In this document: positions 1-64,000 of the stretch, piece by piece
Layout: each line of letters begins with the position of its first letter
Numbering within the stretch: position 1 is the stretch's first letter
Virus record (IMG/VR): IMGVR_UViG_3300045988_105143
Coordinates: 1-64,000 of that record
Reading direction: 5' to 3' (one strand)
DNA length: 64,000 nucleotides
Origin: a virus
Program-made: the position numbers and the translations under genes
Notes under the pieces: generated by a model
Told to the model about the DNA's origin: nothing
Seen by the model: only the letters and a program-made list of their open reading frames with translations
Databases searched by the model: none

Positions 1-252
1 CTATTTAATAAAGTAGCATTTACATACCCAATATTCTTCACTTTAGCGGCGGCGTCATGGTCCTTGCCAGACGTATCTATATATGGATTCCGTGTTGATT
101 ATATGCTATCAGTACTATTTATGCTGATACCATTTGTATCTGAGGTATGTTCTATTGTTGAAAAACTCAATCAAATAGACGCAACAGCTTTTGTATGGTA
201 TCCTTCCCTAGTAAATTTTTTAAAATTTATAAAGGAGTTTATAAGACCATGA
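1..252 (+). CDS. holin-like membrane protein, 5' end cut by window edge
   Basis: Frame 1 is open from base 1 to TGA 250-252. Hydrophobic stretches (FTYPIFFTLAAASW, MLSVLFMLIPFV) are followed by SEVCSIVEKLNQI, which resembles the E-x-x-SI-x-E tail of Phage_holin_4-type holins. Motif recalled from memory only. Confidence 0.4.
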   Translation, partial: LFNKVAFTYPIFFTLAAASWSLPDVSIYGFRVDYMLSVLFMLIPFVSEVCSIVEKLNQIDATAFVWYPSLVNFLKFIKEFIRP

Positions 253-506
253 AACATATTCTTCAAATGCTTTTATACGAAAATGGTGGACTCAGCCTTA
301 CACGTGTAATCGCATTAACATTCGTATTGTTGTTTGTTTTTGTAACTGTATTCTTAGTATATTTTGACATGACGTGGGGACATTTCGAAACATTAGCCGC
401 AATGGCTACTGGTGGTGGACCAGCAACTCAAATCGCCAATAAATTTATTAACTCTAAATACAATTCTGAACAAGGTTCATATAGACAACGGGAGGGTGCT
501 GAATAA
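249..506 (+). CDS. small single-pass membrane protein
   Basis: ATG at 249 overlaps the upstream stop (ATGA), with AAAGGAG upstream. One clear TM segment (LTRVIALTFVLLFVFVTVFLVYF) and a polar tail. Confidence 0.5.
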   Translation: MKHILQMLLYENGGLSLTRVIALTFVLLFVFVTVFLVYFDMTWGHFETLAAMATGGGPATQIANKFINSKYNSEQGSYRQREGAE

Positions 507-1288
507 TGGAAATTAAACAATTACATCGGATACAGTCTAATATTATTACGGCACCTAAGAGCAAAGCAACCGTGTCGACTGGACTTAAAGGAGACAAAGG
601 TGAAAAGGGAGAGAAAGGTGATACGCCTAACCTCTCCTTTCACCTTGATAATAGTGGTAATCTTAGTGTCAATATTACTACAGGTGATAATACTACTGTT
701 ACAAATTTAGGTAATATTAAAGGACCTAAGGGTGATACAGGATTACAAGGTTCTAAAGGAGAACAGGGGCTAACAGGCGAACGAGGACCTAAAGGTGATA
801 CTGGTCCAAAAGGTGCTGACGGTAAAGATGGCTTGCAAGGTCCACAAGGGTTACGTGGTGAAACTGGTCCTCAAGGTCCACAAGGGTTAAGAGGTGCTGA
901 TGGAAGTGTTGGTCCGATAGGTCCTAAAGGTCCTCAAGGTGAACAAGGTTTAACACCTCAAATTGAATTTCAACTTGTAAATGGTAATTTATCTGTATCA
1001 ATTACAACTGGCAATGATACAAAGGTGAAAAACTTAGGCAATATACAAGGACCAAAAGGGGAGAAAGGTTTGCAAGGAGAACGTGGCATCCAAGGTACTA
1101 TTGGTCCAGCAGGTCCACAGGGACCACAGGGTGTTGCAGGTTTAAAAGGTGATACTGGACCTAAAGGAGACACAGGTCCATCTGTCGATGTATCGACTAT
1201 TCAAAACCAAATTAATACAAACCTCGAGACATCCTTACAACCAATTTTAGATGGCTTAAAACGCATACAAGAGGAGTTAAATAAATGA
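506..1288 (+). CDS. collagen-like repeat tail fibre protein
   Basis: Three runs of G-X-Y triplets (about 5, 26 and 15 triplets). An internally duplicated non-collagen module (LSFHLDNSGNLSVNITTGDNTTVTNLGNIKGPKGD / IEFQLVNGNLSVSITTGNDTKVKNLGNIQGPKGE). ATGA-type overlaps with both neighbours. Confidence 0.8.
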   Translation: MEIKQLHRIQSNIITAPKSKATVSTGLKGDKGEKGEKGDTPNLSFHLDNSGNLSVNITTGDNTTVTNLGNIKGPKGDTGLQGSKGEQGLTGERGPKGDTGPKGADGKDGLQGPQGLRGETGPQGPQGLRGADGSVGPIGPKGPQGEQGLTPQIEFQLVNGNLSVSITTGNDTKVKNLGNIQGPKGEKGLQGERGIQGTIGPAGPQGPQGVAGLKGDTGPKGDTGPSVDVSTIQNQINTNLETSLQPILDGLKRIQEELNK

Positions 1289-2232
1289 TTATTAATGATA
1301 TTAAAAAGGTGCTAGATAATATTGTGCAAAGTATTAAAGGTATTAAACTAGAAAATCAATCGCTCAATAATCTAATTAGCCAAATTAAACTCACTCTCAC
1401 CCAACATGGTGCCAGCTCTTCTGAAATAGAAAATACAAATATTTTAAATACAATATCTGCAAAATTGGATAATGCAGCTCTAGGTAATCCTGATGAGATT
1501 ATTAAAAAATATCTTAATTTTGAATTAGCAGTGGATATTACTCTGCCAGATAATGTTAATATCCCAGATAATTATCTGACAAGAGCATCTATTAAAACAT
1601 TAAGGTATAATGGTACTGAATTACCTTGGATAAATTTAGCAAGCAATGCATCTGTTGATACAGTTGATATGCCAAATCTGGTGACTATGCGTGCCCGTTT
1701 ATTAGAAAATGGTAAATGTAAAACATTAAAAGCACCCAACTTAAAACTATGTAGGGGTTTATTCCCATTCTCCAATGAGGCACCAGAAACTATCTATTTA
1801 CCTAATCTGGAGCAAATGGAATATAACGGACTGTATTATAACCAATCGACTAAATTTGTTATATTACCAAAAATTAAGAACTTATATGAAGATGCATTTT
1901 TAGCAATGACACGTGTTGAGCTAATTTATTTAGGTGGTAATTTACCAAAGGCTATTGGTACACGTGTTTCAAAAAACTATGTAGGAGAAACTAAGCCAGT
2001 ATACGTAGTAATTACAAATGCTAATCCACCTCCATTGTATGACGCAAATAATATTAGACAACACAACCAACGTAGCGATGATAGGAAAACATACTTTGTA
2101 GTCCCAGATAGTACTAAAGAGTCCTATAAATCAGCAACTGATTGGAGTATGCTAAGCGATTATATTATTGGAAGAAGCGAATTGCCTGCAAAATATGAAA
2201 CTATATTACAACAATATGGATTGGGGGTATAA
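1285..2232 (+). CDS. putative receptor-binding fibre protein with LRR/BspA-like repeats
   Basis: Periodic units of about 22-25 aa, each carrying xPNLxxh (DMPNLVTM, KAPNLKLC, YLPNLEQM, ILPKIKNL). Translationally coupled to the collagen-like gene. Its C-terminal part resembles the C-terminus of the 63077-63946 product. Confidence 0.45.
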   Translation: MIINDIKKVLDNIVQSIKGIKLENQSLNNLISQIKLTLTQHGASSSEIENTNILNTISAKLDNAALGNPDEIIKKYLNFELAVDITLPDNVNIPDNYLTRASIKTLRYNGTELPWINLASNASVDTVDMPNLVTMRARLLENGKCKTLKAPNLKLCRGLFPFSNEAPETIYLPNLEQMEYNGLYYNQSTKFVILPKIKNLYEDAFLAMTRVELIYLGGNLPKAIGTRVSKNYVGETKPVYVVITNANPPPLYDANNIRQHNQRSDDRKTYFVVPDSTKESYKSATDWSMLSDYIIGRSELPAKYETILQQYGLGV

Positions 2233-3735
2233 ATGGCTAAGAAAGTTGGTAAAACCCAAAAAATACAAACGGTAACTCTTGTGGATTTAACTGGCGGTAT
2301 GAACGTTGCTAAATCACCAGAGTTTCTAAAAGAAAACGAATGCGTTAATCTAGAAAATTTCGAATTCGACGTAGAAGGTGATAAACTACGTACTCGTAGA
2401 GGTTTAGGTAACCCATTATACACTTTTGATTCAGCTATTACTTATATATACAACGATTATGAAATGAATGATTTCTTTATTTTTTTAAAAAATAAGAAAA
2501 TCTACCGATATGAATTTGGTAAAACACCTCAATATATTGGGAATCTAAACGGAACAGCTGAAAGACCAACGTGCACTAAATTCGGTGGTAACCTACTTAT
2601 TGCCAGCGGTTCTAAGTTGCAGAAATATAATTATCAATCACTGGCTGAAATCTCACAATCTCCAGACGCAGACATTGTATTTGTTAGGTCTGGGCGTGTT
2701 GTAGTTTCAAAATCTGGTCAAGATTTACTAATATATTCCGCCATTGGTAACGATGAAGACTGGCATGAGAACTCCAATGATGATTCTGCACGTAAAGACG
2801 TAAATGTTGGTTATAAAGATGGTGGGGATATTGTTGGTGTGGCAGAACTCGCTACAGACCTATTAGTATTTAAAACTAATGGTCTAATATATACAGTACA
2901 AAATGAACCTAGCGACTGGAATATTATGTTACTAGGAAGTAAATCAGACTTTATATCACGGCATGCTTGCGCTAACTTAGGCAAAGACGTCGTATTCATG
3001 TCTACAACAGGATTAAAAAGCTATGCCACTTCAATGTCATATGCTAATTTTGAACCAAAAGATATTGGCGAAAAGTGCAATCCTTATATTAAGAGAAGAG
3101 TTGATAGTCCTGTAATTTCTGACCTACGTCGGACTAAACAATTAATAGTAAGCGGAGATAGTAGAAATACGGTATATGTATATCATTATGGGCTAAAAGC
3201 GTTCACAAAGTGGACATTTCAGCATAACATCACATCAATCTGTGAAAATAGATACCATACTTTAGTGTCAATGAATGAGTCTGATGCTGTTGGCAAAATC
3301 TATGAACTGTCCTGGAATAATAAAACTGACAATGGTCAAGTTATACATCAGGAAATTCTCAGCGGAGAAATTAGAGATACTCATGACATGAATGTATATA
3401 GAACATATATTGATGTATTATCTGATGTAAAAGGTACAGCCGATATTTCCGTTAATAAGGTAACAATGCACCACACATGGGAGCCTAGCGATGAAACCAA
3501 AGAGTTTAAAACTCAAATACGTGCCAACAAACTACAATTCAAATTTGAAACAGATACAAATATTATATTTAAGTTTGTATCATTTGATATTGTTATGGAA
3601 CGAGAATCTATGGTTTCACAAAATTCCGCATCTTCTGGTAAACGTAGAAGTGGATTTGGTGCAAAAAAACGGTCATCTCATGATGATTTCTTAAAGGGAC
3701 TTAATTCTTCTAGTAGTAGCCCATACGGCTCATAG
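2233..3735 (+). CDS. virion structural protein, function unknown
   Basis: 500-aa ORF abutting the previous stop (TAAATG), located in the structural block. No motif I can name. Confidence 0.6.
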   Translation: MAKKVGKTQKIQTVTLVDLTGGMNVAKSPEFLKENECVNLENFEFDVEGDKLRTRRGLGNPLYTFDSAITYIYNDYEMNDFFIFLKNKKIYRYEFGKTPQYIGNLNGTAERPTCTKFGGNLLIASGSKLQKYNYQSLAEISQSPDADIVFVRSGRVVVSKSGQDLLIYSAIGNDEDWHENSNDDSARKDVNVGYKDGGDIVGVAELATDLLVFKTNGLIYTVQNEPSDWNIMLLGSKSDFISRHACANLGKDVVFMSTTGLKSYATSMSYANFEPKDIGEKCNPYIKRRVDSPVISDLRRTKQLIVSGDSRNTVYVYHYGLKAFTKWTFQHNITSICENRYHTLVSMNESDAVGKIYELSWNNKTDNGQVIHQEILSGEIRDTHDMNVYRTYIDVLSDVKGTADISVNKVTMHHTWEPSDETKEFKTQIRANKLQFKFETDTNIIFKFVSFDIVMERESMVSQNSASSGKRRSGFGAKKRSSHDDFLKGLNSSSSSPYGS

Positions 3736-3743
3736 GAGGTTAT

Positions 3744-4097
3744 ATGGCAACTAACGAAGATATTATTAAATGGATACAAAAATACAATAAAAAAATGGGG
3801 AATTTCTGGGACGATTGGGACCTAGAATGGTACCCGTTTATTCATATATTTGAGGACGGCTCTTTCTTTACATATGGTGTATGTGGGGAGTATTTAGAGT
3901 GCGGTCCTGTAAGCATAAATTTCAATAAGGCTTTCCCCACAATGGAAGCCTATGCTAAAAGATTAGGGCTAAAGGGGGTATCAACAATTACCCCTCATAA
4001 CCCAAAAGCTTATGCCAGATTAACAAAAAGCACACTTAAAGAGAAAAAATTTTTAGGTGGACAATGGCAATATTACTTCGTAAGGGAGGTTAATTAA
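3744..4097 (+). CDS. hypothetical protein
   Basis: 117-aa ORF with GGAGG 6 nt upstream, tightly packed (its stop overlaps the next ATG). Confidence 0.6.
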   Translation: MATNEDIIKWIQKYNKKMGNFWDDWDLEWYPFIHIFEDGSFFTYGVCGEYLECGPVSINFNKAFPTMEAYAKRLGLKGVSTITPHNPKAYARLTKSTLKEKKFLGGQWQYYFVREVN

Positions 4098-5176
4098 TGG
4101 GCAAAAAAGGCGGTTCTAGTTATCATGAACGCCCTCTATCCGAAGAGGAAAAACAGCTTTTAAGACAGCAACAAATATATTTGTCTTCCATACAGCCTAG
4201 TATTGATAAGCTAGTATCACGTGGCACTCAACTGTTAGACAATGTAGTCAACCCAGACTGGCAATCAATTTATAATAGGACAATTAATGACCTAGACGGA
4301 ATCCGCAAAGAACAGTCAGAACTAGCAACAGGCAAATTACCACAAGCGTATGCTAATGCAAAAACAGACTACTTTAACCGTATCTACGAAAATACAATGG
4401 GTCAACAATTATCAGCTATGGCTAAAAAAGGTATAGTAGATAGCTCAAGATTTAATACTGCCACAAACGACATGCAGAAAAATATGGCGGCACAAATGTC
4501 GAAAGACTATACTGACGATATTAAAACACAAAGTGGTTTATTAGACCAAAAATATCAATTTGCACAAAATCCTATGGAATTAGCTCATAAAGCAAACAAA
4601 TATTCATTTGGTAATCCTGAGCAATATTTACAACTTGCACAGGGGCAAAACAAATCAAATACAGAGGCTATCCAATCTACTGGTCAACTTAACAACGGTC
4701 GTGGTTATGTAACCCAAAAAGGTTCTGGTTTCTTTGGTGGCTTGATGCAAGGTGTTGGTGCATACTTAGCATGTTTCCCTGCTGACGTTACTATTGAAAC
4801 TGATTACGGTTATATCCCTATCAATGAAGTTCAAGTTGATGATATTGTAGTGTCTAAAGATGGTATCGAGAAGGTATTAGAAGTTGTAGAGTGCGGTGAG
4901 CATGAAACTATGGTAGTAACGACAGACAATCACCAAGTCGAAACCACACATACTCAAACAGTCTGGACACGTGAAGGATTAAAAGCTATTGATGAGCTAG
5001 ACCTCGGTATGGAAATATTAACAGATAGTGGCTTTGAACATATCACAGGCTTTACAGGCGGTCGTATCGTGCCTGTTTATGAATTGATATGTACTGGCTC
5101 TAATTTATTCTATGCGAATGGTATCGTAGTAGAAGGTTTTAATGAGGAGGATTTAAATGCAGGTTATTCCTTATAA
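4097..5176 (+). CDS. virion protein with C-terminal Hint (intein-like) autoprocessing domain
   Basis: The N-terminal ~225 aa are Q/N-rich and helical. From Cys226 (codon 4772-4774): CFPADVTIETDYGYIPINEVQVDDIVVS ... TTDNHQVETTH ... VYELICTGSNLFYANGIVVEGFN. These match Hint blocks A, B and F/G. Confidence 0.65.
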   Translation: MGKKGGSSYHERPLSEEEKQLLRQQQIYLSSIQPSIDKLVSRGTQLLDNVVNPDWQSIYNRTINDLDGIRKEQSELATGKLPQAYANAKTDYFNRIYENTMGQQLSAMAKKGIVDSSRFNTATNDMQKNMAAQMSKDYTDDIKTQSGLLDQKYQFAQNPMELAHKANKYSFGNPEQYLQLAQGQNKSNTEAIQSTGQLNNGRGYVTQKGSGFFGGLMQGVGAYLACFPADVTIETDYGYIPINEVQVDDIVVSKDGIEKVLEVVECGEHETMVVTTDNHQVETTHTQTVWTREGLKAIDELDLGMEILTDSGFEHITGFTGGRIVPVYELICTGSNLFYANGIVVEGFNEEDLNAGYSL

Positions 5177-5582
5177 CCCACAGACTGACCCTTGGTACCA
5201 ATTTGGTAATGCATTGGCAAATGGTCTTGGGTTACTTGCTGACAATAGACTAGCCAGAGGGGAAGCTAAAAATATTAATAGCGAATTAGCATCTGACCAA
5301 GCAGGCAAAATGCAAGGTTTGTTTGACCAAGTACGTTCTATGGATTCTATTGGTCCAGATGATTCCAAAGCGTGGAATGAAGCTACTGCTAAATTAGGTT
5401 CTATGGGCTATAATGGACCGACTATTACAAGAGATAATAGAGCACAAATTCAAGATGGTCTATTAAAACAACAAGAATATTGGGGTAATTTTGATAGATT
5501 TAATCAAGGTAAGAGATTCCATGATAGTGAATATCAAGATTATAATAAATATAAATTAGGTATGCCAGGACTTTTAGGTTAG
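5157..5582 (+). CDS. hypothetical virion protein
   Basis: 141-aa ORF with GAGGAGG upstream, overlapping the end of the previous gene by 20 nt. Confidence 0.55.
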   Translation: MQVIPYNPQTDPWYQFGNALANGLGLLADNRLARGEAKNINSELASDQAGKMQGLFDQVRSMDSIGPDDSKAWNEATAKLGSMGYNGPTITRDNRAQIQDGLLKQQEYWGNFDRFNQGKRFHDSEYQDYNKYKLGMPGLLG

Positions 5583-5592
5583 GGGGGATATA

Positions 5593-6954
5593 ATGGACTG
5601 GTCACAATACGGTGATGTATCACCGAATGTACAGGATGCTATTATACAAGCCTCTAACGCTACTGGTGTAAGTCTGCCTTTGTTAGCTAGGATTGCAAAT
5701 CAAGAAAGCGGATTTAACCCATCAGCACAAAGTGAAGCTGGTGCTACTGGTTTATTTCAAACTATGCCAGAAACTGCTAGTGAGTTAGGCATCGAAGATA
5801 TGACAAACCCATACCAAAGTGCTATGGGTGGAGCCAAATATATCGCACAACAATTACAAAGATACGGTGGCAATCTAAATAAGGCTCTCGCCGCATATAA
5901 TGCTGGTCCTGGTAATGTAGATTCTTGGATTAGTAATGGTTGGGATGGTTCACCAGACTCAATACCTATTGACGAAACACGTAACTATGTGAAGAGTATA
6001 GGTGGTGGATTTGATAATTCTATCCAAGCGAATTATACTCAAGCCAATGGAAAGAACCCAATCAACCTACAAGCTATGTTTCAATTAGACGACCCAAATG
6101 AAAAAATTGATTTTGGTAAGGTTATGGGTATTTTAAACGCCCCACAACAAAACGTAGCCTCCGCTAGTGATGAAGCGTTACGTAGTGCCATAGCACGACA
6201 AGCAAGTCACACTGCTAGAGGTAGATGGGCTTCTCCATTTTATACTCAAAGTGACAAGCAATTAATGCAATCAGCTATTGCACAGGCACAAGAGCAAGCT
6301 AAAATGCAAAATAAAGCTACCCAATTAACTGGTGCAGGAGAACTTGCACAGATGATTGCTAATAGTAAAAACAGTTCTAATGCTGGTATGTTAGCAAGTT
6401 TAGGTGCAATGTTGGGTGTTAAATTAGACCCAATGGCTAACCGCTACATGAGTCAAAATGACATGGCGAAAATGGCAACAAGCTTTGCTAGGGAAGATAA
6501 AAAACTTGCAGACGAACGAGCTTTCAAAGCACAACAAGCAGAATTACAACGTGATTTTACTCGTGAGATGACAAACAACAAATTAGCTCAACAATTGGCT
6601 ATTGCAGAAGCTAGAGCTAGTGGTAAATCTGGCGGTTCTGGTAGTTCTACAGGTCTACTGTCAAGCGATAAATCAGTTGACAAAATTATAGAACCTATGT
6701 CTGGTCTGTTACAAGAATTATCAGACAAACCAGAGTTCTCACAAGGTGACGTTGATAGCTTAAATAGAGCGATGGAAGATGTAGCACTTAAATTATCATC
6801 TGCACAAGCTACCCCATATGCTCAACAAGTATTACGTCGTCAAATTAACGATTATGAATACGCTATCAGACATATGCAACAATCTGCATCTGGTAACAAA
6901 TTAGACTATTCAGTAAATCCAGACGTACAAAAAATGTTTGAAAAGAAGGAGTGA
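5593..6954 (+). CDS. virion-associated lytic transglycosylase (SLT domain)
   Basis: N-terminal SLT motifs: ANQESGFNP, GATGLFQTMPETA, AYNAGPGNV. The C-terminal half is a coiled-coil-like Q/A-rich region. Confidence 0.85.
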   Translation: MDWSQYGDVSPNVQDAIIQASNATGVSLPLLARIANQESGFNPSAQSEAGATGLFQTMPETASELGIEDMTNPYQSAMGGAKYIAQQLQRYGGNLNKALAAYNAGPGNVDSWISNGWDGSPDSIPIDETRNYVKSIGGGFDNSIQANYTQANGKNPINLQAMFQLDDPNEKIDFGKVMGILNAPQQNVASASDEALRSAIARQASHTARGRWASPFYTQSDKQLMQSAIAQAQEQAKMQNKATQLTGAGELAQMIANSKNSSNAGMLASLGAMLGVKLDPMANRYMSQNDMAKMATSFAREDKKLADERAFKAQQAELQRDFTREMTNNKLAQQLAIAEARASGKSGGSGSSTGLLSSDKSVDKIIEPMSGLLQELSDKPEFSQGDVDSLNRAMEDVALKLSSAQATPYAQQVLRRQINDYEYAIRHMQQSASGNKLDYSVNPDVQKMFEKKE

Positions 6955-6958
6955 TTAA

Positions 6959-9900
6959 ATGCCTACTTTAGGTCAACTATATGGTAACGACTATTTCCGT
7001 GTTGCCTATGGTCCTCAATATAACGCTTATAAATATAAGCAAGCATTAGACCAGTCAGGTTACATCCCAAATGAAAATGATGGGCTTATTGATAGCTTTC
7101 AATCTGGTTTTGCTGGGTCTATGGGTGGGCTATTCGGCGAAGTTGCTGGTTGGTCTAAGGAGAACGGTTACGACTGGGTAAATAATAATGCAACATGGGC
7201 GGCAAACAAAATGGGTGATATTGCCGCTCGTAATGCTTATACTGGGACTCAAGATAGCGATGGCATCATGTGGTATGGTGCTAACCAAGCCGCATCAGCT
7301 CTAGGTTCATCTGTACCTAGTATCGCCGCAGATGTAGCCGCTACAGCCGCTATGGATGCAGCTATTGGTACTGTTGTAGGTCCTGAAGGTACAGCCGCTG
7401 GTGCTATCGTAGGTGCGGTAAGTGGTGTAGGTAAAGGCTTATATAATTTATATAAAGGAACTCGTGCACTACAATACGCTGGTAAAGCCGCTAAAACGGC
7501 TGGTGCTATTGCCGCTGGTGGTCTCATCGAAAACGCATCTAACGCTGGTGATACATACATGACTGGTTTAAGTCGTGGTATGAGTCATGAAGATGCATGG
7601 AATGCTAGTAATGAAGCCTTAGATGAAGGTTGGGCTCCTGCTGTTATTAACTATGCATCTGACCGTGCTATGTTAGGACGTGGCATGAAAGGTATTTCTG
7701 GTGCTATGGCAGTTGGTGCTGGTGGTAAAGTATTAGCTAAAACTGCTGGGGCATGGGCTGGTAATGCTATGATTGGTGCCGCTGGTGAAGGTTTAACCGA
7801 AGCATGGCAAACACAAATTCAAGAACAAGCACTAGGTAATGAGGCATATGCTAATACACATATCTATGACCCATTCACATGGACTCAAGATATGAAAGAC
7901 CAAGCATACGATGCCGCTATCGGTTCAGCTATGCTAGGTGGTATTACTGGTGGAGTACAATCAGCACGTGGGTATTTAGCTAATAGAGCAAATACAAATG
8001 TCAATGCTGATACTGTAGATACAAACATTCAACCTCAAGTACAGCCACAAGAAGATATCCAATCCCAACCAGTTGTTGGTGAAATCGAAGATTTATCTGC
8101 TGTTGGAGCTATGCCAAACGACAGTATAGACTTAGGCAGTGTTACACCAGAAGCATTCGTACAACCAGAACGTGGGGACTTTGATAACGTATTTGAAACT
8201 ATGGGCAAACGATTTGCTCGTGGCAAATATACTAATGACGAAATCGACGCTAAAGCTCAAGCAGTTCAAGATACTGTAGCTCGTATTAATGACCTTTGGG
8301 ATAATCAAATTGACGAAAATAAAGCTCCAGCTACTCTTCGAGCTAACGACTTTATGGAAGATTTTGTAAATGCTGGTTTGACTCCTAAAGAAGCACATGA
8401 AGCTTCTAAAGAAACTGTTAAGGCATTACAAGCAAAATCTCCAAAACAAGATACATCTATACCTGGTTCTGAATTAATCAGACGTGCAGAATCCGTTGGA
8501 TTAAATCTAACAGACGCCCAAAAGAATGATTTACTATCTGAAAATCCTATTCGTTCAAACTATAATGCTGTAGCTGACGCTATAGAAGATAAGACTGTAG
8601 AAAATCAACGTAAAAATGCGGAATTAAATAGACGTAGAGCTGATACACGACGTCGTAATACATATTCTACTAGATATGATGATTCCATTAATAAACCTTT
8701 CCTAGATAAAACTCTAGGTAAGAAAAAATCAGAAGAAACTGGTTATCGTATTCACAATGCGATGAAACAACGTAAAGAGGATATTAAATCTGGTAAGAGA
8801 ACTAAGTCATTAGAAAAATACCTTGCTGACGCTGGTATTAATAATAATAACTACTCAAAAGAAGAAATGAATAATATTAAAGCTCATATTAAGTCCATTG
8901 ATGATGGTATTAGAAACCGTGGATACAATAAAGAAGAGCTTAAAAAACTTAGCAAAGAAAATGTAGACGTGCAGAAAGCTAACGCTACATACGCAGAAGC
9001 TACACGTAAATATGACGCTAAGGACCCTCGTAATTCTGCTAAAATCGAGCAAATTAATAATATGATTGCCGATAGTATTATAGACCAAGGTAAACGTGGT
9101 AAACCTATTTACCGTTACGATAAATATAAAGAATTTAAAAACAAAAACCGTAAATTATATAATCGTATCAATGAAGCTGTGTATGGGAATAAAAAAGAAG
9201 AACAAACTATTGCCAAACAAAATACCGAAGCTCCTAAAACTGTTAAGGTTCAATATATTAAACCAAAATATAAAAAAGGTAGTTTAAGCGATAAAATAGC
9301 TAAAAACCCAGATAAAGCTGAAGAAATTAAAGCTAAGGCTTTGTCTAAAATAGAGCCAACTATACAAAAAGAAAAGGCTGTAAAGGAAAAACCTACTGGA
9401 CCTATCCCATATGAAGATAGACATAAAGGGTTTAATAACCTAACAAATGAACAATTAGATGCTCGTAGAGCTGATAGAGAACAACGTGCTATTAAATTAA
9501 AATCGTTACAACTACAAAAGTCAGAAAGTACTGATACAGCGTCATCAAAATATCAAGGTCAACCAGCACCTAAGTTTAACAAAGATGGTTCTCGTGCTAA
9601 AGTAATTGAGCCAACTGAAACAGTAAAGCCTGTAGTAGAAGAGACTCAACATGCAGAACCTAAAACAGAAGTAAAACAAACTCCTGTAAAAAATACAAAA
9701 AAAGCAGAACCTAAAGAGGCTCAAAAATCTAGTAAGCAAGACGAAGTAAACGTACTTGCTAAAGCAGTTATGGTTGGAAAAATCAAACCTAAACAAGCCA
9801 GAGATATTCTAAATCAATTGTCTAAAGAAGCAACTGACAAAGAAAAAGAAAAATACCAAAAACTTAGTGAAAAAATTAAATATAACACTAATAATAAAGG

Positions 9901-12900
9901 TGAGTTAATTAGTCGTGACCGTAGTGATGAGGGTCGTGAACGAGATGCTCAAATCCTTAGAGATAGATTAGATAAATTCAAAACACGTCTTTCTAAAGAA
10001 AGAATGTCTGACTCTGAATATAATGCTGAAGTGAAATCTATCGAACATCAAATTGAGAGATTCCGCAATACACACTTTGTTGAGGAAAGCAACTATAAAT
10101 TTACTATACCTAAAAATAAAGTAGAAAGCAGACGTGAATTCCTTAAAAAACACGAGAACAAAGAGGTAGTACACCCACAATACTTATCTCTAGCTTTACT
10201 TCGTAATAATTATGATTTAGATAGTGGTTTAAAACGCTGGATTGCTAAAGAAATTGGCTCTGAGTCTAACTTTGAAGATGGTGAACGCTCTCGTCATATT
10301 AAAGCAATGCTTATACATGAATACGAACATATGATTGACATGTATGATAGTGAAGAAAATGCTTTAAAAGAAAAGCCTATGTTAGTTAAAAACCTAGCAT
10401 CAGCTATCGCTGGTTCTTTCCCTAAAGAATCATTTGGTACTGAAGGTAATAAAGTTAGAAATAGACGTAATGAATTAATGTTCGGCGGTACAAAAGCACT
10501 TACCCCATTTAAGTTTAAAGAGCGTGATACTCTAATTAACTTCGCTAAGAAATATTTTTCTGGCGAACTTGAAGGTAAAAAGAAAGAAGTTAAACGTGAA
10601 GTAAAAGTTGATAATCGCAAAAACAATGGTAAAGAAATTGTTTATGATGTTGTAAGCGATAGCGTAAAACCTCTTGGTGGAGGTCAATTCAAGTTTAAAG
10701 CCAAAATAAACAACGACAACGAAGAAAGTTTTAACGAGTATTTACAAGAAGTTGGTATTGGTGAACCTGAAAATATTGTTAAAAAAGATGGGTATGTAGA
10801 ATTCACATCTGATATCTATCTAAGCTATTTAACATTTACAGATATTACTGATAGTACAAAAAGTAAAACTGGTAAGGTTAATGTCAACATTTACAAAGCT
10901 AGGGGAGACTTAATTAAAGCAATCCTAGCGGATAATGACACTGGTTCTTTTGCTATGTGGCTTAAATACTCATACGAAAAAAAGGGTAACGAAGGTTACG
11001 ACATGGCTACTAAAAAGAAAAATGTTAAAAAGCGTCTAGCTGAATTGACTGGTGAAAGTTATAGTTCCGCAGAATATGACGATGGTGCTACTTTATTCTA
11101 TCCAAGTAAGGTTGAAGAGGTAGAAGCCGAGGATAGTATTCCAGATTATGGTATCTATCAATTAGGTTCTGAAGAAGATTTTAACGCACCTACATCTAAA
11201 AATTATAACACATTCAAACTAGCCGATGAATCACAAGAATTAACCTTACACAAAGGTCTCGAAAATAGACTTGGGGATGCTTATAATGATGTTAAAGAAT
11301 ATCTAACTAATGGAAAAGATATTACTATCCAAGTAACTAAAAAAGGTACTGTGCCAATGTACATGCCTAAGACAGATACAATCTATTTACCAGAAGATAG
11401 AATTAATGTTACCAGTACATCATTCCAACATGAATTAATCCACTCTGCCTTGCGAGATGTTTTGCTAAATCAAAAATCATCAGAGGGCGCTATTAAATTT
11501 GCTGTAGATATGGCTAATTACATCAAGGGAGAAATCAATGCTTACAAACAAAGTAATCGAGCAGACTCTAATACAAATGAAATGCCCGAAAAACCAACTT
11601 CAACCAATGAAGGAGAAACTAGCTCAATTCAAGGACAAACAGGAAATGACTCCACTACAGGTAGCAATACAAGTAGCAAAAGTGTGTCTAATGGAAGTAG
11701 CACAGAAGGACTTCAATTCAACAGTCAAAAGTTGGAAGACTCTAGCGTGGGAGAAAGTGGTCAACGGAGAGAGTCTCAACCACAAGAACAAACAATTCAA
11801 GACAATTCCAGAAATCAAAGCATGGTTCAAGGAAAGGATTCCACGCTCCGACGCAAAATGGGGGACGAAAAACTTCTTCGAGAATGGAACCTTGCAGAAG
11901 AACGCCTAAACACTATAACAGAAGATACTCTATTTGAAGATAGTGTTGGTTTAAAAGATGCAGTAGAAGACATTATTACAGACCCAGTAATGAATGTAGA
12001 AGATAAGAGTAACAAACTTTTACCTCTACTTTGGACAGCAAACGAGATTGATAAAAAATTTGGATTAGATGAACGTGATAGTTTATTACGAGCAATCTAT
12101 ACAGACAAACTTATCAACCTTGAAGAAACTATGGCATATACTCTACAAAATGATTTGTCTCCTGCACATACAAGTGCATTATTTAGAACTGCTACACGTA
12201 TACTACAAAATAAAAGAAAAGAAGATGTATCAACAAATACATATAACCAAACTGGTACTGAAACTCACCAACCAAATATCATGGAAAGAGCTGTAGGTTC
12301 TCTCAATACACTGATTAATGAGTTTAATAAGAAACACGACAACATAGAATTTGAAGCACGTGATGCCAAAGAAGGTAATATCTCTGGTTATGATATTAAA
12401 AAATGGTTAGCTTCACCAACTAAGTTTATTGAAAAATATATTCCTCAAATGAAACCTATTATCTATTGGGCAGAAGAAACGGCTGTTAAACAAAACAAGT
12501 TACAGAAAAATTTCATCAAAGCGTTAGATAAAATTAAAACTAACTTAGGCGAGGAAAATATTCATCAATTCAATAAATTAGCAAAAGAAGTTACTGACTT
12601 AGGTCGTGAATTTGTACAACCAGCTAGTGTAATGTTAAAAGATAAAGAGTTATATATTAACTTAAAACATGACGATATATTCAGAGAATTTAAAGATGAA
12701 ATCGACGCCAAAAATCTTTACAGCGAATTAAAGAAAGCTGGTAAGAATGTATTTATGGACTATAAAGATGGAAACTTCCGAGTATTTGGTAGCGACCATA
12801 CACTACGTACATTTAATACATTTGACGAAGCTGAAAAAGCCGCTCAACCATTACGTGACAGTATAATGAAGTCTAAGGGATATAATTCTAAAGTTGTTAA

Positions 12901-15274
12901 AGCATATAATGACTGGAGAAAGCTAGATAATAAAGTATTTGAATTATCTGTTAAAGCATGGAGAAACGCTGGTGCTGACCCTGACTACAAGCCTAGACGA
13001 CTATGGGCTCACATTCCTATGCTTCATAGCAAATATGGAGTGTATATAGTTAAAGATAACGTAGACGAAGACGGTAACCAATACGAACAACGTGAGAAAA
13101 TCGCTTCCTTCCATACATACAGAGATGCAGAAAACTGGGTAAAAAAAGAACAAATCAATGGAGATGCTCGTGTAGTAATTACAGAACGTAATCCAAAATA
13201 TGACGAGTATAATGCAGGCTCAGATGTATACGATGGTGCGAATGAATCAGCATATGACGATATCGTATATGAAGGCGAAAGCCGTGAATCTCAAGAGAAA
13301 CGCTTTGCTCGTATATCACACTCTTACCCAGAAGTTTCCAAAATCATTAATGAATTTATAGGCGATAAAGAACACGTAACACGTGAAAAACTTATGGATT
13401 TAATTAATGATAAAGATAAACAAAAAGATTTAGATATTAATCCAAAAGCCCTAAAAGATGAACTAAAATTTGCTAATCTTGATGAGTTATTCCGTAGACG
13501 TAATGTAATTACTAGACAAGACATGATTGCCCATCTGTTAATTGGATACGGTAATCAAAAGAAAGATAAATATAACAATACAAGAATGAATGCTAAAGGT
13601 GCCAACCCTAATACATTTGAAAATATGGAAAACTATTTAAGATATAAAGCAAACTTTATACCAGCTCAAGAGTTTTATCATAAAGCAACCGCACTTTACC
13701 GAGATAAAATAGGGACAGATTATGCATCCCAATTTGGTATTGGTGGTGAAGGTGCTAGACGTGATGTAGAAGACGTATTGCATAAGTTTATATCTAGTGT
13801 AGTAGGTGTTCCTAATACATTTGACAAAGCTATCAATAGAACATTCAACGAACTTGTTGGTGATGGTTGGATTAAACAACAATACGGAGATACTTTTGCT
13901 ACAGACCTAATGAACCGTAGTATGGAAGCTGTATCAATAGCAAAACTAGGTTTATTTAGACCTACTGCCGCTATTGCTCAGTTAGGTGCTTTACTAAATA
14001 TTGGCACAAAAGCTGGTTATGGTAAAGACTTCCAAAAAGCATTGCGTGATGCTACTACTCATGGTAAAGTTGGAGCTCATATCACATTCTCTGAACAAAA
14101 AATGTTCAACCGTATAGGTCTTAATCTAGAAGATACTGCGTTAGAAACACAGTCTTTGAAAAATAGAAAAAGTCTATATAACCTTAAAGTTGGTAAGGTT
14201 AAATTAGGTAAAGCATTTGAAAAGTCTATGGATATGTTCAATAGAACTGACAAGTATACACGTCGTGTAGCCGCTCTTATTGCTTATAGAAAAGCTATTA
14301 GTGATGGTAAATCACAAACAGAAGCAGAACATATTGCATCTGATTTTGTAAGAGAAACTAACTTTAACTACAATGATAGAGATGCATCTCAATTATTTAC
14401 GAAGTTTGGTACTCTTGGTAAATTAGTGTTGCAATTTAAGAAATATCCAGTTAAAGAACTTGAATTTATGACAAGTGTTATTAAAGGTGGAAACAAGAAA
14501 GAAATTGCTCGTTTCTTTGGTTCTTATATCGCAATGGCTGGTCTTATGGGCGTACCTGGTATGACAGCCGCAGATACTGTAGCAGAATGGATTAGTAATA
14601 AATCTATTTCTCACAGAATCAAAGAATCATTAATGGAATGGGCAGATGGAGACGACACCAAGAAAAAACTAGCATTATTAGTTATGTATGGTTCTCCAGC
14701 ACCCACACTTGGCGTTGACTTTAGCCGTAATATTGGTATTGGTGACTTAATTCCTACAGATAGTTTAGCTGGTCCTACATTTGGTACATTAGCTAACTTA
14801 ATAGAATCATTTAAGAATGATAATTCTTCGAATGGTATGCTATTGTCTATGGGACATGATTTATCACCTGCCTTTGCTAACTACTATCAGGCAATTACTG
14901 GTCACAAGCAAGACTGGAAAAAAGGTGTACAAGGTAGAGAATATAGTGATAAAGAACGTATTCTTAAAGGTATTGGTTTCAGACCTATACTTGATGCGGT
15001 TGATGCTGATGTTAGCCAAATTAACTATATCAATTCACAAGAATCTAAAAACCGCAAAAAAGCATTAATATACCAATATATTAATGACCCTAGTTCTGTA
15101 TCTGTAGAAGACCTAAAAGCAAATAATATTACTAAGAAAAATATCGCAGACGCCAAGAAAAACATAGGTTCTTCATCTATTGAAAAGGCAAAAAGATATA
15201 GTTCGAAAGCAGATAGAATTAAAAACGCTGATAAGTTTGATAATATGAGCGAGTTTGAAGAGGACCTCGATTAA
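6959..15274 (+). CDS. giant (2771 aa) virion/ejection polyvalent protein with two HEXXH motifs
   Basis: Uninterrupted 8.3-kb ORF directly after the SLT gene. The N-terminal ~340 aa are Gly/Ala-rich, glycine-zipper-like hydrophobic segments, followed by K/E-rich low-complexity sequence. HEYEH at 10316-10330 and HELIH at 11429-11443, then an S/T/N/Q linker and a hydrophobic C-terminal domain. Confidence 0.8.
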   Translation: MPTLGQLYGNDYFRVAYGPQYNAYKYKQALDQSGYIPNENDGLIDSFQSGFAGSMGGLFGEVAGWSKENGYDWVNNNATWAANKMGDIAARNAYTGTQDSDGIMWYGANQAASALGSSVPSIAADVAATAAMDAAIGTVVGPEGTAAGAIVGAVSGVGKGLYNLYKGTRALQYAGKAAKTAGAIAAGGLIENASNAGDTYMTGLSRGMSHEDAWNASNEALDEGWAPAVINYASDRAMLGRGMKGISGAMAVGAGGKVLAKTAGAWAGNAMIGAAGEGLTEAWQTQIQEQALGNEAYANTHIYDPFTWTQDMKDQAYDAAIGSAMLGGITGGVQSARGYLANRANTNVNADTVDTNIQPQVQPQEDIQSQPVVGEIEDLSAVGAMPNDSIDLGSVTPEAFVQPERGDFDNVFETMGKRFARGKYTNDEIDAKAQAVQDTVARINDLWDNQIDENKAPATLRANDFMEDFVNAGLTPKEAHEASKETVKALQAKSPKQDTSIPGSELIRRAESVGLNLTDAQKNDLLSENPIRSNYNAVADAIEDKTVENQRKNAELNRRRADTRRRNTYSTRYDDSINKPFLDKTLGKKKSEETGYRIHNAMKQRKEDIKSGKRTKSLEKYLADAGINNNNYSKEEMNNIKAHIKSIDDGIRNRGYNKEELKKLSKENVDVQKANATYAEATRKYDAKDPRNSAKIEQINNMIADSIIDQGKRGKPIYRYDKYKEFKNKNRKLYNRINEAVYGNKKEEQTIAKQNTEAPKTVKVQYIKPKYKKGSLSDKIAKNPDKAEEIKAKALSKIEPTIQKEKAVKEKPTGPIPYEDRHKGFNNLTNEQLDARRADREQRAIKLKSLQLQKSESTDTASSKYQGQPAPKFNKDGSRAKVIEPTETVKPVVEETQHAEPKTEVKQTPVKNTKKAEPKEAQKSSKQDEVNVLAKAVMVGKIKPKQARDILNQLSKEATDKEKEKYQKLSEKIKYNTNNKGELISRDRSDEGRERDAQILRDRLDKFKTRLSKERMSDSEYNAEVKSIEHQIERFRNTHFVEESNYKFTIPKNKVESRREFLKKHENKEVVHPQYLSLALLRNNYDLDSGLKRWIAKEIGSESNFEDGERSRHIKAMLIHEYEHMIDMYDSEENALKEKPMLVKNLASAIAGSFPKESFGTEGNKVRNRRNELMFGGTKALTPFKFKERDTLINFAKKYFSGELEGKKKEVKREVKVDNRKNNGKEIVYDVVSDSVKPLGGGQFKFKAKINNDNEESFNEYLQEVGIGEPENIVKKDGYVEFTSDIYLSYLTFTDITDSTKSKTGKVNVNIYKARGDLIKAILADNDTGSFAMWLKYSYEKKGNEGYDMATKKKNVKKRLAELTGESYSSAEYDDGATLFYPSKVEEVEAEDSIPDYGIYQLGSEEDFNAPTSKNYNTFKLADESQELTLHKGLENRLGDAYNDVKEYLTNGKDITIQVTKKGTVPMYMPKTDTIYLPEDRINVTSTSFQHELIHSALRDVLLNQKSSEGAIKFAVDMANYIKGEINAYKQSNRADSNTNEMPEKPTSTNEGETSSIQGQTGNDSTTGSNTSSKSVSNGSSTEGLQFNSQKLEDSSVGESGQRRESQPQEQTIQDNSRNQSMVQGKDSTLRRKMGDEKLLREWNLAEERLNTITEDTLFEDSVGLKDAVEDIITDPVMNVEDKSNKLLPLLWTANEIDKKFGLDERDSLLRAIYTDKLINLEETMAYTLQNDLSPAHTSALFRTATRILQNKRKEDVSTNTYNQTGTETHQPNIMERAVGSLNTLINEFNKKHDNIEFEARDAKEGNISGYDIKKWLASPTKFIEKYIPQMKPIIYWAEETAVKQNKLQKNFIKALDKIKTNLGEENIHQFNKLAKEVTDLGREFVQPASVMLKDKELYINLKHDDIFREFKDEIDAKNLYSELKKAGKNVFMDYKDGNFRVFGSDHTLRTFNTFDEAEKAAQPLRDSIMKSKGYNSKVVKAYNDWRKLDNKVFELSVKAWRNAGADPDYKPRRLWAHIPMLHSKYGVYIVKDNVDEDGNQYEQREKIASFHTYRDAENWVKKEQINGDARVVITERNPKYDEYNAGSDVYDGANESAYDDIVYEGESRESQEKRFARISHSYPEVSKIINEFIGDKEHVTREKLMDLINDKDKQKDLDINPKALKDELKFANLDELFRRRNVITRQDMIAHLLIGYGNQKKDKYNNTRMNAKGANPNTFENMENYLRYKANFIPAQEFYHKATALYRDKIGTDYASQFGIGGEGARRDVEDVLHKFISSVVGVPNTFDKAINRTFNELVGDGWIKQQYGDTFATDLMNRSMEAVSIAKLGLFRPTAAIAQLGALLNIGTKAGYGKDFQKALRDATTHGKVGAHITFSEQKMFNRIGLNLEDTALETQSLKNRKSLYNLKVGKVKLGKAFEKSMDMFNRTDKYTRRVAALIAYRKAISDGKSQTEAEHIASDFVRETNFNYNDRDASQLFTKFGTLGKLVLQFKKYPVKELEFMTSVIKGGNKKEIARFFGSYIAMAGLMGVPGMTAADTVAEWISNKSISHRIKESLMEWADGDDTKKKLALLVMYGSPAPTLGVDFSRNIGIGDLIPTDSLAGPTFGTLANLIESFKNDNSSNGMLLSMGHDLSPAFANYYQAITGHKQDWKKGVQGREYSDKERILKGIGFRPILDAVDADVSQINYINSQESKNRKKALIYQYINDPSSVSVEDLKANNITKKNIADAKKNIGSSSIEKAKRYSSKADRIKNADKFDNMSEFEEDLD

Positions 15275-15292
15275 GAGGTCCCTTCTTATTTT
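15262..15292 (+). terminator. candidate intrinsic terminator after the giant gene
   Basis: Stem GGACCTC (15262-15268) / GAGGTCC (15275-15281), loop GATTAA, followed by the T-rich tract CTTCTTATTTTA. Confidence 0.55.
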
Positions 15293-15304
15293 ATAGGAGG
15301 TTAA

Positions 15305-15835
15305 ATGATTTATTCACTTAATGATATTGAATATATGGCAAGTAAATGTAATGCACAAAGCATTACGCTCCATTGGGGAGCAAATTGGTATGATAATACC
15401 TCTGAACATTATCATATTAACATCCTTGGAGATGGAACAATCTATTCAGACTATGATAATCTTGATGTTACTTGTAGCCACACTTGGCACAGGAATACTG
15501 GTAATATTGGTATTTCTTTATCTTGTATGGGTGACGGTAGCATTTGGGCTGATGGTACTATCCAATGGGGTTCGGCACCTCCAACAGATGCTCAAGTTGA
15601 TAAAATGGCGATGGTTGTAAACGCTATTTGTAAAGCCAAAGGTTGGGATATTAATTATGACCGTGTAAAGACTCATGCAGAATGGGCTGATATCGATGGA
15701 TACGGCATCCATGATAATGACCCAGATATGCGTTGGGACTTACTAGCTATTCCGCAAGAAGCTGGAGACGGAGGTGACATTCTACGTGGTAAAGCAATTT
15801 ATTTCCAACATCACCCAGAATTATGTAAAGACTAA
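15305..15835 (+). CDS. N-acetylmuramoyl-L-alanine amidase (Amidase_2/PGRP-type) endolysin
   Basis: YHINILGDGTIY, SHTWHRNTGNIGISL and PPTDAQVDKM...VKTHAEW match the amidase_2 pattern (Zn ligands His/His). AGGAGG RBS. Confidence 0.7.
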   Translation: MIYSLNDIEYMASKCNAQSITLHWGANWYDNTSEHYHINILGDGTIYSDYDNLDVTCSHTWHRNTGNIGISLSCMGDGSIWADGTIQWGSAPPTDAQVDKMAMVVNAICKAKGWDINYDRVKTHAEWADIDGYGIHDNDPDMRWDLLAIPQEAGDGGDILRGKAIYFQHHPELCKD

Positions 15836-16376
15836 TATAAGACTAATCGGTTTTGTATTTATTCTTTTAATTGCGATATTTGCCCTGTATGGTGGTTATA
15901 AATTATTCCATAGGGAAACTATCGAGGAACATATTAAAACGCCTCCTATGGGCAAAATAACGAATTTTATGGGTACTCAAAACACCAAGACAACAGTTGG
16001 ATATGTAAAAAAAGAATTTATTAATGGGATTAAAGAAGATACTGATGTCGAGGCAAATATAGAGCAGCCTAAAGTCACAGTTAAAGTTAATGGTAAAAAA
16101 CAACAATTTGACTTGAAGCAAACAGAAACAAAAAAATTTGAAGATGGTAAGGTTGTGGTAGACCAAAAATCAGAAGTTACATTTGATGTAAAGGTTCCAG
16201 ACCGCCATGAATTAAATGTATATGCTCAAGAAGAATTCCGTGCAGGCAAATTTCATCATCAAGTAGGTGTAGAAAAGGAAAATGGTAAATTTGTATATGG
16301 GGCAAAATATGACTTTGTAGACAAAGAACCTTTCTACTATGCACGCTATAACCTTGTAAAGATGTACACAAATTAA
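15774..16376 (+). CDS. membrane-anchored protein (start uncertain)
   Basis: The ORF overlaps the amidase 3' end. One N-terminal TM (LIGFVFILLIAIFALYGGY) and then a soluble K/E-rich domain. Followed by a strong terminator. Confidence 0.55.
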   Translation: MTFYVVKQFISNITQNYVKTNIRLIGFVFILLIAIFALYGGYKLFHRETIEEHIKTPPMGKITNFMGTQNTKTTVGYVKKEFINGIKEDTDVEANIEQPKVTVKVNGKKQQFDLKQTETKKFEDGKVVVDQKSEVTFDVKVPDRHELNVYAQEEFRAGKFHHQVGVEKENGKFVYGAKYDFVDKEPFYYARYNLVKMYTN

Positions 16377-16377
16377 T

Positions 16378-16404
16378 GGGGACGATATGTCCCCTCTTTT
16401 TTTT
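16378..16404 (+). terminator. rho-independent terminator
   Basis: GGGGAC (16378-16383) GATAT GTCCCC (16389-16394) followed by TCTTTTTTTT. Confidence 0.85.
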
Positions 16405-16446
16405 ATGCCCATTTTAAAACTTCATCAAATCTTCACAAAAAAGTAT

Positions 16447-16475
16447 TTGACAACCGAAAAATTTTATGGTATAAT
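16447..16475 (+). promoter_or_regulatory. consensus sigma-A/sigma-70 promoter P1
   Basis: TTGACA 16447-16452, 17-nt spacer, TGg extended -10, TATAAT 16470-16475. Preceded by CTTCATCAAATCTTCACAAAA. Confidence 0.8.
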
Positions 16476-16525
16476 ATGAATATACAATATTAGAAAACTT
16501 CATCGAAATTTCATCAAATTTTCAC

Positions 16526-16554
16526 TTGACAAACCATTTTCGTTATGGTATAAT
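16526..16554 (+). promoter_or_regulatory. consensus promoter P2 (tandem with P1)
   Basis: TTGACA 16526-16531, 17-nt spacer, TGg, TATAAT 16549-16554. Preceded by CTTCATCGAAATTTCATCAAATTTTCAC. Confidence 0.8.
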
Positions 16555-16586
16555 ACAGACAAGGAAAAGTGAAATGAGGTGACAAA

Positions 16587-16793
16587 ATGTCAAGAAGAAA
16601 ATACAAAATCAACAAAAACACTGGAGTTCATTTAGTAACTCATACTAGACAAACTGAAAAAATTGAGGTATGCTCAGTATGTAAGTTTGGAGAATTAACA
16701 AAAAATAATAAAGAAGTATTTTGCATTAAAAAGGGTATATTCAAGCCGTGCAAGTCTTCTCGTATATTAAAATGCTTTGTTCACAAGCAATAA
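16587..16793 (+). CDS. small basic Cys-rich protein (possible zinc ribbon)
   Basis: 68-aa ORF with GAGGTG RBS, the first gene after P1/P2. Cys pattern CSVC...C...C...C. Confidence 0.55.
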   Translation: MSRRKYKINKNTGVHLVTHTRQTEKIEVCSVCKFGELTKNNKEVFCIKKGIFKPCKSSRILKCFVHKQ

Positions 16794-16794
16794 A

Positions 16795-17200
16795 TAAGTG
16801 AACCTCGAACCTATCTTGGAATACGGCATAGCGTTACTTCCGAACGGCAAACCAAGGCACTACGAAGTAAACGTATGATAGGTAAGAGTAAAGAAAACGC
16901 ACTAATCAAGCGTAGCATATGGTGGCATACAATTATGCAAACATCGAGGTCCTGGTAAAACCGATGTAAAAGAAATAACAGCACCCGTTTAGCGAGCGTG
17001 GTGATAGGCGTTATAGGCTCGGCGGTACAGCTACCTCGATTCCTTAGTTCCCCGTCCTGGCGTGGCAACGATGAGAGCCTATGTGATAAGGCACCAGATA
17101 AAGACAGACCGAGGCTGGTTCGCTTGAAGCGAGAATCATCGTAAGGTGCACAAACACCAAGCCCCCGAACATGGGGGCAGTGCACCCAGACAGAGATTAA
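16795..17200 (+). ncRNA. candidate large structured non-coding RNA (family not recognised)
   Basis: No credible ORF and clearly more GC-rich than the flanks. Multiple nested complementary segments (see finding). No terminator between P1/P2 and this region. Strand is inferred from promoter orientation. Confidence 0.4.
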
Positions 17201-17557
17201 AAGATATTATATAAAGTAAATAAAAAAATACACGAAGTGTTTCATGAACGAAGTGAATGAACAATAACAACTACTCACAAACAAAGTTTGTTCGTATTCT
17301 CGTTACGAGCTAAAGCTCTACTCGAAGTATTTCTTTATAAGTTAAAAATTAGATTATCAACATTAGTTGATAATAAGTGAACCAAATACGTCAATAAGTG
17401 TTTGGTGAACGTAATCCTCGCAAACAAGTTTGCTACGTATCACTAATTTAGATAATCTACTTTTACCTAAATTATATCATTAGTATTAAATAAGAACAAA
17501 TATTAATTACGAAGTCTTTAGACAAAGTAATTATGTGAACGAAGTGAGCAAAAGAAC

Positions 17558-17586
17558 TTGACATATAAAAGCAAATGTGGTATAAT
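17558..17586 (+). promoter_or_regulatory. consensus promoter P3
   Basis: TTGACA 17558-17563, 17-nt spacer, TGg, TATAAT 17581-17586. Confidence 0.8.
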
Positions 17587-17607
17587 ACAGTTATCAGGAG
17601 GTGAAAG

Positions 17608-17835
17608 ATGTATAATCTAACTTTAAAATTCAATTTAAAAAGCAATAAAACAGCAATTTTACATTCCCAATTAAAAAGTATGGCTGATATTACATCTGAA
17701 GTTAAATATGTGATAGCCTGCATTAACGCAAAGAAAACTATTTGGACATGCGGAACTAGCATTGATACTAATATTATCAAATCATTCGAATGGGAATATG
17801 AAGAAGACATGTTTAAGGAGAATAAAAAGGAGTAA
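17608..17835 (+). CDS. hypothetical early protein
   Basis: 75-aa ORF with AGGAGGTG RBS, 22 nt after P3. Confidence 0.6.
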   Translation: MYNLTLKFNLKSNKTAILHSQLKSMADITSEVKYVIACINAKKTIWTCGTSIDTNIIKSFEWEYEEDMFKENKKE

Positions 17836-17839
17836 AACC

Positions 17840-18049
17840 ATGATATTTAAAATAGCATTTTTCGCAGTACTGGGAATATTATTTATTGTAGAGTCTACTT
17901 TTATAGTAAATTATATTAACGGGATAAGAATTGGATGTCCAGGTGTATTTTTTGGTATAGGTATAGTATTTGTTTATATGTTGACGTGTATACCTGATTT
18001 AAAAAATTCGAATAAACCAGATAAATATAGATATAGATATTATATGTAA
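17840..18049 (+). CDS. small two-TM membrane protein
   Basis: ATG at 17840 with AAAAGGAG upstream. The longer 17762 start lies inside the previous gene. Hydrophobic segments FAVLGILFIVESTFIV and GVFFGIGIVFVYMLTCI. Confidence 0.55.
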   Translation: MIFKIAFFAVLGILFIVESTFIVNYINGIRIGCPGVFFGIGIVFVYMLTCIPDLKNSNKPDKYRYRYYM

Positions 18050-18063
18050 AATAGGAGTATGTT

Positions 18064-19191
18064 ATGAATTTCTGTGATTTACATAGCCATAGCGACTACT
18101 CAATATTTGATGGGTTCGCCACTATAGATGATAAGATAAAAAGAGCAAAAGAGTTGGGTTATACAGCATTAGCTATGACAGAGCATGGGACAACCACTGG
18201 ACTAATGGAATTCTATCTAAAATGCAATAATGCAGGCATTAAACCAATACTAGGTTATGAGGGATATTTAAGTTTAGAACCAGATGTACAAGGAGGAGAA
18301 ACATATCACATACTTCTTCTATGTAAGGATTTAACTGGTTACCGCAACCTTATGAAAATAGCTACATATGCTTCTGAACATTTCTATCGAAAACCACGAT
18401 TAGGTTTTGAAATCCTTAACGAATGCAAAGAAGGTATTATTTGTAGTACAGCTTGTATTGCTGGTGTTTTAAGTTCTGAAAGACCAGACAATATGATTTA
18501 TGACCTGCATAAAATATTTGGTGATGATTTCTACTTAGAGGTCCAACCACACAAGTTTAAGGAACAATATGAATACAATAATATGGTATTTGACCTAAGT
18601 GAGAAATACAATATTCCTGTAATTATCACTGGCGATAGCCACTATGTAATGCCAGAAGATGCAAGTACTCATAGATTATGGTTAAGTTTAGCGGAAGATA
18701 GCGAATACTATGGTAGTGGTGATTACCATATGATGAGTAAGTCAGAAATGGCTGAGTTCTTTAAATTCAATACAGATGAATACTTCCAAAATGTATCTGA
18801 CATTATAGGTAAATGTAATGTTGAAATTCCTATGGGTGGAGAAAACTTCCCTAAATTTGACACACCAGACCCTCTTAGATTTATAAAGGATAAATGTAAC
18901 GAAGGTTGGAAGAGATTAGGTATACAAAACAAGCCTAATTGGAGGCAATATAAAGAACAGGCTATGCACGAATTCGAAGTATTAGATAAATGCCATTACA
19001 CAAATTATATGTGCATTATTTATGATATGTTAGAATTCTGTAGAAATAACAGTATCCCAATTGGTCCTGGTCGTGGGTCAGTAGGTGGCTCTCTAGTAGC
19101 ATACCTTATGGGTATTACAGAAGTAGACCCTATTAGATTTAACCTTGTATTTGAACGATTTGCCAATCCAGAACGTGTCACATTGCCAGAT
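18064..19191 (+). CDS. dnaE: DNA polymerase III alpha subunit, exon 1 (PHP domain to FERFANPERVTLPD)
   Basis: DLHSHSDYSIFDG PHP motif, GPGRGSVGGSLVAYLMGIT and FERFANPERV..PD. The conserved PDID motif is broken after codon 376, and the frame stops 2 codons later. Confidence 0.9.
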
Positions 19192-19949
19192 AAACAATAA
19201 AATGTCGAGCTATATAGAAATATATAGTGTTAAGCCTCGTGAACCTTATAGCAAAAAGGGTGTGCCGAAAGGTGCTAACGGTGAAACTCCTTATAGGACA
19301 ACACCGTGCTAAGAATTCACAGTCACGGATTGGAGGTTTACATGAAAAATGTAAAAGGATATGAAGGGCTGTATGCTATCACAACAAACGGTGACGTATG
19401 GAGTTATAAGTCAAATAAGTTTTTATCTACATTTGCAGGTAAAACTTCAAATTATTTGCAAGTAAAATTAACTAAGAACGGCGTAAGGAAACATCATCTA
19501 GTTCATCGTTTAGTTGCTTTAACTTACATTGATAATCCAGATAATTTACCTGAAGTTGACCATATTGATAACGACATACTTAATAACAATGTTAGTAATC
19601 TAAGATGGATAACCAGAAAAGGTAATTTATATAAGTCTTATAACACGATGGGACCGACTAGGAACCATAGGGTATGTTATGTATATAAGGACAATAAATT
19701 TATTGGGTTATTTAACTCTGTTTTAGAAGCGGCTAGATTTTGTGCAGAAGAATTTGGTTTATCTAAATCTTCTTTAGCAAAATATAGAAAAGTTAAAAAT
19801 GTTAAAATAGTGGCTGTGAATTAAAGTGTAACGACTAGCCCAAAGGGGCGTAGGGTGGGTATTGCTCCATTCGAAGTGCGAGGGACCTAAGTCATTTATG
19901 ATATGGTTAAGAGATAGTCTACTCCTTATGGTAACATAAGGTATTAAGG
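19192..19949 (+). mobile_element. group-I-type self-splicing intron carrying a homing endonuclease
   Basis: 758 nt inserted exactly inside the conserved ..NPERV(S/T)xPD|IDxD.. motif. The last exon-1 base is T and the last insert base is G. The downstream frame is open only from 19935 and has no start before conserved residues. GC-rich structured flanks surround an HNH ORF. Confidence 0.7.
19342..19824 (+). CDS. HNH homing endonuclease (NUMOD4 + HNH_3 type)
   Basis: GGAGG RBS then ATG 19342. YEGLYAITTNGDVWS (NUMOD4-like). HHLVHRLVALTYI...VDHIDNDILNNNVSNLRWITRKGN (HNH). Confidence 0.8.
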   Translation: MKNVKGYEGLYAITTNGDVWSYKSNKFLSTFAGKTSNYLQVKLTKNGVRKHHLVHRLVALTYIDNPDNLPEVDHIDNDILNNNVSNLRWITRKGNLYKSYNTMGPTRNHRVCYVYKDNKFIGLFNSVLEAARFCAEEFGLSKSSLAKYRKVKNVKIVAVN

Positions 19950-21689
19950 ATCGACTGCGACGTCTCTTCAGATAGACGAGGCGAGGTTATTGAATACATT
20001 AGACAAAAATATGGTACTGTTCATCAGATTAGAACTATTAGCTACATGCAACCTAAATCATCTGTTCAAAGGGCTGGTAAAGCATTGGGGTATGAACCAT
20101 CTGCTATAGATGAAATTTCAACTAAGATACAAACGTTAGATGAAGTAAAAGACGATAAGCTTAGAGAATTGGCTAAAAAATTCGATGGGCATATTGAAAA
20201 ATATAGCGTTCACGCATCCGCCGTTGTCGTGTTCCCTAAAGATGTCTCAAATTGGTGTGCTATTGAAAAGAGTAAAGACTCATTCTCAGCGGCACAAGAC
20301 TTCCACTTATTAGAAAAACAGGGAATTATGAAGCTTGATATTCTGGGATTAAAGAACTTAGATATTATAGATTGGACTATTAAACAAGTAGGTAAAGATA
20401 ACTTATCTATTAGAGATATTCCATATCAAGATGACTATACATCACGTATGTTAAGAGCTGGCTTTACAGAAGGGTGTTTCCAAATAGAATCTAAAGGTAT
20501 GACCGATATTATTAAGGCTATTAATACTTCTAAAGTAGAAGACCTTATCGATACAGTTGCTTTACATAGACCAGGACCACTAGATTCTGGTATGGTAGAG
20601 GTATTTGAGCGACGTAGGCAGGGCATAGAGCCAGTTACATATCTACACCCTAAGCTAGAACCAATTCTGAAGGATACAGAGGGTATTATTTTATACCAAG
20701 AACAAATTCTACAGATTGCTCGTGAGTTGTGTGGGTATACATATGGTGAAGCCGATAATCTTAGACGTATTATTGGTAGAAAAATTGTTGATGAAATGCA
20801 ACCAGCTATAGATGAGATGGCGAAGAAGGGTTTAGAAAATGGAATTCCTAAAGAAATTATGCAAGAGATATGCGACGAGATTATCACTTTTGCTAATTAT
20901 GGATTTAACAAAGGTCATTCTGCGGCGTATGGGCTTCTTGCGTGGTATACGGCGTATTTAAAAGCTCATTATACACCGGAGTATATGGCATCATTGATAG
21001 AAATGGCTTCAAGAGATACTCAATCTCGTGATAAGTTGGTGTTCTTTATAGAACACTGTAAAAGAATTAACGTGAATGTTTCAAAGCCAGATTTATTAAG
21101 AGGAAGTATGCAATGTACCACTAATGGCAGAACTGTTGTTATGGGTTTTAATACCATTGCTGGTGTTGGTCGCATTGAAATAGAACCGTCCAATAATGCT
21201 TTACAATTCTTAGAAAATAATTTACACTTAAATAAAACGATGCTTAAAAACATTATCAAGTCAGGTGCTTGTGATGATTATACAGATAAAACTAGGTGGG
21301 AATTATTAGAATATGTCGATTGGTTAAAGGATAAGCGTAAATCAAAAGGCGAGTTTAAATACTCTGGCGAACAGGAACAGTCATATGGAGAGATGGAATA
21401 TGATGTTTTACGTTACACATTCACTGATATATTTAAAGAATACGATACGAGCATAGTAGATGGAAGTACAAATGTTATAGCATTGGTTACTAAAACCAAG
21501 GCACATAGAACAAAAAAAGGTAAACCTATGGGCTTTATAGAAATATATACACCTAGTAAAGGTGCTATTAAGGCTGTAATGTTTGAGCCAAAATTTGAAC
21601 TACTCAATAAAGGTCAAGTGTATATCATGAGAATGGATAATACAGTAATACAAGATTTCATTGTCGCTAAAAAAACATTTGACAAATAA
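19950..21689 (+). CDS. dnaE: DNA polymerase III alpha subunit, exon 2
   Basis: Begins IDCDVSSDRRGEVIEYIRQKYG, the continuation of the PDIDxDF..RR..V..Y...KYG motif. Also ALHRPGP, YQEQ and FNKGHSAAY. In frame with the listed ORF 20046-21689. Confidence 0.9.
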   Translation: MDCDVSSDRRGEVIEYIRQKYGTVHQIRTISYMQPKSSVQRAGKALGYEPSAIDEISTKIQTLDEVKDDKLRELAKKFDGHIEKYSVHASAVVVFPKDVSNWCAIEKSKDSFSAAQDFHLLEKQGIMKLDILGLKNLDIIDWTIKQVGKDNLSIRDIPYQDDYTSRMLRAGFTEGCFQIESKGMTDIIKAINTSKVEDLIDTVALHRPGPLDSGMVEVFERRRQGIEPVTYLHPKLEPILKDTEGIILYQEQILQIARELCGYTYGEADNLRRIIGRKIVDEMQPAIDEMAKKGLENGIPKEIMQEICDEIITFANYGFNKGHSAAYGLLAWYTAYLKAHYTPEYMASLIEMASRDTQSRDKLVFFIEHCKRINVNVSKPDLLRGSMQCTTNGRTVVMGFNTIAGVGRIEIEPSNNALQFLENNLHLNKTMLKNIIKSGACDDYTDKTRWELLEYVDWLKDKRKSKGEFKYSGEQEQSYGEMEYDVLRYTFTDIFKEYDTSIVDGSTNVIALVTKTKAHRTKKGKPMGFIEIYTPSKGAIKAVMFEPKFELLNKGQVYIMRMDNTVIQDFIVAKKTFDK

Positions 21690-21707
21690 TCTGTTTTGTG
21701 GTATAAT
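21679..21707 (+). promoter_or_regulatory. consensus promoter P4
   Basis: TTGACA 21679-21684, 17-nt spacer, TGg, TATAAT 21702-21707. Overlaps the dnaE stop. Confidence 0.75.
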
Positions 21708-21762
21708 ACAGGTAAAGGAAGTAGATAACCTTTATTTATATTTTAGTTTACAAGGAGACACT

Positions 21763-22560
21763 ATGAATCAAGAAAAAATCAAAGAAGTTTTCGAAGTATT
21801 GAAAGCTCCATTCCACCCAGATGATATTGAGTGGAGACCTCAACGCTTTGTTAAAAATGGTAAAACGCAAGCACTAGCTTACGTTACTGCTCGTGCAGTT
21901 ATGGAAAGACTGGACGAAGCTGTAGGTCCTGCAAATTGGGATATGGGTTTAGAGCCTATTGATATGGGCGTTACATCTAAACTCGATAAACAAGGGAATA
22001 CCACAGACCTTAAAGGCTTTAAGTGCACTCTAATTCTCCGTATTGAAGACGAAGATGGTAATGTGCAATTTGTACAGCGTGCTGATGTAGCAAATCTAAC
22101 AGATTTTGAGGCTATTAAGGGTGGTGCTTCTGGTGCCATGAAACGAGCGGCAGTCCAATTTGGTATTGGTCGATACCTATACGGTATTGGTGATACTTGG
22201 GCTGAAACAGACGACTACGGCCGCATCAAGTCAGCCCCTAGATTACCAGACTGGGCATTGCCAGATGGTTTTACCTATCCAAATACGCCATCTAATGTAA
22301 AATATCCTACACAACCAGCTCATGACAGTGGGGATATTCCAGTTACTGGGTTTGACACTGATGCTGACGACGAATATGGTGGCTCAGATGATAACCCATT
22401 AATTACGTTTGGTAAACATAATGGCAAACGTTTTAGCGATATCCCATTAGATTATATCCAATGGCTATCTAATAATGCTCAAAAACCAGACATTAAAGAA
22501 GCGGCTAAGCGATGGGTAGAAAAACATGGTGGCTCTGGTTCTGAGGATGCTCCATGGTAA
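21763..22560 (+). CDS. Rad52/Sak-type single-strand annealing protein
   Basis: AAGGAG RBS then ATG 21763. IEWRPQ..., LAYVTARAVMERLDEAVGP.NW and GGASGAMKRAAVQFGIGRYLY are typical of Rad52-family annealases. The C-terminal FGKHNGKRFSDIPLDYIQWL module is seen on other phage proteins. Confidence 0.7.
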   Translation: MNQEKIKEVFEVLKAPFHPDDIEWRPQRFVKNGKTQALAYVTARAVMERLDEAVGPANWDMGLEPIDMGVTSKLDKQGNTTDLKGFKCTLILRIEDEDGNVQFVQRADVANLTDFEAIKGGASGAMKRAAVQFGIGRYLYGIGDTWAETDDYGRIKSAPRLPDWALPDGFTYPNTPSNVKYPTQPAHDSGDIPVTGFDTDADDEYGGSDDNPLITFGKHNGKRFSDIPLDYIQWLSNNAQKPDIKEAAKRWVEKHGGSGSEDAPW

Positions 22561-22868
22561 TCTCAATGGAAGTAGCTAAAGAGCTAGGTGCTGTATCTGC
22601 TATTTTTCACGGATATATTCATGAAAAATCTAGAAAAGGGATTATGGTAAAAGGGGTTCTAGTAACCCCTATATCCCATAAAGAATTACTAGCTCTAGGT
22701 ATTATAAGAAAAAGTGCTATTATTAGCCATTTAAGAAGCTTGATTGAACATGGCTATATTGTTATGACATCTAAAATAAATACACCTGATGATAAAGTAC
22801 CATTTGCTAAATTGCAAACATCAAAGGGTTATTTATATATGGGTACAACTGATAAGGTTAAATTATAG
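22554..22868 (+). CDS. hypothetical protein, possible winged-helix
   Basis: 104-aa ORF overlapping the upstream stop. LRSLIEHGYIVMT resembles a wHTH recognition region (weak). Confidence 0.5.
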   Translation: MVISMEVAKELGAVSAIFHGYIHEKSRKGIMVKGVLVTPISHKELLALGIIRKSAIISHLRSLIEHGYIVMTSKINTPDDKVPFAKLQTSKGYLYMGTTDKVKL

Positions 22869-22922
22869 ACTACTCAATATTAATAAAGATATAAAATATG
22901 TGCCATAAAGGAGAGTGATATA

Positions 22923-23246
22923 TTGACATATGCTGGTAAACTGCAAAAGGTTGTTACATTGTATCTAAAGAAATGTTCAGATAAGCCTGCTTTCACACGA
23001 GGTAAACCAAGCCAAGATTATTGGAGAATACGAGGATACTTTTTTAAACAAGACCCTGACATTGTGAATATAGTATATGACTTTCTTTTAGAAATGCCTA
23101 ATCGAGATATTGTTCCTCCATGGACAATTATAGATAGGGCTAGGGCGTATCAAACAGAATTAAGATGGAAAGAAGTTAAGGAGGAAAAAGTAAAGAAACA
23201 TGAGGCAGTCAACCCTTATTCATTTGATAGTTTAATGAATCTATAG
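22923..23246 (+). CDS. hypothetical protein
   Basis: 107-aa ORF with TTG start 9 nt after AGGAG. Confidence 0.5.
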   Translation: MTYAGKLQKVVTLYLKKCSDKPAFTRGKPSQDYWRIRGYFFKQDPDIVNIVYDFLLEMPNRDIVPPWTIIDRARAYQTELRWKEVKEEKVKKHEAVNPYSFDSLMNL

Positions 23247-23258
23247 GAGTTGATATTT

Positions 23259-23417
23259 ATGAATAACAAACAAGAAATTTTACAACGCTTGACATCTATT
23301 ATTGATTATGCTACACTGTCTAAGAAGCAAAACGAACTTGGACAAGGGGTTTATATTGCAATCATTAAGGATTTATGTGTTGAAATTGAAGAGCTGTTAG
23401 GAGTAAAAGAAGATTGA
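23259..23417 (+). CDS. small hypothetical protein (52 aa, below ORF-track cutoff)
   Basis: AGGAG RBS then ATG 23259. TGA 23415-23417 overlaps the TTG start of the primase gene. Confidence 0.5.
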   Translation: MNNKQEILQRLTSIIDYATLSKKQNELGQGVYIAIIKDLCVEIEELLGVKED

Positions 23418-25381
23418 GTGTAGAAAACCTATTAAAAACAAAAGTAGACATAGTAGAATATATCGGTAGAACAACAGAATTAAGACATAAAGGCTCGCTA
23501 TTTGAAGGAAGATGCCCAATTCACGGGAGTGATGAGGGCACTCCTTTAGTAGTTTATCCACAAACTAATAGTTATTTTTGTTTCGCTTGTGAAAGCGGAG
23601 GAGATATTATACAGTTCGTCAGTGACTATGAGGATGTATCTCGCACAGTAGCTATAAAGAAATTAGCACAAGAGTGTAATATTAACTTAGACTCTGATGA
23701 AAACTGGAATAAATCAGTTAAGGTAGAAGAAGATTGTAAACGCATTATTGAACGCTCGGTAAAGCAATTGCCTAAAATACATGAGTACCTAAAGAAACGT
23801 GGTTTTACAGATGAAACTATTGGTGACTTTAAATTAGGATTTGACTCTGATTGTCTTGTAATTCCTATTTACAACGAATATGGTCAGCCAGTTGCTATAG
23901 CTAAACGGCAATTTGACCGTAGTCCTAAATACATTAACACACGCAACAATATAATGTATGATAAATCCGCCTTGTTATATAACTTAGATAAGGTTATCAA
24001 GCAAAAGAAAAAAGATACCCTATATATGGTCGAAGGATATATGGACGCTATTAGTGGACATCAAATGGGTTTGTCTACAGTTGCGTATTGTGGTAATGAA
24101 GTACATAGGGACCAATTACGTACACTACAGCGGACTTTACGAAAAATTCCTACTATTATATATTGCCCAGATAATGATGTGGAAGGTATTAAACGTGTCC
24201 CACGTGTGCGTGACTATTTCAAAGAAATTTTACCACGTGCAACAGTTAGAATACTAGAACTGCCAGATGGTATTAAGGATTTAAATGATGCATTGTTGGC
24301 TGGAGTTGATATTGATTCTTTACCAAAAACACATATTGATAAATATGTATTGTGGTTTATGTTAGATAGTTGTAAATCTCCAGAGGAGGAATACGATGTA
24401 GCTCATAACTTTTTAAAAACTGTAAGCAATCCACTATTTAAGGCGGATATAATTAAAAAGCTATGTGAACGTTGGAAAAGAGAGTTCTCGGAGTTAAAGG
24501 ATTTCTTTGAAAACTATCAAGAAGATACAGACGAACTCGTCCAAAACGCGGCGACAACACAAGAATCTATTGATGATTTAAAAAACTTATATCTTCGAGG
24601 AGAATATAAGACACATTTTAAGTGCTTAGATAATTGTATCGGTGGTATGGTCAAATCTCATGTGATGATTGTAGGGGCATATTCATCATCTGGTAAAACT
24701 GATTGGCTTATTGAGTATATCTTGCGACAAGTTGTTGCTAATAAGGCTAGAACTATATTCTTTTCCTTAGAAATGTCTAAGGGTAAGGTTATGGAACGTA
24801 TTATTGCTAAGATTCTCCAAATCCCTTTACGTGATGTAAGAGACTTGGTTCTAAATGGGGATGAACGTATAGCTCAGGTTGAAGCTAAATTAGCTGAACG
24901 ATTAATTATCTATGATGATAATGGTCTATCAATCGATGATATAAAGGCTCGTATCATAGCTTGTAACCGTAAAAATACTTTAGGTGGACCAGTTGATATT
25001 GTGGCTGTAGACTATTTCACGTATCTCAAAGGTGCTAACACATATGAAGGGGCTTCGGAACAGGCTTTAAAAATGAAAGGCATAGCAAAGGAATTAAATA
25101 TTATCTTTGTAATGCTCAGCCAATTAAACCGTGGAGCTAATACATATAATGAGCCTACTATGGATTTACTTCGTATGACTGGCGATATTGAAGCTAGTGG
25201 CGATGTTATTATTATGCTATGGAGACCCGAGAAAGAACCAGGTCTTTCATTACAAAAGCAGGAAGAATTAAAAAACATTACTCGCATGAAGGTGGAGAAA
25301 GCACGTGATGGTATATACGGACCAATGCGTATGGAGTTAAAATATAATTCTAATACATCAAGATTAGAAGAAATCGCTTGA
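23414..25381 (+). CDS. bifunctional DNA primase / DnaB-like replicative helicase
   Basis: CHC2 zinc finger CPIHGSDEGTPLVVYPQTNSYFCFACESGGD, Toprim (MVEGYMDAIS, CPDNDVEG). C-terminal Walker A GAYSSSGKTDW, Walker B VDIVAVDY and QLNRG. Confidence 0.85.
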   Translation: MSVENLLKTKVDIVEYIGRTTELRHKGSLFEGRCPIHGSDEGTPLVVYPQTNSYFCFACESGGDIIQFVSDYEDVSRTVAIKKLAQECNINLDSDENWNKSVKVEEDCKRIIERSVKQLPKIHEYLKKRGFTDETIGDFKLGFDSDCLVIPIYNEYGQPVAIAKRQFDRSPKYINTRNNIMYDKSALLYNLDKVIKQKKKDTLYMVEGYMDAISGHQMGLSTVAYCGNEVHRDQLRTLQRTLRKIPTIIYCPDNDVEGIKRVPRVRDYFKEILPRATVRILELPDGIKDLNDALLAGVDIDSLPKTHIDKYVLWFMLDSCKSPEEEYDVAHNFLKTVSNPLFKADIIKKLCERWKREFSELKDFFENYQEDTDELVQNAATTQESIDDLKNLYLRGEYKTHFKCLDNCIGGMVKSHVMIVGAYSSSGKTDWLIEYILRQVVANKARTIFFSLEMSKGKVMERIIAKILQIPLRDVRDLVLNGDERIAQVEAKLAERLIIYDDNGLSIDDIKARIIACNRKNTLGGPVDIVAVDYFTYLKGANTYEGASEQALKMKGIAKELNIIFVMLSQLNRGANTYNEPTMDLLRMTGDIEASGDVIIMLWRPEKEPGLSLQKQEELKNITRMKVEKARDGIYGPMRMELKYNSNTSRLEEIA

Positions 25382-25406
25382 CAAAGTGTATCATTTATGG
25401 TATAAT
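25378..25406 (+). promoter_or_regulatory. consensus promoter P5
   Basis: TTGACA 25378-25383, 17-nt spacer, TGg, TATAAT 25401-25406. Confidence 0.8.
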
Positions 25407-25425
25407 ATGGGTAAGAGGTGATGAT

Positions 25426-25611
25426 ATGACAGTAGGCGAATTAATAGAAAAACTACAAAAATATGACAAACACCAAAAAGTCATACTAGATATCAACGAT
25501 AATTGGGATAATCATAGTCGTGATATTGAGGCTATATATGAAGATTATCTTATTGATATGCATGGAATCTCACATAACGAAAAATGCGTATATTTAGAAA
25601 CAGAAATTTAA
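25426..25611 (+). CDS. small protein, paralog 1 of MTV-x-(E/Q)L(I/V) triplet
   Basis: AAGAGGTG RBS then ATG 25426. The listed 25378 TTG start is the -35 box. MTVGELIEKLQKY... Confidence 0.6.
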   Translation: MTVGELIEKLQKYDKHQKVILDINDNWDNHSRDIEAIYEDYLIDMHGISHNEKCVYLETEI

Positions 25612-25630
25612 AAAGAGGAGAAACTATATC

Positions 25631-25837
25631 ATGACAGTAAAACAATTAATAGAAAAATTACAAGAATACCCTAAAAACACCGTTGTTCAGGTAGGTGCGA
25701 GTTACTCTTGGGATTATTGTCAAGGTAATATAACTGATATTATTCCAGATAAACCCCGTACCGAATATAGAAAGTCAGATATCGGTAAAACATGTATATT
25801 GTTATTAGCTGACAATGATAAGGAATTGGGAAAATAG
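25631..25837 (+). CDS. small protein, paralog 2
   Basis: MTVKQLIEKLQEYPKNTVV..., with GAGGAG RBS. Confidence 0.6.
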   Translation: MTVKQLIEKLQEYPKNTVVQVGASYSWDYCQGNITDIIPDKPRTEYRKSDIGKTCILLLADNDKELGK

Positions 25838-25839
25838 TT

Positions 25840-26028
25840 ATGACTGTACGACAATTAGTAGACTTGTTATCAGACTATAGCCCCAATACATTAGTTAAGT
25901 TTGAATATTATGATGGTGATATACAGCTTGACAGTAATATATCAGACGTGTATATGGGGAAAATATCGGATTATGGTAGTAATAATAGTAATATAGAATG
26001 TATTTATCTATACGGAGATGACTCATAA
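25840..26028 (+). CDS. small protein, paralog 3
   Basis: MTVRQLVDLLSDYSPNTLV..., 2 nt after the previous stop. Confidence 0.6.
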   Translation: MTVRQLVDLLSDYSPNTLVKFEYYDGDIQLDSNISDVYMGKISDYGSNNSNIECIYLYGDDS

Positions 26029-26226
26029 ATGAAAGTACATGAACTACATAATATTTGGTATGACGGGAATAGAAGCGACCCGATGTTTATGATTATCTGT
26101 AAGAATATGCTTGATTATATGCGTATTGAAACAACAGAAGATAGTATTTTATACGAAGTTATGAGAGATGATGTCAAGTATAATACCGAGGATTGTTTGC
26201 GTCTACTTACAGAGGAGGAGGAATAG
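26029..26226 (+). CDS. hypothetical protein
   Basis: 65-aa ORF abutting the previous stop (TAAATG). Confidence 0.5.
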   Translation: MKVHELHNIWYDGNRSDPMFMIICKNMLDYMRIETTEDSILYEVMRDDVKYNTEDCLRLLTEEEE

Positions 26227-27135
26227 GTGCCATATACAAAGTATATTTGCCCAGACGGACACGAGGTCGGTATAGATGAATGTCTTACAGCTTGTAGATT
26301 AGAAGGGCAAATCAATCCAAATACTGGAGAATTATATTGCCCAGCTGGTAGGTGCCTTTCTAAACGTACTCTTATTGCTATAGCAGACCAGAGAGAGTGG
26401 ACTGGTACTCCTAGTACTACTCAGCTATTAGCTGGTACCAGGGAAAATTATTTGAAAATTACACAGGATTATGCAATAAATCCGATGGATTCACTCTTTA
26501 TGTTACATGGAACCAAGGTACATGATTATTTAGAAAAATACACAGATGAAGACGGTATTTCAGAAGTAAGAATTGATGATGGTACTTCTACTGGTGCGTT
26601 TGACTATTACTCATCTGAGAACGGTGGGACATTATATGATAATAAGACGTATGGCTCTTGGAAAGTAGCTAAGGTTTTAGGCTTATATACAAAGCGTGTT
26701 CCAACAGGAGAGGTGTATAAGACTGGAGCTAAGAAAGGTCAGCCGAAATTTCGGAATGAAATTCGTACTGACGGAGCTAAACATAGGTTAGACCTAGCAA
26801 TCCAACTTAATGATTATCGGATGAAGATAGAAAAAGAATTAAAGAAACCAGTAAATAATCTGGTATGTGAGGTAATCGTGCGCGATGGTAATACATATAT
26901 TGCAACACAACGAGGTATCACTAGCCCTGGTTATTTAGTTCCTATTAATAAGATAAGTGATAAGTGGATTGAAAGGTACATGAAAAAGAAAGCCAATGAT
27001 CTAACAAAGGCTTTAGAAACAGGTACGTTACCCCCTCCATGTAGGAATTCCGAATGTTGGGGTGGTATGAAATGTGAACGCTACTGTAATGTAGCTAAGT
27101 TTTGTGATAAAGGAAAGAAAAATGAAAACGATTAA
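26227..27135 (+). CDS. PD-(D/E)XK nuclease, Cas4/RecB-like with Cys cluster
   Basis: GTG start after GAGGAGGAGG. GTKVHDYLE, GAFDYY, LYDNKTY (D-x-K) and AIQLNDY (QxxxY). N-terminal Cys residues plus C-terminal CRNSECWGGMKCERYCNVAKFC. Confidence 0.55.
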   Translation: MPYTKYICPDGHEVGIDECLTACRLEGQINPNTGELYCPAGRCLSKRTLIAIADQREWTGTPSTTQLLAGTRENYLKITQDYAINPMDSLFMLHGTKVHDYLEKYTDEDGISEVRIDDGTSTGAFDYYSSENGGTLYDNKTYGSWKVAKVLGLYTKRVPTGEVYKTGAKKGQPKFRNEIRTDGAKHRLDLAIQLNDYRMKIEKELKKPVNNLVCEVIVRDGNTYIATQRGITSPGYLVPINKISDKWIERYMKKKANDLTKALETGTLPPPCRNSECWGGMKCERYCNVAKFCDKGKKNEND

Positions 27136-27454
27136 TTTAGATAAGTTTGACGTATTGTCGGCTAACCATCTGACACTCATTGGCCAATTATTCCTAATGA
27201 AAAATAAACAATATGCCAGTGGTAACGATGTGTTGTCAGCTTTTAAAGAAAGTGCTAAACGACAGTTTGGTGAATTGACACAAGACGGCGCATTTAAGGC
27301 TTGTATGCAATTTAAAGATAAACACGATTTAGCTTTGTTACAGCATGGTACATTGCTACCAGATGCGAAAGAGCGTTTGTATGATATTGTAGTTTATTGT
27401 TTGTTGGGTTTAGCAATTTTAAGTGGTGAAGATGAAGAGTTGCAAAGTATCTAA
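27122..27454 (+). CDS. hypothetical all-alpha protein (DUF1599/MazG-like?)
   Basis: ATG 27122 after AAAGGAAAG. KNKQYASGNDVLSAFKE ... KDKHDLALLQ ... LYDIVVYCLL resembles DUF1599 (weak recall). Confidence 0.4.
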   Translation: MKTINLDKFDVLSANHLTLIGQLFLMKNKQYASGNDVLSAFKESAKRQFGELTQDGAFKACMQFKDKHDLALLQHGTLLPDAKERLYDIVVYCLLGLAILSGEDEELQSI

Positions 27455-28109
27455 AAACTGTTTAACAACTAAAGACCAGTGTTGGATATGCGACGATTAT
27501 GGGTTATATAGACCAAAAAATAAATCTATATTATCACCAAGACAAGAGGAAAATAAAATCGCACGTAAGCTAGAAAAGAAGGTTAAAAAACAATCTTCTG
27601 CTAGTAAACGTGGGAAAAGCAACAGGCGTAACGGAAGAAATGCCGAAAGAGAACTGGTTGCTTGGTTTGATAAGATTGGATTAACATCTAACTTAGTACC
27701 GATGTCAGGTGCATTAAAATCAGCTAATATAATTAAGGCTTTAGCTAATGATGAAATGGTTGAAAAAATGCGTGGAGACATCAAGGTAGAAATTAATGGT
27801 AACACATTTACAGTTGAGTCAAAACGCAATGTAAACTCGGATGCGTGGTACAAGAAAGCTGAGGACGGTATCGTCCACATTGATGGTTTTGCTTACTTAC
27901 TAAGGCAGGATTTGTTCCATGCACTAATAAATGGTGTTAAATTAGACATAGCCAACACGATACCTGATAAAGGGTTTAAAATAGTTCACACTTATTTTAA
28001 CCAAGATAATAGCGACATTGTGGTAATATCAAGACCATATTGTGATAGGTTATTTTACCTAAAGGAGGAAACATATGAAAAAATTATTAGACAAAGAAAA
28101 AGGTCTTAG
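27432..28109 (+). CDS. PD-(D/E)XK-type nuclease, possible Holliday-junction resolvase
   Basis: N-terminal CxxxxxxCxxC, a basic linker, then GRNAERELVAWFDKIGL..VPMSG..., GDIKVE and FTVESKR (E...D...E-x-K arrangement). Confidence 0.4.
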   Translation: MKSCKVSKNCLTTKDQCWICDDYGLYRPKNKSILSPRQEENKIARKLEKKVKKQSSASKRGKSNRRNGRNAERELVAWFDKIGLTSNLVPMSGALKSANIIKALANDEMVEKMRGDIKVEINGNTFTVESKRNVNSDAWYKKAEDGIVHIDGFAYLLRQDLFHALINGVKLDIANTIPDKGFKIVHTYFNQDNSDIVVISRPYCDRLFYLKEETYEKIIRQRKRS

Positions 28110-28341
28110 CGTATCTTTAAAGGCAACTATCGAAGACAACAAGGCTAAAGTGGACTCTGATGTCCAAGTACAAGAAGCTACTATTATTGAAGTAATTTCA
28201 CTATTACTCGCAATGAATGAAGCTATTATTAGTGGTCTTGAAGTAGACTTTATTAAGCCAGCTGTTATGAAAACTCTTGGTAACGCTTTGATTGAAATGG
28301 CTAATGGTAATTTCAAGGAAGATAAAAAACTTTTAAGTTAA
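28075..28341 (+). CDS. hypothetical protein
   Basis: 88-aa ORF with AAGGAGGA RBS. Confidence 0.55.
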   Translation: MKKLLDKEKGLSVSLKATIEDNKAKVDSDVQVQEATIIEVISLLLAMNEAIISGLEVDFIKPAVMKTLGNALIEMANGNFKEDKKLLS

Positions 28342-28366
28342 TAGTATAATTAAGGAGAATTGTTCA

Positions 28367-28597
28367 ATGTATATTTTATCAGACGATAGTAAAAAATTAA
28401 TTAATGCTTGCTCTTTGTTTGTAAAACCTAAAAAGGACAAAACAGATTTAAATAAAATTACAAGTTATATGGTATTGGGTTCTATTGCAAACGGCGTGAG
28501 TGTTAAAATTAAAGAATTCGACACTGAAGAAAAAGCACAAGCATTTATCGAGCAGGTGGCAGTTGATATTTCTGCCAATAAAAGAGCAAAGGAATAA
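28367..28597 (+). CDS. hypothetical protein
   Basis: 76-aa ORF with AAGGAG RBS. Confidence 0.55.
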   Translation: MYILSDDSKKLINACSLFVKPKKDKTDLNKITSYMVLGSIANGVSVKIKEFDTEEKAQAFIEQVAVDISANKRAKE

Positions 28598-28600
28598 TAA

Positions 28601-29035
28601 ATGAAAAATCTATCAGAATTAAAGGCAAGTTACGATAAGCTAAAACTCTGGTATGATGATTTAGAAGATACTGATGCAAGCTCCGCATTCGGCATTATGA
28701 AAGAGGCTTCTGCACTGCAATCTAGCTTTGAGTTCTTGTCAGCGGATTTAGGCAAAGAATTAAGCGATGCTGAGCGTAGTGCGAAAGCTACTCATGCTAC
28801 AGTTAGTAGCTCATTGTCAACTAAGGTAAATGAGGGAGATAGGTTGGCTACAAAGTCGATTGAGGTATTGGAAGCCTGGGAACACGTATCTTCAATACAG
28901 CGTTCTCAGCGTTATATTGATGCCATATCTAAGCACTTGTCTCGCATATACTTTGACTCAAAATTGATATTTGAAAATGCTTGTAGAGCTATGCGTCAGC
29001 CAGTAGGAGTTGATAAGCTTGTTGGACATGTTTGA
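28601..29035 (+). CDS. hypothetical protein
   Basis: 144-aa ORF, 3 nt after the previous stop. Confidence 0.55.
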   Translation: MKNLSELKASYDKLKLWYDDLEDTDASSAFGIMKEASALQSSFEFLSADLGKELSDAERSAKATHATVSSSLSTKVNEGDRLATKSIEVLEAWEHVSSIQRSQRYIDAISKHLSRIYFDSKLIFENACRAMRQPVGVDKLVGHV

Positions 29036-29189
29036 CAAATTAACAGAATTAGCGTATAATACTGGTGAAGAGATTTTTGAGATGTATAGGACTCCAATAG
29101 ATGTAATTGTCTCGGAACCCTATATGGCTTTCATCATCATTATGGATAATAAAATAGTATTTAAATATCAGATAGGAGACAGATTATGA
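29028..29189 (+). CDS. small hypothetical protein (53 aa, below ORF-track cutoff)
   Basis: ATG 29028 overlaps the upstream stop, and TGA 29187-29189 overlaps the next ATG (ATGA). This fills an otherwise empty 150-nt gap. Confidence 0.4.
   Translation: MFDKLTELAYNTGEEIFEMYRTPIDVIVSEPYMAFIIIMDNKIVFKYQIGDRL
29032..29060 (+). promoter_or_regulatory. consensus-sequence promoter P6 (inside coding sequence)
   Basis: TTGACA 29032-29037, 17-nt spacer, TATAAT 29055-29060. Lacks the TGn element of the other seven. Confidence 0.45.
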
Positions 29190-29431
29190 AGGATAAAATA
29201 TTTGGGTTCTTGTATTTGTTAGGCAACTCTGTAATGAGAGCTGTATGCATCGCCTTAATATTGATGTGGGCTGTACTTGTACCATATTTATACTTTACAT
29301 CTAACCATAGCTTAGCGGAGTGGTTTATTCCATTAGTATATGGCTGTTCCTTTGTTAGCATTATGAAGTGCTTACGAGATTTATTAAACGACGACTTTGG
29401 AGAAAATGACGATGAGTTCCCAAAAGTTTAA
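29186..29431 (+). CDS. small membrane protein
   Basis: Two hydrophobic segments (FGFLYLLGNSVMRAVCIALILMWAVLVPYLYF, WFIPLVYGCSFVSIM). Confidence 0.55.
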   Translation: MKDKIFGFLYLLGNSVMRAVCIALILMWAVLVPYLYFTSNHSLAEWFIPLVYGCSFVSIMKCLRDLLNDDFGENDDEFPKV

Positions 29432-29591
29432 AAGGTATGATAAAGTAAAAACTCCAAAAGGCATTATTGTAATCCAATCTATACAATACGACCCTAAGAG
29501 TGATGAATACTCTTATTCTATCTTAGGTCCTAAGAGCCATTTTTGGAGGCAAAGTGAGTGTGAATTGGTAGAAAGGTATAAGAAAGCATGA
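29406..29591 (+). CDS. hypothetical small protein
   Basis: ATG 29406 after GGAG (alternative start 29397). Its stop overlaps the nrdJ start. Confidence 0.5.
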   Translation: MTMSSQKFKRYDKVKTPKGIIVIQSIQYDPKSDEYSYSILGPKSHFWRQSECELVERYKKA

Positions 29592-31636
29592 GTCTATTAA
29601 GCGAAGAATTTATTTCGACATTTCCAGATTTCCCAAAGCATATGGGGAATCTAGCCAAGCTCGTTTACTACCGTACGTATTCACGTTGGTTACCAGATGA
29701 GGGTAGACGTGAAACGTGGCAAGAAACTTGTGTGCGTGCAGTAGAATATAACTGCTCGTTAGCTAATACATCTGTGTATGAAGCACAGAGATTATTCACA
29801 AATATGTTTAATCTCAAACAATTTATAAGTGGTCGTTCATTGTGGATTGGCGGTAGCGAAGCGAGTAAGAAAACTAAATTAGCAAACTTTAATTGCTCGT
29901 TTGTAGTCATTGATAGTATTAAATCTATTTGTGATTTATTCTATTTACTAATGGTCGGTACTGGCGTAGGTGTCCGCATACTACCAGGTGATGTTTTTAA
30001 ATTACCAACATTTAGAGATGATGTAATCCTACATTCTCAATACAACACACATTCCACTAAGCAACGTGGTAGAGAGCAAACCATCACAGAGCAAGAAGAT
30101 GATATATTCATTATTAGAATTGGTGATAGTAAAGAAGGTTGGGTAGATGCTTTGCGTGCATATCTAAACTTCATGGCTTCTGATACAGCATGTAATCATA
30201 TTCTAATTGATTATACTGAAATTCGTGTTAAAGGTTCTACCTTATCTAATTTTGGTGGCACAGCAAGTGGCTATGAGTCTATTATGGATATGTTCACAAA
30301 AATCCACCATGTAATTCAAGATGGAAAATTCTCTTCTAAACCTGATGGTGGTAAACTACGTCCTATTCACTGCTTAGACATCTGCAATTTAATTGGACAA
30401 AATGTAGTTGTTGGTGGCGTGCGACGTACGGCGGAAATTGCTATTATAGACCCTCATGACAAAGAATGTGTACATGCTAAGGATAATATCCAGCCTGGCA
30501 TGGAACATAGATATATGAGTAATAATAGTATCTATCAAGAGGTAAAACCTAGTCGTGAAAAAATTCATGAACTATTTGACTCTATCCGTAAGTCTGGTGA
30601 ACCTGGTATTATTAATGTAGCAGAAGCAAAACGCAGACGTCCAGACTTTGCAGGCGTAAATCCTTGCTGTGAAATTATATTACCACCTAATGCTGTGTGT
30701 AATTTGACAACAGTTAATATGGTAGCGTTTGTAAATGATGACGGTTCTGTAGACTGGGATGGGCTTGAATTAGCCTTTATATTATCTACTCGTGCTGGTT
30801 ATCGTATGACATGTGTAGATTTAGAACTAGACGGGTGGAACGAAGTACATCATAGAGACAGATTAACTGGTTGTTCTATGACTGGTTGGCAAGACTTTAT
30901 TGCTAAGATGAGTAACGGAGTTTTAAGGCGTGCTGGTGGCAAGGTTGGCATTCTTAAATGGTTGCGTGCTATTGTTCACGACGCTGGTCATACTATTTCA
31001 GATGAGTTAAAAACTCCTGTACCATTATTGATGACGGCTTTAAAACCAGAGGGTTCATTAAGCTTAGTAGCCAATGGTGTTTCTCCAGGAGTTCATTGGC
31101 AACATTCCCCATATTTCATTAGACGTATTCGTGTAAACGCACATGACCCATTAGCTTTAACCGCTAAGGAACTTGGCTGGCAAATCCATCCAGAAGTTGG
31201 TCAAGATATGGAGACAGCTACAACTATTGTAATTGATTTTCCAGTGCATAGCCCAGCTACTGTAACTAAAGCAGATGTACCTGCTGTTGAACAATTAAAA
31301 GAATATATTCTGTTCCAAGAGTATTATACAGATATGAATACGTCTAATACCATTACTGTTAAACCAGAAGAGTGGGAAGAAGTAGAAGATTTTGTATATA
31401 ATCATTGGGATAGTATGTTAGGTGTTACATTCCTAGAATTAAATTCTACATATTATCCTCTAATGCCATACGAGGAGTGTACAAAAGAAGAATATGAAGA
31501 ACTAAAATCTAAAATGAAAGAATTTGACCCAGTATTACTTAACCAATTAGAATTAAGTACAAGAAATATGGGTAAAGAATTTGAAATTTTAGACGATAGA
31601 AGTGAATGTGCGTCTGGTGTTTGCCCTATCAGATAG
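29588..31636 (+). CDS. nrdJ: adenosylcobalamin-dependent ribonucleoside-triphosphate reductase (monomeric class II RNR)
   Basis: Collinear with the Lactobacillus leichmannii RTPR as I recall it: YYRTYSRWLP, NCSFVVI, FGGTASG, ICNLIG..VVGGVRRTAEIA, GEPGIIN, NPCCEI, and a C-terminal ECASGVCPIR redox tail. Confidence 0.9.
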   Translation: MSLLSEEFISTFPDFPKHMGNLAKLVYYRTYSRWLPDEGRRETWQETCVRAVEYNCSLANTSVYEAQRLFTNMFNLKQFISGRSLWIGGSEASKKTKLANFNCSFVVIDSIKSICDLFYLLMVGTGVGVRILPGDVFKLPTFRDDVILHSQYNTHSTKQRGREQTITEQEDDIFIIRIGDSKEGWVDALRAYLNFMASDTACNHILIDYTEIRVKGSTLSNFGGTASGYESIMDMFTKIHHVIQDGKFSSKPDGGKLRPIHCLDICNLIGQNVVVGGVRRTAEIAIIDPHDKECVHAKDNIQPGMEHRYMSNNSIYQEVKPSREKIHELFDSIRKSGEPGIINVAEAKRRRPDFAGVNPCCEIILPPNAVCNLTTVNMVAFVNDDGSVDWDGLELAFILSTRAGYRMTCVDLELDGWNEVHHRDRLTGCSMTGWQDFIAKMSNGVLRRAGGKVGILKWLRAIVHDAGHTISDELKTPVPLLMTALKPEGSLSLVANGVSPGVHWQHSPYFIRRIRVNAHDPLALTAKELGWQIHPEVGQDMETATTIVIDFPVHSPATVTKADVPAVEQLKEYILFQEYYTDMNTSNTITVKPEEWEEVEDFVYNHWDSMLGVTFLELNSTYYPLMPYEECTKEEYEELKSKMKEFDPVLLNQLELSTRNMGKEFEILDDRSECASGVCPIR

Positions 31637-31639
31637 GTG

Positions 31640-31668
31640 TTGACAAACAATCACATTTGTGGTATAAT
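31640..31668 (+). promoter_or_regulatory. consensus promoter P7
   Basis: TTGACA 31640-31645, 17-nt spacer, TGg, TATAAT 31663-31668. Confidence 0.8.
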
Positions 31669-31731
31669 ACAGGTATAGTCAAGTTGGTGAGGCACAAAGC
31701 AAAACTTCATCAAACTTTCATCAAATAGGGG

Positions 31732-31760
31732 TTGACAAGCACCTCTGGATGTGGTATAAT
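31732..31760 (+). promoter_or_regulatory. consensus promoter P8 (tandem with P7)
   Basis: TTGACA 31732-31737, 17-nt spacer, TGg, TATAAT 31755-31760. Preceded by CTTCATCAAACTTTCATCAAATAG. Confidence 0.8.
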
Positions 31761-31835
31761 ATGGGTGTAGGTTGAGCTAAAGGGTGTCCACGACCTAGTG
31801 CTCACGAGTTATGATTAAATAGTAGGAGGTATACT

Positions 31836-32501
31836 ATGAACAAAGAAACAATGACAATTAGAAAAGCACTAACACAAAAGAAAGTACTAGATAAACAAAT
31901 TGCAGAATTATCTTCTACTAAATTTGTAGCTATTGCGACCTCTAACCGTACAGTTATTGACGGTATGAAACAAAAGGACTGGGTGGTAGACGCTCAGGCA
32001 CGTTTTCAGTCTCTTAATGATAAGCTAAAGAGACGTGAAGCTATCACTAATGCTATTATGAGTGCTAACGCAAATCATACGATTACAGTAAAGAAATTTA
32101 TCGGCATTGATAAGCAATCTGATGAATATGAATCTATCTCTTTTGCGTCTGCTATCGCTCGTAAAAAGTATTTATCTGATTTGCTGGTATCTATTGTCAA
32201 ACGGATGCAAAAAGCAATCCTTGATAACTCCAATGCGTACCAAGCAACGGAACGTCAAATGGATGAAAAAATTACAGAGAGACTATATCAAGAGTTCTCT
32301 GCTGTAACTCAGGCATCAGGTAAGGCTCGTCAAGAAAGAGAGGCAGAGTTACGTGAGCAATACTCAGTCGAGCTTCTTGACCCTAATAAACTAGCGGAAA
32401 ATTTAATGTCTTTCAAGGAATACATTGAAAATTATTTAGCTGAAATTGACTCTATTTTAGGTCATGCAACTGAGGTTACTGAAATCACAGTTGAATATTA
32501 A
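31836..32501 (+). CDS. hypothetical coiled-coil protein, probably highly expressed
   Basis: 221-aa ORF with AGGAGG RBS, behind tandem promoters P7/P8. Confidence 0.65.
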   Translation: MNKETMTIRKALTQKKVLDKQIAELSSTKFVAIATSNRTVIDGMKQKDWVVDAQARFQSLNDKLKRREAITNAIMSANANHTITVKKFIGIDKQSDEYESISFASAIARKKYLSDLLVSIVKRMQKAILDNSNAYQATERQMDEKITERLYQEFSAVTQASGKARQEREAELREQYSVELLDPNKLAENLMSFKEYIENYLAEIDSILGHATEVTEITVEY

Positions 32502-32916
32502 TTAGTATTGCTATAGTATCGTTCAACACTAAGAGTGATACGGAGGTATTTGTTTGTTGGTTGTTTCTACTCTAAAACAAATGAAAGCATACCGACACAC
32601 CTACTTGAAATGGGTATAAAGATGAAAATTGGAGTGGCTGTGCCCACAACGCTTATAGAGACTGGGACTAAAGCGTCTAAGGTAATCTTTAATCTTTAAG
32701 GATTAATATTAAGTACTTAATCATTAAACTAGATTAATCATTACTATCAAGCTCTCAATCTTCAATCTCTAATCGCTTATAAAATCCATGAACTCATTGT
32801 TTCGCCAGTATCTGGCACAGAGTTGACAACATGGCTGGTATTATAGCAATATCATACTTCTCTTTATTGGTGTAGTTATTCTCAATAATTTACAGCTCCG
32901 TAAGGGGCTGTTACAT

Positions 32917-32992
32917 GGGTGATTAGCTCAGCTGGGAGAGCACCTGCCTTACAAGCAGGGGGTCGCAAGTTCAAACCTTGCATCGCCCACCA
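32917..32992 (+). tRNA. trnV: tRNA-Val (anticodon TAC)
   Basis: Acceptor GGGTGAT/ATCGCCC, anticodon arm CCTGC-CTTACAA-GCAGG, T arm GCAAG-TTCAAAC-CTTGC, encoded CCA. Confidence 0.85.
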
Positions 32993-32999
32993 TTTACAT

Positions 33000-33089
33000 G
33001 GGTGGTTGACAGAGAGGCTTATTGTATCTCTTTGCTAAAGAGACGTCGTATAAAAGCGACCACAGGTTCGAATCCTGTACCATCCTCCA
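33000..33089 (+). tRNA. trnS: tRNA-Ser (anticodon GCT), long variable arm
   Basis: Acceptor GGGTGGT/ACCATCC, anticodon arm TCTCT-TTGCTAA-AGAGA, long variable arm, T arm ACAGG-TTCGAAT-CCTGT, CCA. Confidence 0.8.
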
Positions 33090-33093
33090 ACAT

Positions 33094-33169
33094 GGCTCGT
33101 TAGTCAAGTGGTTAAGACATCGCTCTTTCACAGCGAGAACGGTGGGTTCAATTCCCCCACGAGTCACCA
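33094..33169 (+). tRNA. trnE: tRNA-Glu (anticodon TTC)
   Basis: Acceptor GGCTCGT/ACGAGTC, anticodon arm TCGCT-CTTTCAC-AGCGA, T loop TTCAATT, CCA. Closely resembles Bacillus-type tRNA-Glu. Confidence 0.85.
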
Positions 33170-33240
33170 TTCGGTACTTATATACTATTGTTAAAGGCTT
33201 GCCATACCATGGGTGTTTTGCTGTATATACCATTCAACAG

Positions 33241-33314
33241 CTATATATTAGTTTACAGGTAAAACAAAGCCCTTGTGGGCGGAGACGGTGGGTTCGATAC
33301 CGACCATATATAGT
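33241..33314 (+). pseudogene. degenerate tRNA-like element
   Basis: All-AT acceptor CTATATA/TATATAG and a T-arm-like GTGGG-TTCGATA-CCGAC with one G-G mismatch. The anticodon region is GCCC-TTGT-GGGC with only a 4-nt loop, and there is no CCA. Confidence 0.3.
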
Positions 33315-33324
33315 GGTGTTATAT

Positions 33325-33399
33325 TCTTGGGTAGTTCAATGGTAGAGCATCTGGCTGTTAACCAGAATGTTGGGGGTTCGAGTCCCTCCCCAAGAGCCA
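33325..33399 (+). tRNA. trnN: tRNA-Asn (anticodon GTT)
   Basis: Acceptor TCTTGGG/CCCAAGA, anticodon arm TCTGG-CTGTTAA-CCAGA, T loop TTCGAGT, CCA. Confidence 0.85.
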
Positions 33400-33400
33400 T

Positions 33401-33486
33401 GTCGTTGTAGTCAAGATGGATAAAGACAACAGACTGTAAATCTGTCGCTTATAGCTTCGGAGGTTCGAATCCTCCCAACGGCACCA
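33401..33486 (+). tRNA. trnY: tRNA-Tyr (anticodon GTA), long variable arm
   Basis: Acceptor GTCGTTG/CAACGGC, anticodon arm ACAGA-CTGTAAA-TCTGT, long variable arm, T loop TTCGAAT, CCA. Confidence 0.8.
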
Positions 33487-33489
33487 CAT

Positions 33490-33567
33490 GGAGACTTAGC
33501 TCAGTAGGTAGAGCAACAGGTTGAAGCCCTGTGTTTAGCATTGGTTCAATTCCAATAGTCTCCACCA
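33490..33567 (+). tRNA. trnF: tRNA-Phe (anticodon GAA)
   Basis: Acceptor GGAGACT/AGTCTCC, D arm GCTC-AGTAGGTA-GAGC, anticodon arm ACAGG-TTGAAGC-CCTGT, 7-nt variable loop, T loop TTCAATT, CCA. Confidence 0.8.
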
Positions 33568-33725
33568 TAAGGTGTAGTCAACCTTAAATCACTTCATCTA
33601 AAATGACTCTAAATCCATTCATTTAATGGTCGGTATTTTGAGTTTGCCGTTAAGAAGATAACGATATACACTGTTTTTCTGAATTTAAAGAACGGATGTA
33701 TTTTGTTTTCTTAACTCATGAACAT

Positions 33726-33815
33726 GGAAAGTTGGCAGAGTCTGGTTTAATGCAACAGTCTTGAAAACTGTCGAGCAGAAATGCTCCGTGGGTTCGAATC
33801 CCACACTTTCCTCCA
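33726..33815 (+). tRNA. trnS: tRNA-Ser (anticodon TGA), long variable arm
   Basis: Acceptor GGAAAGT/ACTTTCC, anticodon arm ACAGT-CTTGAAA-ACTGT, long variable arm, T loop TTCGAAT, CCA. Confidence 0.8.
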
Positions 33816-33890
33816 GAGCCTTGATATTGAATTACGGTTTAATATCGCCTATCGGGTTACTTACGGGTTTCTTGGTAGGATAGGCATGTT

Positions 33891-33964
33891 ATGGGTATAG
33901 TGTAATGGAAACACGTTGGTCTCCAAAACCAAAGATAGAGGTTCGATTCCTCTTACCTGTGCCA
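33891..33964 (+). tRNA. trnW: tRNA-Trp (anticodon CCA)
   Basis: Acceptor ATGGGTA/TACCTGT (two G-U pairs, A1-U72 as in bacterial Trp), anticodon arm TTGGT-CTCCAAA-ACCAA, T loop TTCGATT, G73, CCA. Confidence 0.75.
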
Positions 33965-33968
33965 TATA

Positions 33969-34045
33969 CCCCCTATGATGAAACTGGCAAACATACTGGA
34001 CTTAGAATCCAGGTTCTGTAGGTTCGAGTCCTACTAGGGGTACCA
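33969..34045 (+). tRNA. trnL: tRNA-Leu (anticodon TAG), atypical: short variable loop, C1-U72 mismatch
   Basis: Acceptor CCCCCTA/TAGGGGT, 3-bp D stem with 11-nt loop, anticodon arm CTGGA-CTTAGAA-TCCAG, only a 5-nt variable loop, T arm GTAGG-TTCGAGT-CCTAC, A73, CCA. Confidence 0.6.
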
Positions 34046-34049
34046 ACAT

Positions 34050-34123
34050 TGTGGTGTAGTGTAATGGTAACACAGAAGACTTTGACTCTTCTATTCTAGG
34101 TTCAATCCCTAGCACCACTACCA
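34050..34123 (+). tRNA. trnQ: tRNA-Gln (anticodon TTG), U1-U72 mismatch
   Basis: Acceptor TGTGGTG/CACCACT, D arm GTGT-AATGGTA-ACAC, anticodon arm GAAGA-CTTTGAC-TCTTC, T arm CTAGG-TTCAATC-CCTAG, CCA. Confidence 0.7.
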
Positions 34124-34127
34124 ATAT

Positions 34128-34204
34128 TGCGGAGTAGTCCAATGGCAGAGACACGAGTCTCATAAGCTCGTATGGTGTGGGTTCAAGTCCCATCTCCGCT
34201 TCCA
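34128..34204 (+). tRNA. trnM: tRNA with CAT anticodon (Met, or Ile2 if lysidine-modified), U1-U72 mismatch
   Basis: Acceptor TGCGGAG/CTCCGCT, anticodon arm CGAGT-CTCATAA-GCTCG, T arm GTGGG-TTCAAGT-CCCAT, CCA. Confidence 0.7.
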
Positions 34205-34207
34205 CAT

Positions 34208-34283
34208 GGTCTCATGGAGTAAGGGTTATCTCGTCACCCTGTCAAGGTGAAGACTACGGGTTCAAATCCCGTTGAGACCGCCA
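34208..34283 (+). tRNA. trnD: tRNA-Asp (anticodon GTC)
   Basis: Acceptor GGTCTCA/TGAGACC, anticodon arm TCACC-CTGTCAA-GGTGA, T loop TTCAAAT, G73, CCA. Confidence 0.85.
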
Positions 34284-34428
34284 GACCTCTTGGGGGCTTA
34301 CGATACTATAAATCTTTTCTCCTTTCAATTTATAGTCGTATCCCCCTATATGAGGTGTATCATGGTGAGATTAAGGTAACACCTTATGAACGCCCTTATA
34401 AAATTAAATTTATTAAAGGAGGTTTTAT

Positions 34429-34740
34429 ATGAAGAAGTTATTTATGATTATGGCAGTATGTGTCCTGTCCCTGTGGGGACAAAGTGCTGACGCTAGAATG
34501 ATGGAAGTGAGTGCGTATACGCATTCTGGTGGTGTTATGGCAAATGGCGAGTACCCATATGTTGGTGCTGTCGCTAGTGATGACCTACCATTAGGTACTA
34601 CAGTTATTATTAATGGCTATCAGTATGTTGTAGCCGACCGTTTTGGTGGCGGTTATACTGATATGATTGATATTTTTGTAGACACGGAAGACGAAGCTAT
34701 ACAGTTTGGCAGGCAGTATTTAGATGTCACTGTAGTATAG
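34429..34740 (+). CDS. secreted 3D-domain (MltA/YuiC-like) muralytic protein
   Basis: Signal peptide MKKLFMIMAVCVLSLWGQSADA. VSAYTHSGGVMANGEYPYVGAVASDDLPLGTTVIINGYQYVVADRFGGGYTDMIDIFV carries the three conserved Asp of 3D domains. AAAGGAGG RBS. Confidence 0.75.
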   Translation: MKKLFMIMAVCVLSLWGQSADARMMEVSAYTHSGGVMANGEYPYVGAVASDDLPLGTTVIINGYQYVVADRFGGGYTDMIDIFVDTEDEAIQFGRQYLDVTVV

Positions 34741-34748
34741 GTGTTCCC

Positions 34749-34859
34749 ATGGACTTGTTTGAAAGAATAATCTTTTGGTGTATTTCTGGTGTTTGCATAT
34801 TAAGTATTTTGCAAATACTCATAACATTATATGTGATATCTGGTGGCAGAATTGGGTAG
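34749..34859 (+). CDS. tiny membrane protein (36 aa, below ORF-track cutoff)
   Basis: ATG 34749, 9 nt after the 3D-domain stop. MDLFERIIFWCISGVCILSILQILITLYVISGGRIG has one or two TM segments. Confidence 0.4.
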   Translation: MDLFERIIFWCISGVCILSILQILITLYVISGGRIG

Positions 34860-34863
34860 TGTT

Positions 34864-35019
34864 ATGTACATAGAAAAAGAAACGCATCGCAAGGTAAAAG
34901 CTCGACAGAGCATCATATTTGATAGTATTTTTTGGATTATCGATTACGTTGATGAGCCACCAGTGAATTATGTATATTCAGATAGTGAATTTAAAAGACT
35001 TTTTGAGGAAGGAAACTGA
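34864..35019 (+). CDS. small hypothetical protein (51 aa)
   Basis: ATG 34864 and TGA 35017-35019, 1 nt before the next ATG. Fills the gap. Confidence 0.4.
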   Translation: MYIEKETHRKVKARQSIIFDSIFWIIDYVDEPPVNYVYSDSEFKRLFEEGN

Positions 35020-35020
35020 T

Positions 35021-35251
35021 ATGAGTAAAGTAGTAATTACCCCACAAACTGAAGAAGTATTAACATTAGTAATGGTCAATGGGCAACTGGCATCCTTAAA
35101 AATTATGTTAGAAGAGTGCCTAGATTGTAGTATGTATTTAGGGGATTCGAGCAGGGAATTAATTGAGGAGACTTTAAACGACGTATTGGTCCATATGGAT
35201 AAACTCCGAGATATTTTCGATGAAGTTGCAGAACTTGGTGGTGAGGAATAA
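35021..35251 (+). CDS. hypothetical acidic protein
   Basis: ATG 35021 after GAGGAAGGA. The listed 34970 start overlaps the previous small ORF. Confidence 0.55.
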   Translation: MSKVVITPQTEEVLTLVMVNGQLASLKIMLEECLDCSMYLGDSSRELIEETLNDVLVHMDKLRDIFDEVAELGGEE

Positions 35252-35901
35252 TGGATTGCGATACTAGCAGTCCAATTCACCTCGTGGAGTACACAAAACC
35301 AGATGTAGCCATTAGAGCGATGAGCAAGTGTTATGGCAAACAATGCACGCTTGATTCCTTAGTCAATGCGTGCAAGTCTGGTCATTGGTCGTTGTTAGAG
35401 CACATACATGTTTCTATGGATGTATTGTGTAGCCAAAAGGTTCTTGCACAATTAAGCAGACACAGACATTTTAGTTTCACAGTTCAGTCAACACGTGGTT
35501 CTAATATTATTACCAATGGGTTTTATAACGGGTTTGACACAGAAAACGGAATGATGAGACAGGCGTATGGCATTATATCTGTGATGTTTAACAACTTGTT
35601 GGCTAGAGGCGTACCTGTCGAGCAGGCTTCTTATATTTTACCATTAGGTGTAAAAGTAAGATTGAATATGAGTGGTAACTTACGTTGTTGGCTTGAGTAT
35701 CTGAAACAGAGACTATGTAAAAGAGCAAGTAAAGAGCATCAAGAAATTGCTCGTGCTATTTATAGTAGGTTGAACTTACTTTATCCTAGTTTGTGTAACC
35801 TAGAAATGCTTGGTATGTGCGAGAACTGTAAGGAACTATCGTGCGATTTCACATCACATAAAAAGAAACAAAAAGAACCAGTAAGAAAGGAATTACAATG
35901 A
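35251..35901 (+). CDS. thyX: flavin-dependent thymidylate synthase
   Basis: ThyX signature RHRHFSFTVQSTR (RHRxxSxxxxSxR) and HWSLLEH upstream. 216 aa. Confidence 0.85.
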   Translation: MDCDTSSPIHLVEYTKPDVAIRAMSKCYGKQCTLDSLVNACKSGHWSLLEHIHVSMDVLCSQKVLAQLSRHRHFSFTVQSTRGSNIITNGFYNGFDTENGMMRQAYGIISVMFNNLLARGVPVEQASYILPLGVKVRLNMSGNLRCWLEYLKQRLCKRASKEHQEIARAIYSRLNLLYPSLCNLEMLGMCENCKELSCDFTSHKKKQKEPVRKELQ

Positions 35902-36062
35902 AATACTTAAAGATTAAAGAAGAAGAATGGCATAATTTGTTGGAAGGTTACCTATATAATATTGGTACATGGAAGAATGACAGGGAAAAAGCAGAATTTT
36001 ATCAACAATTATTTGAGAGTGTGGCTTCAATGATAGAAGAATCTAATGGGGATTGGCAATAA
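35898..36062 (+). CDS. small hypothetical protein (54 aa)
   Basis: ATG 35898 overlaps the thyX stop (ATGA). TAA 36060-36062. Confidence 0.45.
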   Translation: MKYLKIKEEEWHNLLEGYLYNIGTWKNDREKAEFYQQLFESVASMIEESNGDWQ

Positions 36063-36502
36063 TGAGAACATACAATATTGTAGATACAAATATTTGTATC
36101 GGTAATCTATATAAAGATAAAACTGGAGACCATATCGTGATTGATATGGCTGTGGATTGCTTTGGTGATATAGGTAATATCTCACTTCTAAAACTGCGTA
36201 CGAGTAGTGGAATTGTTGAAGTAAAACAACCTCAAGAAGTTCTGGAAATGGAGTATATGGGCAGAGTTAATATGCAACCTTTTTATGACGAGGTTGACAG
36301 AGCTCAGTTTATGTATTATAGTAAGAAACGGAATAGTACTGAAGTAGTTGAACTATATAAAAAATACAAAACGTATCTGAATAATGAAGAAATAGAAGTT
36401 GAGCGTGTACTTAGCGACCAAATCACAGAAAAAGAATTTTTACGTCAACGCTGGATGGAGCTTGATAAAATAATGCGTGAATACTTAGGAATGGAGGTGT
36501 AA
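36062..36502 (+). CDS. hypothetical protein
   Basis: ATG 36062 overlaps the previous TAA. The listed TTG 36053 is the alternative start. Confidence 0.55.
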   Translation: MRTYNIVDTNICIGNLYKDKTGDHIVIDMAVDCFGDIGNISLLKLRTSSGIVEVKQPQEVLEMEYMGRVNMQPFYDEVDRAQFMYYSKKRNSTEVVELYKKYKTYLNNEEIEVERVLSDQITEKEFLRQRWMELDKIMREYLGMEV

Positions 36503-36503
36503 T

Positions 36504-36902
36504 ATGGAACCTATTATTAGTCCTTGGTTAATATATCTGGCTGGTATCGCAAATCCACTTAAATTCTCTCTAGGTTTAATAGCATTTTTTGGTACTATCG
36601 CTTGCTTTATTATTGGTGGTTACTATTTTATAGAGTCGCCTTGGGAAGGTTGCAGTACTGAAGAACGCCAGCGAGCTGAAGCTAAGCAAAAAGCATCTTT
36701 AAAGTTAATAAAGATAGTTATTCCAATTACATTTGTGTCATTCCTGTTGCAAGCCTTTATCCCAGATAAAGATACATTGATAGCTATGGCTGTAGCCAAT
36801 GTTGTCACCGTTGATAATATTCAAGGTGCTAATGCGTTTGTTAAAACAAACGTCCAAGATTATATCAATATGATTACAGATGCTGTCAATAAAGTAAAGT
36901 AG
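36504..36902 (+). CDS. membrane protein (3 TM)
   Basis: GGAGGTG RBS. Hydrophobic segments at the N-terminus and middle. Lies two genes upstream of the SPFH gene. Confidence 0.6.
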   Translation: MEPIISPWLIYLAGIANPLKFSLGLIAFFGTIACFIIGGYYFIESPWEGCSTEERQRAEAKQKASLKLIKIVIPITFVSFLLQAFIPDKDTLIAMAVANVVTVDNIQGANAFVKTNVQDYINMITDAVNKVK

Positions 36903-36911
36903 GTGACCATA

Positions 36912-37028
36912 ATGTTATGGACTATCTTTATACTATTTATTGTTTGGTTGTTATTGGCAACTGTGTACCAAGAAGAGATATTCGACATATTAGACTATAT
37001 AGTTAATCGTATCAAGGAAGGAAAATAA
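36912..37028 (+). CDS. tiny membrane protein (38 aa)
   Basis: ATG 36912 after AGGTGA. MLWTIFILFIVWLLLATVY... The stop is 1 nt before the SPFH ATG. Confidence 0.4.
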   Translation: MLWTIFILFIVWLLLATVYQEEIFDILDYIVNRIKEGK

Positions 37029-37029
37029 A

Positions 37030-37893
37030 ATGAAATTTTTAGGTTTGAAATTAGCTGGGCTGGGTGTCTTAGTCCTGTTAGCATTTGCCCTTATCTATAA
37101 TACTACGTATATGATTTCTGCTGGTCATGCTGGTGTAGTATTTAACAAAATGGACGGTGGTATTCAACAAGAAACACTTGACCAAGGTTGGCATGTAGTG
37201 GCTCCGTGGAAACGTGTTACAGAATACCCTGTTAGCACAGAGTTAGCATACTACATTGACGGTAATCACGAAGACCGTAAAGACGTAGACGATAGTATCG
37301 TTATTGGTACAAAGGACGGTAAAACAATTAAGGTGGATGCACAAGTTACATATCATATGAATCAAGATTCTTTGCCTCATATCTACAATAAATTTAAAGG
37401 TCAAGACGATAGTATTATTGAATACGGCTACATGAAACAAAACTTCCAACGTATCGCTAATGATATTTCTTCTCATTATTCTATGATGGATATTGTAGGC
37501 GAAAAGAAAGAAGCTTTTAACCAAGAATTACTTAAAGAAGTATCCGAATTCTTCGACCAAGATGGTATTATCATCGAGCAAGCTTCACTTGGTAAAGTAG
37601 AGCCAGACAATGCGACTAAAGAAGCTATCCAAGCGGTAGCAAATGCTCAATATAAACAACGTCAAGCAGAATATGAAAAGATTGCCGCTGAAGCTGAAGC
37701 TAAGAAAAAAGTGGCAGTCGCTGAGGGTGATGCACAAGCCAAACGTATCCAAGCAGATGCTGAAGCATACTATAATGCACAAGTGGCTTCTAGCTTAACT
37801 CAAGAAATGGTACAACTTAAACAAGTTGAAAAATGGGATGGCAAATTGCCTACATATTCTGGTATTGCTAGTGGTTTGTTTAATTTTAAATAG
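37030..37893 (+). CDS. SPFH/Band-7 (prohibitin/flotillin-like) membrane protein
   Basis: N-terminal TM, then AGHAGVVFNK...GWHVVAPW..V.EYPV, a beta/alpha SPFH core, and a C-terminal A/E/K-rich coiled coil (AEAEAKKKVAVAEGDAQAKRIQADAEA). Confidence 0.8.
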   Translation: MKFLGLKLAGLGVLVLLAFALIYNTTYMISAGHAGVVFNKMDGGIQQETLDQGWHVVAPWKRVTEYPVSTELAYYIDGNHEDRKDVDDSIVIGTKDGKTIKVDAQVTYHMNQDSLPHIYNKFKGQDDSIIEYGYMKQNFQRIANDISSHYSMMDIVGEKKEAFNQELLKEVSEFFDQDGIIIEQASLGKVEPDNATKEAIQAVANAQYKQRQAEYEKIAAEAEAKKKVAVAEGDAQAKRIQADAEAYYNAQVASSLTQEMVQLKQVEKWDGKLPTYSGIASGLFNFK

Positions 37894-37903
37894 GGGGTAA
37901 AGT

Positions 37904-38374
37904 ATGGAAGATTATCTAGTGCCTTATACTCCATATAGAAGTTTTGATGTGGTATCTCTATATAAGGGGACAGACATTAAAATTCCACAACGTAGTACGC
38001 AACAAAGTGCTGGCTATGATTTAGAGTCAGCTGAAACTGTGGTGATTGGGGCAGGTGAAACTGTCCTAGTCCCTACTGGATTAAAGGGGCTCTTCCCACC
38101 AGATGAATTTATGGCTATATATCCACGCTCGTCTTTAGCTGGTAAATATGGTATCACATTAGCTAATTGTGTTGGTATTGTAGATAGTGACTATGCTAAT
38201 AACCCAGACAATGAAGGTCATATCCAAGTATTATTAAAAAATACTACAGATAGTGATTATGTTGTTAAAAAGGGAGATAGAATAGCACAGGCAATCTTCC
38301 AGCCATATATGATTACTGACCATGATAGACCTCGTGGTACTCGTACTGGTGGGTTCGGCAGTACAGGTGAATAA
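37904..38374 (+). CDS. dut: dUTP diphosphatase
   Basis: dUTPase motifs AGYDL, PRSS, GIVDSDY, GDRIAQ and RG..GFGSTG. Confidence 0.85.
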   Translation: MEDYLVPYTPYRSFDVVSLYKGTDIKIPQRSTQQSAGYDLESAETVVIGAGETVLVPTGLKGLFPPDEFMAIYPRSSLAGKYGITLANCVGIVDSDYANNPDNEGHIQVLLKNTTDSDYVVKKGDRIAQAIFQPYMITDHDRPRGTRTGGFGSTGE

Positions 38375-38375
38375 A

Positions 38376-38885
38376 ATGGAGGCACTAAATAAGATAACTG
38401 AAATGTTAGAAAGGGAAACAGTACAAGAGCACACTCATTTAGCTGGTATTCTAGTACAGTTACGCACTGTTGGATACACGCATGTAGAATATACAGGCAA
38501 TAATTATTTGGTATTTACTGGTCCTCATGTGCAAAGGTTCAAAGCAGAATTACCACGGATTATTAGTGCGAACTTAGCTTCTATTTTTGGTAGAGGTCCT
38601 AGAAATATTGATGACTTATTAGTCTTCAAGTATTTCCAAATCGGTATGAATATCTACCAATCGAATATCGAGCAGAATCACGATAGTGGGTATCTTATTC
38701 AACATAAACCGAATATATTACGTGCCCGTATTTCTAAACATGGCGGTGAGTATATTGCGACACTGAACGGAGTTATCAAAGTTAATCCAGGTGATTGGAT
38801 TATTACGGGTGTTAATGGTGAGCAATACCCTTGTGACCCTGAGATATTCAAAAAATTATATGATGTAGTAGAACAGGAGGTTTAA
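38376..38885 (+). CDS. hypothetical protein
   Basis: ATG 38376, 2 nt after the dut stop. The listed 38322 start lies inside dut. C-terminal PGDWIITGVNGEQYPCDPEIF motif is of unknown function. Confidence 0.55.
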   Translation: MEALNKITEMLERETVQEHTHLAGILVQLRTVGYTHVEYTGNNYLVFTGPHVQRFKAELPRIISANLASIFGRGPRNIDDLLVFKYFQIGMNIYQSNIEQNHDSGYLIQHKPNILRARISKHGGEYIATLNGVIKVNPGDWIITGVNGEQYPCDPEIFKKLYDVVEQEV

Positions 38886-39133
38886 TGGTACATTATTTCG
38901 TAGTTGACTACGGTAATATAGGAGACCTCTACAACATCGGTGTATTGGGTGAAGATAAAAACCTAATTAAACAATACTTAATGGAACATTCAAGAAACGT
39001 GCGATATTTAAAATCGTGTGAGAGAAAAAAGAAGACAGGTAAAGATATTGGGGTTGGTATCATTGTTAGTTGTAGATACCTCCCCAAGTGCCCAAAAGGA
39101 CTAGCACCAGATGAACGAGGTACTGTCCTATGA
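38885..39133 (+). CDS. hypothetical protein
   Basis: 82-aa ORF with a TAATG overlap and GGAGG RBS. Confidence 0.55.
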   Translation: MVHYFVVDYGNIGDLYNIGVLGEDKNLIKQYLMEHSRNVRYLKSCERKKKTGKDIGVGIIVSCRYLPKCPKGLAPDERGTVL

Positions 39134-39579
39134 AAGAATCAATGATACAAGAAGCCATCACATTATTTGAACATTCTGGTGAAAAGGCTTTAGAAGAAAT
39201 CAACTTTGCTATGAAGTCATGGGAATATACGAATTCCGTAAACGAATATAGAAAAGTTGATAAACTTTCTCAATTATTTTTTGAGAAATATGGTAAATCT
39301 CCAGAAGAGATTTATATTAAAAAAGAAGAACAGCTGGTTTTGCTACATTTTGCGATGTGGTTAAAACAGTACTTATCCTCTATGGACCCAGTAAGTTGGG
39401 GGATTTGGAGAGATACAATTATATACGGTTTGTCTACAAAAGAAATGATGAAAAAATACGGTATTACACGTGACAGTAAATTGTATCAACGTCGTAAGAA
39501 AATATTAAAATATATAAAAGCAGGATTACCGTTATATTATGAGCAGTATTTAAATTTAGAAGAGTATATGAAAGGTTAG
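39130..39579 (+). CDS. possible sigma-70 region-4-like / HTH transcription regulator
   Basis: C-terminal WRDTIIYGLSTKEMMKKYGITRDSKLYQRRKKILKYIK resembles a sigma region 4.2 HTH. The call is weak. Confidence 0.35.
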   Translation: MKESMIQEAITLFEHSGEKALEEINFAMKSWEYTNSVNEYRKVDKLSQLFFEKYGKSPEEIYIKKEEQLVLLHFAMWLKQYLSSMDPVSWGIWRDTIIYGLSTKEMMKKYGITRDSKLYQRRKKILKYIKAGLPLYYEQYLNLEEYMKG

Positions 39580-39582
39580 GTA

Positions 39583-40386
39583 ATGAAGATTAAATCACTT
39601 GAGGATAGTTATAAACCTCATATTATAACGTGTCGTCTAAATACTGATTATGCACAGTTAGCTGTATTATCGGATGTCCATGAAGGGCTAAATAATAGAG
39701 CTTATCTCAAACAAACGGTTAGCAACCTATTAAACTTAGGTCCAAATTGCAAAGTGATTCTAGGTGGAGATAGCACTAATACAACGACCAAACACTCAAA
39801 AGGTAGCGTACTAGAGGAATCCTTAGTTGGAGATGAGCAGGTTTACGCATTGGTAGAAGATATTCAACCATTATATGAGAGCGGTCAATTAATCGGCGTG
39901 ATTGGTGGTAATCATGGGGCAAGAGCGTATAACGATGCATATATTAGCGTAGAGCAAATGATCTGTGCTTTATTAGGTGACCGTACCCTATATAAGGGTG
40001 AGTTTGGTCTTGTATATTTTAACGTAAATAAGAACTGCTATGTACATCATATTCTCCATAAGAATAGACGTACTAAAAACTATTACGACTATTTCAATGC
40101 TGATGTTACTTGGTTTGAACATTTTCATGAACCTAGTGCTACTCCGAAAATAGCCATTGAACATAATAAGTATTCTAAAAAACCTATTGTTAAAGAGGTT
40201 TGGGAATTACGGCAGTCTTCTTTCCAAACGTATCCTAGCTATATTAAAGCTAGTGGTATTAGACCAAATTTGAGTGGGTTCTGGATTACTGAAATGACAG
40301 GAAATGAGAGAAACAGAAAAGTGACTCCTTTTATTGGGGATACTTATTTTGATTTGAGAGGTAGGGGATTGAATGTTAGTCAATGA
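39583..40386 (+). CDS. calcineurin-like metallophosphoesterase
   Basis: LAVLSDVHEG, GGDSTN, GGNHG and later His motifs, in canonical MPP order. Confidence 0.7.
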   Translation: MKIKSLEDSYKPHIITCRLNTDYAQLAVLSDVHEGLNNRAYLKQTVSNLLNLGPNCKVILGGDSTNTTTKHSKGSVLEESLVGDEQVYALVEDIQPLYESGQLIGVIGGNHGARAYNDAYISVEQMICALLGDRTLYKGEFGLVYFNVNKNCYVHHILHKNRRTKNYYDYFNADVTWFEHFHEPSATPKIAIEHNKYSKKPIVKEVWELRQSSFQTYPSYIKASGIRPNLSGFWITEMTGNERNRKVTPFIGDTYFDLRGRGLNVSQ

Positions 40387-40657
40387 TATGTTCCTAGACC
40401 TTGGGTTTGGATATAAGGTAGCGATGAAAGAGATTTTTGCAATCATGCCTATGAATGTATCTAGTTCAAAAGAACTCTTCCGTCGATACTTCCGTGAAGG
40501 CAAGGTTCTACGAGCCACCAAAGGGCGTAAAGCTCGCTCCTATTTATTGCTTAATAATGGAATGGTATTTGCTTCTACTTATACGACTGATGAACTTACA
40601 GAACGTGTATGGGAATTAAAGCGTATAGCAAGGGCTATTGATTATGCCGAGGTATAA
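40373..40657 (+). CDS. RemA/DUF370-like DNA-binding protein
   Basis: LDLGFGYKVAMKEIFAIMPMNVSSSKELFRRYFREGKVLRATKGRKARSYLLLNNGMVFASTYTTDELTERV aligns along its length with Bacillus RemA (INIGFGN...I.AIVSP.SAPIKR......G.LIDAT.GR.TRAV...D...ILSA....T...R). Confidence 0.7.
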   Translation: MLVNDMFLDLGFGYKVAMKEIFAIMPMNVSSSKELFRRYFREGKVLRATKGRKARSYLLLNNGMVFASTYTTDELTERVWELKRIARAIDYAEV

Positions 40658-41081
40658 ACCAGGGAGGAGAAAGGCTCGTCCTTTAACTCATAAACAGCAT
40701 GTTTATGTACAGACAAAGATACTTACAGGCAGTAAAAAGGAGGCTCTAAGAGTGGCAGGTTATCCAAAGGAAGGATACAACGTTGAAGATAGCAAGGCTG
40801 TACAAAAAGCATTGGCGGACTACAAAGACCGTATGGATAAAAAATTCAGAGACAAAGCTGACAAGGTGGCTAATATCTTATTAGATATTATAGAAAACCC
40901 TGATACTCCTGCTAAAACGAAGGTATCCGCAATTAAAGACTGGCTCGATAGAGCAGGCTTAAAACCTGTTGATAAACAAGAGGTAGAAGAAAAACGTTCT
41001 ATCGATACATCGAGCCGATTAAGTAGAGACTTAATCAATAAACTAAATATGCTACCAGAAAAAGAAAAAGGCGAGGTATAA
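40644..41081 (+). CDS. terS: terminase small subunit (Terminase_2-like)
   Basis: PLTHKQHVYVQTKILTGSKKEALRVAGYP resembles the N-terminal HTH of small terminases. 145 aa, basic N-terminus. Confidence 0.5.
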   Translation: MPRYKPGRRKARPLTHKQHVYVQTKILTGSKKEALRVAGYPKEGYNVEDSKAVQKALADYKDRMDKKFRDKADKVANILLDIIENPDTPAKTKVSAIKDWLDRAGLKPVDKQEVEEKRSIDTSSRLSRDLINKLNMLPEKEKGEV

Positions 41082-41100
41082 TAACCTCGCCAATTTTTAT
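41060..41100. terminator. bidirectional intrinsic terminator at the strand-switch
   Basis: GGCGAGGT (41070-41077) ATAATA ACCTCGCC (41084-41091). Flanked by an A-run upstream (AAAAAGAAAAAG) and a T-run downstream (AATTTTTAT), so it works for both convergent blocks. Confidence 0.75.
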
Positions 41101-41102
41101 GT

Positions 41103-41315
41103 TTAATTATTTATATATAGGTTTTTAATAATATATAGTCTATTTTTATCTGCACGAAAATTAATTAAATGCGTAGTGTATGAGCTTGTCAGTTCTTTAA
41201 CGTCTGTGGTGTCGTAAAATAAAACGTGAGTTTTACCATTTAATATCCTATGGGTATTGCAGAACTCATAATAGCTACAGCCTGATTGGTATATATAATT
41301 AGTTTTTTTATTCAT
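41103..41315 (-). CDS. small-protein family member A
   Basis: 70 aa, ending LYIIKNLYINN (family C-terminal motif [LIVM][YF]x[IV][KR]xx[YF]). Confidence 0.6.
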   Translation of the reverse strand: MNKKTNYIYQSGCSYYEFCNTHRILNGKTHVLFYDTTDVKELTSSYTTHLINFRADKNRLYIIKNLYINN

Positions 41316-41517
41316 ATTGTTCCCTCACAATGTATAAATTACGACAATACGCTAAATGGTCTCCGTCCCAATATGCTTTTCCTGTATCCAGTTCTTGTTT
41401 AAGGAATATACCTTCAAATTCAACAACATCTGTATGCATTTTTAATGGTAGTGTAGTTGTTGTAATCAAGTTATATGCACTAGGCAATGTATCGATATAT
41501 TTATATTTCATGTACAT
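41308..41517 (-). CDS. small-protein family member B
   Basis: 69 aa, ending NLYIVREQYE. Overlaps neighbours by 8-10 nt. Confidence 0.6.
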   Translation of the reverse strand: MYMKYKYIDTLPSAYNLITTTTLPLKMHTDVVEFEGIFLKQELDTGKAYWDGDHLAYCRNLYIVREQYE

Positions 41518-41726
41518 AACTCCTTATATAATTCCTGTATTGTATATATGTGATATTCACGTGTATGTATTAGATATTTACTACGAATCTGGTGAGTGTG
41601 TGAGTTGGAATACCTGTATAAGTCACACCATTTCATAAAAACACTCTCACCTTCTATTACCATGTCTTTTGCTCTAATTAACCAACAGTCATTTCGATTA
41701 AATACGTGATATACTATGTAGTCCAT
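41508..41726 (-). CDS. small-protein family member C
   Basis: 72 aa. MDYIVYHVFNRNDCWLI... ending HIYTIQELYKELCT. Confidence 0.6.
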   Translation of the reverse strand: MDYIVYHVFNRNDCWLIRAKDMVIEGESVFMKWCDLYRYSNSHTHQIRSKYLIHTREYHIYTIQELYKELCT

Positions 41727-41742
41727 TTTTAGGCACCTTTTA

Positions 41743-41970
41743 TCATATCATTCTGTACTTCTTTTTAATTTGGTACATATATTTGAGATTTGTATATATC
41801 GTACCAGAGATACCATCATAACACGTTGTCGTTCCTTGATAGTTGGACACCATTACATTAGTCAGGTATACCGAGTATTTAGTCCCAAATTTATTAACTT
41901 GTATCTTATGATTAGTTTTTAATATGTAACAATCATCACGACTAAAGATTTGATACGCAATTATTTCCAT
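41743..41970 (-). CDS. small-protein family member D
   Basis: 75 aa. MEIIAYQIFSRDDCYIL... ending YMYQIKKKYRMI. Confidence 0.6.
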   Translation of the reverse strand: MEIIAYQIFSRDDCYILKTNHKIQVNKFGTKYSVYLTNVMVSNYQGTTTCYDGISGTIYTNLKYMYQIKKKYRMI

Positions 41971-41971
41971 G

Positions 41972-42177
41972 TTATATCACCTTATATTTTCGTTTAATTC
42001 TATACGTCTTATCTCTATCTGTTGTAATACGTTTTGATTTTGTTCTTACTGTGAGTCTATTTATTCTGGACGGTTTAAATTGGTACAAATCGCAAAATTG
42101 CATAAACACAAATTTTTCATCCATGTCAAAATGATCACATTCAATTATCCAACAATCGGACGTATTAAAACCTCCAT
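41972..42177 (-). pseudogene. frameshifted small-protein family member E
   Basis: ATG 42177 gives MEV.. and stops after 10 codons. The -1 frame continues FNTSDCWIIECDHF...CDLYQF...KTYRIKRKYKVI to TAA 41972-41974, closely paralleling member C. The shift maps to a T4 run (plus-strand AAAA 42167-42170). An in-frame ATG at 42124 could still give a 50-aa product. Confidence 0.4.
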
Positions 42178-42429
42178 ATCACCACGTAGATTTATAACAC
42201 GACCATTGATAATCACTTCATCTTTGTAAACTTCTTTAACTTGATAAAGATACGCTGTAGTAAATCTAAGACCACTGAGATAGTGTTCGCTATATCCTGA
42301 AATCATGTTAGTATATTTTATACATGAAGGTGCTACCATCTCTAAATTACCAGTATGACATTTAATAAATGCTTGGTCTGTAATGATAAATCCAAACGTA
42401 TCTCCGTTTGCGTGATGTATATATAACAT
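42145..42429 (-). CDS. small-protein family member F (extended C-terminus)
   Basis: 94 aa. The motif AYLYQVKEVYKDE is followed by a 22-aa tail that reads across the start of member E. Confidence 0.6.
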   Translation of the reverse strand: MLYIHHANGDTFGFIITDQAFIKCHTGNLEMVAPSCIKYTNMISGYSEHYLSGLRFTTAYLYQVKEVYKDEVIINGRVINLRGDMEVLIRPIVG

Positions 42430-42430
42430 T

Positions 42431-42730
42431 TTATTCTCCTATATGTTTTAATATTGTTAATGATTTTTGTTCAGTAAATGAACCGTTATAATATTCTTTA
42501 ATATCATACAGGTTATTGGACATTTGCGAAAAATTAGACCCTATACTAAGTCTATAGTTAGTACCTACATGAGGGGAATACAAAACTACCATGTGTTCAG
42601 CTGTATATTCTAATATTTCTCCGACGTCTATCCTATGACGGCTTTGTTTTAAGCAATTAATATATAATGCAACTGTGTTAGAACCACCAGGATTTGTTAA
42701 TAAGAATATAATATCGTTCATATTATTCAC
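42431..42730 (-). CDS. small-protein family member G (extended C-terminus)
   Basis: 99 aa. Motif NLYDIKEYYNG plus a 20-aa tail. Confidence 0.55.
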   Translation of the reverse strand: MNNMNDIIFLLTNPGGSNTVALYINCLKQSRHRIDVGEILEYTAEHMVVLYSPHVGTNYRLSIGSNFSQMSNNLYDIKEYYNGSFTEQKSLTILKHIGE

Positions 42731-43130
42731 TCTCTTTCAAAATTTTAGATAGTAACTTTTCATCTAGCACCTTTGGTGTATACGTTCTACCGTTATCCAT
42801 AATTTCCTTATATTTTATCATATCTTCAATAGCCTTAATAAGTGGATAATCTTCTTTATAGACATTATATACTGGTAAGAATAATTCTTGCATATCTTTA
42901 TTTCTTCTACGTTCCTTAGATACTTCATACAATACCTTAGCGTAGGTATCACCCTGTTCCTGGTCTCCGTCATAGTGATTCTCTACTAAGTGACGGATGT
43001 CAGAAATGGCTTTGTCCATTTCTCCAACACCTTGATACCACTCCATACGAGCTGAGTAAATATAATTCATTACTTCATAAAAACCTATAATCACATTAAA
43101 CATTTCTTCTTTAGTAAAAGTCTTTTCCAT
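42723..43130 (-). CDS. hypothetical helical protein
   Basis: 135-aa ORF, tightly packed. Confidence 0.55.
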   Translation of the reverse strand: MEKTFTKEEMFNVIIGFYEVMNYIYSARMEWYQGVGEMDKAISDIRHLVENHYDGDQEQGDTYAKVLYEVSKERRRNKDMQELFLPVYNVYKEDYPLIKAIEDMIKYKEIMDNGRTYTPKVLDEKLLSKILKESE

Positions 43131-43141
43131 AGTTTTATTCC

Positions 43142-43375
43142 TTATTCGTTATTAATAATTTCACCATTAATATTTGCAATTTGTACTATACATTTTTTTG
43201 CTAACACGTCCTCAGTAATTTTTAATATATATGGTCTTTGCCTAATGTCTATATAAGTTTTGACCGCACGTGAACCACATACATACGCAAGTACTACTGG
43301 AGGCTCTTTCCTACCAAAATATTCTGTTAGTGCTTTATTGGTTATCTCTTCTATTTCTTGTAATGTTTTACCCAT
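43142..43375 (-). CDS. hypothetical protein
   Basis: ATG 43375 (MGKTLQEIEE) preceded by GGAGAGG. The listed start 43393 overlaps the upstream gene. Confidence 0.5.
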   Translation of the reverse strand: MGKTLQEIEEITNKALTEYFGRKEPPVVLAYVCGSRAVKTYIDIRQRPYILKITEDVLAKKCIVQIANINGEIINNE

Positions 43376-43376
43376 T

Positions 43377-43655
43377 TTACCTCTCCTCACCAAATAATAT
43401 ATATTGTAATTGTCCCCATAATACCCTAATATCTTGTGTTTTGTATGGTAGTAGGCTGTTAGTGTCTACTATATCAATAATAGTAAATTTCTTTTTATTC
43501 CTCATTAACCATTGTAGATAGTCCCTTGGTAATTGATATCTCTTTTTAAGACTCATACAGTATTGCTCTGCCACTGCCTCTGCAACATATTCTCCGTAGA
43601 TATAATACAATACTTTATTAGTCCCTTTCTTCTTGACGGCTAATTTTTTCTTCAT
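43377..43655 (-). CDS. hypothetical basic protein
   Basis: 92-aa ORF with Lys-rich N-terminus. Confidence 0.5.
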   Translation of the reverse strand: MKKKLAVKKKGTNKVLYYIYGEYVAEAVAEQYCMSLKKRYQLPRDYLQWLMRNKKKFTIIDIVDTNSLLPYKTQDIRVLWGQLQYILFGEER

Positions 43656-43721
43656 ATCCTTGAGACAATCATTATAATTATTATCAAATTCTTCACTTAA
43701 ATATCTGCCAAAAAAATCCCA

Positions 43722-44906
43722 TTATAATATTCCTTCGTCTATAATATAATCAATAACAGCTTTTTTAAAACTAGAAGTATTTAATCTATATTCATCAATA
43801 CTTCCTTTCCCATATAGATAAAATATAAACACGTCTTCATTTTGCCCTAGTCTATGTATACGGTCTTGAGCCTGTGCTAGTAAAGCAGGCGACCAAGGGT
43901 ATTCTATAAATACCGCACATCTACTAGCGGTAAGTGTTAGACCAACAGCACTAGCTTGTAAGCTACAAATAATGATTTGAGTGTCGTGTAATTGGAAGTT
44001 ATCAATGTTAACTTGCCTTTGTATTACTGATTGACCACCAACTACTACACTGGCGTTAGGAAAATGCATATGTAATGCTTTGCCTATACTCTTATGATGT
44101 ACGAATACAACTACTTTTTCTTCACGCTCTAATAACTGTTTAATAAAATCGATAGAATAGTTTATTTTTTTATATAACACCGCCTTATCTAATCTTTCAA
44201 TATCGTGAAAACTTCTAGGTGCAGGTTGATTATACTCAATAATCGGTATTGGTACTATAGTTTTGTTTGGTAATTTGTTTTCTAAATCTCCTTTCGTGCG
44301 TCTAAGCCAGATACTATTCATCGTATCGTGTAGTTCCTGGATATTTGAACAGCCACTATAATCAACGCCATACTGGCTATATCTAGGATTACAATACGTA
44401 TCTAGGAATTTTTCTCTACCACCTACCTTGTGTATATTATTGAGAATTTCCATTTGTGTAACAAGTTCACGAGGTCTATTTAACATCGGAGTACCACTAA
44501 TCAATATCTTATATGGTATTTTCTTAGACCATTCTAATGCTAGTTGAGTTCGTTTACTTGTTTCATTTTTAAATGCATGACTTTCATCAAGCACTAATTG
44601 TTTTATTGGTAAACGCTGGATAATAAATTTATACTTATTCATTCTTTCATAGTTCGTAATAATAATATCTTGTGTCAAGTTATCTATCGGTATTCTTCTA
44701 CCAGTCCACCTCTCAATCTCCTTGCTCCAGTTTAATTTAAGGGAGCTAGGACAAATTACTAAAATCGGGAATTGATTACGAATAATCATAGCTTCTATCA
44801 CAGTCCTGGTTTTACCCATTCCCATGTCATCACAGACAAAAGCTGACGAATTATTTAATATAAAATTTACACCCTCCTTTTGATGGGGTAATAGTGGCGA
44901 TTTCAT
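43722..44906 (-). CDS. compact SNF2/Rad54-family helicase/ATPase
   Basis: LLPHQKEGV, CDDMGMGKT (Walker A), LVLDESHAFKN (DExH), Helicase_C QAQDRIHRLGQ. Only 394 aa, with no accessory domains. Confidence 0.85.
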   Translation of the reverse strand: MKSPLLPHQKEGVNFILNNSSAFVCDDMGMGKTRTVIEAMIIRNQFPILVICPSSLKLNWSKEIERWTGRRIPIDNLTQDIIITNYERMNKYKFIIQRLPIKQLVLDESHAFKNETSKRTQLALEWSKKIPYKILISGTPMLNRPRELVTQMEILNNIHKVGGREKFLDTYCNPRYSQYGVDYSGCSNIQELHDTMNSIWLRRTKGDLENKLPNKTIVPIPIIEYNQPAPRSFHDIERLDKAVLYKKINYSIDFIKQLLEREEKVVVFVHHKSIGKALHMHFPNASVVVGGQSVIQRQVNIDNFQLHDTQIIICSLQASAVGLTLTASRCAVFIEYPWSPALLAQAQDRIHRLGQNEDVFIFYLYGKGSIDEYRLNTSSFKKAVIDYIIDEGIL

Positions 44907-44959
44907 ATATACACCCGCTTTACTTTGTAAAAAATTCTTTCATCACCTGGTTCTAATTT

Positions 44960-45178
44960 TCATGCACTCAGTTGTTGAATATAAACATCAGAAAAGCCAC
45001 TATCACTAATATACAATATCCCAGTACCATCATTAAAGCTGTCAACATAAGCCCCGTAATAGCCCTTCCCAATATTAATAATAAATTCATCACAAGCCTC
45101 CGTCCCCATAAACGCTAATAGTGTTTGTCTATGTCTATGTTCATGCTCCATGAATAGATGATATAAATCCATATCCAT
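44960..45178 (-). CDS. hypothetical His-rich small protein
   Basis: 72 aa, with HLFMEHEHRHRQ near the N-terminus. Confidence 0.5.
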   Translation of the reverse strand: MDMDLYHLFMEHEHRHRQTLLAFMGTEACDEFIINIGKGYYGAYVDSFNDGTGILYISDSGFSDVYIQQLSA

Positions 45179-45187
45179 ATTACCACC

Positions 45188-45421
45188 TCATTTGTAGAAT
45201 TGTTTAATTTTATATACCCTAGGAATGTCTGCTGTGTATTTGGTAAATATATTGCTATAGAACATACCCGCTCTATGGGTGTTACATATTTCTATATCGC
45301 CTGAACCTGGATTCATATAAGTTATTTTTAATACATAAATTCTATCAGCAGACTGCATATATATAAAGCAATCATTCTCCTTAAAATAATTGTCGTATCT
45401 ACGTATACTCATTCCACTCAT
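45188..45421 (-). CDS. small-protein family member H
   Basis: 77 aa. ...ENDCFIYMQS... ending RVYKIKQFYK. Confidence 0.6.
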   Translation of the reverse strand: MSGMSIRRYDNYFKENDCFIYMQSADRIYVLKITYMNPGSGDIEICNTHRAGMFYSNIFTKYTADIPRVYKIKQFYK

Positions 45422-45651
45422 TTGAATAACCTCTTTATTTCGTATAGTGACTTAAAATCGTGATGGTATTTCCAAAATGCATTACGGTAGTAATTGTCAT
45501 ATATACATATAGAATCAATTTCCATTACTAAAGAACCAATATTTACATCTAGTACTGTAAATATGCACCTCGCTATATTATTATTTGTGTCATAATATAG
45601 TAGCCTATCACCTGATTGAATATTTTTGTCATATAATTTTATGTCATACAT
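45418..45651 (-). CDS. small-protein family member I
   Basis: 77 aa. ...QSGDRLLYYD... ending SLYEIKRLFK. Confidence 0.6.
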   Translation of the reverse strand: MYDIKLYDKNIQSGDRLLYYDTNNNIARCIFTVLDVNIGSLVMEIDSICIYDNYYRNAFWKYHHDFKSLYEIKRLFK

Positions 45652-45874
45652 TATAAGCCTCCTTTATTTTGAATAAATTATAATAATCATCTTGCTCCTT
45701 CCAAAAGGTATATTCTATTACACTTGGCGTACCTGATAAAATCAGAACCTTGAGATAGCTATAACTTAGCCTTTTATCTATCACTTTGAGTTTAAAATAT
45801 TTACCGCTTTGTGATATAAACATATATTCTTTATTTTCTATAAGAGAATTATCATAAAGTCCTATGGATATCAT
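45644..45874 (-). CDS. small-protein family member J
   Basis: 76 aa, ending NLFKIKEAYNV. Confidence 0.6.
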   Translation of the reverse strand: MISIGLYDNSLIENKEYMFISQSGKYFKLKVIDKRLSYSYLKVLILSGTPSVIEYTFWKEQDDYYNLFKIKEAYNV

Positions 45875-45875
45875 G

Positions 45876-46175
45876 TTAATACCTTTCTTTCAATCTAAGC
45901 ATATTTTTAATATCTATTATGTTTTTAAAGAAATAGTCGCGAGAATGTCTGTGATATAATGGATAATGCTCGATACGCATAGCTCGTTCGAGATTATTTA
46001 TTTCAGTTATCACAAAACTTTTCCAACCAACATCTGAATCCCATAATATAATATCACCATTTTTGAATAGTTTGTTATAGATATCTCTTTCCTTGTCCTT
46101 GTTTAACAGCCCTATATCTATGAAGTCTGGGTATGAATATTGAAGTTTTTTCCAACTTTTAAATATCTCACTCAT
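45876..46175 (-). CDS. small-protein family member K (longer N-terminus)
   Basis: 99 aa. ...KNGDIILWDS... ending NMLRLKERY. Confidence 0.55.
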   Translation of the reverse strand: MSEIFKSWKKLQYSYPDFIDIGLLNKDKERDIYNKLFKNGDIILWDSDVGWKSFVITEINNLERAMRIEHYPLYHRHSRDYFFKNIIDIKNMLRLKERY

Positions 46176-46333
46176 TGTCTTGCCTTTCTGATAGCCTCAT
46201 CTATCAAATCTGTTAGTTTTTCAAAACCCACTGAAAATGTTTCAAAGTCGTCATATCATGTAAAGTCTAAACTATCTTCTACATCATGGACAATTTTATT
46301 ATATTTCTTTTCATCAATTTGTATCGTAATCAT
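46172..46333 (-). pseudogene. 53-codon ORF interrupted by an in-frame TGA
   Basis: AAGGAGG RBS, with ATG 46333 abutting the upstream TAA. MITIQIDEKKYNKIVHDVEDSLDFT-TGA(46258-46256)-YDDFETFSVGFEKLTDLIDEAIRKARQ. The terminal TGA overlaps the next ATG (ATGA). Confidence 0.4.
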
Positions 46334-46558
46334 TTAGTATACCTCCTTTATTTTAAATATATAATTTTGTGTTCGACTTGTTTTCAGAAAATGAGAATTA
46401 CAAAAAGAATCATCTCTAAATCTTCTAAATGATATTTGCATATATTGGGATTCTGGCTGTAGATTTTCAACACGAACCTCATAGACCAAATAATTATCGA
46501 GAGAGAAAGATTCATATATAAATTTATCACCATTTTTGAAAAATTCCTCGTGTGTCAT
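46334..46558 (-). CDS. small-protein family member L
   Basis: 74 aa. ...KNGDKFIYES... ending YIFKIKEVY. Confidence 0.6.
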   Translation of the reverse strand: MTHEEFFKNGDKFIYESFSLDNYLVYEVRVENLQPESQYMQISFRRFRDDSFCNSHFLKTSRTQNYIFKIKEVY

Positions 46559-46582
46559 ACTAACCTCCAGAGAGGAAAGGGG

Positions 46583-47590
46583 CTATTTCGCCCCTTTATA
46601 TTCCTTGTCACCAGCAAAAACAGTTTTATTTTGAATACGCTTATTAATCACAGCACTAGGATAATCCACCCAGAATACAATACTGTAGTCTTTAATAAGA
46701 TAATCATATACAGATGTGTAATTATCATAGGCAAATTGATTAAACTCGTCGATAAATTCCTCAATAGCGTCGTCGTCCATTTTACCAAAGAATACTTCTA
46801 CAGGGTAATATTTACGAGCTACACCGTCATCGTCAATTGTATCAACGATACCTTTTAAACAATCTGGGTATGTCTTTTTGAGGAACTCCTCATATGTCTT
46901 AGTTGTTTGGTTAAGATGTTCCGACGCATCATCATAAGCACTATCATAACTATAGTTACCGTAGCCATACAAATCATAGTCATAGTAAGATGTTTTCCAT
47001 GTTGTACGGTAAGTTTTATAAGAGGTATTGGAATACCAAGCACCGCTTTCTTTGCTTTCTGTGAACTCGCCTAACATAGCCACACATCCGTTATTACCAA
47101 GGAATACTAGTTTATTGCCTCTTGTATGTTGTGCCAGTAATTCTTGTACTTGTTTTTTCCAAATAGCGTTACCTAAAGGGTAAGCCATTTCTTTAATAAA
47201 CTGCATGGTATCGCTATGCTTGGATGCCATACCTAATTTAGGCGTGTAATCACTAAGAATACCGTTGTGAACCATACCAACATCACAATATGTATTTGCT
47301 TTCCCCATCGCTTTATAATCATCACTCACAGCGAATGGGTGACAAGTTGAAGGGGCAATAGCACCACTTGTTGCAATACGGAAATGGAATACACGGTGAA
47401 TATCTGACGGGATTTTTATAGCTTCAGCCCAGAACTCTTCGAAAGTAAAGAACCCTTTTTTAATATGGGTTTTACCTTTGGCGGAGTCCCAATACATAAG
47501 ACCAGCACCGTCATTATTATAATCAAAACAATTTTTTAATTCTTTTTCATTCAATTCTAAACCTGCTTCATATACTGCAATTACGCACAT
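46583..47590 (-). CDS. class-II (Ntn) glutamine amidotransferase-like protein
   Basis: N-terminal MCVIAV (catalytic Cys2), FHFRIATSGAIAPSTCHPF, MVHNGIL and HSDTMQFI match the YafJ/GATase_4-type pattern. The ~110-aa C-terminal extension is Tyr/Asp-rich. Confidence 0.75.
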   Translation of the reverse strand: MCVIAVYEAGLELNEKELKNCFDYNNDGAGLMYWDSAKGKTHIKKGFFTFEEFWAEAIKIPSDIHRVFHFRIATSGAIAPSTCHPFAVSDDYKAMGKANTYCDVGMVHNGILSDYTPKLGMASKHSDTMQFIKEMAYPLGNAIWKKQVQELLAQHTRGNKLVFLGNNGCVAMLGEFTESKESGAWYSNTSYKTYRTTWKTSYYDYDLYGYGNYSYDSAYDDASEHLNQTTKTYEEFLKKTYPDCLKGIVDTIDDDGVARKYYPVEVFFGKMDDDAIEEFIDEFNQFAYDNYTSVYDYLIKDYSIVFWVDYPSAVINKRIQNKTVFAGDKEYKGAK

Positions 47591-47642
47591 AATATTTCTC
47601 CTTTTTCTAAATATAAATTATAATATAAAACCAAACCAAGAA

Positions 47643-49328
47643 TTACATGTTCAAGTTATCCATTCTTGTTAGCAACTCTTTATATTGACGCTCTTCCGCT
47701 AATTTACGGACATTTGCGAATGTAAAATCTTCCCATTGCCCATTAGCTAAGTCCGTTAAGACATCTGTCATTTGGATAAAGCTCCGAATAACATCAGCTT
47801 CATATGTAGAGTTCCACAATCGAATTTCAATCGTTGCGGAATTTTGAACATTTACGGCACTATACCGTTCGCAACGAGCTTCACTATAGCAACTTTCAAA
47901 AGTAGAGCAACACTCTACATCTGTAGGTCTAGCCCATTGATGAGCATCACTGCTGTTACGTTTGGCAAAACGTACTAGCTTGTCATAATTTTCAGCGAAG
48001 AACCGTACCAGTTTACCGATATGGGAACGACTTTCAAAGTGGTCTCTGGATACATGGATATGTATACCAGCACCTTCAGGTTCGTTATACCCTGCATTAT
48101 CTAATGTTTCTACGAGGTTTTCCCAGTCAATATTATTTAGCATGAACTGTGTTGTACAAGGGTGAGTCACTGCTTCAAACCCATCTTCCAACGAGCCGTC
48201 ATATTTGCAATACCAATGAGGATACTTGCCGAAAATTTTTCTTGCTGTATGGTCGGAACAGCCACCGCCTTGCACCTCATATTCTAAGCCAAGATATTTA
48301 TTGGTGCCCTCACCGAAAAACTTAGCGTCAGGCTTATAAGAATAAGAGCGGATAAACTCTGTTTCTCCGTGAAGATAATAGTTATCTTCATCAACGATGT
48401 CATCGTCATCGTAACAGCGGTCACAGATAACATAATCATTTTCTGTGACGTTGGTATTATCTTCTAAATAATACTCACCACAATGAGCACATTGTCTGAA
48501 ATAGGCATTTAAAGAACGATAGCTGACATAATCTTCGATAGAACCTACATAGACACAATCACCTCTACTATAATAATTATTGTCATAACTAGACCAGTGG
48601 TAGTTTTCTAAGCAGGAACTACAAACATTTTTATCGTAATTATCCAGGTACTCTGTATCTGAATCATGATGAATACATCCACAGTCTGCACAGATAAAAT
48701 ACTCATCTGTGAGCCCGTTAGCCACATCTTGACGAGTAATAATATCACCGTCTTCTGTAGTAACATAATTCTCACTATTTTTAATAACAATGTCATCAGA
48801 CAAAGACGAGCAGGCAACTTCTTCTTTATTTAATGGCATTAGGTCAACGCCGACTTTCACTTTAATATTGCCGTCTACAACACGCCCTGTTAAGACTGAC
48901 ACTGGTACTGTTAGTTCAGTCCAGAGCGAAGTGGATTCTTTATTAAACTCGTTTGGGGAATTCGGAATTTTCACTACACCGCCCTCGGAGTCAATATAAA
49001 TAATAGCACCGTCCACGTTGTAGAATTTTTCCGTTTCTACGAAGTCGCCAGTTTTGGTTTTGTAAATATGTTTATTGCCAAACCCTACGTCTACAACGGT
49101 TTCATCTATAGTCATTTTTACAATACCATTAGCAAAATAAATGACATTAGGTGGTAACGTAACGTTTTCCTCATGGTAAGGTTTAGGAAGGTCAGCGACT
49201 GGAATACGCTTAATATTAGTACTATCAGCCGTATCTCGCAAAAAATAAAAATCCTCACCACTTGACATTTGTGTAGCCAATGCTTCAAGTTCCATTAATT
49301 TCCCATCAATTACATAAAGTTTTTCCAT
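47643..49328 (-). CDS. amidoligase (GCS2/glutamine-synthetase-like COOH-NH2 ligase, Amidoligase_2 type) with N-terminal domain and Cys-rich zinc-ribbon region
   Basis: C-terminal half: LGLEYEVQGGG, KYDGSLEDGFEAVTHP, GAGIHIHVS and SATIEIRLWNST follow the Amidoligase_2 motif order. The middle has about 12 Cys in CxxC-type pairs (CADCGC...CSSC...CAHCG...CDRC). Confidence 0.75.
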   Translation of the reverse strand: MEKLYVIDGKLMELEALATQMSSGEDFYFLRDTADSTNIKRIPVADLPKPYHEENVTLPPNVIYFANGIVKMTIDETVVDVGFGNKHIYKTKTGDFVETEKFYNVDGAIIYIDSEGGVVKIPNSPNEFNKESTSLWTELTVPVSVLTGRVVDGNIKVKVGVDLMPLNKEEVACSSLSDDIVIKNSENYVTTEDGDIITRQDVANGLTDEYFICADCGCIHHDSDTEYLDNYDKNVCSSCLENYHWSSYDNNYYSRGDCVYVGSIEDYVSYRSLNAYFRQCAHCGEYYLEDNTNVTENDYVICDRCYDDDDIVDEDNYYLHGETEFIRSYSYKPDAKFFGEGTNKYLGLEYEVQGGGCSDHTARKIFGKYPHWYCKYDGSLEDGFEAVTHPCTTQFMLNNIDWENLVETLDNAGYNEPEGAGIHIHVSRDHFESRSHIGKLVRFFAENYDKLVRFAKRNSSDAHQWARPTDVECCSTFESCYSEARCERYSAVNVQNSATIEIRLWNSTYEADVIRSFIQMTDVLTDLANGQWEDFTFANVRKLAEERQYKELLTRMDNLNM

Positions 49329-49378
49329 GATATACCTCCATTAATAAATTAAAATACTAAAAAACAGGTTCAGACTCG

Positions 49379-49555
49379 CTACTCCTGCAATAAAAAGATA
49401 GCGTTTTGTAAATTCCACACGCAACTACGGTAGTGCTGTGAAGTCTTTACCATAACACGATGTTCCCCGCCAGTACGGTTTGCAATACGTGTTATATCAC
49501 GTGTGTCTAACTTACGACCGTGATTGTCGTCATATGTGAAATACACGGTATCCAT
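49379..49555 (-). CDS. possible small protein (58 aa, below cutoff)
   Basis: ATG 49555 to TAG 49379. No convincing RBS, but it fills a gap. Confidence 0.25.
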   Translation of the reverse strand: MDTVYFTYDDNHGRKLDTRDITRIANRTGGEHRVMVKTSQHYRSCVWNLQNAIFLLQE

Positions 49556-49652
49556 ATCTTCGTATACATGGCTCGCAAGGGGAATAACTTGCTTACCCTT
49601 TAGTACAGTAAATCACCTGGTCTTTGCTATACTCTGACAAGCTTTTAACGAC

Positions 49653-49892
49653 TTACTTAGAAGTTTTTTGTTTCACGCTCTCAGGTGTTGAATATTTACA
49701 AGAAAAGGCGATAGTTCCTGGTGAACCACTAAAACTAGTGACTGGGAATACTTTTCCACTACCTAACTCAATAATTTGCCATACTGAGTTCATTGGTTTT
49801 TCATTACACATTTTGATTACATCACTGCTTGTGTCTGCTGGGACTATTAAAAATGGCTTGCCATTAATTTGAGACTTCAAAATACAATACAT
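49653..49892 (-). CDS. hypothetical protein
   Basis: 79-aa ORF with GAGGAG RBS. Confidence 0.55.
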   Translation of the reverse strand: MYCILKSQINGKPFLIVPADTSSDVIKMCNEKPMNSVWQIIELGSGKVFPVTSFSGSPGTIAFSCKYSTPESVKQKTSK

Positions 49893-49896
49893 GAAA

Positions 49897-50019
49897 TTAC
49901 TCCTCTTTCATCACACGCTTAACTGTGTGGTATACGAGCATACCCATTAAAAAATAGCCTACTACAAGGATAGACCAAGCCACAATGTGACCTACAAATT
50001 GCACAATACTAATATCCAT
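49897..50019 (-). CDS. tiny membrane protein (40 aa, below cutoff)
   Basis: AAGGAG RBS 6 nt before ATG 50019. MDISIVQFVGHIVAWSILVVGYFLMGMLVYHTVKRVMKEE. Confidence 0.5.
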   Translation of the reverse strand: MDISIVQFVGHIVAWSILVVGYFLMGMLVYHTVKRVMKEE

Positions 50020-50115
50020 ACTGCACTCCTTTCAATAAAAAATACAGGACATACCTATCACCTAGTACCAGGTGAGTAGGTACTCCGTTGGGTTCGTTCC
50101 TCAACGGCTGACACC

Positions 50116-50144
50116 ATTGTACCACATGGACACGATTTTATCAA
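50116..50144 (-). promoter_or_regulatory. near-consensus promoter of the inverted block
   Basis: On the minus strand: TTGATA (50144-50139), 17-nt spacer, TGg, TACAAT (50121-50116). Preceded by AAATAAGCGGA. Confidence 0.6.
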
Positions 50145-50840
50145 ATTCCGCTTATTTCCTGGGCTCGTTGCACCTCAACCCTGGAACACACCCATTCATT
50201 CTCATCAATTCTCATTATCCGTTAGGTCGTGCCTGCACGATATAAAAAATCCGAAAACGAGGAATAAGAAAAATAAAATTCCAACTATCAATACTAAGGT
50301 AATAAAATAATCTATGAAGTAATACTATATATAAATATAAAAAACACTATTATAACTCAAATAAACGAATTATAATAGTAATACAGAAATATAGATATAT
50401 CTCTAAAATTGATTTAAATCGCCTATAAGGCTAGTTTAATATAATTAGGGTATGTCAGTACCCTATAACACGTTAAAGCGTGTTAGAACTCAAATAAATG
50501 AATTTTAGGACTAGTTTATGCACAAAGATACATCACAATCGACGGCGAGGGAAATAAAAAAATAAATTCCCATTCCTTCTATAATACAGTAATAAGGAAT
50601 AAGAATATAAAGTATAAGAATAAAAGATATAAGATAACTAAAATTAAGATAGTATCAATTTGAAAATTAATAAGTGATCATGTTTATCATTATGATTAAT
50701 AATAAATAGTAGATTATATTATATATGTGCATTCTCAATGAATATCATTCTCAACCAGTAAGTAAAAAAATAATTGATGTGTTAATGATAATGATAATCA
50801 ATATGTATCTATTATCGTACATATGTTCTGTTAATAAATA

Positions 50841-50868
50841 AAAAAAAAGAGGGACGTATAACGTCCCC
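50841..50868 (-). terminator. rho-independent terminator
   Basis: Minus strand GGGACGT TAT ACGTCCC followed by T9 (plus-strand A9 at 50841-50849). Confidence 0.85.
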
Positions 50869-50946
50869 CATAAGGCTATCTAAATAGTCTAGGTGAGCAG
50901 AATATTCATTTAAAGTCCAATTATGGAATCCTATTCATCACCTCCA

Positions 50947-51198
50947 TTAAAGAATACGATACCAGTTAAAACTAGGTAAATGGCAAGATTCGTTAAAGCT
51001 ACCATGTTTACGCTTAAAGCAGTAGCCTTTTAATTCGTGCCAGTTATCAGCTAAATCCTGGCTCATGTTAGCAACTAGGGTTGAAGCCTCTTTATGTGGC
51101 ATACCCAAGTCTACTAATTGAGAAACGCTTTCAACTAATTGGCGTTTTTCTGAGTCACGTAATTCCTTAATTAAAGCGTAATTGATAAATACTTTCAT
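50947..51198 (-). CDS. hypothetical early protein
   Basis: 83-aa ORF with AGAGGT RBS, followed by the terminator. Confidence 0.55.
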   Translation of the reverse strand: MKVFINYALIKELRDSEKRQLVESVSQLVDLGMPHKEASTLVANMSQDLADNWHELKGYCFKRKHGSFNESCHLPSFNWYRIL

Positions 51199-51330
51199 TT
51201 TTTACCTCTTTCATTAAAAATTTGAGAATTACAAACCTATACTAATTGTATAACGGAGTGCGAAAAAACACGGCTTTATACTTCAAATACTATGCTAATC
51301 CTATAACATTGTATTTTTAAGTATATGTTT

Positions 51331-51360
51331 AGGTGATCGACCTTGATACACCGCCTAACC
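51331..51360. repeat. left arm of 30-bp inverted repeat flanking gene 51374-51733
   Basis: AGGTGATCGACCTTGATACACCGCCTAACC. Its reverse complement matches 51774-51803 at 26/30 positions. Confidence 0.85.
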
Positions 51361-51373
51361 ACTAATTTATAGC

Positions 51374-51733
51374 TTATTTACTCATTTTTTTGAGCAACAA
51401 CTCGAGCATTTTTTGCTCATCGTCGCTCAATTTTTCTGTTGCCTTGCTAAGGTCTACGCCCTTAATGCTTTCTTTCACAACTGGCTCATAGTTAAAGCCT
51501 GTTTTGAATAAGAAAATTTGGTTGCCTTTGGTATCGGTGAATACCATTTTTTGGTATTCTTTCCCCTCAACCTTTTCTAAATGCGTAGCCTTTAAGGCTG
51601 TACGTGTCTTATTCCATTCAACAGATAATTCCAATGTTAAAGTCATAGACTTTTCATTTAGTTTGAAGGAATTTACAGCTTTTTTAGTAGTAGTTTTGGA
51701 TTCAGTATTGATAGATTTTTTAATAGTTGCCAT
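51374..51733 (-). CDS. hypothetical early protein bracketed by inverted repeats
   Basis: 119-aa ORF with GAGG RBS, the first gene of the minus-strand block. Confidence 0.6.
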   Translation of the reverse strand: MATIKKSINTESKTTTKKAVNSFKLNEKSMTLTLELSVEWNKTRTALKATHLEKVEGKEYQKMVFTDTKGNQIFLFKTGFNYEPVVKESIKGVDLSKATEKLSDDEQKMLELLLKKMSK

Positions 51734-51773
51734 GATATTTACCTCGCTTATTTAATAAAAATTAAATCTGAAA

Positions 51774-51803
51774 GGTTAGGCGGACTATCAAAGTCAATCA
51801 CCT
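51774..51803. repeat. right arm of 30-bp inverted repeat
   Basis: GGTTAGGCGGACTATCAAAGTCAATCACCT. Confidence 0.85.
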
Positions 51804-52081
51804 GCGTTATTAAGTTTTCAAAGAGCTAAGCACTCAACCACTAGCCGTGGTCGTTTGCCTTGACTACACTACACCATATTACCTAAAAACATAGAAATCC
51901 GCTTATTTACTGGCTTTATAGCACCTTTTGTATGGTTATATCATTCTATATATTATTCTCATTGTATTAGCCACTATTATTAGGGTATTTTACCGTATTG
52001 ATATTGATTATCATTCTCAGCCAAGGGTGGGGCTTCGCATACAGCGGGTCCCATATGTACGCCCCCATATTTAGAGACCCT

Positions 52082-52138
52082 TCTTCCAAAAATATAACTC
52101 CATTCCAGTCTATTACCTACCTCTTCCAAAAATATAAC
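52082..52138. repeat. 17-bp direct repeat pair upstream of terL
   Basis: TCTTCCAAAAATATAAC at 52082-52098 and 52122-52138. Flanked by G-rich boxes GGGTGGGG (52025-52032) and GGGGTGGGGG (52141-52150). Confidence 0.8.
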
Positions 52139-52296
52139 AAGGGGTGGGGGTTCATATAAAGGGCACCCCATTATAATATATTAACATGTGCAAAAAATTT
52201 TTTATAAAAAATAAAGTAGTCTTTTGGTTTATGGCATTGTTTGGAATAATACAGATAATAAATACGGAGATTGTAGGTTAATTTTATAAGGAAGGA

Positions 52297-53745
52297 GTGG
52301 TCAATATATCTAATGAAGTAGATGCGAAGATTGCAGAAGCCTTTAGACGTGGGAAAGAGAACCTAGTTACATTCCATAGGTTGTTTTTACCAGTTGAAGA
52401 TGAAGTTGAGCCTGCTTGGTTCCATTATACATGGAGTGATATTCTATTACATGGGGATAAACACTTTGCCATTGAAGGGTTCCGTGAAAGTGCGAAGAGT
52501 TCGTTTGTATTGCGTGCGTTTCCGTTGTATCGTTTAACATATCCAACTAAGAAAGCCAATTATATTGTTTTTATCATGGCTAACCAAACTAAGGCTAGTA
52601 AGCAATTAAAAGAAATTGCTGATACTTACGTATCAAATGAATTTTTAAGTCTCAACCTAGTTAAGGTCAAACAACAATCCGATAAAGCATTCGAATGTAT
52701 TGTCACTGACGAAAAGGGAGAAGAAATACGTGTTCGTATGGAAGCATATGGTAAAGGTTCTTCTATTCGTGGTTTGTTATGGGGGGATAAACGCCCTGAT
52801 ATTATTATCATAGATGACCCTCAAGACGTAGAAGATAGTCTTTCTGATACTATTCAAACAAACGACTATGATTGGTTTTTGTCTGATGCTTATTTCTTAG
52901 GTAAGAAAACACGAATCTTTATGATTGGAAATAACCTTGGCGAAAAATGTTTGATTGAGCAAGTTATTAATAATAAAGACTTATTGAAATTCAATGCTTT
53001 ACGTATCCCTGTTATGAATGAACAAGGTGAATCAAACTGGGCAGAGAGATTCCCAGTATCTGAAATACTAGAGGAAAAAGAAGCTTGGAGAGCTTTGGGT
53101 AAACTGGATATTTGGGAAAGGGAGAAAATGTGTATTGCTATTTCCCCAGAACGCCAAATGTTTAAAAAAGAATACTTTATGTATTATGCTCCTAACGAGC
53201 TTAAACTGGAAGATTGCTCTATTTATACCACAGTCGATTTAGCTATTTCAGAAAAGGAAAGTGCCGACTATACAGTAATATGTACAGTAGCTGTTAATCC
53301 AGATAACAAATGGTTTATCTTAGATATTGATTTTGATAGGTATGACCCTTCCCAAACTATTGACGGTATCTTCCGTGCCGTTCAAAAGTATAAACCTATA
53401 TATGTAGGTGTAGAAAAGGTTGCTTATCAAGCATCTGTAAAACATTACTTAGAGAAAGAAATGCCTAAGCGTAATATTTGGTTTACTGTAAAGGACTTGG
53501 AAGCATCTAGTCGAAAGGAATTACGTATTGCTACTCTCCAACCACGGTTTAAAACTGGTAATATCTGGTTCCCTATGGGAGCCAAATTCCTTACTGAATT
53601 AGAGAGTGAATTACAATCATTCCCTAAAGGTTTGCATGACGACTTAATCGACGCCTTGGCTTATATCTCTCAAATTGCATTACCGCCTGTAGGTAATTTT
53701 AATTCTGTCAGTACTGCTGACATCCCATTAGGAGGTGCTATGTAA
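52297..53745 (+). CDS. terL: terminase large subunit
   Basis: ATPase Walker B DIIIIDDPQD and coupling motif. C-terminal RNaseH-like nuclease (YTTVDLAISEKESADYTV, HDDLIDALAY). GTG start after AAGGAAGGAG, so the exact start is uncertain. Confidence 0.85.
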   Translation: MVNISNEVDAKIAEAFRRGKENLVTFHRLFLPVEDEVEPAWFHYTWSDILLHGDKHFAIEGFRESAKSSFVLRAFPLYRLTYPTKKANYIVFIMANQTKASKQLKEIADTYVSNEFLSLNLVKVKQQSDKAFECIVTDEKGEEIRVRMEAYGKGSSIRGLLWGDKRPDIIIIDDPQDVEDSLSDTIQTNDYDWFLSDAYFLGKKTRIFMIGNNLGEKCLIEQVINNKDLLKFNALRIPVMNEQGESNWAERFPVSEILEEKEAWRALGKLDIWEREKMCIAISPERQMFKKEYFMYYAPNELKLEDCSIYTTVDLAISEKESADYTVICTVAVNPDNKWFILDIDFDRYDPSQTIDGIFRAVQKYKPIYVGVEKVAYQASVKHYLEKEMPKRNIWFTVKDLEASSRKELRIATLQPRFKTGNIWFPMGAKFLTELESELQSFPKGLHDDLIDALAYISQIALPPVGNFNSVSTADIPLGGAM

Positions 53746-54014
53746 TGAAATTATTACATGACAACGTATTGGTTATTCCTGAAGTAAAAGAAGAAACTAC
53801 TGAAAGTGGAATTATTCTTGGCTCTACCCCAAAAGCACAGCATATTGGTAAAGTATATGCTAGTGGGGAAGGTAAATTTGAATCTGGTAAATGGATTCAT
53901 AATGAGGTAACTGAAGGTGATATTGTACAATTTGGTCCATATACAGAAGAAATTGTCATTGAAGGTCATAAATATCTCCTAATGAAACATTCTAATATTA
54001 TTTGTATCTTATAA
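53745..54014 (+). CDS. groES: GroES-like co-chaperonin (Cpn10)
   Basis: 89 aa, aligning end to end with the Cpn10 consensus: LHDNVLV, TESGIIL, GKVYASGEG, EGDIVQFGPY..E.VIEGHKYLLMKHSNIICIL. Confidence 0.8.
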   Translation: MKLLHDNVLVIPEVKEETTESGIILGSTPKAQHIGKVYASGEGKFESGKWIHNEVTEGDIVQFGPYTEEIVIEGHKYLLMKHSNIICIL

Positions 54015-54023
54015 GGAGGTTAA

Positions 54024-56120
54024 ATGGATAGCGAGTCTGTTTTACAGGACTTAAACAAAACGGTAGTACGATATGTCCAAAATGATATCAAACGTGCTGA
54101 AGCATACAGTGCTAGTGTTATCGAGCCAGTAGTTAAAGAACGTTATGAAATCTATTACGCCGATAAAGACTATTACCGTAATAAGTTCCCTATTTTATCT
54201 AAAACTTCTGACCTCGTATCCACTGACGTTGCCGATACTATCGAATGGGCTTTACCTTCTCTTATGAAGGTATTCACTGGCTCTGATGAGGTTATTACCA
54301 TCGCTGGTGTAACCGAAGAAGATGATACTAAAGCTGAGACTATGCAGGAATTGCTGGTATATCAGCTCCAACGTCAAAATAAGTTTTTCCCTATCCTATA
54401 TAATTGGATTAAGGATTCCCTTATTACTGGCTTAGGTATCATTAAATGCTATTGGGAACGTACCGAAGGATACACTACAGAACAAACAAAACTGAATAAT
54501 GAAGCTTTACAAGCTTTAATCCAAACTGGTGTGGAGGTTACCAACATTGATGGTCCAGATATATATGGAGACTTTCTAGTAACATATCAATCACCATATT
54601 ATGTTAAAAATGCACCTAAAATTGAGAATATTTTGATTAGCGAATTTATCTATTCTCCAGATGCTAAGAGCCTAGAGGACGCTAATTTTGTTGCACATAA
54701 ACGTAAAGTTACTATGAGTTACTTACGTGAACGTGAAGCACAGGGTGTATACGCTAATATCGATGATATCAAAGTAGATGCATACAAGGGTAACCTATAT
54801 GACCCGATTGAAGAAGTAATCGGTGATAGCTATAACGACATCACATACGAAGAGCAACAAGCTCGCCAGGAAGTGATTATTTATGAATGCTATACTAAGA
54901 TTGATATTAATGGTGATGGCATCTTAGAAGATATGATTATCACTATTTGCGGTGACACAATCATCCGTATGGAGCAAAATTATATGGGTAGACACCCATT
55001 CTTTGCTATTTCCCCTACTAAAGACCCGCACCGTATCTGGGTAAAACGCTCTTATGCAGAGTTAATTGGCGAATTACAGGACTTAAAGGTTGCTTTAACA
55101 CGCCAAATTATGCAAAATGTAGCGTTAACCAATGACCCTAAGATGTTATTAGACGAAACAGCTATTAATATTGATGATTTTGTCCAAGGTCGCAAGGTTG
55201 TTCGTATGAAATCAGGACATTCACTCAACGAAGTGGCTATGCCAATGCCAGTGAGCCCATTATCTCCTCAAACATTCACGTTTTTAGAATGGCTGGAAGG
55301 GCAAAAAGAGAACCGTACTGGTATTACACGGTACAACCAAGGTCTTGACGCTAACAGCCTTAACAAAACGGCTACTGGTATATCCGCTATTCTCGGACAA
55401 AGCTCACAACGTCTTGAATTAGTAGCACGTATGTTCGCAGAAACTGGTCTTTATGAATTATTCCGATTCATGGTTAGCTTAAACCAGAAATTTATAGACC
55501 AAGCCACTGTAATTCGCTTGACTAACAAGGAAATGCGTATTACCCCAGAAGATTTGGACGGTAGTTTTGACCTTATTGTCAATGCAGGTATTAGTATCGC
55601 TACTAAAGAATCCACAATTATGGCGACTCAAACGCTATTAACTGCTATTATGCAGGCTAACGCTGGTGGCTATATGATTTCAACTCCAGAAAACATCTAT
55701 AATTTGTTTAAAAAATGGATTGAAAGTATTGGATTTAAAAACTATGGTGACTATATTACCGACCCTGCTATTACACAACAGCGTATGTTAATGGAAATGC
55801 AATTGAAACAACAAGTATTGTCTCAATTACCTCCTGATGCATTACAGTACTATGCTCAATTCGGTATTCTACCACCAGAATATTTAAATATGTTACCACC
55901 TCAATTGCAGGTATTATTCCAAGGAGCAGGAAATGAACCAGGAACAAATGAACAACAAAATGCTGGAAGTCAGTTTGGGGGAACAGGCTTCGGCGGTGCT
56001 AACCTTTCTGGAGGATTGGCTGGCGGCTTATCACGAATGGATAATCAACAACCTCAAAACGTGCAACGAGGACCGTCTCAGGGACCTTCGGAACCTCCTA
56101 GTGGTATCGGAGGATTTTAA
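54024..56120 (+). CDS. portal protein
   Basis: 698 aa, positioned after terL. The call rests on size and position. Gly/Gln-rich disordered C-terminal tail. Confidence 0.7.
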   Translation: MDSESVLQDLNKTVVRYVQNDIKRAEAYSASVIEPVVKERYEIYYADKDYYRNKFPILSKTSDLVSTDVADTIEWALPSLMKVFTGSDEVITIAGVTEEDDTKAETMQELLVYQLQRQNKFFPILYNWIKDSLITGLGIIKCYWERTEGYTTEQTKLNNEALQALIQTGVEVTNIDGPDIYGDFLVTYQSPYYVKNAPKIENILISEFIYSPDAKSLEDANFVAHKRKVTMSYLREREAQGVYANIDDIKVDAYKGNLYDPIEEVIGDSYNDITYEEQQARQEVIIYECYTKIDINGDGILEDMIITICGDTIIRMEQNYMGRHPFFAISPTKDPHRIWVKRSYAELIGELQDLKVALTRQIMQNVALTNDPKMLLDETAINIDDFVQGRKVVRMKSGHSLNEVAMPMPVSPLSPQTFTFLEWLEGQKENRTGITRYNQGLDANSLNKTATGISAILGQSSQRLELVARMFAETGLYELFRFMVSLNQKFIDQATVIRLTNKEMRITPEDLDGSFDLIVNAGISIATKESTIMATQTLLTAIMQANAGGYMISTPENIYNLFKKWIESIGFKNYGDYITDPAITQQRMLMEMQLKQQVLSQLPPDALQYYAQFGILPPEYLNMLPPQLQVLFQGAGNEPGTNEQQNAGSQFGGTGFGGANLSGGLAGGLSRMDNQQPQNVQRGPSQGPSEPPSGIGGF

Positions 56121-56229
56121 AAGCTTTTTAGAGCAACATGTAGTTAGTGGCAAATTATCTGGTGCCGAACTAAAAGAAGCTCTTGAAAAGGAAAATTATT
56201 TTAAACAGCGTGGGTATTACCCAGAATAG
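55933..56229 (+). CDS. ORF overlapping portal 3' end in the +1 frame
   Basis: 98-aa helical-looking ORF. 188 nt overlap the portal tail, and the remaining 109 nt fill the otherwise empty gap before 56238. Confidence 0.3.
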   Translation: MNQEQMNNKMLEVSLGEQASAVLTFLEDWLAAYHEWIINNLKTCNEDRLRDLRNLLVVSEDFKSFLEQHVVSGKLSGAELKEALEKENYFKQRGYYPE

Positions 56230-56237
56230 GAGATTGA

Positions 56238-57125
56238 ATGAACATTAAATTCGCAAATTGGAACGGTAACGCTCCATCACCTATCGCTATGGAACTTGCT
56301 AAGCGTGCAGGGGTTCAAGAAGCCCCTGTCAATTACCAAGACTACATGGCTAGTCAAGAGCCTATTAATAAAGCAAAGGCTCGTATGGAGGCTAACACAG
56401 AGTATCAAATGCCAGACAAAGGCAAATTTGCACCTAGTCAAGATTATACCTCTGTAAGTATGTCACCTAAATTTGAAACGAATGAGCAAGCGAAAGCACG
56501 TGCAGATGAAGCAGATACTCGTGCATACCAGCAATCACATCCTGGTTTAAGCTCAGACTTTGCTTCTAAAATTGCCGAAATCTTGCGACAAGGCAAAGCT
56601 ATGGAGCAATCTTATCGAGATAGTGCTAATGGTACGTTTACCCCAAAAACTATGGGTCAAATTGCGCAAGAGCGTATGGCTAATATTCCAGCAGACCAAA
56701 AATGGCGTCGCCAAAACCCATTTGCTGAAGGTATGGGCTACGTATGGGCTGATGATGCTAAGATGAAAGCCGCAGGCTGGGGGGACGACGACATTGCTTC
56801 AATGAAAGCACGTACAGAGTTCGAACCACAAGAGGTCTTAAATTTGGTAGACCAAGGAATAATTCGAGCACCTTATGCGGAGTATTTGAAAGAACAGGAG
56901 CGTTTACGCCAAGAAGCACTAGCTAAGGCGGCTCAAGAAGCATATGACTATAGCGAGCCAACTTATTATGAAAAACCAGCTTCTAGCGTATCTGCATCTG
57001 TTCCAGCATCACAACCATCATATGGTGTGGGTTTTGACCAATTAGACAGTGATAGTATGGCAGATTTCAAAAAAGGTAATCAAGCTGGCTGGAACTGGAA
57101 TCCAGGTCGCAATAATTTCTATTAA
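56238..57125 (+). CDS. head-associated protein, function unknown
   Basis: 295-aa ORF with GGAG RBS, between portal and scaffold. Confidence 0.6.
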   Translation: MNIKFANWNGNAPSPIAMELAKRAGVQEAPVNYQDYMASQEPINKAKARMEANTEYQMPDKGKFAPSQDYTSVSMSPKFETNEQAKARADEADTRAYQQSHPGLSSDFASKIAEILRQGKAMEQSYRDSANGTFTPKTMGQIAQERMANIPADQKWRRQNPFAEGMGYVWADDAKMKAAGWGDDDIASMKARTEFEPQEVLNLVDQGIIRAPYAEYLKEQERLRQEALAKAAQEAYDYSEPTYYEKPASSVSASVPASQPSYGVGFDQLDSDSMADFKKGNQAGWNWNPGRNNFY

Positions 57126-57167
57126 TTGACATTCACCAACCCTACGGGGAGTGAGGAGGAAAGACAC

Positions 57168-58202
57168 ATGGACGAATTGAAGTTCAAATTTGATTTGCAG
57201 ACATTTGCTGACGGTGACGCAGGTGATGCAACAGAGACTGGTTTGGAGCAACCTGTAACGGACTCCAATGCCGAAGATGATATTCCAGATTTTGGTATTG
57301 ATGAAGACGGCAACCCAGTATTCTTTAATGAAGGTGCGTTTGGCTCTGATGACAGTGAAGAAGGAGACGAGAACCCTGATGGTGAAGCTGACCAACCAGG
57401 ACAATCTGCCGAACCTGAAACATTTGTTGTTAAAGTGAACGGACAGGAACAAGAGGTAACACTAGACGAATTACTTCATGGATACATGCGTAACCAAGAT
57501 TATACTCGTAAGACACAAGCCTTAGCTGAGGAACGTCGTAATTTACAGTATAACCAAGCACCGCAAGTACAACCACAACAAGTAAACCCTCAAAATACAC
57601 CTAATGTTCCAGAGCAACCACAAATTACTCAACGTGATTATTATACTCAACTTGATGCATACGCTCGTAAAGAAGTACAAAATGCATTAGGTGAGGAATA
57701 TGATGAGTATAACCCACTCCATCAAGCGGCTTATGCAGATAGTATTGCTAATGTTAAAGCTGAAATTTTTTCTGCTCGCCAAGCTGAGGCAGAACGGGCG
57801 CGTGTGGTTGATAATTTCAATCAAACTATGAGTAAGTATTTCCAAGACCCTCACTTCCAAGAGATTAACCACTTGGCGTTGGAAAAATTAAATAACTTAC
57901 CATATGCACAAGCAGTGCAAATTAAACAAGCTATGGACAACTTTGATACGCAAACTGTTGATGCGTATATGAGTGCTGTCCGTAATGAATATTATGGTGC
58001 TAATAATGTGCCAACAATTCAGCGTAAGAATGCGGCTATGCCACAGAAACCTGTTGTGAAACCTCCTTTCGTAGAAAGTGCTGGTGCTTCAACGCAGTCC
58101 CCAGGTAATCCTACGGCACAAATTGATTATTCTAAACTAAGTCGATTATCTAACGATGAACAGGCACAGCTTATAGCACAATTAGGTTACTTTTCTAAAT
58201 AG
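57168..58202 (+). CDS. scaffolding protein
   Basis: GAGGAGG RBS then ATG 57168. N-terminal MDELKFKFDLQTFA motif, common at the N-termini of Firmicutes-phage scaffold/head proteins. Acidic region and Q/P-rich helices. Directly upstream of the capsid gene. Confidence 0.65.
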   Translation: MDELKFKFDLQTFADGDAGDATETGLEQPVTDSNAEDDIPDFGIDEDGNPVFFNEGAFGSDDSEEGDENPDGEADQPGQSAEPETFVVKVNGQEQEVTLDELLHGYMRNQDYTRKTQALAEERRNLQYNQAPQVQPQQVNPQNTPNVPEQPQITQRDYYTQLDAYARKEVQNALGEEYDEYNPLHQAAYADSIANVKAEIFSARQAEAERARVVDNFNQTMSKYFQDPHFQEINHLALEKLNNLPYAQAVQIKQAMDNFDTQTVDAYMSAVRNEYYGANNVPTIQRKNAAMPQKPVVKPPFVESAGASTQSPGNPTAQIDYSKLSRLSNDEQAQLIAQLGYFSK

Positions 58203-58215
58203 GAGGACTATTTAA

Positions 58216-59376
58216 TTGGCTAAGGAAATGGCTGTAAAGTCTTATAACGTGGTTGGTAAAGTAGAAGATATGAATGACTTCATCACGAATATCGACCCTG
58301 ACCAAACACTTTTAACTTCTCGTTTCGGTAAACTTACCGTAACAAGTACAGAGCACGCATGGTTATGCGATAGCTTACGCCCTGCGATGGATAACGCTAC
58401 ACTTGAAGTACATGACTTCAATACTCGTCAAGCTACTCCACGTAGACGTGAATCTAACTTCACACAACAATTCGAACATGGTTACACAGTATCTGATATC
58501 ACTCAAGCTATCAAGAAATATGGTGTACGTGACGAAAAATCTTATCAAATGTTGAAAGCTTCTAAAGAAATTGGTCGTGACTTAGAGTATGCGATTGTTT
58601 CTAACAAAGTAAAAACTCCATTTGATGAAGTTACACCTGGTCGCTTTGGTGGTATCCCTTACTTCTTGGACAACTTCTCTGAAGTAACTGTAGATGCACA
58701 AGGTGTCGTAACACTTAACTCTCACCGTTTCGTAACTGGTGATAAAGTTATTGTTCGTGGTAAAGGTGCTAATGCACTTGATTCTAAATTCTCCCCGAAC
58801 ACTCAATATTTCGTTAAACCTAAAGATGCTAATACATTCACATTGCATTTGACAGCAGAAGATTCTGCGGCAACTCTTGGCACACCAGTAAAACCATCTG
58901 CCGCTGTTACTGCTGGTAAAATGGAATTGACATATTGCAATGCTATCGATGCTGGTAAACTTGCTTCTCAAGGTGAGTTCACTATGGAAGCATTGAATGA
59001 TGCTATGCAAGCAGTATGGGGACGTGGTGGTAATATCGACATTGCCGTTATGTCTGGTAAGAATAAACGTAAAGCATCTACATTCACAGCTAACTCTCAA
59101 CGTAACGTAGCTATGGAAGCTAAGAAATTAACTCAAGTAGTTGACGTTATCGAAACTGACTTCGGTGTTGTTGAGTTGGTTGCTCATCGTATGTACGAAA
59201 ACGATGTTGTTGATTTGCTTGAATTGCAATACTGGAAACTTGGTTACCTTATTCCATTCCATAACGAAGATTTGGAACGTAAAGGTACTTACAAAGAGTC
59301 CGTAATTACAGGTACAGCTACTCTCGAATGTACTGCACCAATTGCCAACGCTCGTTTGTACGGCATTACAAAATAA
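58216..59376 (+). CDS. major capsid protein
   Basis: DMNDFITNIDPDQTLLTSRFGK...TEHAWLCDSL is the N-terminal signature I associate with SU10/GP7-type HK97-fold capsid proteins. Followed by a strong terminator. Confidence 0.85.
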   Translation: MAKEMAVKSYNVVGKVEDMNDFITNIDPDQTLLTSRFGKLTVTSTEHAWLCDSLRPAMDNATLEVHDFNTRQATPRRRESNFTQQFEHGYTVSDITQAIKKYGVRDEKSYQMLKASKEIGRDLEYAIVSNKVKTPFDEVTPGRFGGIPYFLDNFSEVTVDAQGVVTLNSHRFVTGDKVIVRGKGANALDSKFSPNTQYFVKPKDANTFTLHLTAEDSAATLGTPVKPSAAVTAGKMELTYCNAIDAGKLASQGEFTMEALNDAMQAVWGRGGNIDIAVMSGKNKRKASTFTANSQRNVAMEAKKLTQVVDVIETDFGVVELVAHRMYENDVVDLLELQYWKLGYLIPFHNEDLERKGTYKESVITGTATLECTAPIANARLYGITK

Positions 59377-59383
59377 ACCATTT

Positions 59384-59415
59384 GGGGGTAGTTAATTCTA
59401 CCCCCTTATTTTTGT
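59384..59415 (+). terminator. rho-independent terminator after capsid gene
   Basis: GGGGGTAG (59384-59391) TTAATT CTACCCCC (59398-59405) followed by TTATTTTTG. Confidence 0.85.
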
Positions 59416-59433
59416 TTCTAAAGGTAGGTATTT

Positions 59434-59742
59434 ATGTTAATTAGTTCACAAGTTACAGTAGATAAAGATACCTGGTCTATTCAACATACGTTTGATGAGA
59501 CAGAAGTATTAGAGCAGGCTAGAGAAGAACGTAATAGTGGGCTTGAAGGAGATATGGGTGGTGGGCAAGGTAAAGTCATTGCTCGTATCCCAAGACATCG
59601 ATTCTTTAGCGACTTTGAGTTGATTATGGCTCAAAAATGCCAAGGTATTGACAAGAAAGAGTATGAAATGTGGATACGTAAATGGATTATGAAAAACCCA
59701 GAATTCCGTACAACTACAGGAAATACTAAGAGGTATTTATGA
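59434..59742 (+). CDS. hypothetical head/connector protein
   Basis: 102-aa ORF with AGGTAGG upstream. Confidence 0.55.
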   Translation: MLISSQVTVDKDTWSIQHTFDETEVLEQAREERNSGLEGDMGGGQGKVIARIPRHRFFSDFELIMAQKCQGIDKKEYEMWIRKWIMKNPEFRTTTGNTKRYL

Positions 59743-60248
59743 TTGAAGTAAGAGATGTAGTGACATCAGTCCTATATGGACTTGGAGAAAACGCTACTCG
59801 AAAACATAGTGACCCAGAAATCATTGATTCTCTAAATATGGTTTTACGCTATATCAATCTAGCCTTGATTAATACTAAATCATACTGGATTGCTAAAGAA
59901 ATTAAATTAAAGCCCAAAAACGGTAAAGCTAAACTACCAGAAGATTTTGGTGGATTTAAAGAGTTTGAAAACTACGATGGTAAATATAAATTTACTAAAG
60001 ACTCTATTAAAATTGATAAAGACACCAATATGACATATCTCTATATCATTGACCCTATTGAAAATATAGACGATGAAATAGATTTGCCATATGTTCTATT
60101 CGATATGTTTAGCCGATACTCTATAGGACTGCTCAATGGTAATTTTGGGTCCGACACAGTGGCAGGTTTGATATCTGCCGAAATTCAAAAATTGGTGGCA
60201 AATGAGTCTAGCGGACCTATTGATAGACCTATGCCATTCTTTGTATAG
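59739..60248 (+). CDS. hypothetical head-tail connector protein
   Basis: 169-aa ORF with an ATGA overlap. Confidence 0.55.
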   Translation: MIEVRDVVTSVLYGLGENATRKHSDPEIIDSLNMVLRYINLALINTKSYWIAKEIKLKPKNGKAKLPEDFGGFKEFENYDGKYKFTKDSIKIDKDTNMTYLYIIDPIENIDDEIDLPYVLFDMFSRYSIGLLNGNFGSDTVAGLISAEIQKLVANESSGPIDRPMPFFV

Positions 60249-60256
60249 GAGGTATA

Positions 60257-60718
60257 ATGACAGCTAACGACTTATTAATTCTCGTTCGGCAACGTTTAGG
60301 AGATATGCAAAAGCTTTCTCTATCTGACGAAGAATTAATTATGAGTTTAAACGTGGCTATCGACCGACTTAGCGAAGAACTATCTCAGAATAATAATCCA
60401 GAATTAGTTAAAGAACTGACTTTAACAGGTAATAATAAAACTGCACGACCAGATGATTTTATCGAATTGTGCGGACAGTTCCCTGTTGTTTTCAGTCAAG
60501 ATACTGATGGTATTAAAATCCAGCACATGAATCCTAATTATACTGGGACTATGACTATTCGCTATTTCGCTAGTAGACCTCACGTAACAAATTTATCCGA
60601 TAAGATACCTTTTGACAAAATACTACAACAACGTCAATTAGTAACTTACACGGTATATGATATTAAATCTATCACAGGGGAGGTAAAAGAAAATGACGGT
60701 GCAGGAGCTAATGGATAA
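60257..60718 (+). CDS. hypothetical head-tail connector protein
   Basis: 153-aa ORF with AGGAGG RBS. Confidence 0.55.
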   Translation: MTANDLLILVRQRLGDMQKLSLSDEELIMSLNVAIDRLSEELSQNNNPELVKELTLTGNNKTARPDDFIELCGQFPVVFSQDTDGIKIQHMNPNYTGTMTIRYFASRPHVTNLSDKIPFDKILQQRQLVTYTVYDIKSITGEVKENDGAGANG

Positions 60719-61151
60719 GGCGGCTCTACGAGACCGTTTAAGTGACAACCTCCAAAGTGGTTATGAAGATAAAGAGTTAATTGCTTATATGAATGACGCC
60801 ATTAACTTTATGTGGCATGTCCTTATCCAAAAAGGATATTATGAGGTGATTGGAGATATTGAATTTGCTCAAGAAAACAATGATTTGCCAACTGATTGGT
60901 ATAGGGCTACAAATCAAGCTCCTGTACTTATTAAACCACCTAAAGCAATTGTTTACGGCAAAGTACCGTTAAAGGTTCGATATTATAAACGCCCACCACA
61001 ACTTTCACAAAAAACAGATTCATTACCATTCACAAATAATGCGTTTAATAACCTTATTGGGCAATTAGTGATTATCTTAGCCATGTCAAATCACGGCTTT
61101 AATATGGACGTCGAACAAGATATGCTAGAGGCTATTGTTGGTTTATTATAG
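60693..61151 (+). CDS. hypothetical head-tail connector protein
   Basis: 152-aa ORF with GGGGAGG RBS. N-terminus similar in style to the previous gene (..L..RL.D......D.EL....N.A). Confidence 0.55.
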   Translation: MTVQELMDKAALRDRLSDNLQSGYEDKELIAYMNDAINFMWHVLIQKGYYEVIGDIEFAQENNDLPTDWYRATNQAPVLIKPPKAIVYGKVPLKVRYYKRPPQLSQKTDSLPFTNNAFNNLIGQLVIILAMSNHGFNMDVEQDMLEAIVGLL

Positions 61152-61159
61152 GAGGTAAT

Positions 61160-63067
61160 ATGGCAGAAAATGCTACTAACAACTTGCCGTCTACTATACA
61201 AGGTGACGGTAGTAAATTTATCTCCTTGCTTAAAAAATATCTAAAAGATATAGCTTCTGAACTTAACGAGCAAATCCAAAAAGTCGAGCGTATCTTTAAT
61301 GCCACAGCAGATAACCCAGACACATTCCCAGAGCAAGTCTACGGGATTACCATAGAAGAGAAAAATGAACAAGGTAGTGTGTCTCTGCTAGTTAAATGGA
61401 ACTCTGACCGCATAAAACAATATGCAGGCGTTGGTATTGACGTTAAAGTTGGCGATTTCTCAACTACCACAGAGCAATTTGAAAAAATTGCATGGACACG
61501 TCATTATGATACTACAAAAACAAACTCGTATATGATACAAAGCCTAGCAGTTGGCAAAAAATATCTTATCCGCATCAGGGCACGAAATATTGTTAATGCT
61601 ATTTCGGAAGAAAAGAAAGCCCCAACAAAGACATATTATATATCTGAGAATAATCACACACCTAACGGACCATATCAATTTACAGTGGTATTTGATAAAC
61701 GTGGCGCATATTGGTCTTGGAAACAATATGACCAAAACGATTATGAATGGTCAGAACTACGCCTTGACAACAATGTTGGTAGTTTACAAAATAGACTTGA
61801 AATAACCACAGGTTTATCTTCTACTGCTATACCTATAGCACGCAGTGGTACTGCATACTTGTATAATAAGGGCATTGGTAATTCGTGGTCCGCTCCAGCT
61901 ACATTACAATATAATAAACCAGTGCCACATGCCCCACGTAATATCATCATCGAAAAGTTTTACGAAGGCTTAAAGGTATCATTTGACAGTATTCCAGAAG
62001 ACTGTAATGGTGCTACTATATATGTTAACAACGAACCATATAAGATATCATCAAATGTATTTACATTTAATTGCTCTACAGGTACTTACAAAATTAAAAT
62101 TTGCTATACCGATATATTTGGAGAGGGCGAAATGTCAGCAGAAGTCTCTGAATCTACAGTAGAGCAAATACCTTCTAATGCTGTCCATATCACAAAGAAA
62201 ACAGTATTTGATGATGGCGTTATTGTTGCTAAATATATTGGAGACAAAGCTGTAGTTGGTACTAAGATACAGGATGGTGCAGTTACTACCGACAAATTGT
62301 CAGCTAATGCAGTAACAGCTAATAAAATTGCCGCCAATGCAATTACAGGCGACAAAATCAAAGCAGGAGAAGTTCAGTCACAACATATGAAGGCGAACTC
62401 TATTAGTGGTGACAAAATTACTACTAATACACTGAGCGGCAGTGCCATTAAAACTGGTACATTGACTGGTGATAGAATAGCAGCTGGGACAATTACTGGC
62501 GACCATATTAAAGCACGCAGTATTAAGGGTGACAATATTGAAAGTAAAACTATTACATCGGATAAATTGGTAGTTAACGAACTTGCCGCTATTAGTGGTA
62601 AACTTGGCAAGGTAGAGTCTGGTGAGGTTGTAGCTAGTAGTATACACAGTGCTGACAACTCATTTAATATTGATAAAAGTGGTAATATTAGAGGTGCTAA
62701 CTTAACTGGTGTTACTATTAGTGGTTCTCGTATTGATGCTGAAAGCATTTACCAAGCAGGATTCCATATTAGAAATGTCGAAATCATAATACAAGAATAC
62801 AATCATGGAGATACTATTTATCTTCCACAAGGGTACACATGGGATAAGTGTGTAGCTTTACCTATGCATATTACAGGATTTGTGAATACACCGAAGAAAA
62901 GCGTTGTAAAACCAGAATTATCATGGTTTTTGCCAGGTGGTAGCCAACACCCGTACATTGCAATTGACTCGTCACATCGTGTGTTCGCATCACTCACTTG
63001 GCAAGATGACCCAAACAATAAATTCACCTTTAAAGTAAAGGTAGTTTTAATTTTATTTCAAACATAG
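61160..63067 (+). CDS. tail fibre/spike protein with ~10-residue repeat tract
   Basis: 635 aa. About ten tandem ~10-aa units of the type A-I-T-G-D-K-I-x-A-x between about 62270 and 62590, followed by a distinct C-terminal domain. Confidence 0.7.
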   Translation: MAENATNNLPSTIQGDGSKFISLLKKYLKDIASELNEQIQKVERIFNATADNPDTFPEQVYGITIEEKNEQGSVSLLVKWNSDRIKQYAGVGIDVKVGDFSTTTEQFEKIAWTRHYDTTKTNSYMIQSLAVGKKYLIRIRARNIVNAISEEKKAPTKTYYISENNHTPNGPYQFTVVFDKRGAYWSWKQYDQNDYEWSELRLDNNVGSLQNRLEITTGLSSTAIPIARSGTAYLYNKGIGNSWSAPATLQYNKPVPHAPRNIIIEKFYEGLKVSFDSIPEDCNGATIYVNNEPYKISSNVFTFNCSTGTYKIKICYTDIFGEGEMSAEVSESTVEQIPSNAVHITKKTVFDDGVIVAKYIGDKAVVGTKIQDGAVTTDKLSANAVTANKIAANAITGDKIKAGEVQSQHMKANSISGDKITTNTLSGSAIKTGTLTGDRIAAGTITGDHIKARSIKGDNIESKTITSDKLVVNELAAISGKLGKVESGEVVASSIHSADNSFNIDKSGNIRGANLTGVTISGSRIDAESIYQAGFHIRNVEIIIQEYNHGDTIYLPQGYTWDKCVALPMHITGFVNTPKKSVVKPELSWFLPGGSQHPYIAIDSSHRVFASLTWQDDPNNKFTFKVKVVLILFQT

Positions 63068-63076
63068 GAGGCTATT

Positions 63077-63946
63077 ATGGCTGAAACACAAAACTTACAC
63101 ATTACATTTGGACCATTACCAGAAGGTTTCCGTGGTCCTCAAGGTCCCGCTGGTCCTATTGGTCCACAAGGTCCTCAAGGTCCTCAAGGTCCTAAAGGAG
63201 ATAGTGTAGACAACACTAAATATCCAAACGTAGCAGGATATTTAAAACGTCAAAACGTATATGCTACCGATGATTTAGAAAGTATTTTATATGCTTTAAT
63301 TGACAATTTAGGTAAACCATTACCAAAAATTCCAGCATCCTTCTCTTTTAATCAACCAAATGCAGGTGATACATCTGTATATGTATATGGAGAATCCCAC
63401 TTCTTTGTAATGCTTGCAGGTCAAGAAAATACTAAGACAGAAATTATTGGCGGCGTAGCATCCTTAGCATTACCACAACCATTTGGCACAGATACATTAG
63501 TACTTGATTATCTTGATATGACAGGCTCTCGTGTTGAAACATATCGTATCACTCCAGATGTTAATGTTACTACTGTAGCTAAAGCTGGTCAATATTATAA
63601 TATCTATGGCGTAGATACATTAGAATTACCGCATGTTACAACTGTAGAAGAAGAAGCAATTACATTTAGTGGTTATCGTGCTATTAAGTTACCAGAATGT
63701 ACATCTTGGATTAAAGGTCCTACAAATTGCAGTAACCTCGAAGAAGTATATTGCCCTAAATTAGCATTAACACAAGAAATGAGATGGAACATGAATAACT
63801 TACCACAAGGCGGCTGTGAATTTGTATTAAGTGAAGCCAGCGACGTTGAAGCATTAGCGAAAGGTTTAGTGCCTTGGACTAAACTTTACAACGCCGATAA
63901 AACAAAGAAATTTAACTTTAATACTAAAACTTGGGTTACAGTATAA
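63077..63946 (+). CDS. collagen-like + LRR-like fibre protein
   Basis: N-terminal GFRGPQGPAGPIGPQGPQGPQGPKGD. C-terminal xLPxxxxx repeats (ELPHVTTV, KLPECTSW, YCPKLALT) related to the 1285-2232 product. Confidence 0.7.
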   Translation: MAETQNLHITFGPLPEGFRGPQGPAGPIGPQGPQGPQGPKGDSVDNTKYPNVAGYLKRQNVYATDDLESILYALIDNLGKPLPKIPASFSFNQPNAGDTSVYVYGESHFFVMLAGQENTKTEIIGGVASLALPQPFGTDTLVLDYLDMTGSRVETYRITPDVNVTTVAKAGQYYNIYGVDTLELPHVTTVEEEAITFSGYRAIKLPECTSWIKGPTNCSNLEEVYCPKLALTQEMRWNMNNLPQGGCEFVLSEASDVEALAKGLVPWTKLYNADKTKKFNFNTKTWVTV

Positions 63947-63957
63947 GGAGTAATTAA

Positions 63958-64000
63958 TGGCAAAAGGAAAATTTATTACACCTCAGTTAGATATTAATAT
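63958..64000 (+). CDS. start of next structural gene (cut by window edge)
   Basis: AAGGAG RBS then ATG 63958. MAKGKFITPQLDIN..., open to the window end. Confidence 0.4.

Follow-up and report, generated by a model that had tools for sequence, protein, structure and literature searches.

A composite, probably early phage RNA built from EGFOA-assoc-1 and EGFOA

What is specified by a GC-rich segment without a credible gene that lies just ahead of the replication genes of a tailed phage? The stretch of DNA analyzed here (the window; 64,000 nucleotides, positions 1 to 64,000 of IMG/VR record IMGVR_UViG_3300045988_105143) has a mean GC content of 0.36. Positions 16795-17200 reach 0.485, as compared with 0.275 and 0.280 in the 400-nt flanks, a value at the 99.95th percentile among 406-nt windows (0.05% are as GC-rich). 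The computed values bear out a contrast that a sequence-only reading of the DNA had judged by eye. That reading interpreted the segment as a structured, non-coding + strand RNA of an unknown family and proposed that it be scanned against Rfam.

Rfam 15, searched with the entire window at gathering thresholds, returned two matches, at 16770-17143 (+), and alignment of homologues (alignment A1, described below) added a conserved segment at their 3' side:

16770..17019, + strand: EGFOA-assoc-1 RNA (RF02970), Rfam whole-model match
17029..17143, + strand: EGFOA RNA (RF02955), Rfam match
17144..17186, + strand: conserved 3' extension, outside both Rfam models, from alignment A1

The match to RF02970 scored 293.6 bits against a gathering score of 224.5 and spans model positions 1-250 of 250 without indels (E = 1.9e-86 in the whole-window scan and 3.6e-88 in a permissive scan of 16400-17650). 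The match to RF02955 scored 50.8 bits against a gathering score of 37.7, spans model positions 1-108 of 108 (E = 6.5e-08), and begins 10 nt past the end of the EGFOA-assoc-1 match, with a 9-nt linker between the two. Given full-length matches above the gathering scores, the RNA at 16770-17143 is known rather than novel, and the assignment to an unknown family has to be abandoned. The permissive scan (E up to 10) yielded five other matches, all with E > 2 and all attributable to noise from eukaryotic snoRNA, miRNA, and U2 models. It found no match in 16400-17650 to GOLLD, ROOL, raiA, OLE, HEARO, or group I-II introns, and none to tmRNA, RNase P, or 6S RNA, in agreement with the earlier judgment that the segment is not a tmRNA, RNase P RNA, 6S RNA, or intron. 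Judged by its sequence, then, the 16770-17186 (+) RNA is almost certainly EGFOA-assoc-1 plus EGFOA. The composite consists of EGFOA-assoc-1, the 9-nt linker, EGFOA, and a conserved two-hairpin 3' extension, and it ends near 17186.

We therefore rule out a new, uncatalogued large RNA family on the basis of these two whole-length, above-threshold matches and regard it as very improbable, even though the Rfam matches omit about 45 nt of 3' sequence (17144-17186) and two pseudoknots described below and even though the copies in the L012 and L150 relatives fall under the gathering score of RF02970, which is very high.

Both families stem from the survey of Weinberg et al. (2017) (NAR 45:10811; PMC5737381), the main text of which makes no mention of EGFOA. 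Rfam curators class RF02970 and RF02955 as sRNA genes. A recent preprint describes EGFOA RNAs as putative small RNAs located where genes are absent over unusually long distances. It reports cryo-EM structures of two members, one a trimer (with a hexamer class) and the other a strand-swapped dimer, names PDB 23NN and 23ND as the deposited models, and gives no biological function (bioRxiv 10.64898/2026.07.01.735769). The RNA of the window shares with EGFOA-assoc-1 all 250 positions, the nine helices, and the place directly upstream of EGFOA, the adjacency behind the name of the family, with no essential difference; indeed, this phage lineage agrees almost perfectly with the RF02970 consensus. 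With EGFOA it shares the CCGUCC...GGCA...AGACC core, the closing helix, two internal hairpins, and a location in an unusually long gene-free region. The window copy differs from that family in lacking the first hairpin, in having an inserted hairpin at 17120-17132 and the conserved 3' extension, and in carrying CCUCG/CGAGG instead of CCCAG/CUGGG, a replacement in which loop and tail covary.

Homologues were collected by pattern scans of viral and metagenome contigs followed by an nhmmer filter. The search produced 27 distinct full-length homologues, all from phage contigs of about 64-68 kb or their fragments; the few with a stated source came from human oral or Human Microbiome Project samples. 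Alignment A1 (n = 27) comprises three clades, whose identity to the window is 83-94%, about 60%, and about 56%, respectively, and a fourth clade, L266, is not part of it. EGFOA-assoc-1, EGFOA, and the 3' hairpins are contiguous in 27 of 27 copies and in L266, and the two RNAs thus behave as one contiguous unit with the 3' extension. The L036 and L006 relatives gave the same two Rfam matches as the window. We also note that the divergent copies of the L012, L150, and L266 clades extend the EGFOA-assoc-1 family below its gathering score.

A pattern scan of 185,579 bacterial and archaeal genomes found no copy, prophages included, and gave chance matches only. (Pattern matches in Bacteroides lay inside what appears by eye to be the end of a glutamine amidotransferase gene of the trpG type, and these had no EGFOA-type Rfam match.) A blastn comparison of 16400-17650 with 50,697 GenBank phage records gave no match, an A-rich pattern scan of viral contigs gave chance matches and no new homologue among the matches listed, and a search of viral contigs with a 15-mer from the core recovered only two further EGFOA loci, L189/L213 and L212, too small a number for general statements on context. 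The polymerase of the window phage is at most 38% identical to that of any annotated phage.

Does the RNA of the window fold as the Rfam models predict? The fold that we evaluated was that of the Rfam consensus structures mapped on A1, together with the inserted hairpin 17120-17132 and the two hairpins of the 3' extension; the last two rows give pseudoknots that are additional to this fold:

16779-84/16798-803, + strand: EGFOA-assoc-1 helix
16804-06/16886-88, + strand: EGFOA-assoc-1 helix
16811-15/16877-81, + strand: EGFOA-assoc-1 helix
16823-25/16872-74, + strand: EGFOA-assoc-1 helix
16834-41/16863-70, + strand: EGFOA-assoc-1 helix with a conserved 21-nt loop (16842-16862)
16897-900/16910-13, + strand: EGFOA-assoc-1 helix
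16925-29/16934-38, + strand: EGFOA-assoc-1 helix
16942-46/16962-66, + strand: EGFOA-assoc-1 helix
16982-89/16995-17003, + strand: EGFOA-assoc-1 helix
17068-74/17136-42, + strand: EGFOA closing helix
17077-80/17089-92, + strand: EGFOA internal hairpin
17093-97/17115-19, + strand: EGFOA internal hairpin
17120-24/17128-32, + strand: extra EGFOA hairpin in this variant
17145-48/17155-58, + strand: hairpin of the 3' extension
17161-66/17173-78, + strand: hairpin of the 3' extension, GCCCCC/GGGGGC
17034-17038/17110-17114, + strand: EGFOA pseudoknot 2, CCUCG of the 5' tail with CGAGG
17054-17059/17105-17109, + strand: EGFOA pseudoknot 1, GU(C)CUG with CAGAC in a 17-nt hairpin loop

In the 27 homologues of A1, 96% of cells are paired in this fold, as compared with 30-40% in slid controls, and 38 of the 78 pairs have changes on both sides, as compared with 4-10 in the controls. 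The earlier reading of the segment as a structured, non-coding + strand RNA is upheld. RNAalifold independently recovered most of the mapped helices and assigned -70.7 kcal/mol to the + strand versus -45.5 to the - strand. (It also proposed a helix joining the 5' and 3' ends, UGC 16773-75 with GCA 17182-84, which we did not adopt: it has only 3 bp, and its changes are one-sided.) Taken alone, the sequence of the segment folds with an energy that is only a little out of the ordinary (z = -1.88), and the real evidence for structure is the covariation in the alignment. Helices 1-9, which belong to EGFOA-assoc-1, are 93-100% paired, and in seven of them one or more pairs have changed on both sides. 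Helices 10-12, the closing helix and two internal hairpins of EGFOA, are 100% paired, with 13 of 16 pairs compensatory (all pairs of helices 11 and 12 and four of the seven in helix 10). The first hairpin of RF02955 (model positions about 33-46) is deleted in the window copy. Since the EGFOA of L212, a distant relative, also lacks it and nevertheless scores 57 bits, the deletion is a lineage variant, and membership in the family, by the threshold that Rfam sets, stands.

The single-stranded core of EGFOA has the consensus CCGUCcUAG ... GGCA ... GUAAAGCUAGACCUgGG, which appears in the window copy as CCGUCCUGG, GGCA, and AUAAAGACAGACCGAGG; these differences are matched by compensatory changes in the two pseudoknots. 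Pseudoknot 1 is paired in 88% of cells (16-39% with a slid partner); its C-G pair is replaced by G-C in three sequences and a G-C pair by A-U in six, and it is also kept in L266. Pseudoknot 2 is 100% paired (18-58% in slid controls), three of its five pairs are compensatory, and it occurs in the versions CCUCG/CGAGG, CUCAG/CUGAG, and CCCAG/CUGGG. Together the two pseudoknots occupy nearly all of the 17-nt loop of the 17093-17119 hairpin.

The hairpins of the 3' extension are about 90% paired and have no compensatory changes. The sequence GGGGGCAGUG at 17173-17182 is nearly invariant (one column is 90% conserved), and sequence conservation in A1 stops after about 17186. In L212, a similar CUUGCUCC/GGGGCAAG hairpin follows EGFOA.

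The sequence-only reading had drawn seven helices by hand, two of which are kept in the conserved fold: TCGCT/AGCGA at 17120-17132, in which four of five pairs are compensatory, and GCCCCC/GGGGGC at 17161-17178. The other five, both long-range helices among them, are unsupported as drawn. For GCATA/TATGC the 3' arm (16934-16938) is real, but its partner is the GCATA at 16925-16929 and not the one at 16915-16919. The sequence ACCTCGAT at 17033-17040, drawn as pairing with 16943-16950, pairs instead with CGAGG at 17110-17114 in pseudoknot 2. The ATAGGCTC/GAGCCTAT helix (17013-17020 with 17075-17082) can form in the window sequence only, since 26 of the 27 sequences have A in place of G17077 (alignment column 320) and so lack its G-C pair; these 26 have ACCU/AGGU where the window has GCCU/AGGC, a compensatory change that supports the local hairpin of the Rfam model. 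CTTGG/CCAAG (16815 with 16856) is 67% paired and not conserved. Finally, the stem GGTGCAC/GTGCACC (17145 with 17186) retains a conserved UGCA core only, and no compensatory change supports it; a local GGUG/CACC hairpin could equally well take the place of this outer stem.

Could the segment instead code for a protein? In the window, an antisense frame of 124 codons is open at 16811-17185. On the - strand stop codons are rare, a consequence of the purine-rich + strand (an AT skew). In the homologues the frame is broken or shifted (longest open frame 67-125 codons), and variable sites are distributed over its three phases as 36/25/31 (p = 0.37), that is, without codon periodicity. The same test applied to the neighboring 68-aa ORF upstream gave 18/21/51 (p = 1.5e-5), an excess at third positions. 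As conservation is in addition explained by compensatory base-pair changes, we attach next to no probability to a coding role for this or another frame, and the view that the antisense frame is spurious and that no credible ORF is present holds good. The comparative evidence demonstrates, in our view, that the region is non-coding and that its predicted fold is that of the Rfam models plus two pseudoknots that would lock the EGFOA core.

The RNA lies in the following setting:

6959-15274: 2771-aa ORF, probable tail protein, by position
15305-15835: endolysin gene (Amidase_2 and PHROG endolysin matches)
15774-16376: holin-like gene, lysis module
16378..16394, + strand: intrinsic terminator closing the lysis module, stem GGGGAC/GTCCCC then 8 T
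16447..16475, + strand: early promoter P1, perfect TTGACA-17-TGGTATAAT, extended -10 TG
16526..16554, + strand: early promoter P2, perfect tandem copy 79 bp downstream of P1; repeat families D1, D3
16587..16793, + strand: 68-aa protein gene, protein kept in all clades, codon-periodic substitutions
17187..17557: AT-rich non-coding field, 28% GC, with covarying hairpins
17558..17586, + strand: promoter P3, the third perfect one, starting the replication genes
18064 (start): Pol III alpha gene, after P3 and small ORFs

The order is thus 2771-aa ORF, amidase endolysin, holin-like gene, terminator, P1 and P2, small ORF, and RNA, followed by the 370-bp AT-rich field, P3, small ORFs, and the genes for Pol III alpha, Erf/Rad52, and primase-helicase. 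Gene order around the RNA is conserved among relatives. The RNA belongs to a roughly 66-kb tailed phage, in which it lies between the terminator of the lysis module and the replication genes. The window contains seven perfect TTGACA-17-TGGTATAAT promoters as compared with 0.13 expected by chance; because all seven are on the + strand between 16447 and 31760, P1 and P2, consensus promoters of the sigma-A type, are the first of an early set. The perfect tandem pair is kept in three clades; tandem promoters precede the unit in the L036 and L006 clades as well. As had been noticed from the letters alone, two perfect tandem promoters lie upstream of the RNA with no + strand terminator-like site in between. 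Within the RNA there is no + strand terminator and no promoter-like site above 9 of 12. From this layout, co-transcription of the RNA with the small ORF appears likely. On the + strand downstream of the RNA as far as 33000 we found no convincing terminator, only weak 5-pair sites at 27080 and 30761, and hence a discrete RNA would need processing. In the L036 clade, gene callers place no gene in about 900 nt beyond the small ORF, and a canonical terminator closes this stretch immediately ahead of the following promoter, which argues for a separate transcription unit.

The product of the small ORF is conserved in every clade (62-68 aa, 31-40% protein identity) and is basic, with a pI of about 10 and 17-18 K+R among its 62-68 residues. 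Four cysteines (C29, C32, C46, and C63) and the motifs KE..C and FKP are invariant. Searches of Pfam, PHROGs, NCBIfam, and PDB sequences gave no match; its relatives make up only 20 clusters among 5.8 billion proteins, essentially all from these phages, and an exhaustive profile search of 1.84 billion proteins found about six representatives. (One of these, P0022, is a spurious repeat protein.) An AlphaFold2 model of the 68-aa protein had a pLDDT of 47. The protein may, as a reasonable conjecture, bind zinc and nucleic acid. Gene and RNA overlap: the stop codon of the ORF sits in the loop of RNA hairpin 1 (16779-84/16798-803) in every clade, model positions 1-24 of RF02970 correspond to the last eight codons (KCFVHKQ and stop), and the arms of hairpin 1 covary although its 5' arm is coding. 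EGFOA-assoc-1 and the small ORF also travel together across the loci compared, a link that could reflect plain vertical inheritance within one phage lineage.

The AT-rich field between the RNA and P3, which is probably transcribed together with the RNA, raises the question of whether the two form a transcription-activated replication origin at which the transcript primes synthesis or opens the DNA. Precedents are the T7 primary origin, oriF and oriG of T4, and RNA II of ColE1. The field contains C-GAA-G triloop hairpins (ACACGAAGTGT at 17230-17240 and GAACGAAGTGA at 17246-17256 and 17537-17547), as well as stems with compensatory versions (GAGC/GCTC versus GGTC/GACC versus TCACC/GGTGA). Because the field shows no strand asymmetry (-33.0 versus -32.3 kcal/mol), these hairpins may act as DNA. 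An origin would also agree with the succession of tandem strong promoters, a structured RNA, 370 bp of repeats and palindromes at 28% GC, and then genes for polymerase, Erf, and primase-helicase. Other observations speak against it. GC skew tracks the orientation of the genes without a switch at 17 kb, and so offers no origin signal; the field is common to the L006 clade but is replaced by other sequence in the L036 and L012 clades, in which the RNA is kept; in L189, EGFOA precedes a probable terminase gene; and nothing points to a site for an RNA-DNA hybrid. On balance, we consider an origin at this place quite unlikely.

The two further EGFOA loci bear on whether the RNA acts in cis or in trans. 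L212, which has the same synteny, has a single promoter, and EGFOA lies in the leader of about 570 nt between this promoter and the DNA polymerase gene; L212 lacks EGFOA-assoc-1 and the small ORF, indicating that EGFOA can do without the small protein. In L189, an unrelated phage, about 800 nt of intergenic DNA hold EGFOA by itself, and the two long ORFs that follow are probably the genes for the large terminase subunit and the portal. EGFOA thus has no fixed gene partner in L189, L212, and the window, which fits action in trans. The L212 copy, in contrast, looks cis-regulatory from its position in the leader of the polymerase gene, and this counts against a trans model.

Accordingly, the RNA might be a cis-acting leader of the replication operon that controls the DNA polymerase gene or brings about processive antitermination. 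RNAs that modify RNA polymerase for processive antitermination include HK022 put and the Bacillus EAR element, and in HK022 (put RNA) and lambda (N with boxB/nut) this takes place just after the early promoters. The RNA of the window likewise follows closely on the first early promoters and opens a long co-directional block without convincing terminators; EGFOA is inside the Pol III alpha leader in L212 and, in L189, within the long stretch that precedes the probable terminase-portal operon; and the terminator between the RNA and the next genes in L036 could be read through. A further likeness to put and lambda N is a small, very basic first early protein beside short hairpins with a constant GAA loop (17230-17240 and others). 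There is no homology to these systems, however, and the RNA of the window is several times larger: a length of 420 nt, 15 helices, two pseudoknots, and oligomers formed in vitro go far beyond the known antitermination RNAs, which measure about 70-120 nt. A perfect promoter stands between the RNA and the replication genes in the window (17558-17586) and also in the L036 clade, so that these genes need no read-through. The downstream genes vary between loci, and the curators' classification of both families as sRNA genes likewise goes against a leader. We judge the leader to be unlikely, although of some weight; what keeps it and the origin alive is mainly the L212 arrangement and the AT-rich field.

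The explanation that we favor as a whole, if by a modest degree of confidence, is a known composite early phage RNA that may be oligomeric and act in trans. The RNA would be produced abundantly as soon as infection begins, forming the 3' portion of the small-gene mRNA, and would afterwards either be processed into a stable RNA of about 410 nt or persist as a long 3' UTR. Its action would be in trans, as a self-assembling RNA scaffold that possibly binds the zinc-finger-like protein encoded beside it, and its role may lie in host takeover or in establishing replication. Taken by itself, the proposal that the RNA works as a trans-acting oligomeric RNA or RNP is tentative, and the published oligomer structures may not transfer to the window EGFOA, which lacks one hairpin of the model. 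Still bolder, and in our estimation unlikely, is the idea that EGFOA-assoc-1, EGFOA, the 3' hairpins, and the 68-aa protein form a single oligomeric RNP of the first minutes of infection.

Other RNAs provide points of comparison. GOLLD and ROOL, the precedents named in the sequence-only reading, and OLE are structured RNAs of unknown function that form RNA-only homo-oligomers, and GOLLD and ROOL are often phage-borne and near tRNA genes (Nature 2025, PMC12286853). The RNA of the window has no Rfam match to any of the three, is smaller (about 410 nt), and has an unrelated architecture. The prohead RNA (pRNA) of phi29 is a phage RNA that is produced from an early promoter and works as a homo-oligomer. 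The resemblance is one of analogy only: Rfam gave no match to pRNA in sequence or structure, the locus shows no link to packaging genes, and phi29 replicates by protein priming, whereas the window phage, at about 66 kb, has a Pol III alpha-type replicase.

As a discovery of RNAs these results carry little weight, both families having been in Rfam since the 2017 survey, and the new elements all concern context, namely the early unit of the phage, its composite RNA architecture, the pair of pseudoknots, and a candidate protein partner. That context concerns two orphan families, which are placed in the first early transcription unit of phages of about 66 kb from human oral and gut metagenomes. 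The pseudoknots and the conserved basic, cysteine-rich protein offer handles on the role of the recently solved EGFOA oligomers. Were the RNP described above to exist, it would be a phage-built RNA scaffold for host takeover, for anti-defense, or for organizing replication, and the EGFOA oligomers seen by cryo-EM would gain a first biological role and a protein partner.

The early/replication region of the phage is delimited by its perfect promoters, seven copies of TTGACA-N14-TGGTATAAT that lie between positions 16447 and 31760 of the window, all on the plus strand; an additional perfect promoter that lacks the TG is found at 29032. The final two of the seven (31640 and 31732) form a second tandem arrangement, about 1.2 kb upstream of a tRNA array. 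The features of this region and of its flanks are as follows.

Features flanking and within the early/replication region
6959-15274: single ORF of 2771 aa, directly upstream of the endolysin gene
18064-21689: interrupted DNA polymerase III alpha gene, in pieces 18064-19200 and 20046-21689
19306-19824: HNH/NUMOD4 endonuclease ORF, inside the insert that splits the polymerase gene
29032, plus strand: perfect promoter without the TG
31836-32501: ORF of 221 aa, between the tandem promoters and the tRNA array
32917-34283, plus strand: array of 12 tRNA genes (Val, Ser, Glu, Asn, Tyr, Phe, Ser, Trp, Leu, Gln, Met, Asp)

The ORF upstream of the endolysin gene, whose counterparts in relatives are 2458-2798 aa long, probably encodes a giant tail or tape-measure-like protein. 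The relatives have DNA polymerase III alpha as one unbroken gene (954-972 aa). In all probability the insert is a group I intron that encodes a homing endonuclease; the Rfam group I intron match at 19712-19941 is sub-threshold (33.3 bits, E = 1.7e-6).

Positions 1-24 of the Rfam model EGFOA-assoc-1 are protein-coding, corresponding to the last eight codons of the conserved small ORF (16770-16793 of the window), and the sequence conservation of the model is therefore partly that of the protein. In one related contig (L150, BNJS01000698.1), which at 169 kb spans about 2.5 phage lengths, the small ORF is interrupted by several frameshifts located in homopolymer runs. Rather than containing a pseudogene of the small ORF, this contig probably represents a concatemer assembled from long reads, in which indel errors remain.

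The AT-rich field downstream of the RNA contains a 23-nt inverted repeat, 87% complementary (17345-17367 with 17442-17464), with two smaller hairpins inside its span, and two hairpins that resemble each other, CTCACAAACAAAGTTTGT and CTCGCAAACAAGTTTGC, spaced 143 nt apart.

We also observed short hairpins in which a C-GAA-G triloop (once GGA) is constant while the stems differ and covary. The window has three copies.

C-GAA-G triloop hairpins in the window
17230-17240: first copy
17246-17256: second copy
17537-17547: third copy

Such hairpins recur in the non-coding DNA downstream of the RNA in all clades (contigs L036, L174, L006, L212 and L266), and in both L212, a distant relative, and L266 one lies about 45-50 nt upstream of the polymerase start codon. 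No strand asymmetry was seen among the triloop hairpins. They could be stable DNA mini-hairpins; alternatively, by analogy with the boxB hairpin of lambda N antitermination, they could be protein-binding RNA hairpins, whose ligand would possibly be the small basic protein.

What the first reader, a model, noticed from the sequence alone, without database searches (positions are those of the whole stretch)
46583..49328. Amidoligase (COOH-NH2 ligase) plus Ntn class-II amidotransferase pair: candidate phage small-molecule or protein-modification system
Two adjacent, co-directional genes sit in the inverted accessory block.

The 561-aa product has a C-terminal half with the Amidoligase_2 / gamma-glutamyl-cysteine-synthetase-2-like motif series (LGLEYEV, DGSLEDGFEAVTHP, GIHIHVS, TIEIRLW). 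This is preceded by a ~200-aa domain of unknown type and a region with about 12 Cys arranged as CxxC pairs (multiple zinc ribbons).

The 335-aa neighbour starts MCVIAV (Ntn nucleophile Cys2) and carries RIATSG...HPF, HNG and SDT motifs of YafJ-type class-II glutamine amidotransferases. It also has an unusual Tyr/Asp-rich C-terminal extension.

Comparative-genomics work on amidoligases (Iyer, Aravind and colleagues, 2009) predicted that such ligase/GAT-II pairs make peptide-like metabolites or amide-tag proteins. To my knowledge no phage version has a demonstrated substrate. The location among early, host-directed genes suggests host takeover or counter-defence chemistry rather than nucleotide metabolism. 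dut, thyX and nrdJ are elsewhere, and no hypermodification genes are seen.
Basis: partly seen in the sequence, partly recalled or inferred. Interest (0 to 1): 0.75.

Follow-up and report, generated by a model that had tools for sequence, protein, structure and literature searches.

The report
Phage amide-ligase and glutamine-amidohydrolase gene pair
Two neighbouring phage genes encode an ATP-dependent amide-bond-forming enzyme and a glutamine-type amide-cleaving enzyme that almost always travel together; the pairing has been recognised in phages since 2009, but its substrate is still unknown.

Summary
Window 47643-49328(-) encodes a 561-aa protein: a beta-rich N-terminal domain, two Cys4 zinc ribbons and an Amidoligase_2 (PF12224) domain. 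Window 46583-47590(-) encodes a 335-aa protein: a Cys2 class-II glutamine-amidotransferase-fold domain, a Tyr/Asp-rich disordered linker and a small C-terminal domain. Profile searches, structure models and fold searches agree on both folds. The catalytic residues are invariant in homologues down to about 20-30 % identity.

The genes are tightly linked. 79 of 80 viral loci fetched through the GATase-like protein also encode the ligase, and so do all 75 loci with enough flanking DNA. The same adjacency occurs in phage Marvin, OM43 phage MEP402, phiEco32, a Veillonella genome contig and a marine contig with a defence-system gene set.

The pair is not new. The exact protein is already named "putative amidoligase" in nr, and the ligase/GATase association has been described as a hypothetical "peptidoglycan modification cassette". 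I found no substrate demonstrated in any phage.

New here: this lineage carries a minimal two-gene version, and the ligase N-terminal domain and GATase C-terminal domain are always present or absent together (34 both, 46 neither, 0 mixed).

The most likely chemistry is gamma-glutamyl or glutamine-type amide ligation plus hydrolysis on an unidentified target.

The parts
47643..49328 (-). Ligase gene (561 aa): N-terminal beta-rich domain, two zinc ribbons, linker, Amidoligase_2 catalytic domain
   Evidence: ORF. PF12224 E 2.2e-7, 31.4 bits, above the cut-off of 22. PHROG 16683/22302/2443 'amidoligase'. AF2 model with mean pLDDT 79. Exact match to nr 'MAG TPA: Putative amidoligase enzyme [Caudoviricetes sp.]'.
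48714..49328 (-). Ligase N-terminal beta-rich domain (aa 1-205), confined to this ligase subfamily; proposed targeting or docking module
   Evidence: Block-mean pLDDT about 78-94, nearly all beta strands. The exhaustive HMMER search found only family members plus repeat-inflated hits. Present only in loci that also have the window-type GATase C-terminal domain.
48399..48713 (-). Two Cys4 zinc ribbons (C213/216/236/239 and C280/283/302/305)
   Evidence: Four CxxC pairs. The first ribbon is invariant in 14/14 sequences, the second is kept in 12/14. CxxC motifs precede the ligase domain in most GATase-paired relatives. One BFVD relative is named 'LIM domain containing protein'.
47646..48320 (-). 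Carboxylate-amine ligase (Amidoligase_2 / GS-like) catalytic domain, aa 337-561
   Evidence: E349, E351, D377, S379, E385, H423, H425, E501 and R503 are invariant across ten ligases at 19-36 % identity; H389, R428 and R488 are also invariant within the close family. Foldseek PDB: YbdK 1r8g E 7e-4, Dop 4b0r, PafA 4bjr, GS 3fky.
46583..47590 (-). GATase-like gene (335 aa): Ntn class-II GATase domain, Y/D-rich linker, C-terminal domain
   Evidence: ORF. phrog_25883. AF2 model with mean pLDDT 85. 108 homologues.
47009..47590 (-). Cys-Ntn class-II glutamine-amidotransferase-fold domain (aa 1-194)
   Evidence: Invariant M1-C2, N25, G28, G30, H69, R71, T74, G76, H84-P85, H108-N109-G110, D127, S187-N188, S190 in 24 sequences at 23-72 % identity. 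Profile against PDB: PurF E 0.0019, with HFRIaTsG / HNG / SDT aligned on HTRYATTG / HNG / SDS. Foldseek: GlmS glutaminase domain 1xff E 1.5e-5, TMt 0.50; PurF; AsnB.
46907..47008 (-). Tyr/Asp-rich disordered linker (aa 195-228)
   Evidence: pLDDT < 50 for residues 195-228. 36 % Y+D in aa 191-232. Length and sequence vary among homologues.
46586..46906 (-). GATase C-terminal domain (aa 229-335), specific to this subfamily
   Evidence: Block-mean pLDDT mostly 83-95, mixed helices and strands. Only weak fold hits to small domains: an RNA-binding domain, Boca, ribosomal protein S6 (prob 0.77-0.85). Co-varies completely with the ligase N-terminal domain: 34 loci have both, 46 have neither, 0 are mixed.
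46576..46597 (-). 8-bp GC-rich hairpin spanning the GATase stop codon, with no T-run on the coding strand; an RBS and the next small gene follow
   Evidence: It is probably not a terminator for the minus strand, so the pair looks co-transcribed with the downstream small ORFs.
50116..50144 (-). Best sigma-70-like promoter match upstream of the block that contains the pair (weak evidence)
   Evidence: TTGATA-17-TACAAT with an extended TG. However, the promoter-like count in the region is no higher than in shuffles (59 against 61.8 +/- 8.7). A strong minus-strand terminator at 50869-50849 lies just upstream.

Best explanation
The two genes encode a functionally coupled enzyme pair that makes and processes a glutamate- or glutamine-type amide bond.

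Shown:
- The 561-aa protein has the fold and the full catalytic residue set of the glutamine-synthetase-like carboxylate-amine ligases (Amidoligase_2; nearest solved relatives YbdK/GCS2, PafA/Dop, GS).
- The 335-aa protein has the fold and residue set of a class-II Ntn glutamine amidotransferase domain: the Cys2 nucleophile, the N109-G110 oxyanion hole, and R71 and D127, which in PurF and GlmS hold the alpha-carboxylate and alpha-amino groups of glutamine.
- The two genes are inherited as a unit across very distant phages and at least one cellular mobile element.
- The accessory domains of the two proteins are swapped together between subfamilies.

Inferred:
- The ligase uses ATP to activate a carboxylate as an acyl phosphate and joins it to an amine.
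- By analogy with the GCS2-type ligase EgtA and the stand-alone class-II-GATase-like hydrolase EgtC, and with PafA/Dop, I favour this scheme: the ligase installs a gamma-glutamyl-type amide on an amine-bearing target, and the Cys-Ntn partner then hydrolyses a gamma-glutamyl or glutamine amide to mature, remove or recycle it.
- The zinc ribbons and the co-varying ligase N-terminal and GATase C-terminal domains either select the target or dock the two enzymes. This points to a macromolecule or an envelope precursor rather than a bulk metabolite.
- The pair acts inside the infected cell, expressed from the non-structural divergent block. Its biological role is probably in phage-host conflict, but the target is not identified.
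For: - Ligase family, residues and fold.
- GATase fold and glutamine-pocket residues. Cys2 is retained even where gene callers mis-set a GTG start.
- Linkage: 79 of 80 loci, and 75 of 75 with enough flanking DNA. Adjacency also holds in MEP402, Marvin, L003, L004, the Veillonella contig L085, L089, L090, L091 and phiEco32 gp84/gp83. In L091 the two genes overlap by 10 nt.
- Accessory-domain co-variation: 34 loci with both, 46 with neither, 0 mixed.
- The best Pfam match of the GATase-like protein is GATase_4, and the YafJ-like protein 1te5 ranks third among its PDB profile hits. From my own knowledge, GATase_4 is the YafJ/EgtC type of stand-alone class-II GATase-like proteins. The ligase's best PDB match is GCS2-type YbdK.
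- In other phages the same ligase family is accompanied by gamma-glutamyl cyclotransferase, which implies gamma-glutamyl linkages (phiEco32 gp77; PMC11318856; PMC5498523).
- Conflict context: a cellular homologue pair lies beside QatB / QueC-like / TatD genes, a resolvase and a MazE antitoxin. [quoted passage not shown]
Against: - No substrate, product or complex has been shown for any member.
- The gamma-glutamyl assignment rests on analogy only. Conserved R71 and D127 fit free glutamine (a plain glutaminase) just as well.
- The co-variation of accessory domains may reflect very few evolutionary events, because the 80 loci are phylogenetically clustered.
- The window has no GGCT, ATP-grasp enzyme or second ligase and no enzyme that could act between ligation and hydrolysis.
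- The Pfam hit for the GATase is below threshold.
- The TM-scores of the ligase fold matches are low (TMt 0.36 or less), because the catalytic domain is the less confident part of the model.
- Expression timing is unknown.
- The defence-gene neighbourhood was seen in one contig family only.
Confidence: 0.4

Rival explanations
1. Heteromeric glutamine-dependent amidotransferase, following MurT/GatD or GatCAB logic. The GATase-like subunit hydrolyses free glutamine and passes ammonia to the ligase. The ligase activates a carboxylate on the target with ATP and converts it to a carboxamide.
For: - Strict 1:1 linkage, tight spacing and overlapping genes are typical of two subunits of one enzyme.
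- The full glutamine pocket of true amidotransferases is conserved: Cys2, R71, N109-G110, D127.
- Co-varying accessory domains could form a docking interface.
- Glutamine synthetase itself, a structural relative, uses ammonia as its nucleophile.
Against: From my own knowledge, class-II GATase domains that donate ammonia are fused N-terminally to their synthase domain, and I know of no GS-like ligase fed by a glutaminase subunit. No GATase-ligase fusion was seen in more than 80 loci, even where the gene order is GATase then ligase. The ligase's nearest solved relatives (YbdK, PafA) use amines larger than ammonia.
Confidence: 0.3
2. This is the literature's hypothesis: the pair is a reduced form of the podovirus 'peptidoglycan modification cassette'. 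It would alter peptide stems of the host cell wall or its precursors after infection, for example to block superinfection or to tune lysis.
For: - The same PF12224 ligase then GATase adjacency lies inside the phiEco32 cassette (gp84/gp83 with gp86, gp80 and gp77) and in LUZ24-like phages (PMC3890496). The hypothesis itself is stated in PMC5498523 and PMC10580990.
- The window phage shares SU10-family capsid and adaptor proteins, and its relatives carry an SU10-family portal. From my own knowledge, SU10 is a phiEco32-like Kuravirus.
- A small membrane ORF is conserved just upstream in most relatives.
Against: - The hypothesis has never been tested experimentally in the papers I found.
- The window lacks the ATP-grasp enzyme, GGCT and second ligase.
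- Neither protein has a signal peptide or membrane segment in the models.
- Homology to phiEco32 gp84 and gp83 is remote (hhalign probability 35 % and 82 %).
- The pair occurs in phages of hosts with very different walls (Mycobacterium, OM43, and a relative in a Veillonella genome), and its accessory domains vary by lineage.
Confidence: 0.15
3. Nucleic-acid-directed amide chemistry: the pair modifies RNA, tRNA or DNA, or an aminoacyl or nucleotide carboxylate. The zinc ribbons and the small C-terminal domain of the GATase would act as nucleic-acid-binding modules.
For: - Two zinc ribbons lie upstream of the ligase domain.
- There is a weak fold match of the GATase C-terminal domain to an RNA-binding domain and to ribosomal protein S6.
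- In Clostridioides phage AR1086-1 a PF12224 ligase sits beside RlaP and near KptA, which are RNA-repair-type genes.
- The cellular pair lies beside a QueC-like gene.
- The window encodes 12 tRNAs.
Against: - All structural hints are weak (prob 0.77-0.85, TMt 0.36-0.48).
- ThyX, dUTPase and RNR indicate ordinary dTTP synthesis, and no base-modification enzyme was detected.
- The AR1086-1 ligase has no GATase partner, so it may belong to a different system.
- The QueC-like gene is on the opposite strand and belongs to a Qat-type gene set.
Confidence: 0.1
4. Auxiliary metabolic genes that boost nitrogen, glutamate or glutathione metabolism of the host, as proposed for a Planctomycetes phage.
For: GCS2-type enzymes make gamma-glutamylcysteine, and glutaminases feed nitrogen metabolism. 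PMC10945688 interprets the amidoligase, GATase, GGCT and glutathione synthase genes of one phage in this way.
Against: - NCBIfam found no equivalog for either protein.
- The proteins are very divergent from cellular enzymes and carry lineage-specific accessory domains that co-vary, which is not expected for a housekeeping metabolite enzyme.
- No glutathione synthase is present in the window.
Confidence: 0.05

Closest known systems
Two-gene amidoligase / GATase pairs of Mycobacterium phage Marvin (gp105/gp106) and Methylophilales phage MEP402 (gp06/gp07)
   Same: Same gene order (ligase then GATase-like), same two catalytic domains, no further cassette genes, located among non-structural genes. 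CxxC motifs precede the ligase domain. Function is unknown in the literature (PMC10580990).
   Different: Only about 23-34 % identity. They lack the window-type ligase N-terminal domain and GATase C-terminal domain. Their hosts are unrelated.
phiEco32 / LUZ24 / RIO-1-type multi-ligase 'peptidoglycan modification cassette' (phiEco32 gp77 GGCT, gp80 ATP-grasp, gp83 GATase, gp84 amidoligase, gp86 COOH-NH2 ligase)
   Same: A PF12224 ligase lies immediately upstream of a class-II GATase (PMC3890496). The window phage shares SU10-family capsid and adaptor proteins, and its relatives share the portal; from my own knowledge SU10 is phiEco32-like. The cassette's function is only hypothesised.
   Different: The window has no ATP-grasp enzyme, GGCT or PF14395 ligase. 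gp84 (367 aa) has no zinc ribbons or N-terminal domain, and gp83 is 676 aa with a long C-terminal region. Homology is remote.
EgtA / EgtC of ergothioneine biosynthesis (own knowledge: Seebeck 2010; EgtC structures 2015)
   Same: A GCS2-type carboxylate-amine ligase makes a gamma-glutamyl amide, and a stand-alone class-II-GATase-like Cys-Ntn hydrolase later removes the gamma-glutamyl group. These are the same two folds working in one pathway. The window ligase's top PDB match is the GCS2-type YbdK, and the GATase-like protein's best Pfam match is GATase_4, which from my own knowledge is the YafJ/EgtC-type family.
   Different: No sequence-level membership: EgtC did not appear among the PDB hits at E <= 1. 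There are no EgtB or EgtD equivalents. The phage proteins carry zinc ribbons and extra domains. The resemblance is in logic, not in family membership.
PafA / Dop pupylation enzymes
   Same: GS-like ligase fold: Dop 4b0r and PafA 4bjr are ranks 2-3 in the fold search. A ligase is paired with an amide hydrolase acting on a Glu or Gln side chain.
   Different: Dop is itself a GS-like paralogue, not a GATase. No conserved Pup-like small protein is encoded next to the pair.
MurT / GatD lipid II amidotransferase (PMC3267633)
   Same: A two-subunit ATP-dependent ligase plus glutaminase pair encoded by adjacent co-transcribed genes, which amidates a carboxylate of a cell-wall precursor. It is the model for the amidotransferase rival.
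   Different: MurT is a Mur-ligase-fold enzyme and GatD is a class-I (triad) GATase. Neither fold matches those found here.

Membership tests
Amidoligase_2 (PF12224) / glutamine-synthetase-like carboxylate-amine ligase superfamily | Pfam model match above the curated gathering score | tested here: met
   31.4 bits against a cut-off of 22, E 2.2e-7, aa 381-522. PHROG amidoligase families also match.
Amidoligase_2 (PF12224) / glutamine-synthetase-like carboxylate-amine ligase superfamily | Conserved acidic, His and Arg active-site residues on the core strands (GxExE; DGSL..GxE; HxH; ExR) | tested here: met
   E349, E351, D377, S379, E385, H423, H425, E501 and R503 are invariant in ten ligases at 19-36 % identity, including phiEco32 gp84 and Marvin gp105 and the close family.
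Amidoligase_2 (PF12224) / glutamine-synthetase-like carboxylate-amine ligase superfamily | GS / GCS2 / PafA-type fold | tested here: met
   Foldseek PDB: YbdK 1r8g E 7.2e-4, Dop, PafA and GS at prob 0.99-1.00, but with low TM-scores (TMt 0.36 or less). 55 viral models match at E <= 0.001, many of them named amidoligase.
Amidoligase_2 (PF12224) / glutamine-synthetase-like carboxylate-amine ligase superfamily | ATP-dependent amide-bond formation through an acyl phosphate | not testable with these tools
   Needs an enzyme assay.
Class-II (Ntn) glutamine amidotransferase domain | Nucleophile Cys directly after the initiator Met | tested here: met
   M1-C2 is invariant in 24 homologues. In two distant loci the Cys is recovered once the GTG start is corrected.
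Class-II (Ntn) glutamine amidotransferase domain | Glutamine pocket and oxyanion hole (Arg, Asn-Gly and Asp equivalent to PurF R73, N101-G102, D127) | tested here: met
   R71, N109-G110 and D127 are invariant. They align on the PurF motifs HTRYATTG, HNG and SDS. The PurF residue numbers are from my own knowledge.
Class-II (Ntn) glutamine amidotransferase domain | Ntn fold shared with solved class-II GATase glutaminase domains | tested here: met
   GlmS glutaminase domain 1xff E 1.5e-5, TMt 0.50; PurF; AsnB. The domain's block-mean pLDDT is mostly above 90, range 80-98.
Class-II (Ntn) glutamine amidotransferase domain | Pfam GATase model above the gathering score | tested here: not met
   GATase_4 scores 12.1 bits against a cut-off of 23, E 0.092. 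Relatives reach 18-19 bits. A divergent subfamily; membership rests on the profile, fold and residue evidence.
Class-II (Ntn) glutamine amidotransferase domain | Coupling to a synthase active site through an ammonia channel | not testable with these tools
   No multimer prediction was available. There is no fused synthase domain, and the C-terminal 100 aa form a small domain of unknown type.
phiEco32 / LUZ24-type multi-ligase cassette | PF12224 ligase adjacent to a class-II GATase | tested here: met
   for the window; for phiEco32 gp84/gp83.
phiEco32 / LUZ24-type multi-ligase cassette | Accompanying ATP-grasp ligase, PF14395 COOH-NH2 ligase and gamma-glutamyl cyclotransferase | tested here: not met
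   None was found among the window ORFs of 120 aa or more that I scanned with Pfam or PHROGs. The 2771-aa ORF and ORFs under 120 aa were not scanned.
Pup-like tagging system (PafA/Dop plus small tag) | Conserved small protein with a C-terminal Gln or Glu encoded beside the ligase | tested here: not met
   The 58-aa upstream ORF ends in QE, but this is not conserved. In relatives the corresponding gene is a 119-aa protein ending NRNGIR.
Known anti-phage defence systems (PADLOC-DB 2.0) | Match to any model of a known or candidate defence protein | tested here: not met
   No family at E <= 0.01 for either protein.

The most novel reading that the evidence does not exclude
The pair is a target-guided amide-tagging device used in phage-host conflict. 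The zinc-ribbon and beta-domain module of the ligase and the C-terminal domain of the Cys-Ntn enzyme co-evolve to recognise a lineage-specific host or defence macromolecule, which is covalently glutamylated or amidated and thereby inactivated. Cellular copies next to defence genes would use the same chemistry against phages.
Probability: 0.2. Interest if true: 0.8.

Novelty: new member of a known kind. Interest (0 to 1): 0.45.

Why it matters
PF12224-ligase / class-II-GATase pairs are spread across a very wide range of phages: enterobacterial, Pseudomonas, mycobacterial and marine OM43 phages, and large numbers of IMG/VR metagenomic viral contigs. They also occur in at least one cellular mobile element. 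More than fifteen years after they were predicted, I found no reported substrate.

This lineage offers a minimal two-gene version with well-folded accessory domains that change in step between subfamilies. That gives a concrete handle for finding the target, through pull-downs with the accessory domains and mass-shift proteomics or metabolomics.

Finding the chemistry would annotate thousands of phage genes. It could also reveal a new type of covalent host or defence modification, or confirm the untested cell-wall hypothesis. As a sequence finding it is not surprising to a specialist, because the exact protein is already labelled a putative amidoligase.

Tried and rejected
- Pup-like tag. The 58-aa ORF upstream of the ligase ends in '...LLQE', but that C-terminus is not conserved. 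The window's 79-aa and 58-aa ORFs are remnants of genes that are intact in relatives L008, L011 and L012. Rejected.
- Ligase N-terminal domain as a cell-wall-binding or tail-fibre repeat. The exhaustive HMMER search gave E 2.7e-33 to a 2581-aa repeat protein. This is one 42-aa, roughly 30-bit match counted 22 times against near-identical repeats, and the Pfam hits of those proteins are scattered and sub-threshold. Foldseek hits to toxin A and dextransucrase repeats have prob 0.21 or lower. Not accepted.
- Lar-like restriction alleviation. The Pfam hit at aa 279-308 is sub-threshold (14.3 bits against 28.6) and reflects only the zinc ribbon.
- NCBIfam: no hit for either protein. PADLOC: none. 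Megablast of the region against 50,697 phage records: none. Sequence profile of the ligase family against PDB: nothing significant.
- Promoter scan: the count is no higher than in shuffles (59 against 61.8), so the operon boundaries are only suggestive.
- Test of 'GGCT replaces GATase' in a phage branch lacking a GATase. Clostridioides phage AR1086-1 has neither; its ligase lies beside RlaP and near KptA. So the displacement argument rests on the literature and on phiEco32 only.
- Host assignment. The single genome scan found one relative, in Veillonella sp. VA139, at 32 % identity. This is a hint for that branch, not proof for the window phage.
- Iyer et al. 2009 (PMC3268129) is not held in the library. 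Its content is cited only through papers that summarise it.

Full report
OBSERVATION

Each has a canonical ribosome-binding site. A 52-nt AT-rich spacer without a terminator separates them.

All the quoted motifs are present at the expected positions. The Cys-rich region has 10 cysteines. Eight of them form four CxxC pairs, which make two Cys4 zinc ribbons. The first ribbon is invariant in 14 of 14 homologues and the second is kept in 12 of 14.

The 'Tyr/Asp-rich extension' of the second protein is a disordered linker (aa 195-228, pLDDT < 50; 36 % Y+D in aa 191-232) followed by a well-folded domain of about 100 aa.

WHAT THE PROTEINS ARE

Ligase:
- It passes Pfam's curated threshold for Amidoligase_2 (31.4 bits against 22) and matches PHROG amidoligase families.
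- An AlphaFold2 model built on 14 homologues has mean pLDDT 79. It is highest in the N-terminal beta-rich domain and the zinc ribbons, and lower in the catalytic domain.
- The model finds YbdK/GCS2, Dop, PafA and glutamine synthetase as its best PDB matches. It matches 55 viral models at E <= 0.001, many named amidoligase. These include phage tf, Arthrobacter, Cellulophaga and crAss-like phages, Cronobacter phage vB_CsaP_009 and a giant virus.
- In an alignment of ten ligases at only 19-36 % identity, E349, E351, D377, S379, E385, H423, H425, E501 and R503 are invariant. The ten are the window protein, a marine mobile-element copy, an actinophage-like contig, OM43 phage MEP402, Marvin gp105, a Clostridioides phage protein, phiEco32 gp84 and others.

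GATase-like protein:
- It falls below Pfam's GATase_4 threshold (12.1 bits against 23).
- A profile of 24 homologues hits only class-II amidotransferases in PDB (PurF E 0.0019, YafJ-like 1te5, GlmS). Its motifs HFRIaTsG, HNG and SDT align on the PurF motifs HTRYATTG, HNG and SDS.
- Its model (mean pLDDT 85) matches the GlmS glutaminase domain (E 1.5e-5, TMt 0.50), PurF and AsnB.
- M1-C2, R71, N109-G110 and D127 are invariant.
- In two distant loci whose called proteins seemed to lack Cys2, an in-frame GTG-TGT with a good RBS lies just upstream, so the nucleophile is present there too.

LINKAGE

- Of 80 IMG/VR loci fetched through the GATase-like profile, 79 also encode the ligase catalytic domain. 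The one exception is a locus where the gene lies at the contig edge. All 75 loci with at least 1.8 kb of upstream DNA have the ligase.
- Most loci have the order ligase then GATase. Seven have the reverse order, with an 830-874-aa ligase ORF.
- The adjacency also holds in MEP402 gp06/gp07, Marvin gp105/gp106, two lineage relatives at 31-37 % ligase identity, a Veillonella sp. genome contig, two further distant contigs, and phiEco32 gp84/gp83.
- It also holds in a marine contig where the two genes overlap by 10 nt. There they sit next to QatB / QueC-like / TatD genes, a resolvase and a MazE antitoxin, which is a defence-island or mobile-element setting.

WHAT THIS LINEAGE ADDS

The window is a nearly complete podovirus-like genome of about 65 kb: the exact ligase protein occurs on a 64,793-bp contig. 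Its capsid and adaptor, and the portal of its relatives, belong to SU10 families. From my own knowledge SU10 is a phiEco32-like Kuravirus. Unlike phiEco32, the window has no ATP-grasp enzyme, gamma-glutamyl cyclotransferase or PF14395 ligase. It therefore carries a minimal two-gene module, like Marvin and MEP402.

The ligase N-terminal domain (aa 1-205) and the GATase C-terminal domain (aa 229-335) are either both present (34 loci) or both absent (46 loci), never one alone. Other subfamilies carry different, Pfam-negative accessory regions of similar size on both proteins. So the catalytic cores are constant and the accessory parts of both proteins are exchanged together. This is compatible with a docking interface or with joint recognition of a lineage-specific target. 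The caveat is that it may reflect only a few evolutionary events.

The N-terminal domain has no robust relatives outside the family. The apparent strong hits are inflated by repeats.

LITERATURE

- The association is well known as a prediction. UFV-P2 and LUZ24-like phages list COOH-NH2 ligase, amidoligase, GATase and ATP-grasp genes (PMC3890496).
- RIO-1-like phages are described as carrying a seven-gene 'peptidoglycan modification cassette', shared with phiEco32, 7-11, PA11, tf, LUZ24, PaP3 and CW02. It is 'hypothesized' to prevent superinfection (PMC5498523).
- The OM43 phage paper states that the function 'remains to be explored' (PMC10580990).
- An eLife paper reads the genes as nitrogen-metabolism AMGs (PMC10945688).
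- I found no paper reporting a substrate. Iyer et al. 2009 itself is not held.

MECHANISM

Shown: the two folds, the two conserved active sites, obligatory linkage, and co-varying accessory domains.

Inferred: the ligase activates a carboxylate with ATP (acyl phosphate) and joins it to an amine. The partner forms a gamma-glutamyl thioester on Cys2 from glutamine or a gamma-glutamyl amide whose free alpha-amino and alpha-carboxylate groups are held by D127 and R71.

I favour gamma-glutamyl-type ligation followed by Cys-Ntn hydrolysis (confidence about 0.4), for three reasons:
- The only characterised pathway I know that combines these two folds works that way: EgtA, a GCS2-type ligase, and EgtC, a stand-alone GATase-II-like hydrolase (own knowledge).
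- The nearest solved relatives of the ligase make gamma-glutamyl amides.
- The ligase family elsewhere travels with gamma-glutamyl cyclotransferase.

The main rival (about 0.3) is a two-subunit glutamine-dependent amidotransferase in the manner of MurT/GatD. It explains the strict 1:1 linkage and the intact glutamine pocket equally well, but it has no precedent for a separate class-II subunit or for a GS-like acceptor enzyme.

The identity of the target is open. The cell-wall hypothesis, a nucleic-acid target and plain metabolism are given as lower-probability rivals.

VERDICT

The finding is real and correctly identified, but it is a new member of an already described, still uncharacterised kind of phage system. 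Its interest lies in the unsolved chemistry and in the minimal, co-varying architecture of this lineage, not in its discovery.

Noticed in passing
window 16770-17143 (+): Two adjacent orphan ncRNA motifs from Rfam: EGFOA-assoc-1 RNA (RF02970, 293.6 bits against a gathering score of 224.5) at 16770-17019, and EGFOA RNA (RF02955, 50.8 bits against 37.7) at 17029-17143. They lie between the Amidase_2 endolysin-like gene and the DNA polymerase.
   Followed up: no
window 32917-34283 (+): Cluster of 12 tRNA genes: Val, Ser x2, Glu, Asn, Tyr, Phe, Trp, Leu, Gln, Met, Asp.
   Followed up: no
window 18064-21689 (+): The DNA polymerase is split into two ORFs (18064-19200 and 20046-21689, both phrog_405). 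An HNH_3 + NUMOD4 homing-endonuclease ORF lies between them at 19306-19824.
   Followed up: partly
window 45188-46558 (-): Five tandem small ORFs (74-99 aa) directly downstream of the GATase-like gene. Four of them share a C-terminal '[YF]xIKxx[YF]'-like ending, so they look like a paralogous array. Similar arrays of roughly 70-85-aa ORFs flank the SNF2 helicase in relatives L003 and L004.
   Followed up: no
window 49379-49892 (-): The 79-aa and 58-aa ORFs upstream of the ligase look like remnants of a deletion or frameshift. The 79-aa ORF joins the N-terminus of a 63-aa protein to the N-terminal part of a 119-aa protein, both intact in relatives L008, L011 and L012. The 58-aa ORF starts like the C-terminal end of that 119-aa protein.
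   Followed up: partly
window 49897-50019 (-): A 40-aa ORF with a hydrophobic, probably single-pass membrane segment (MDISIVQFVGHIVAWSILVVGYFLMGMLVYHTVKRVMKEE) is conserved upstream of the ligase operon in most relatives. The L003/L015/L085 branch instead has a roughly 75-aa ORF with a hydrophobic C-terminus.
   Followed up: no
window 58216-61151 (+); L003, L004: The structural module belongs to SU10 families: SU10_MCP E 4e-71, weak SU10_adaptor matches, and SU10_portal in relatives. A Cpn10-like gene lies between terminase and portal in relatives.
   Followed up: partly
window 506-1288 (+) and 63077-63946 (+): Collagen-triple-helix-repeat proteins at both ends of the window: E 4e-22 for the first, and a weak sub-threshold match (E 0.0015) for the second. 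They are probably fibre proteins.
   Followed up: no
L091 3793-8526 (marine metagenome contig; the GATase-like protein P0169 is named Ignavibacteriae in NCBI): A cellular or mobile-element copy of the pair: a 405-aa ligase gene overlapping a 238-aa GATase-like gene. It lies beside TatD / QueC-like / QatB genes (a Qat-type defence gene set), an AAA ATPase, a resolvase, MazE and a DUF87 ATPase. The identical GATase-like protein is on at least 24 contigs.
   Followed up: partly
L093 1179-10940: A JGI metagenome contig with three Amidoligase_2 paralogues, one GATase-like gene and an AAA_23 ATPase in one co-directional block. This is a multi-ligase variant different from the phiEco32 cassette.
   Followed up: no
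L088 138-6932 (Clostridioides phage AR1086-1): A 370-aa Amidoligase_2 protein with no GATase or GGCT partner lies next to an RlaP nucleotidyltransferase (RNA-repair family) and about 4 kb from a KptA RNA 2'-phosphotransferase.
   Followed up: partly
L089 about 4124 and L090 about 1281: Gene callers mis-set the start of the GATase-like genes. The true starts are GTG codons followed by TGT, so the catalytic Cys2 is cut off in the database proteins. Automated surveys of 'Cys2 conservation' would be misled by this.
   Followed up: yes
L085 (Veillonella sp. VA139, NZ_RQVL01000001.1 21011-34723): A full-length ligase (32 % identity) plus GATase-like pair with both window-type accessory domains lies inside a 247-kb Veillonella genome contig. 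This suggests Veillonella as host, or a prophage or contaminant, for that branch of the lineage.
   Followed up: partly
window 46576-46597: An 8-bp GC-rich hairpin has the GATase stop codon in its loop. No T-run follows on the coding strand. It may be an RNA stability or processing element rather than a terminator.
   Followed up: no
window 37030-37893 (+) and 21661-22560 (+): The phage encodes an SPFH/Band_7 protein (E 3.6e-26) and a Rad52/22-family recombinase (E 6e-18).
   Followed up: no
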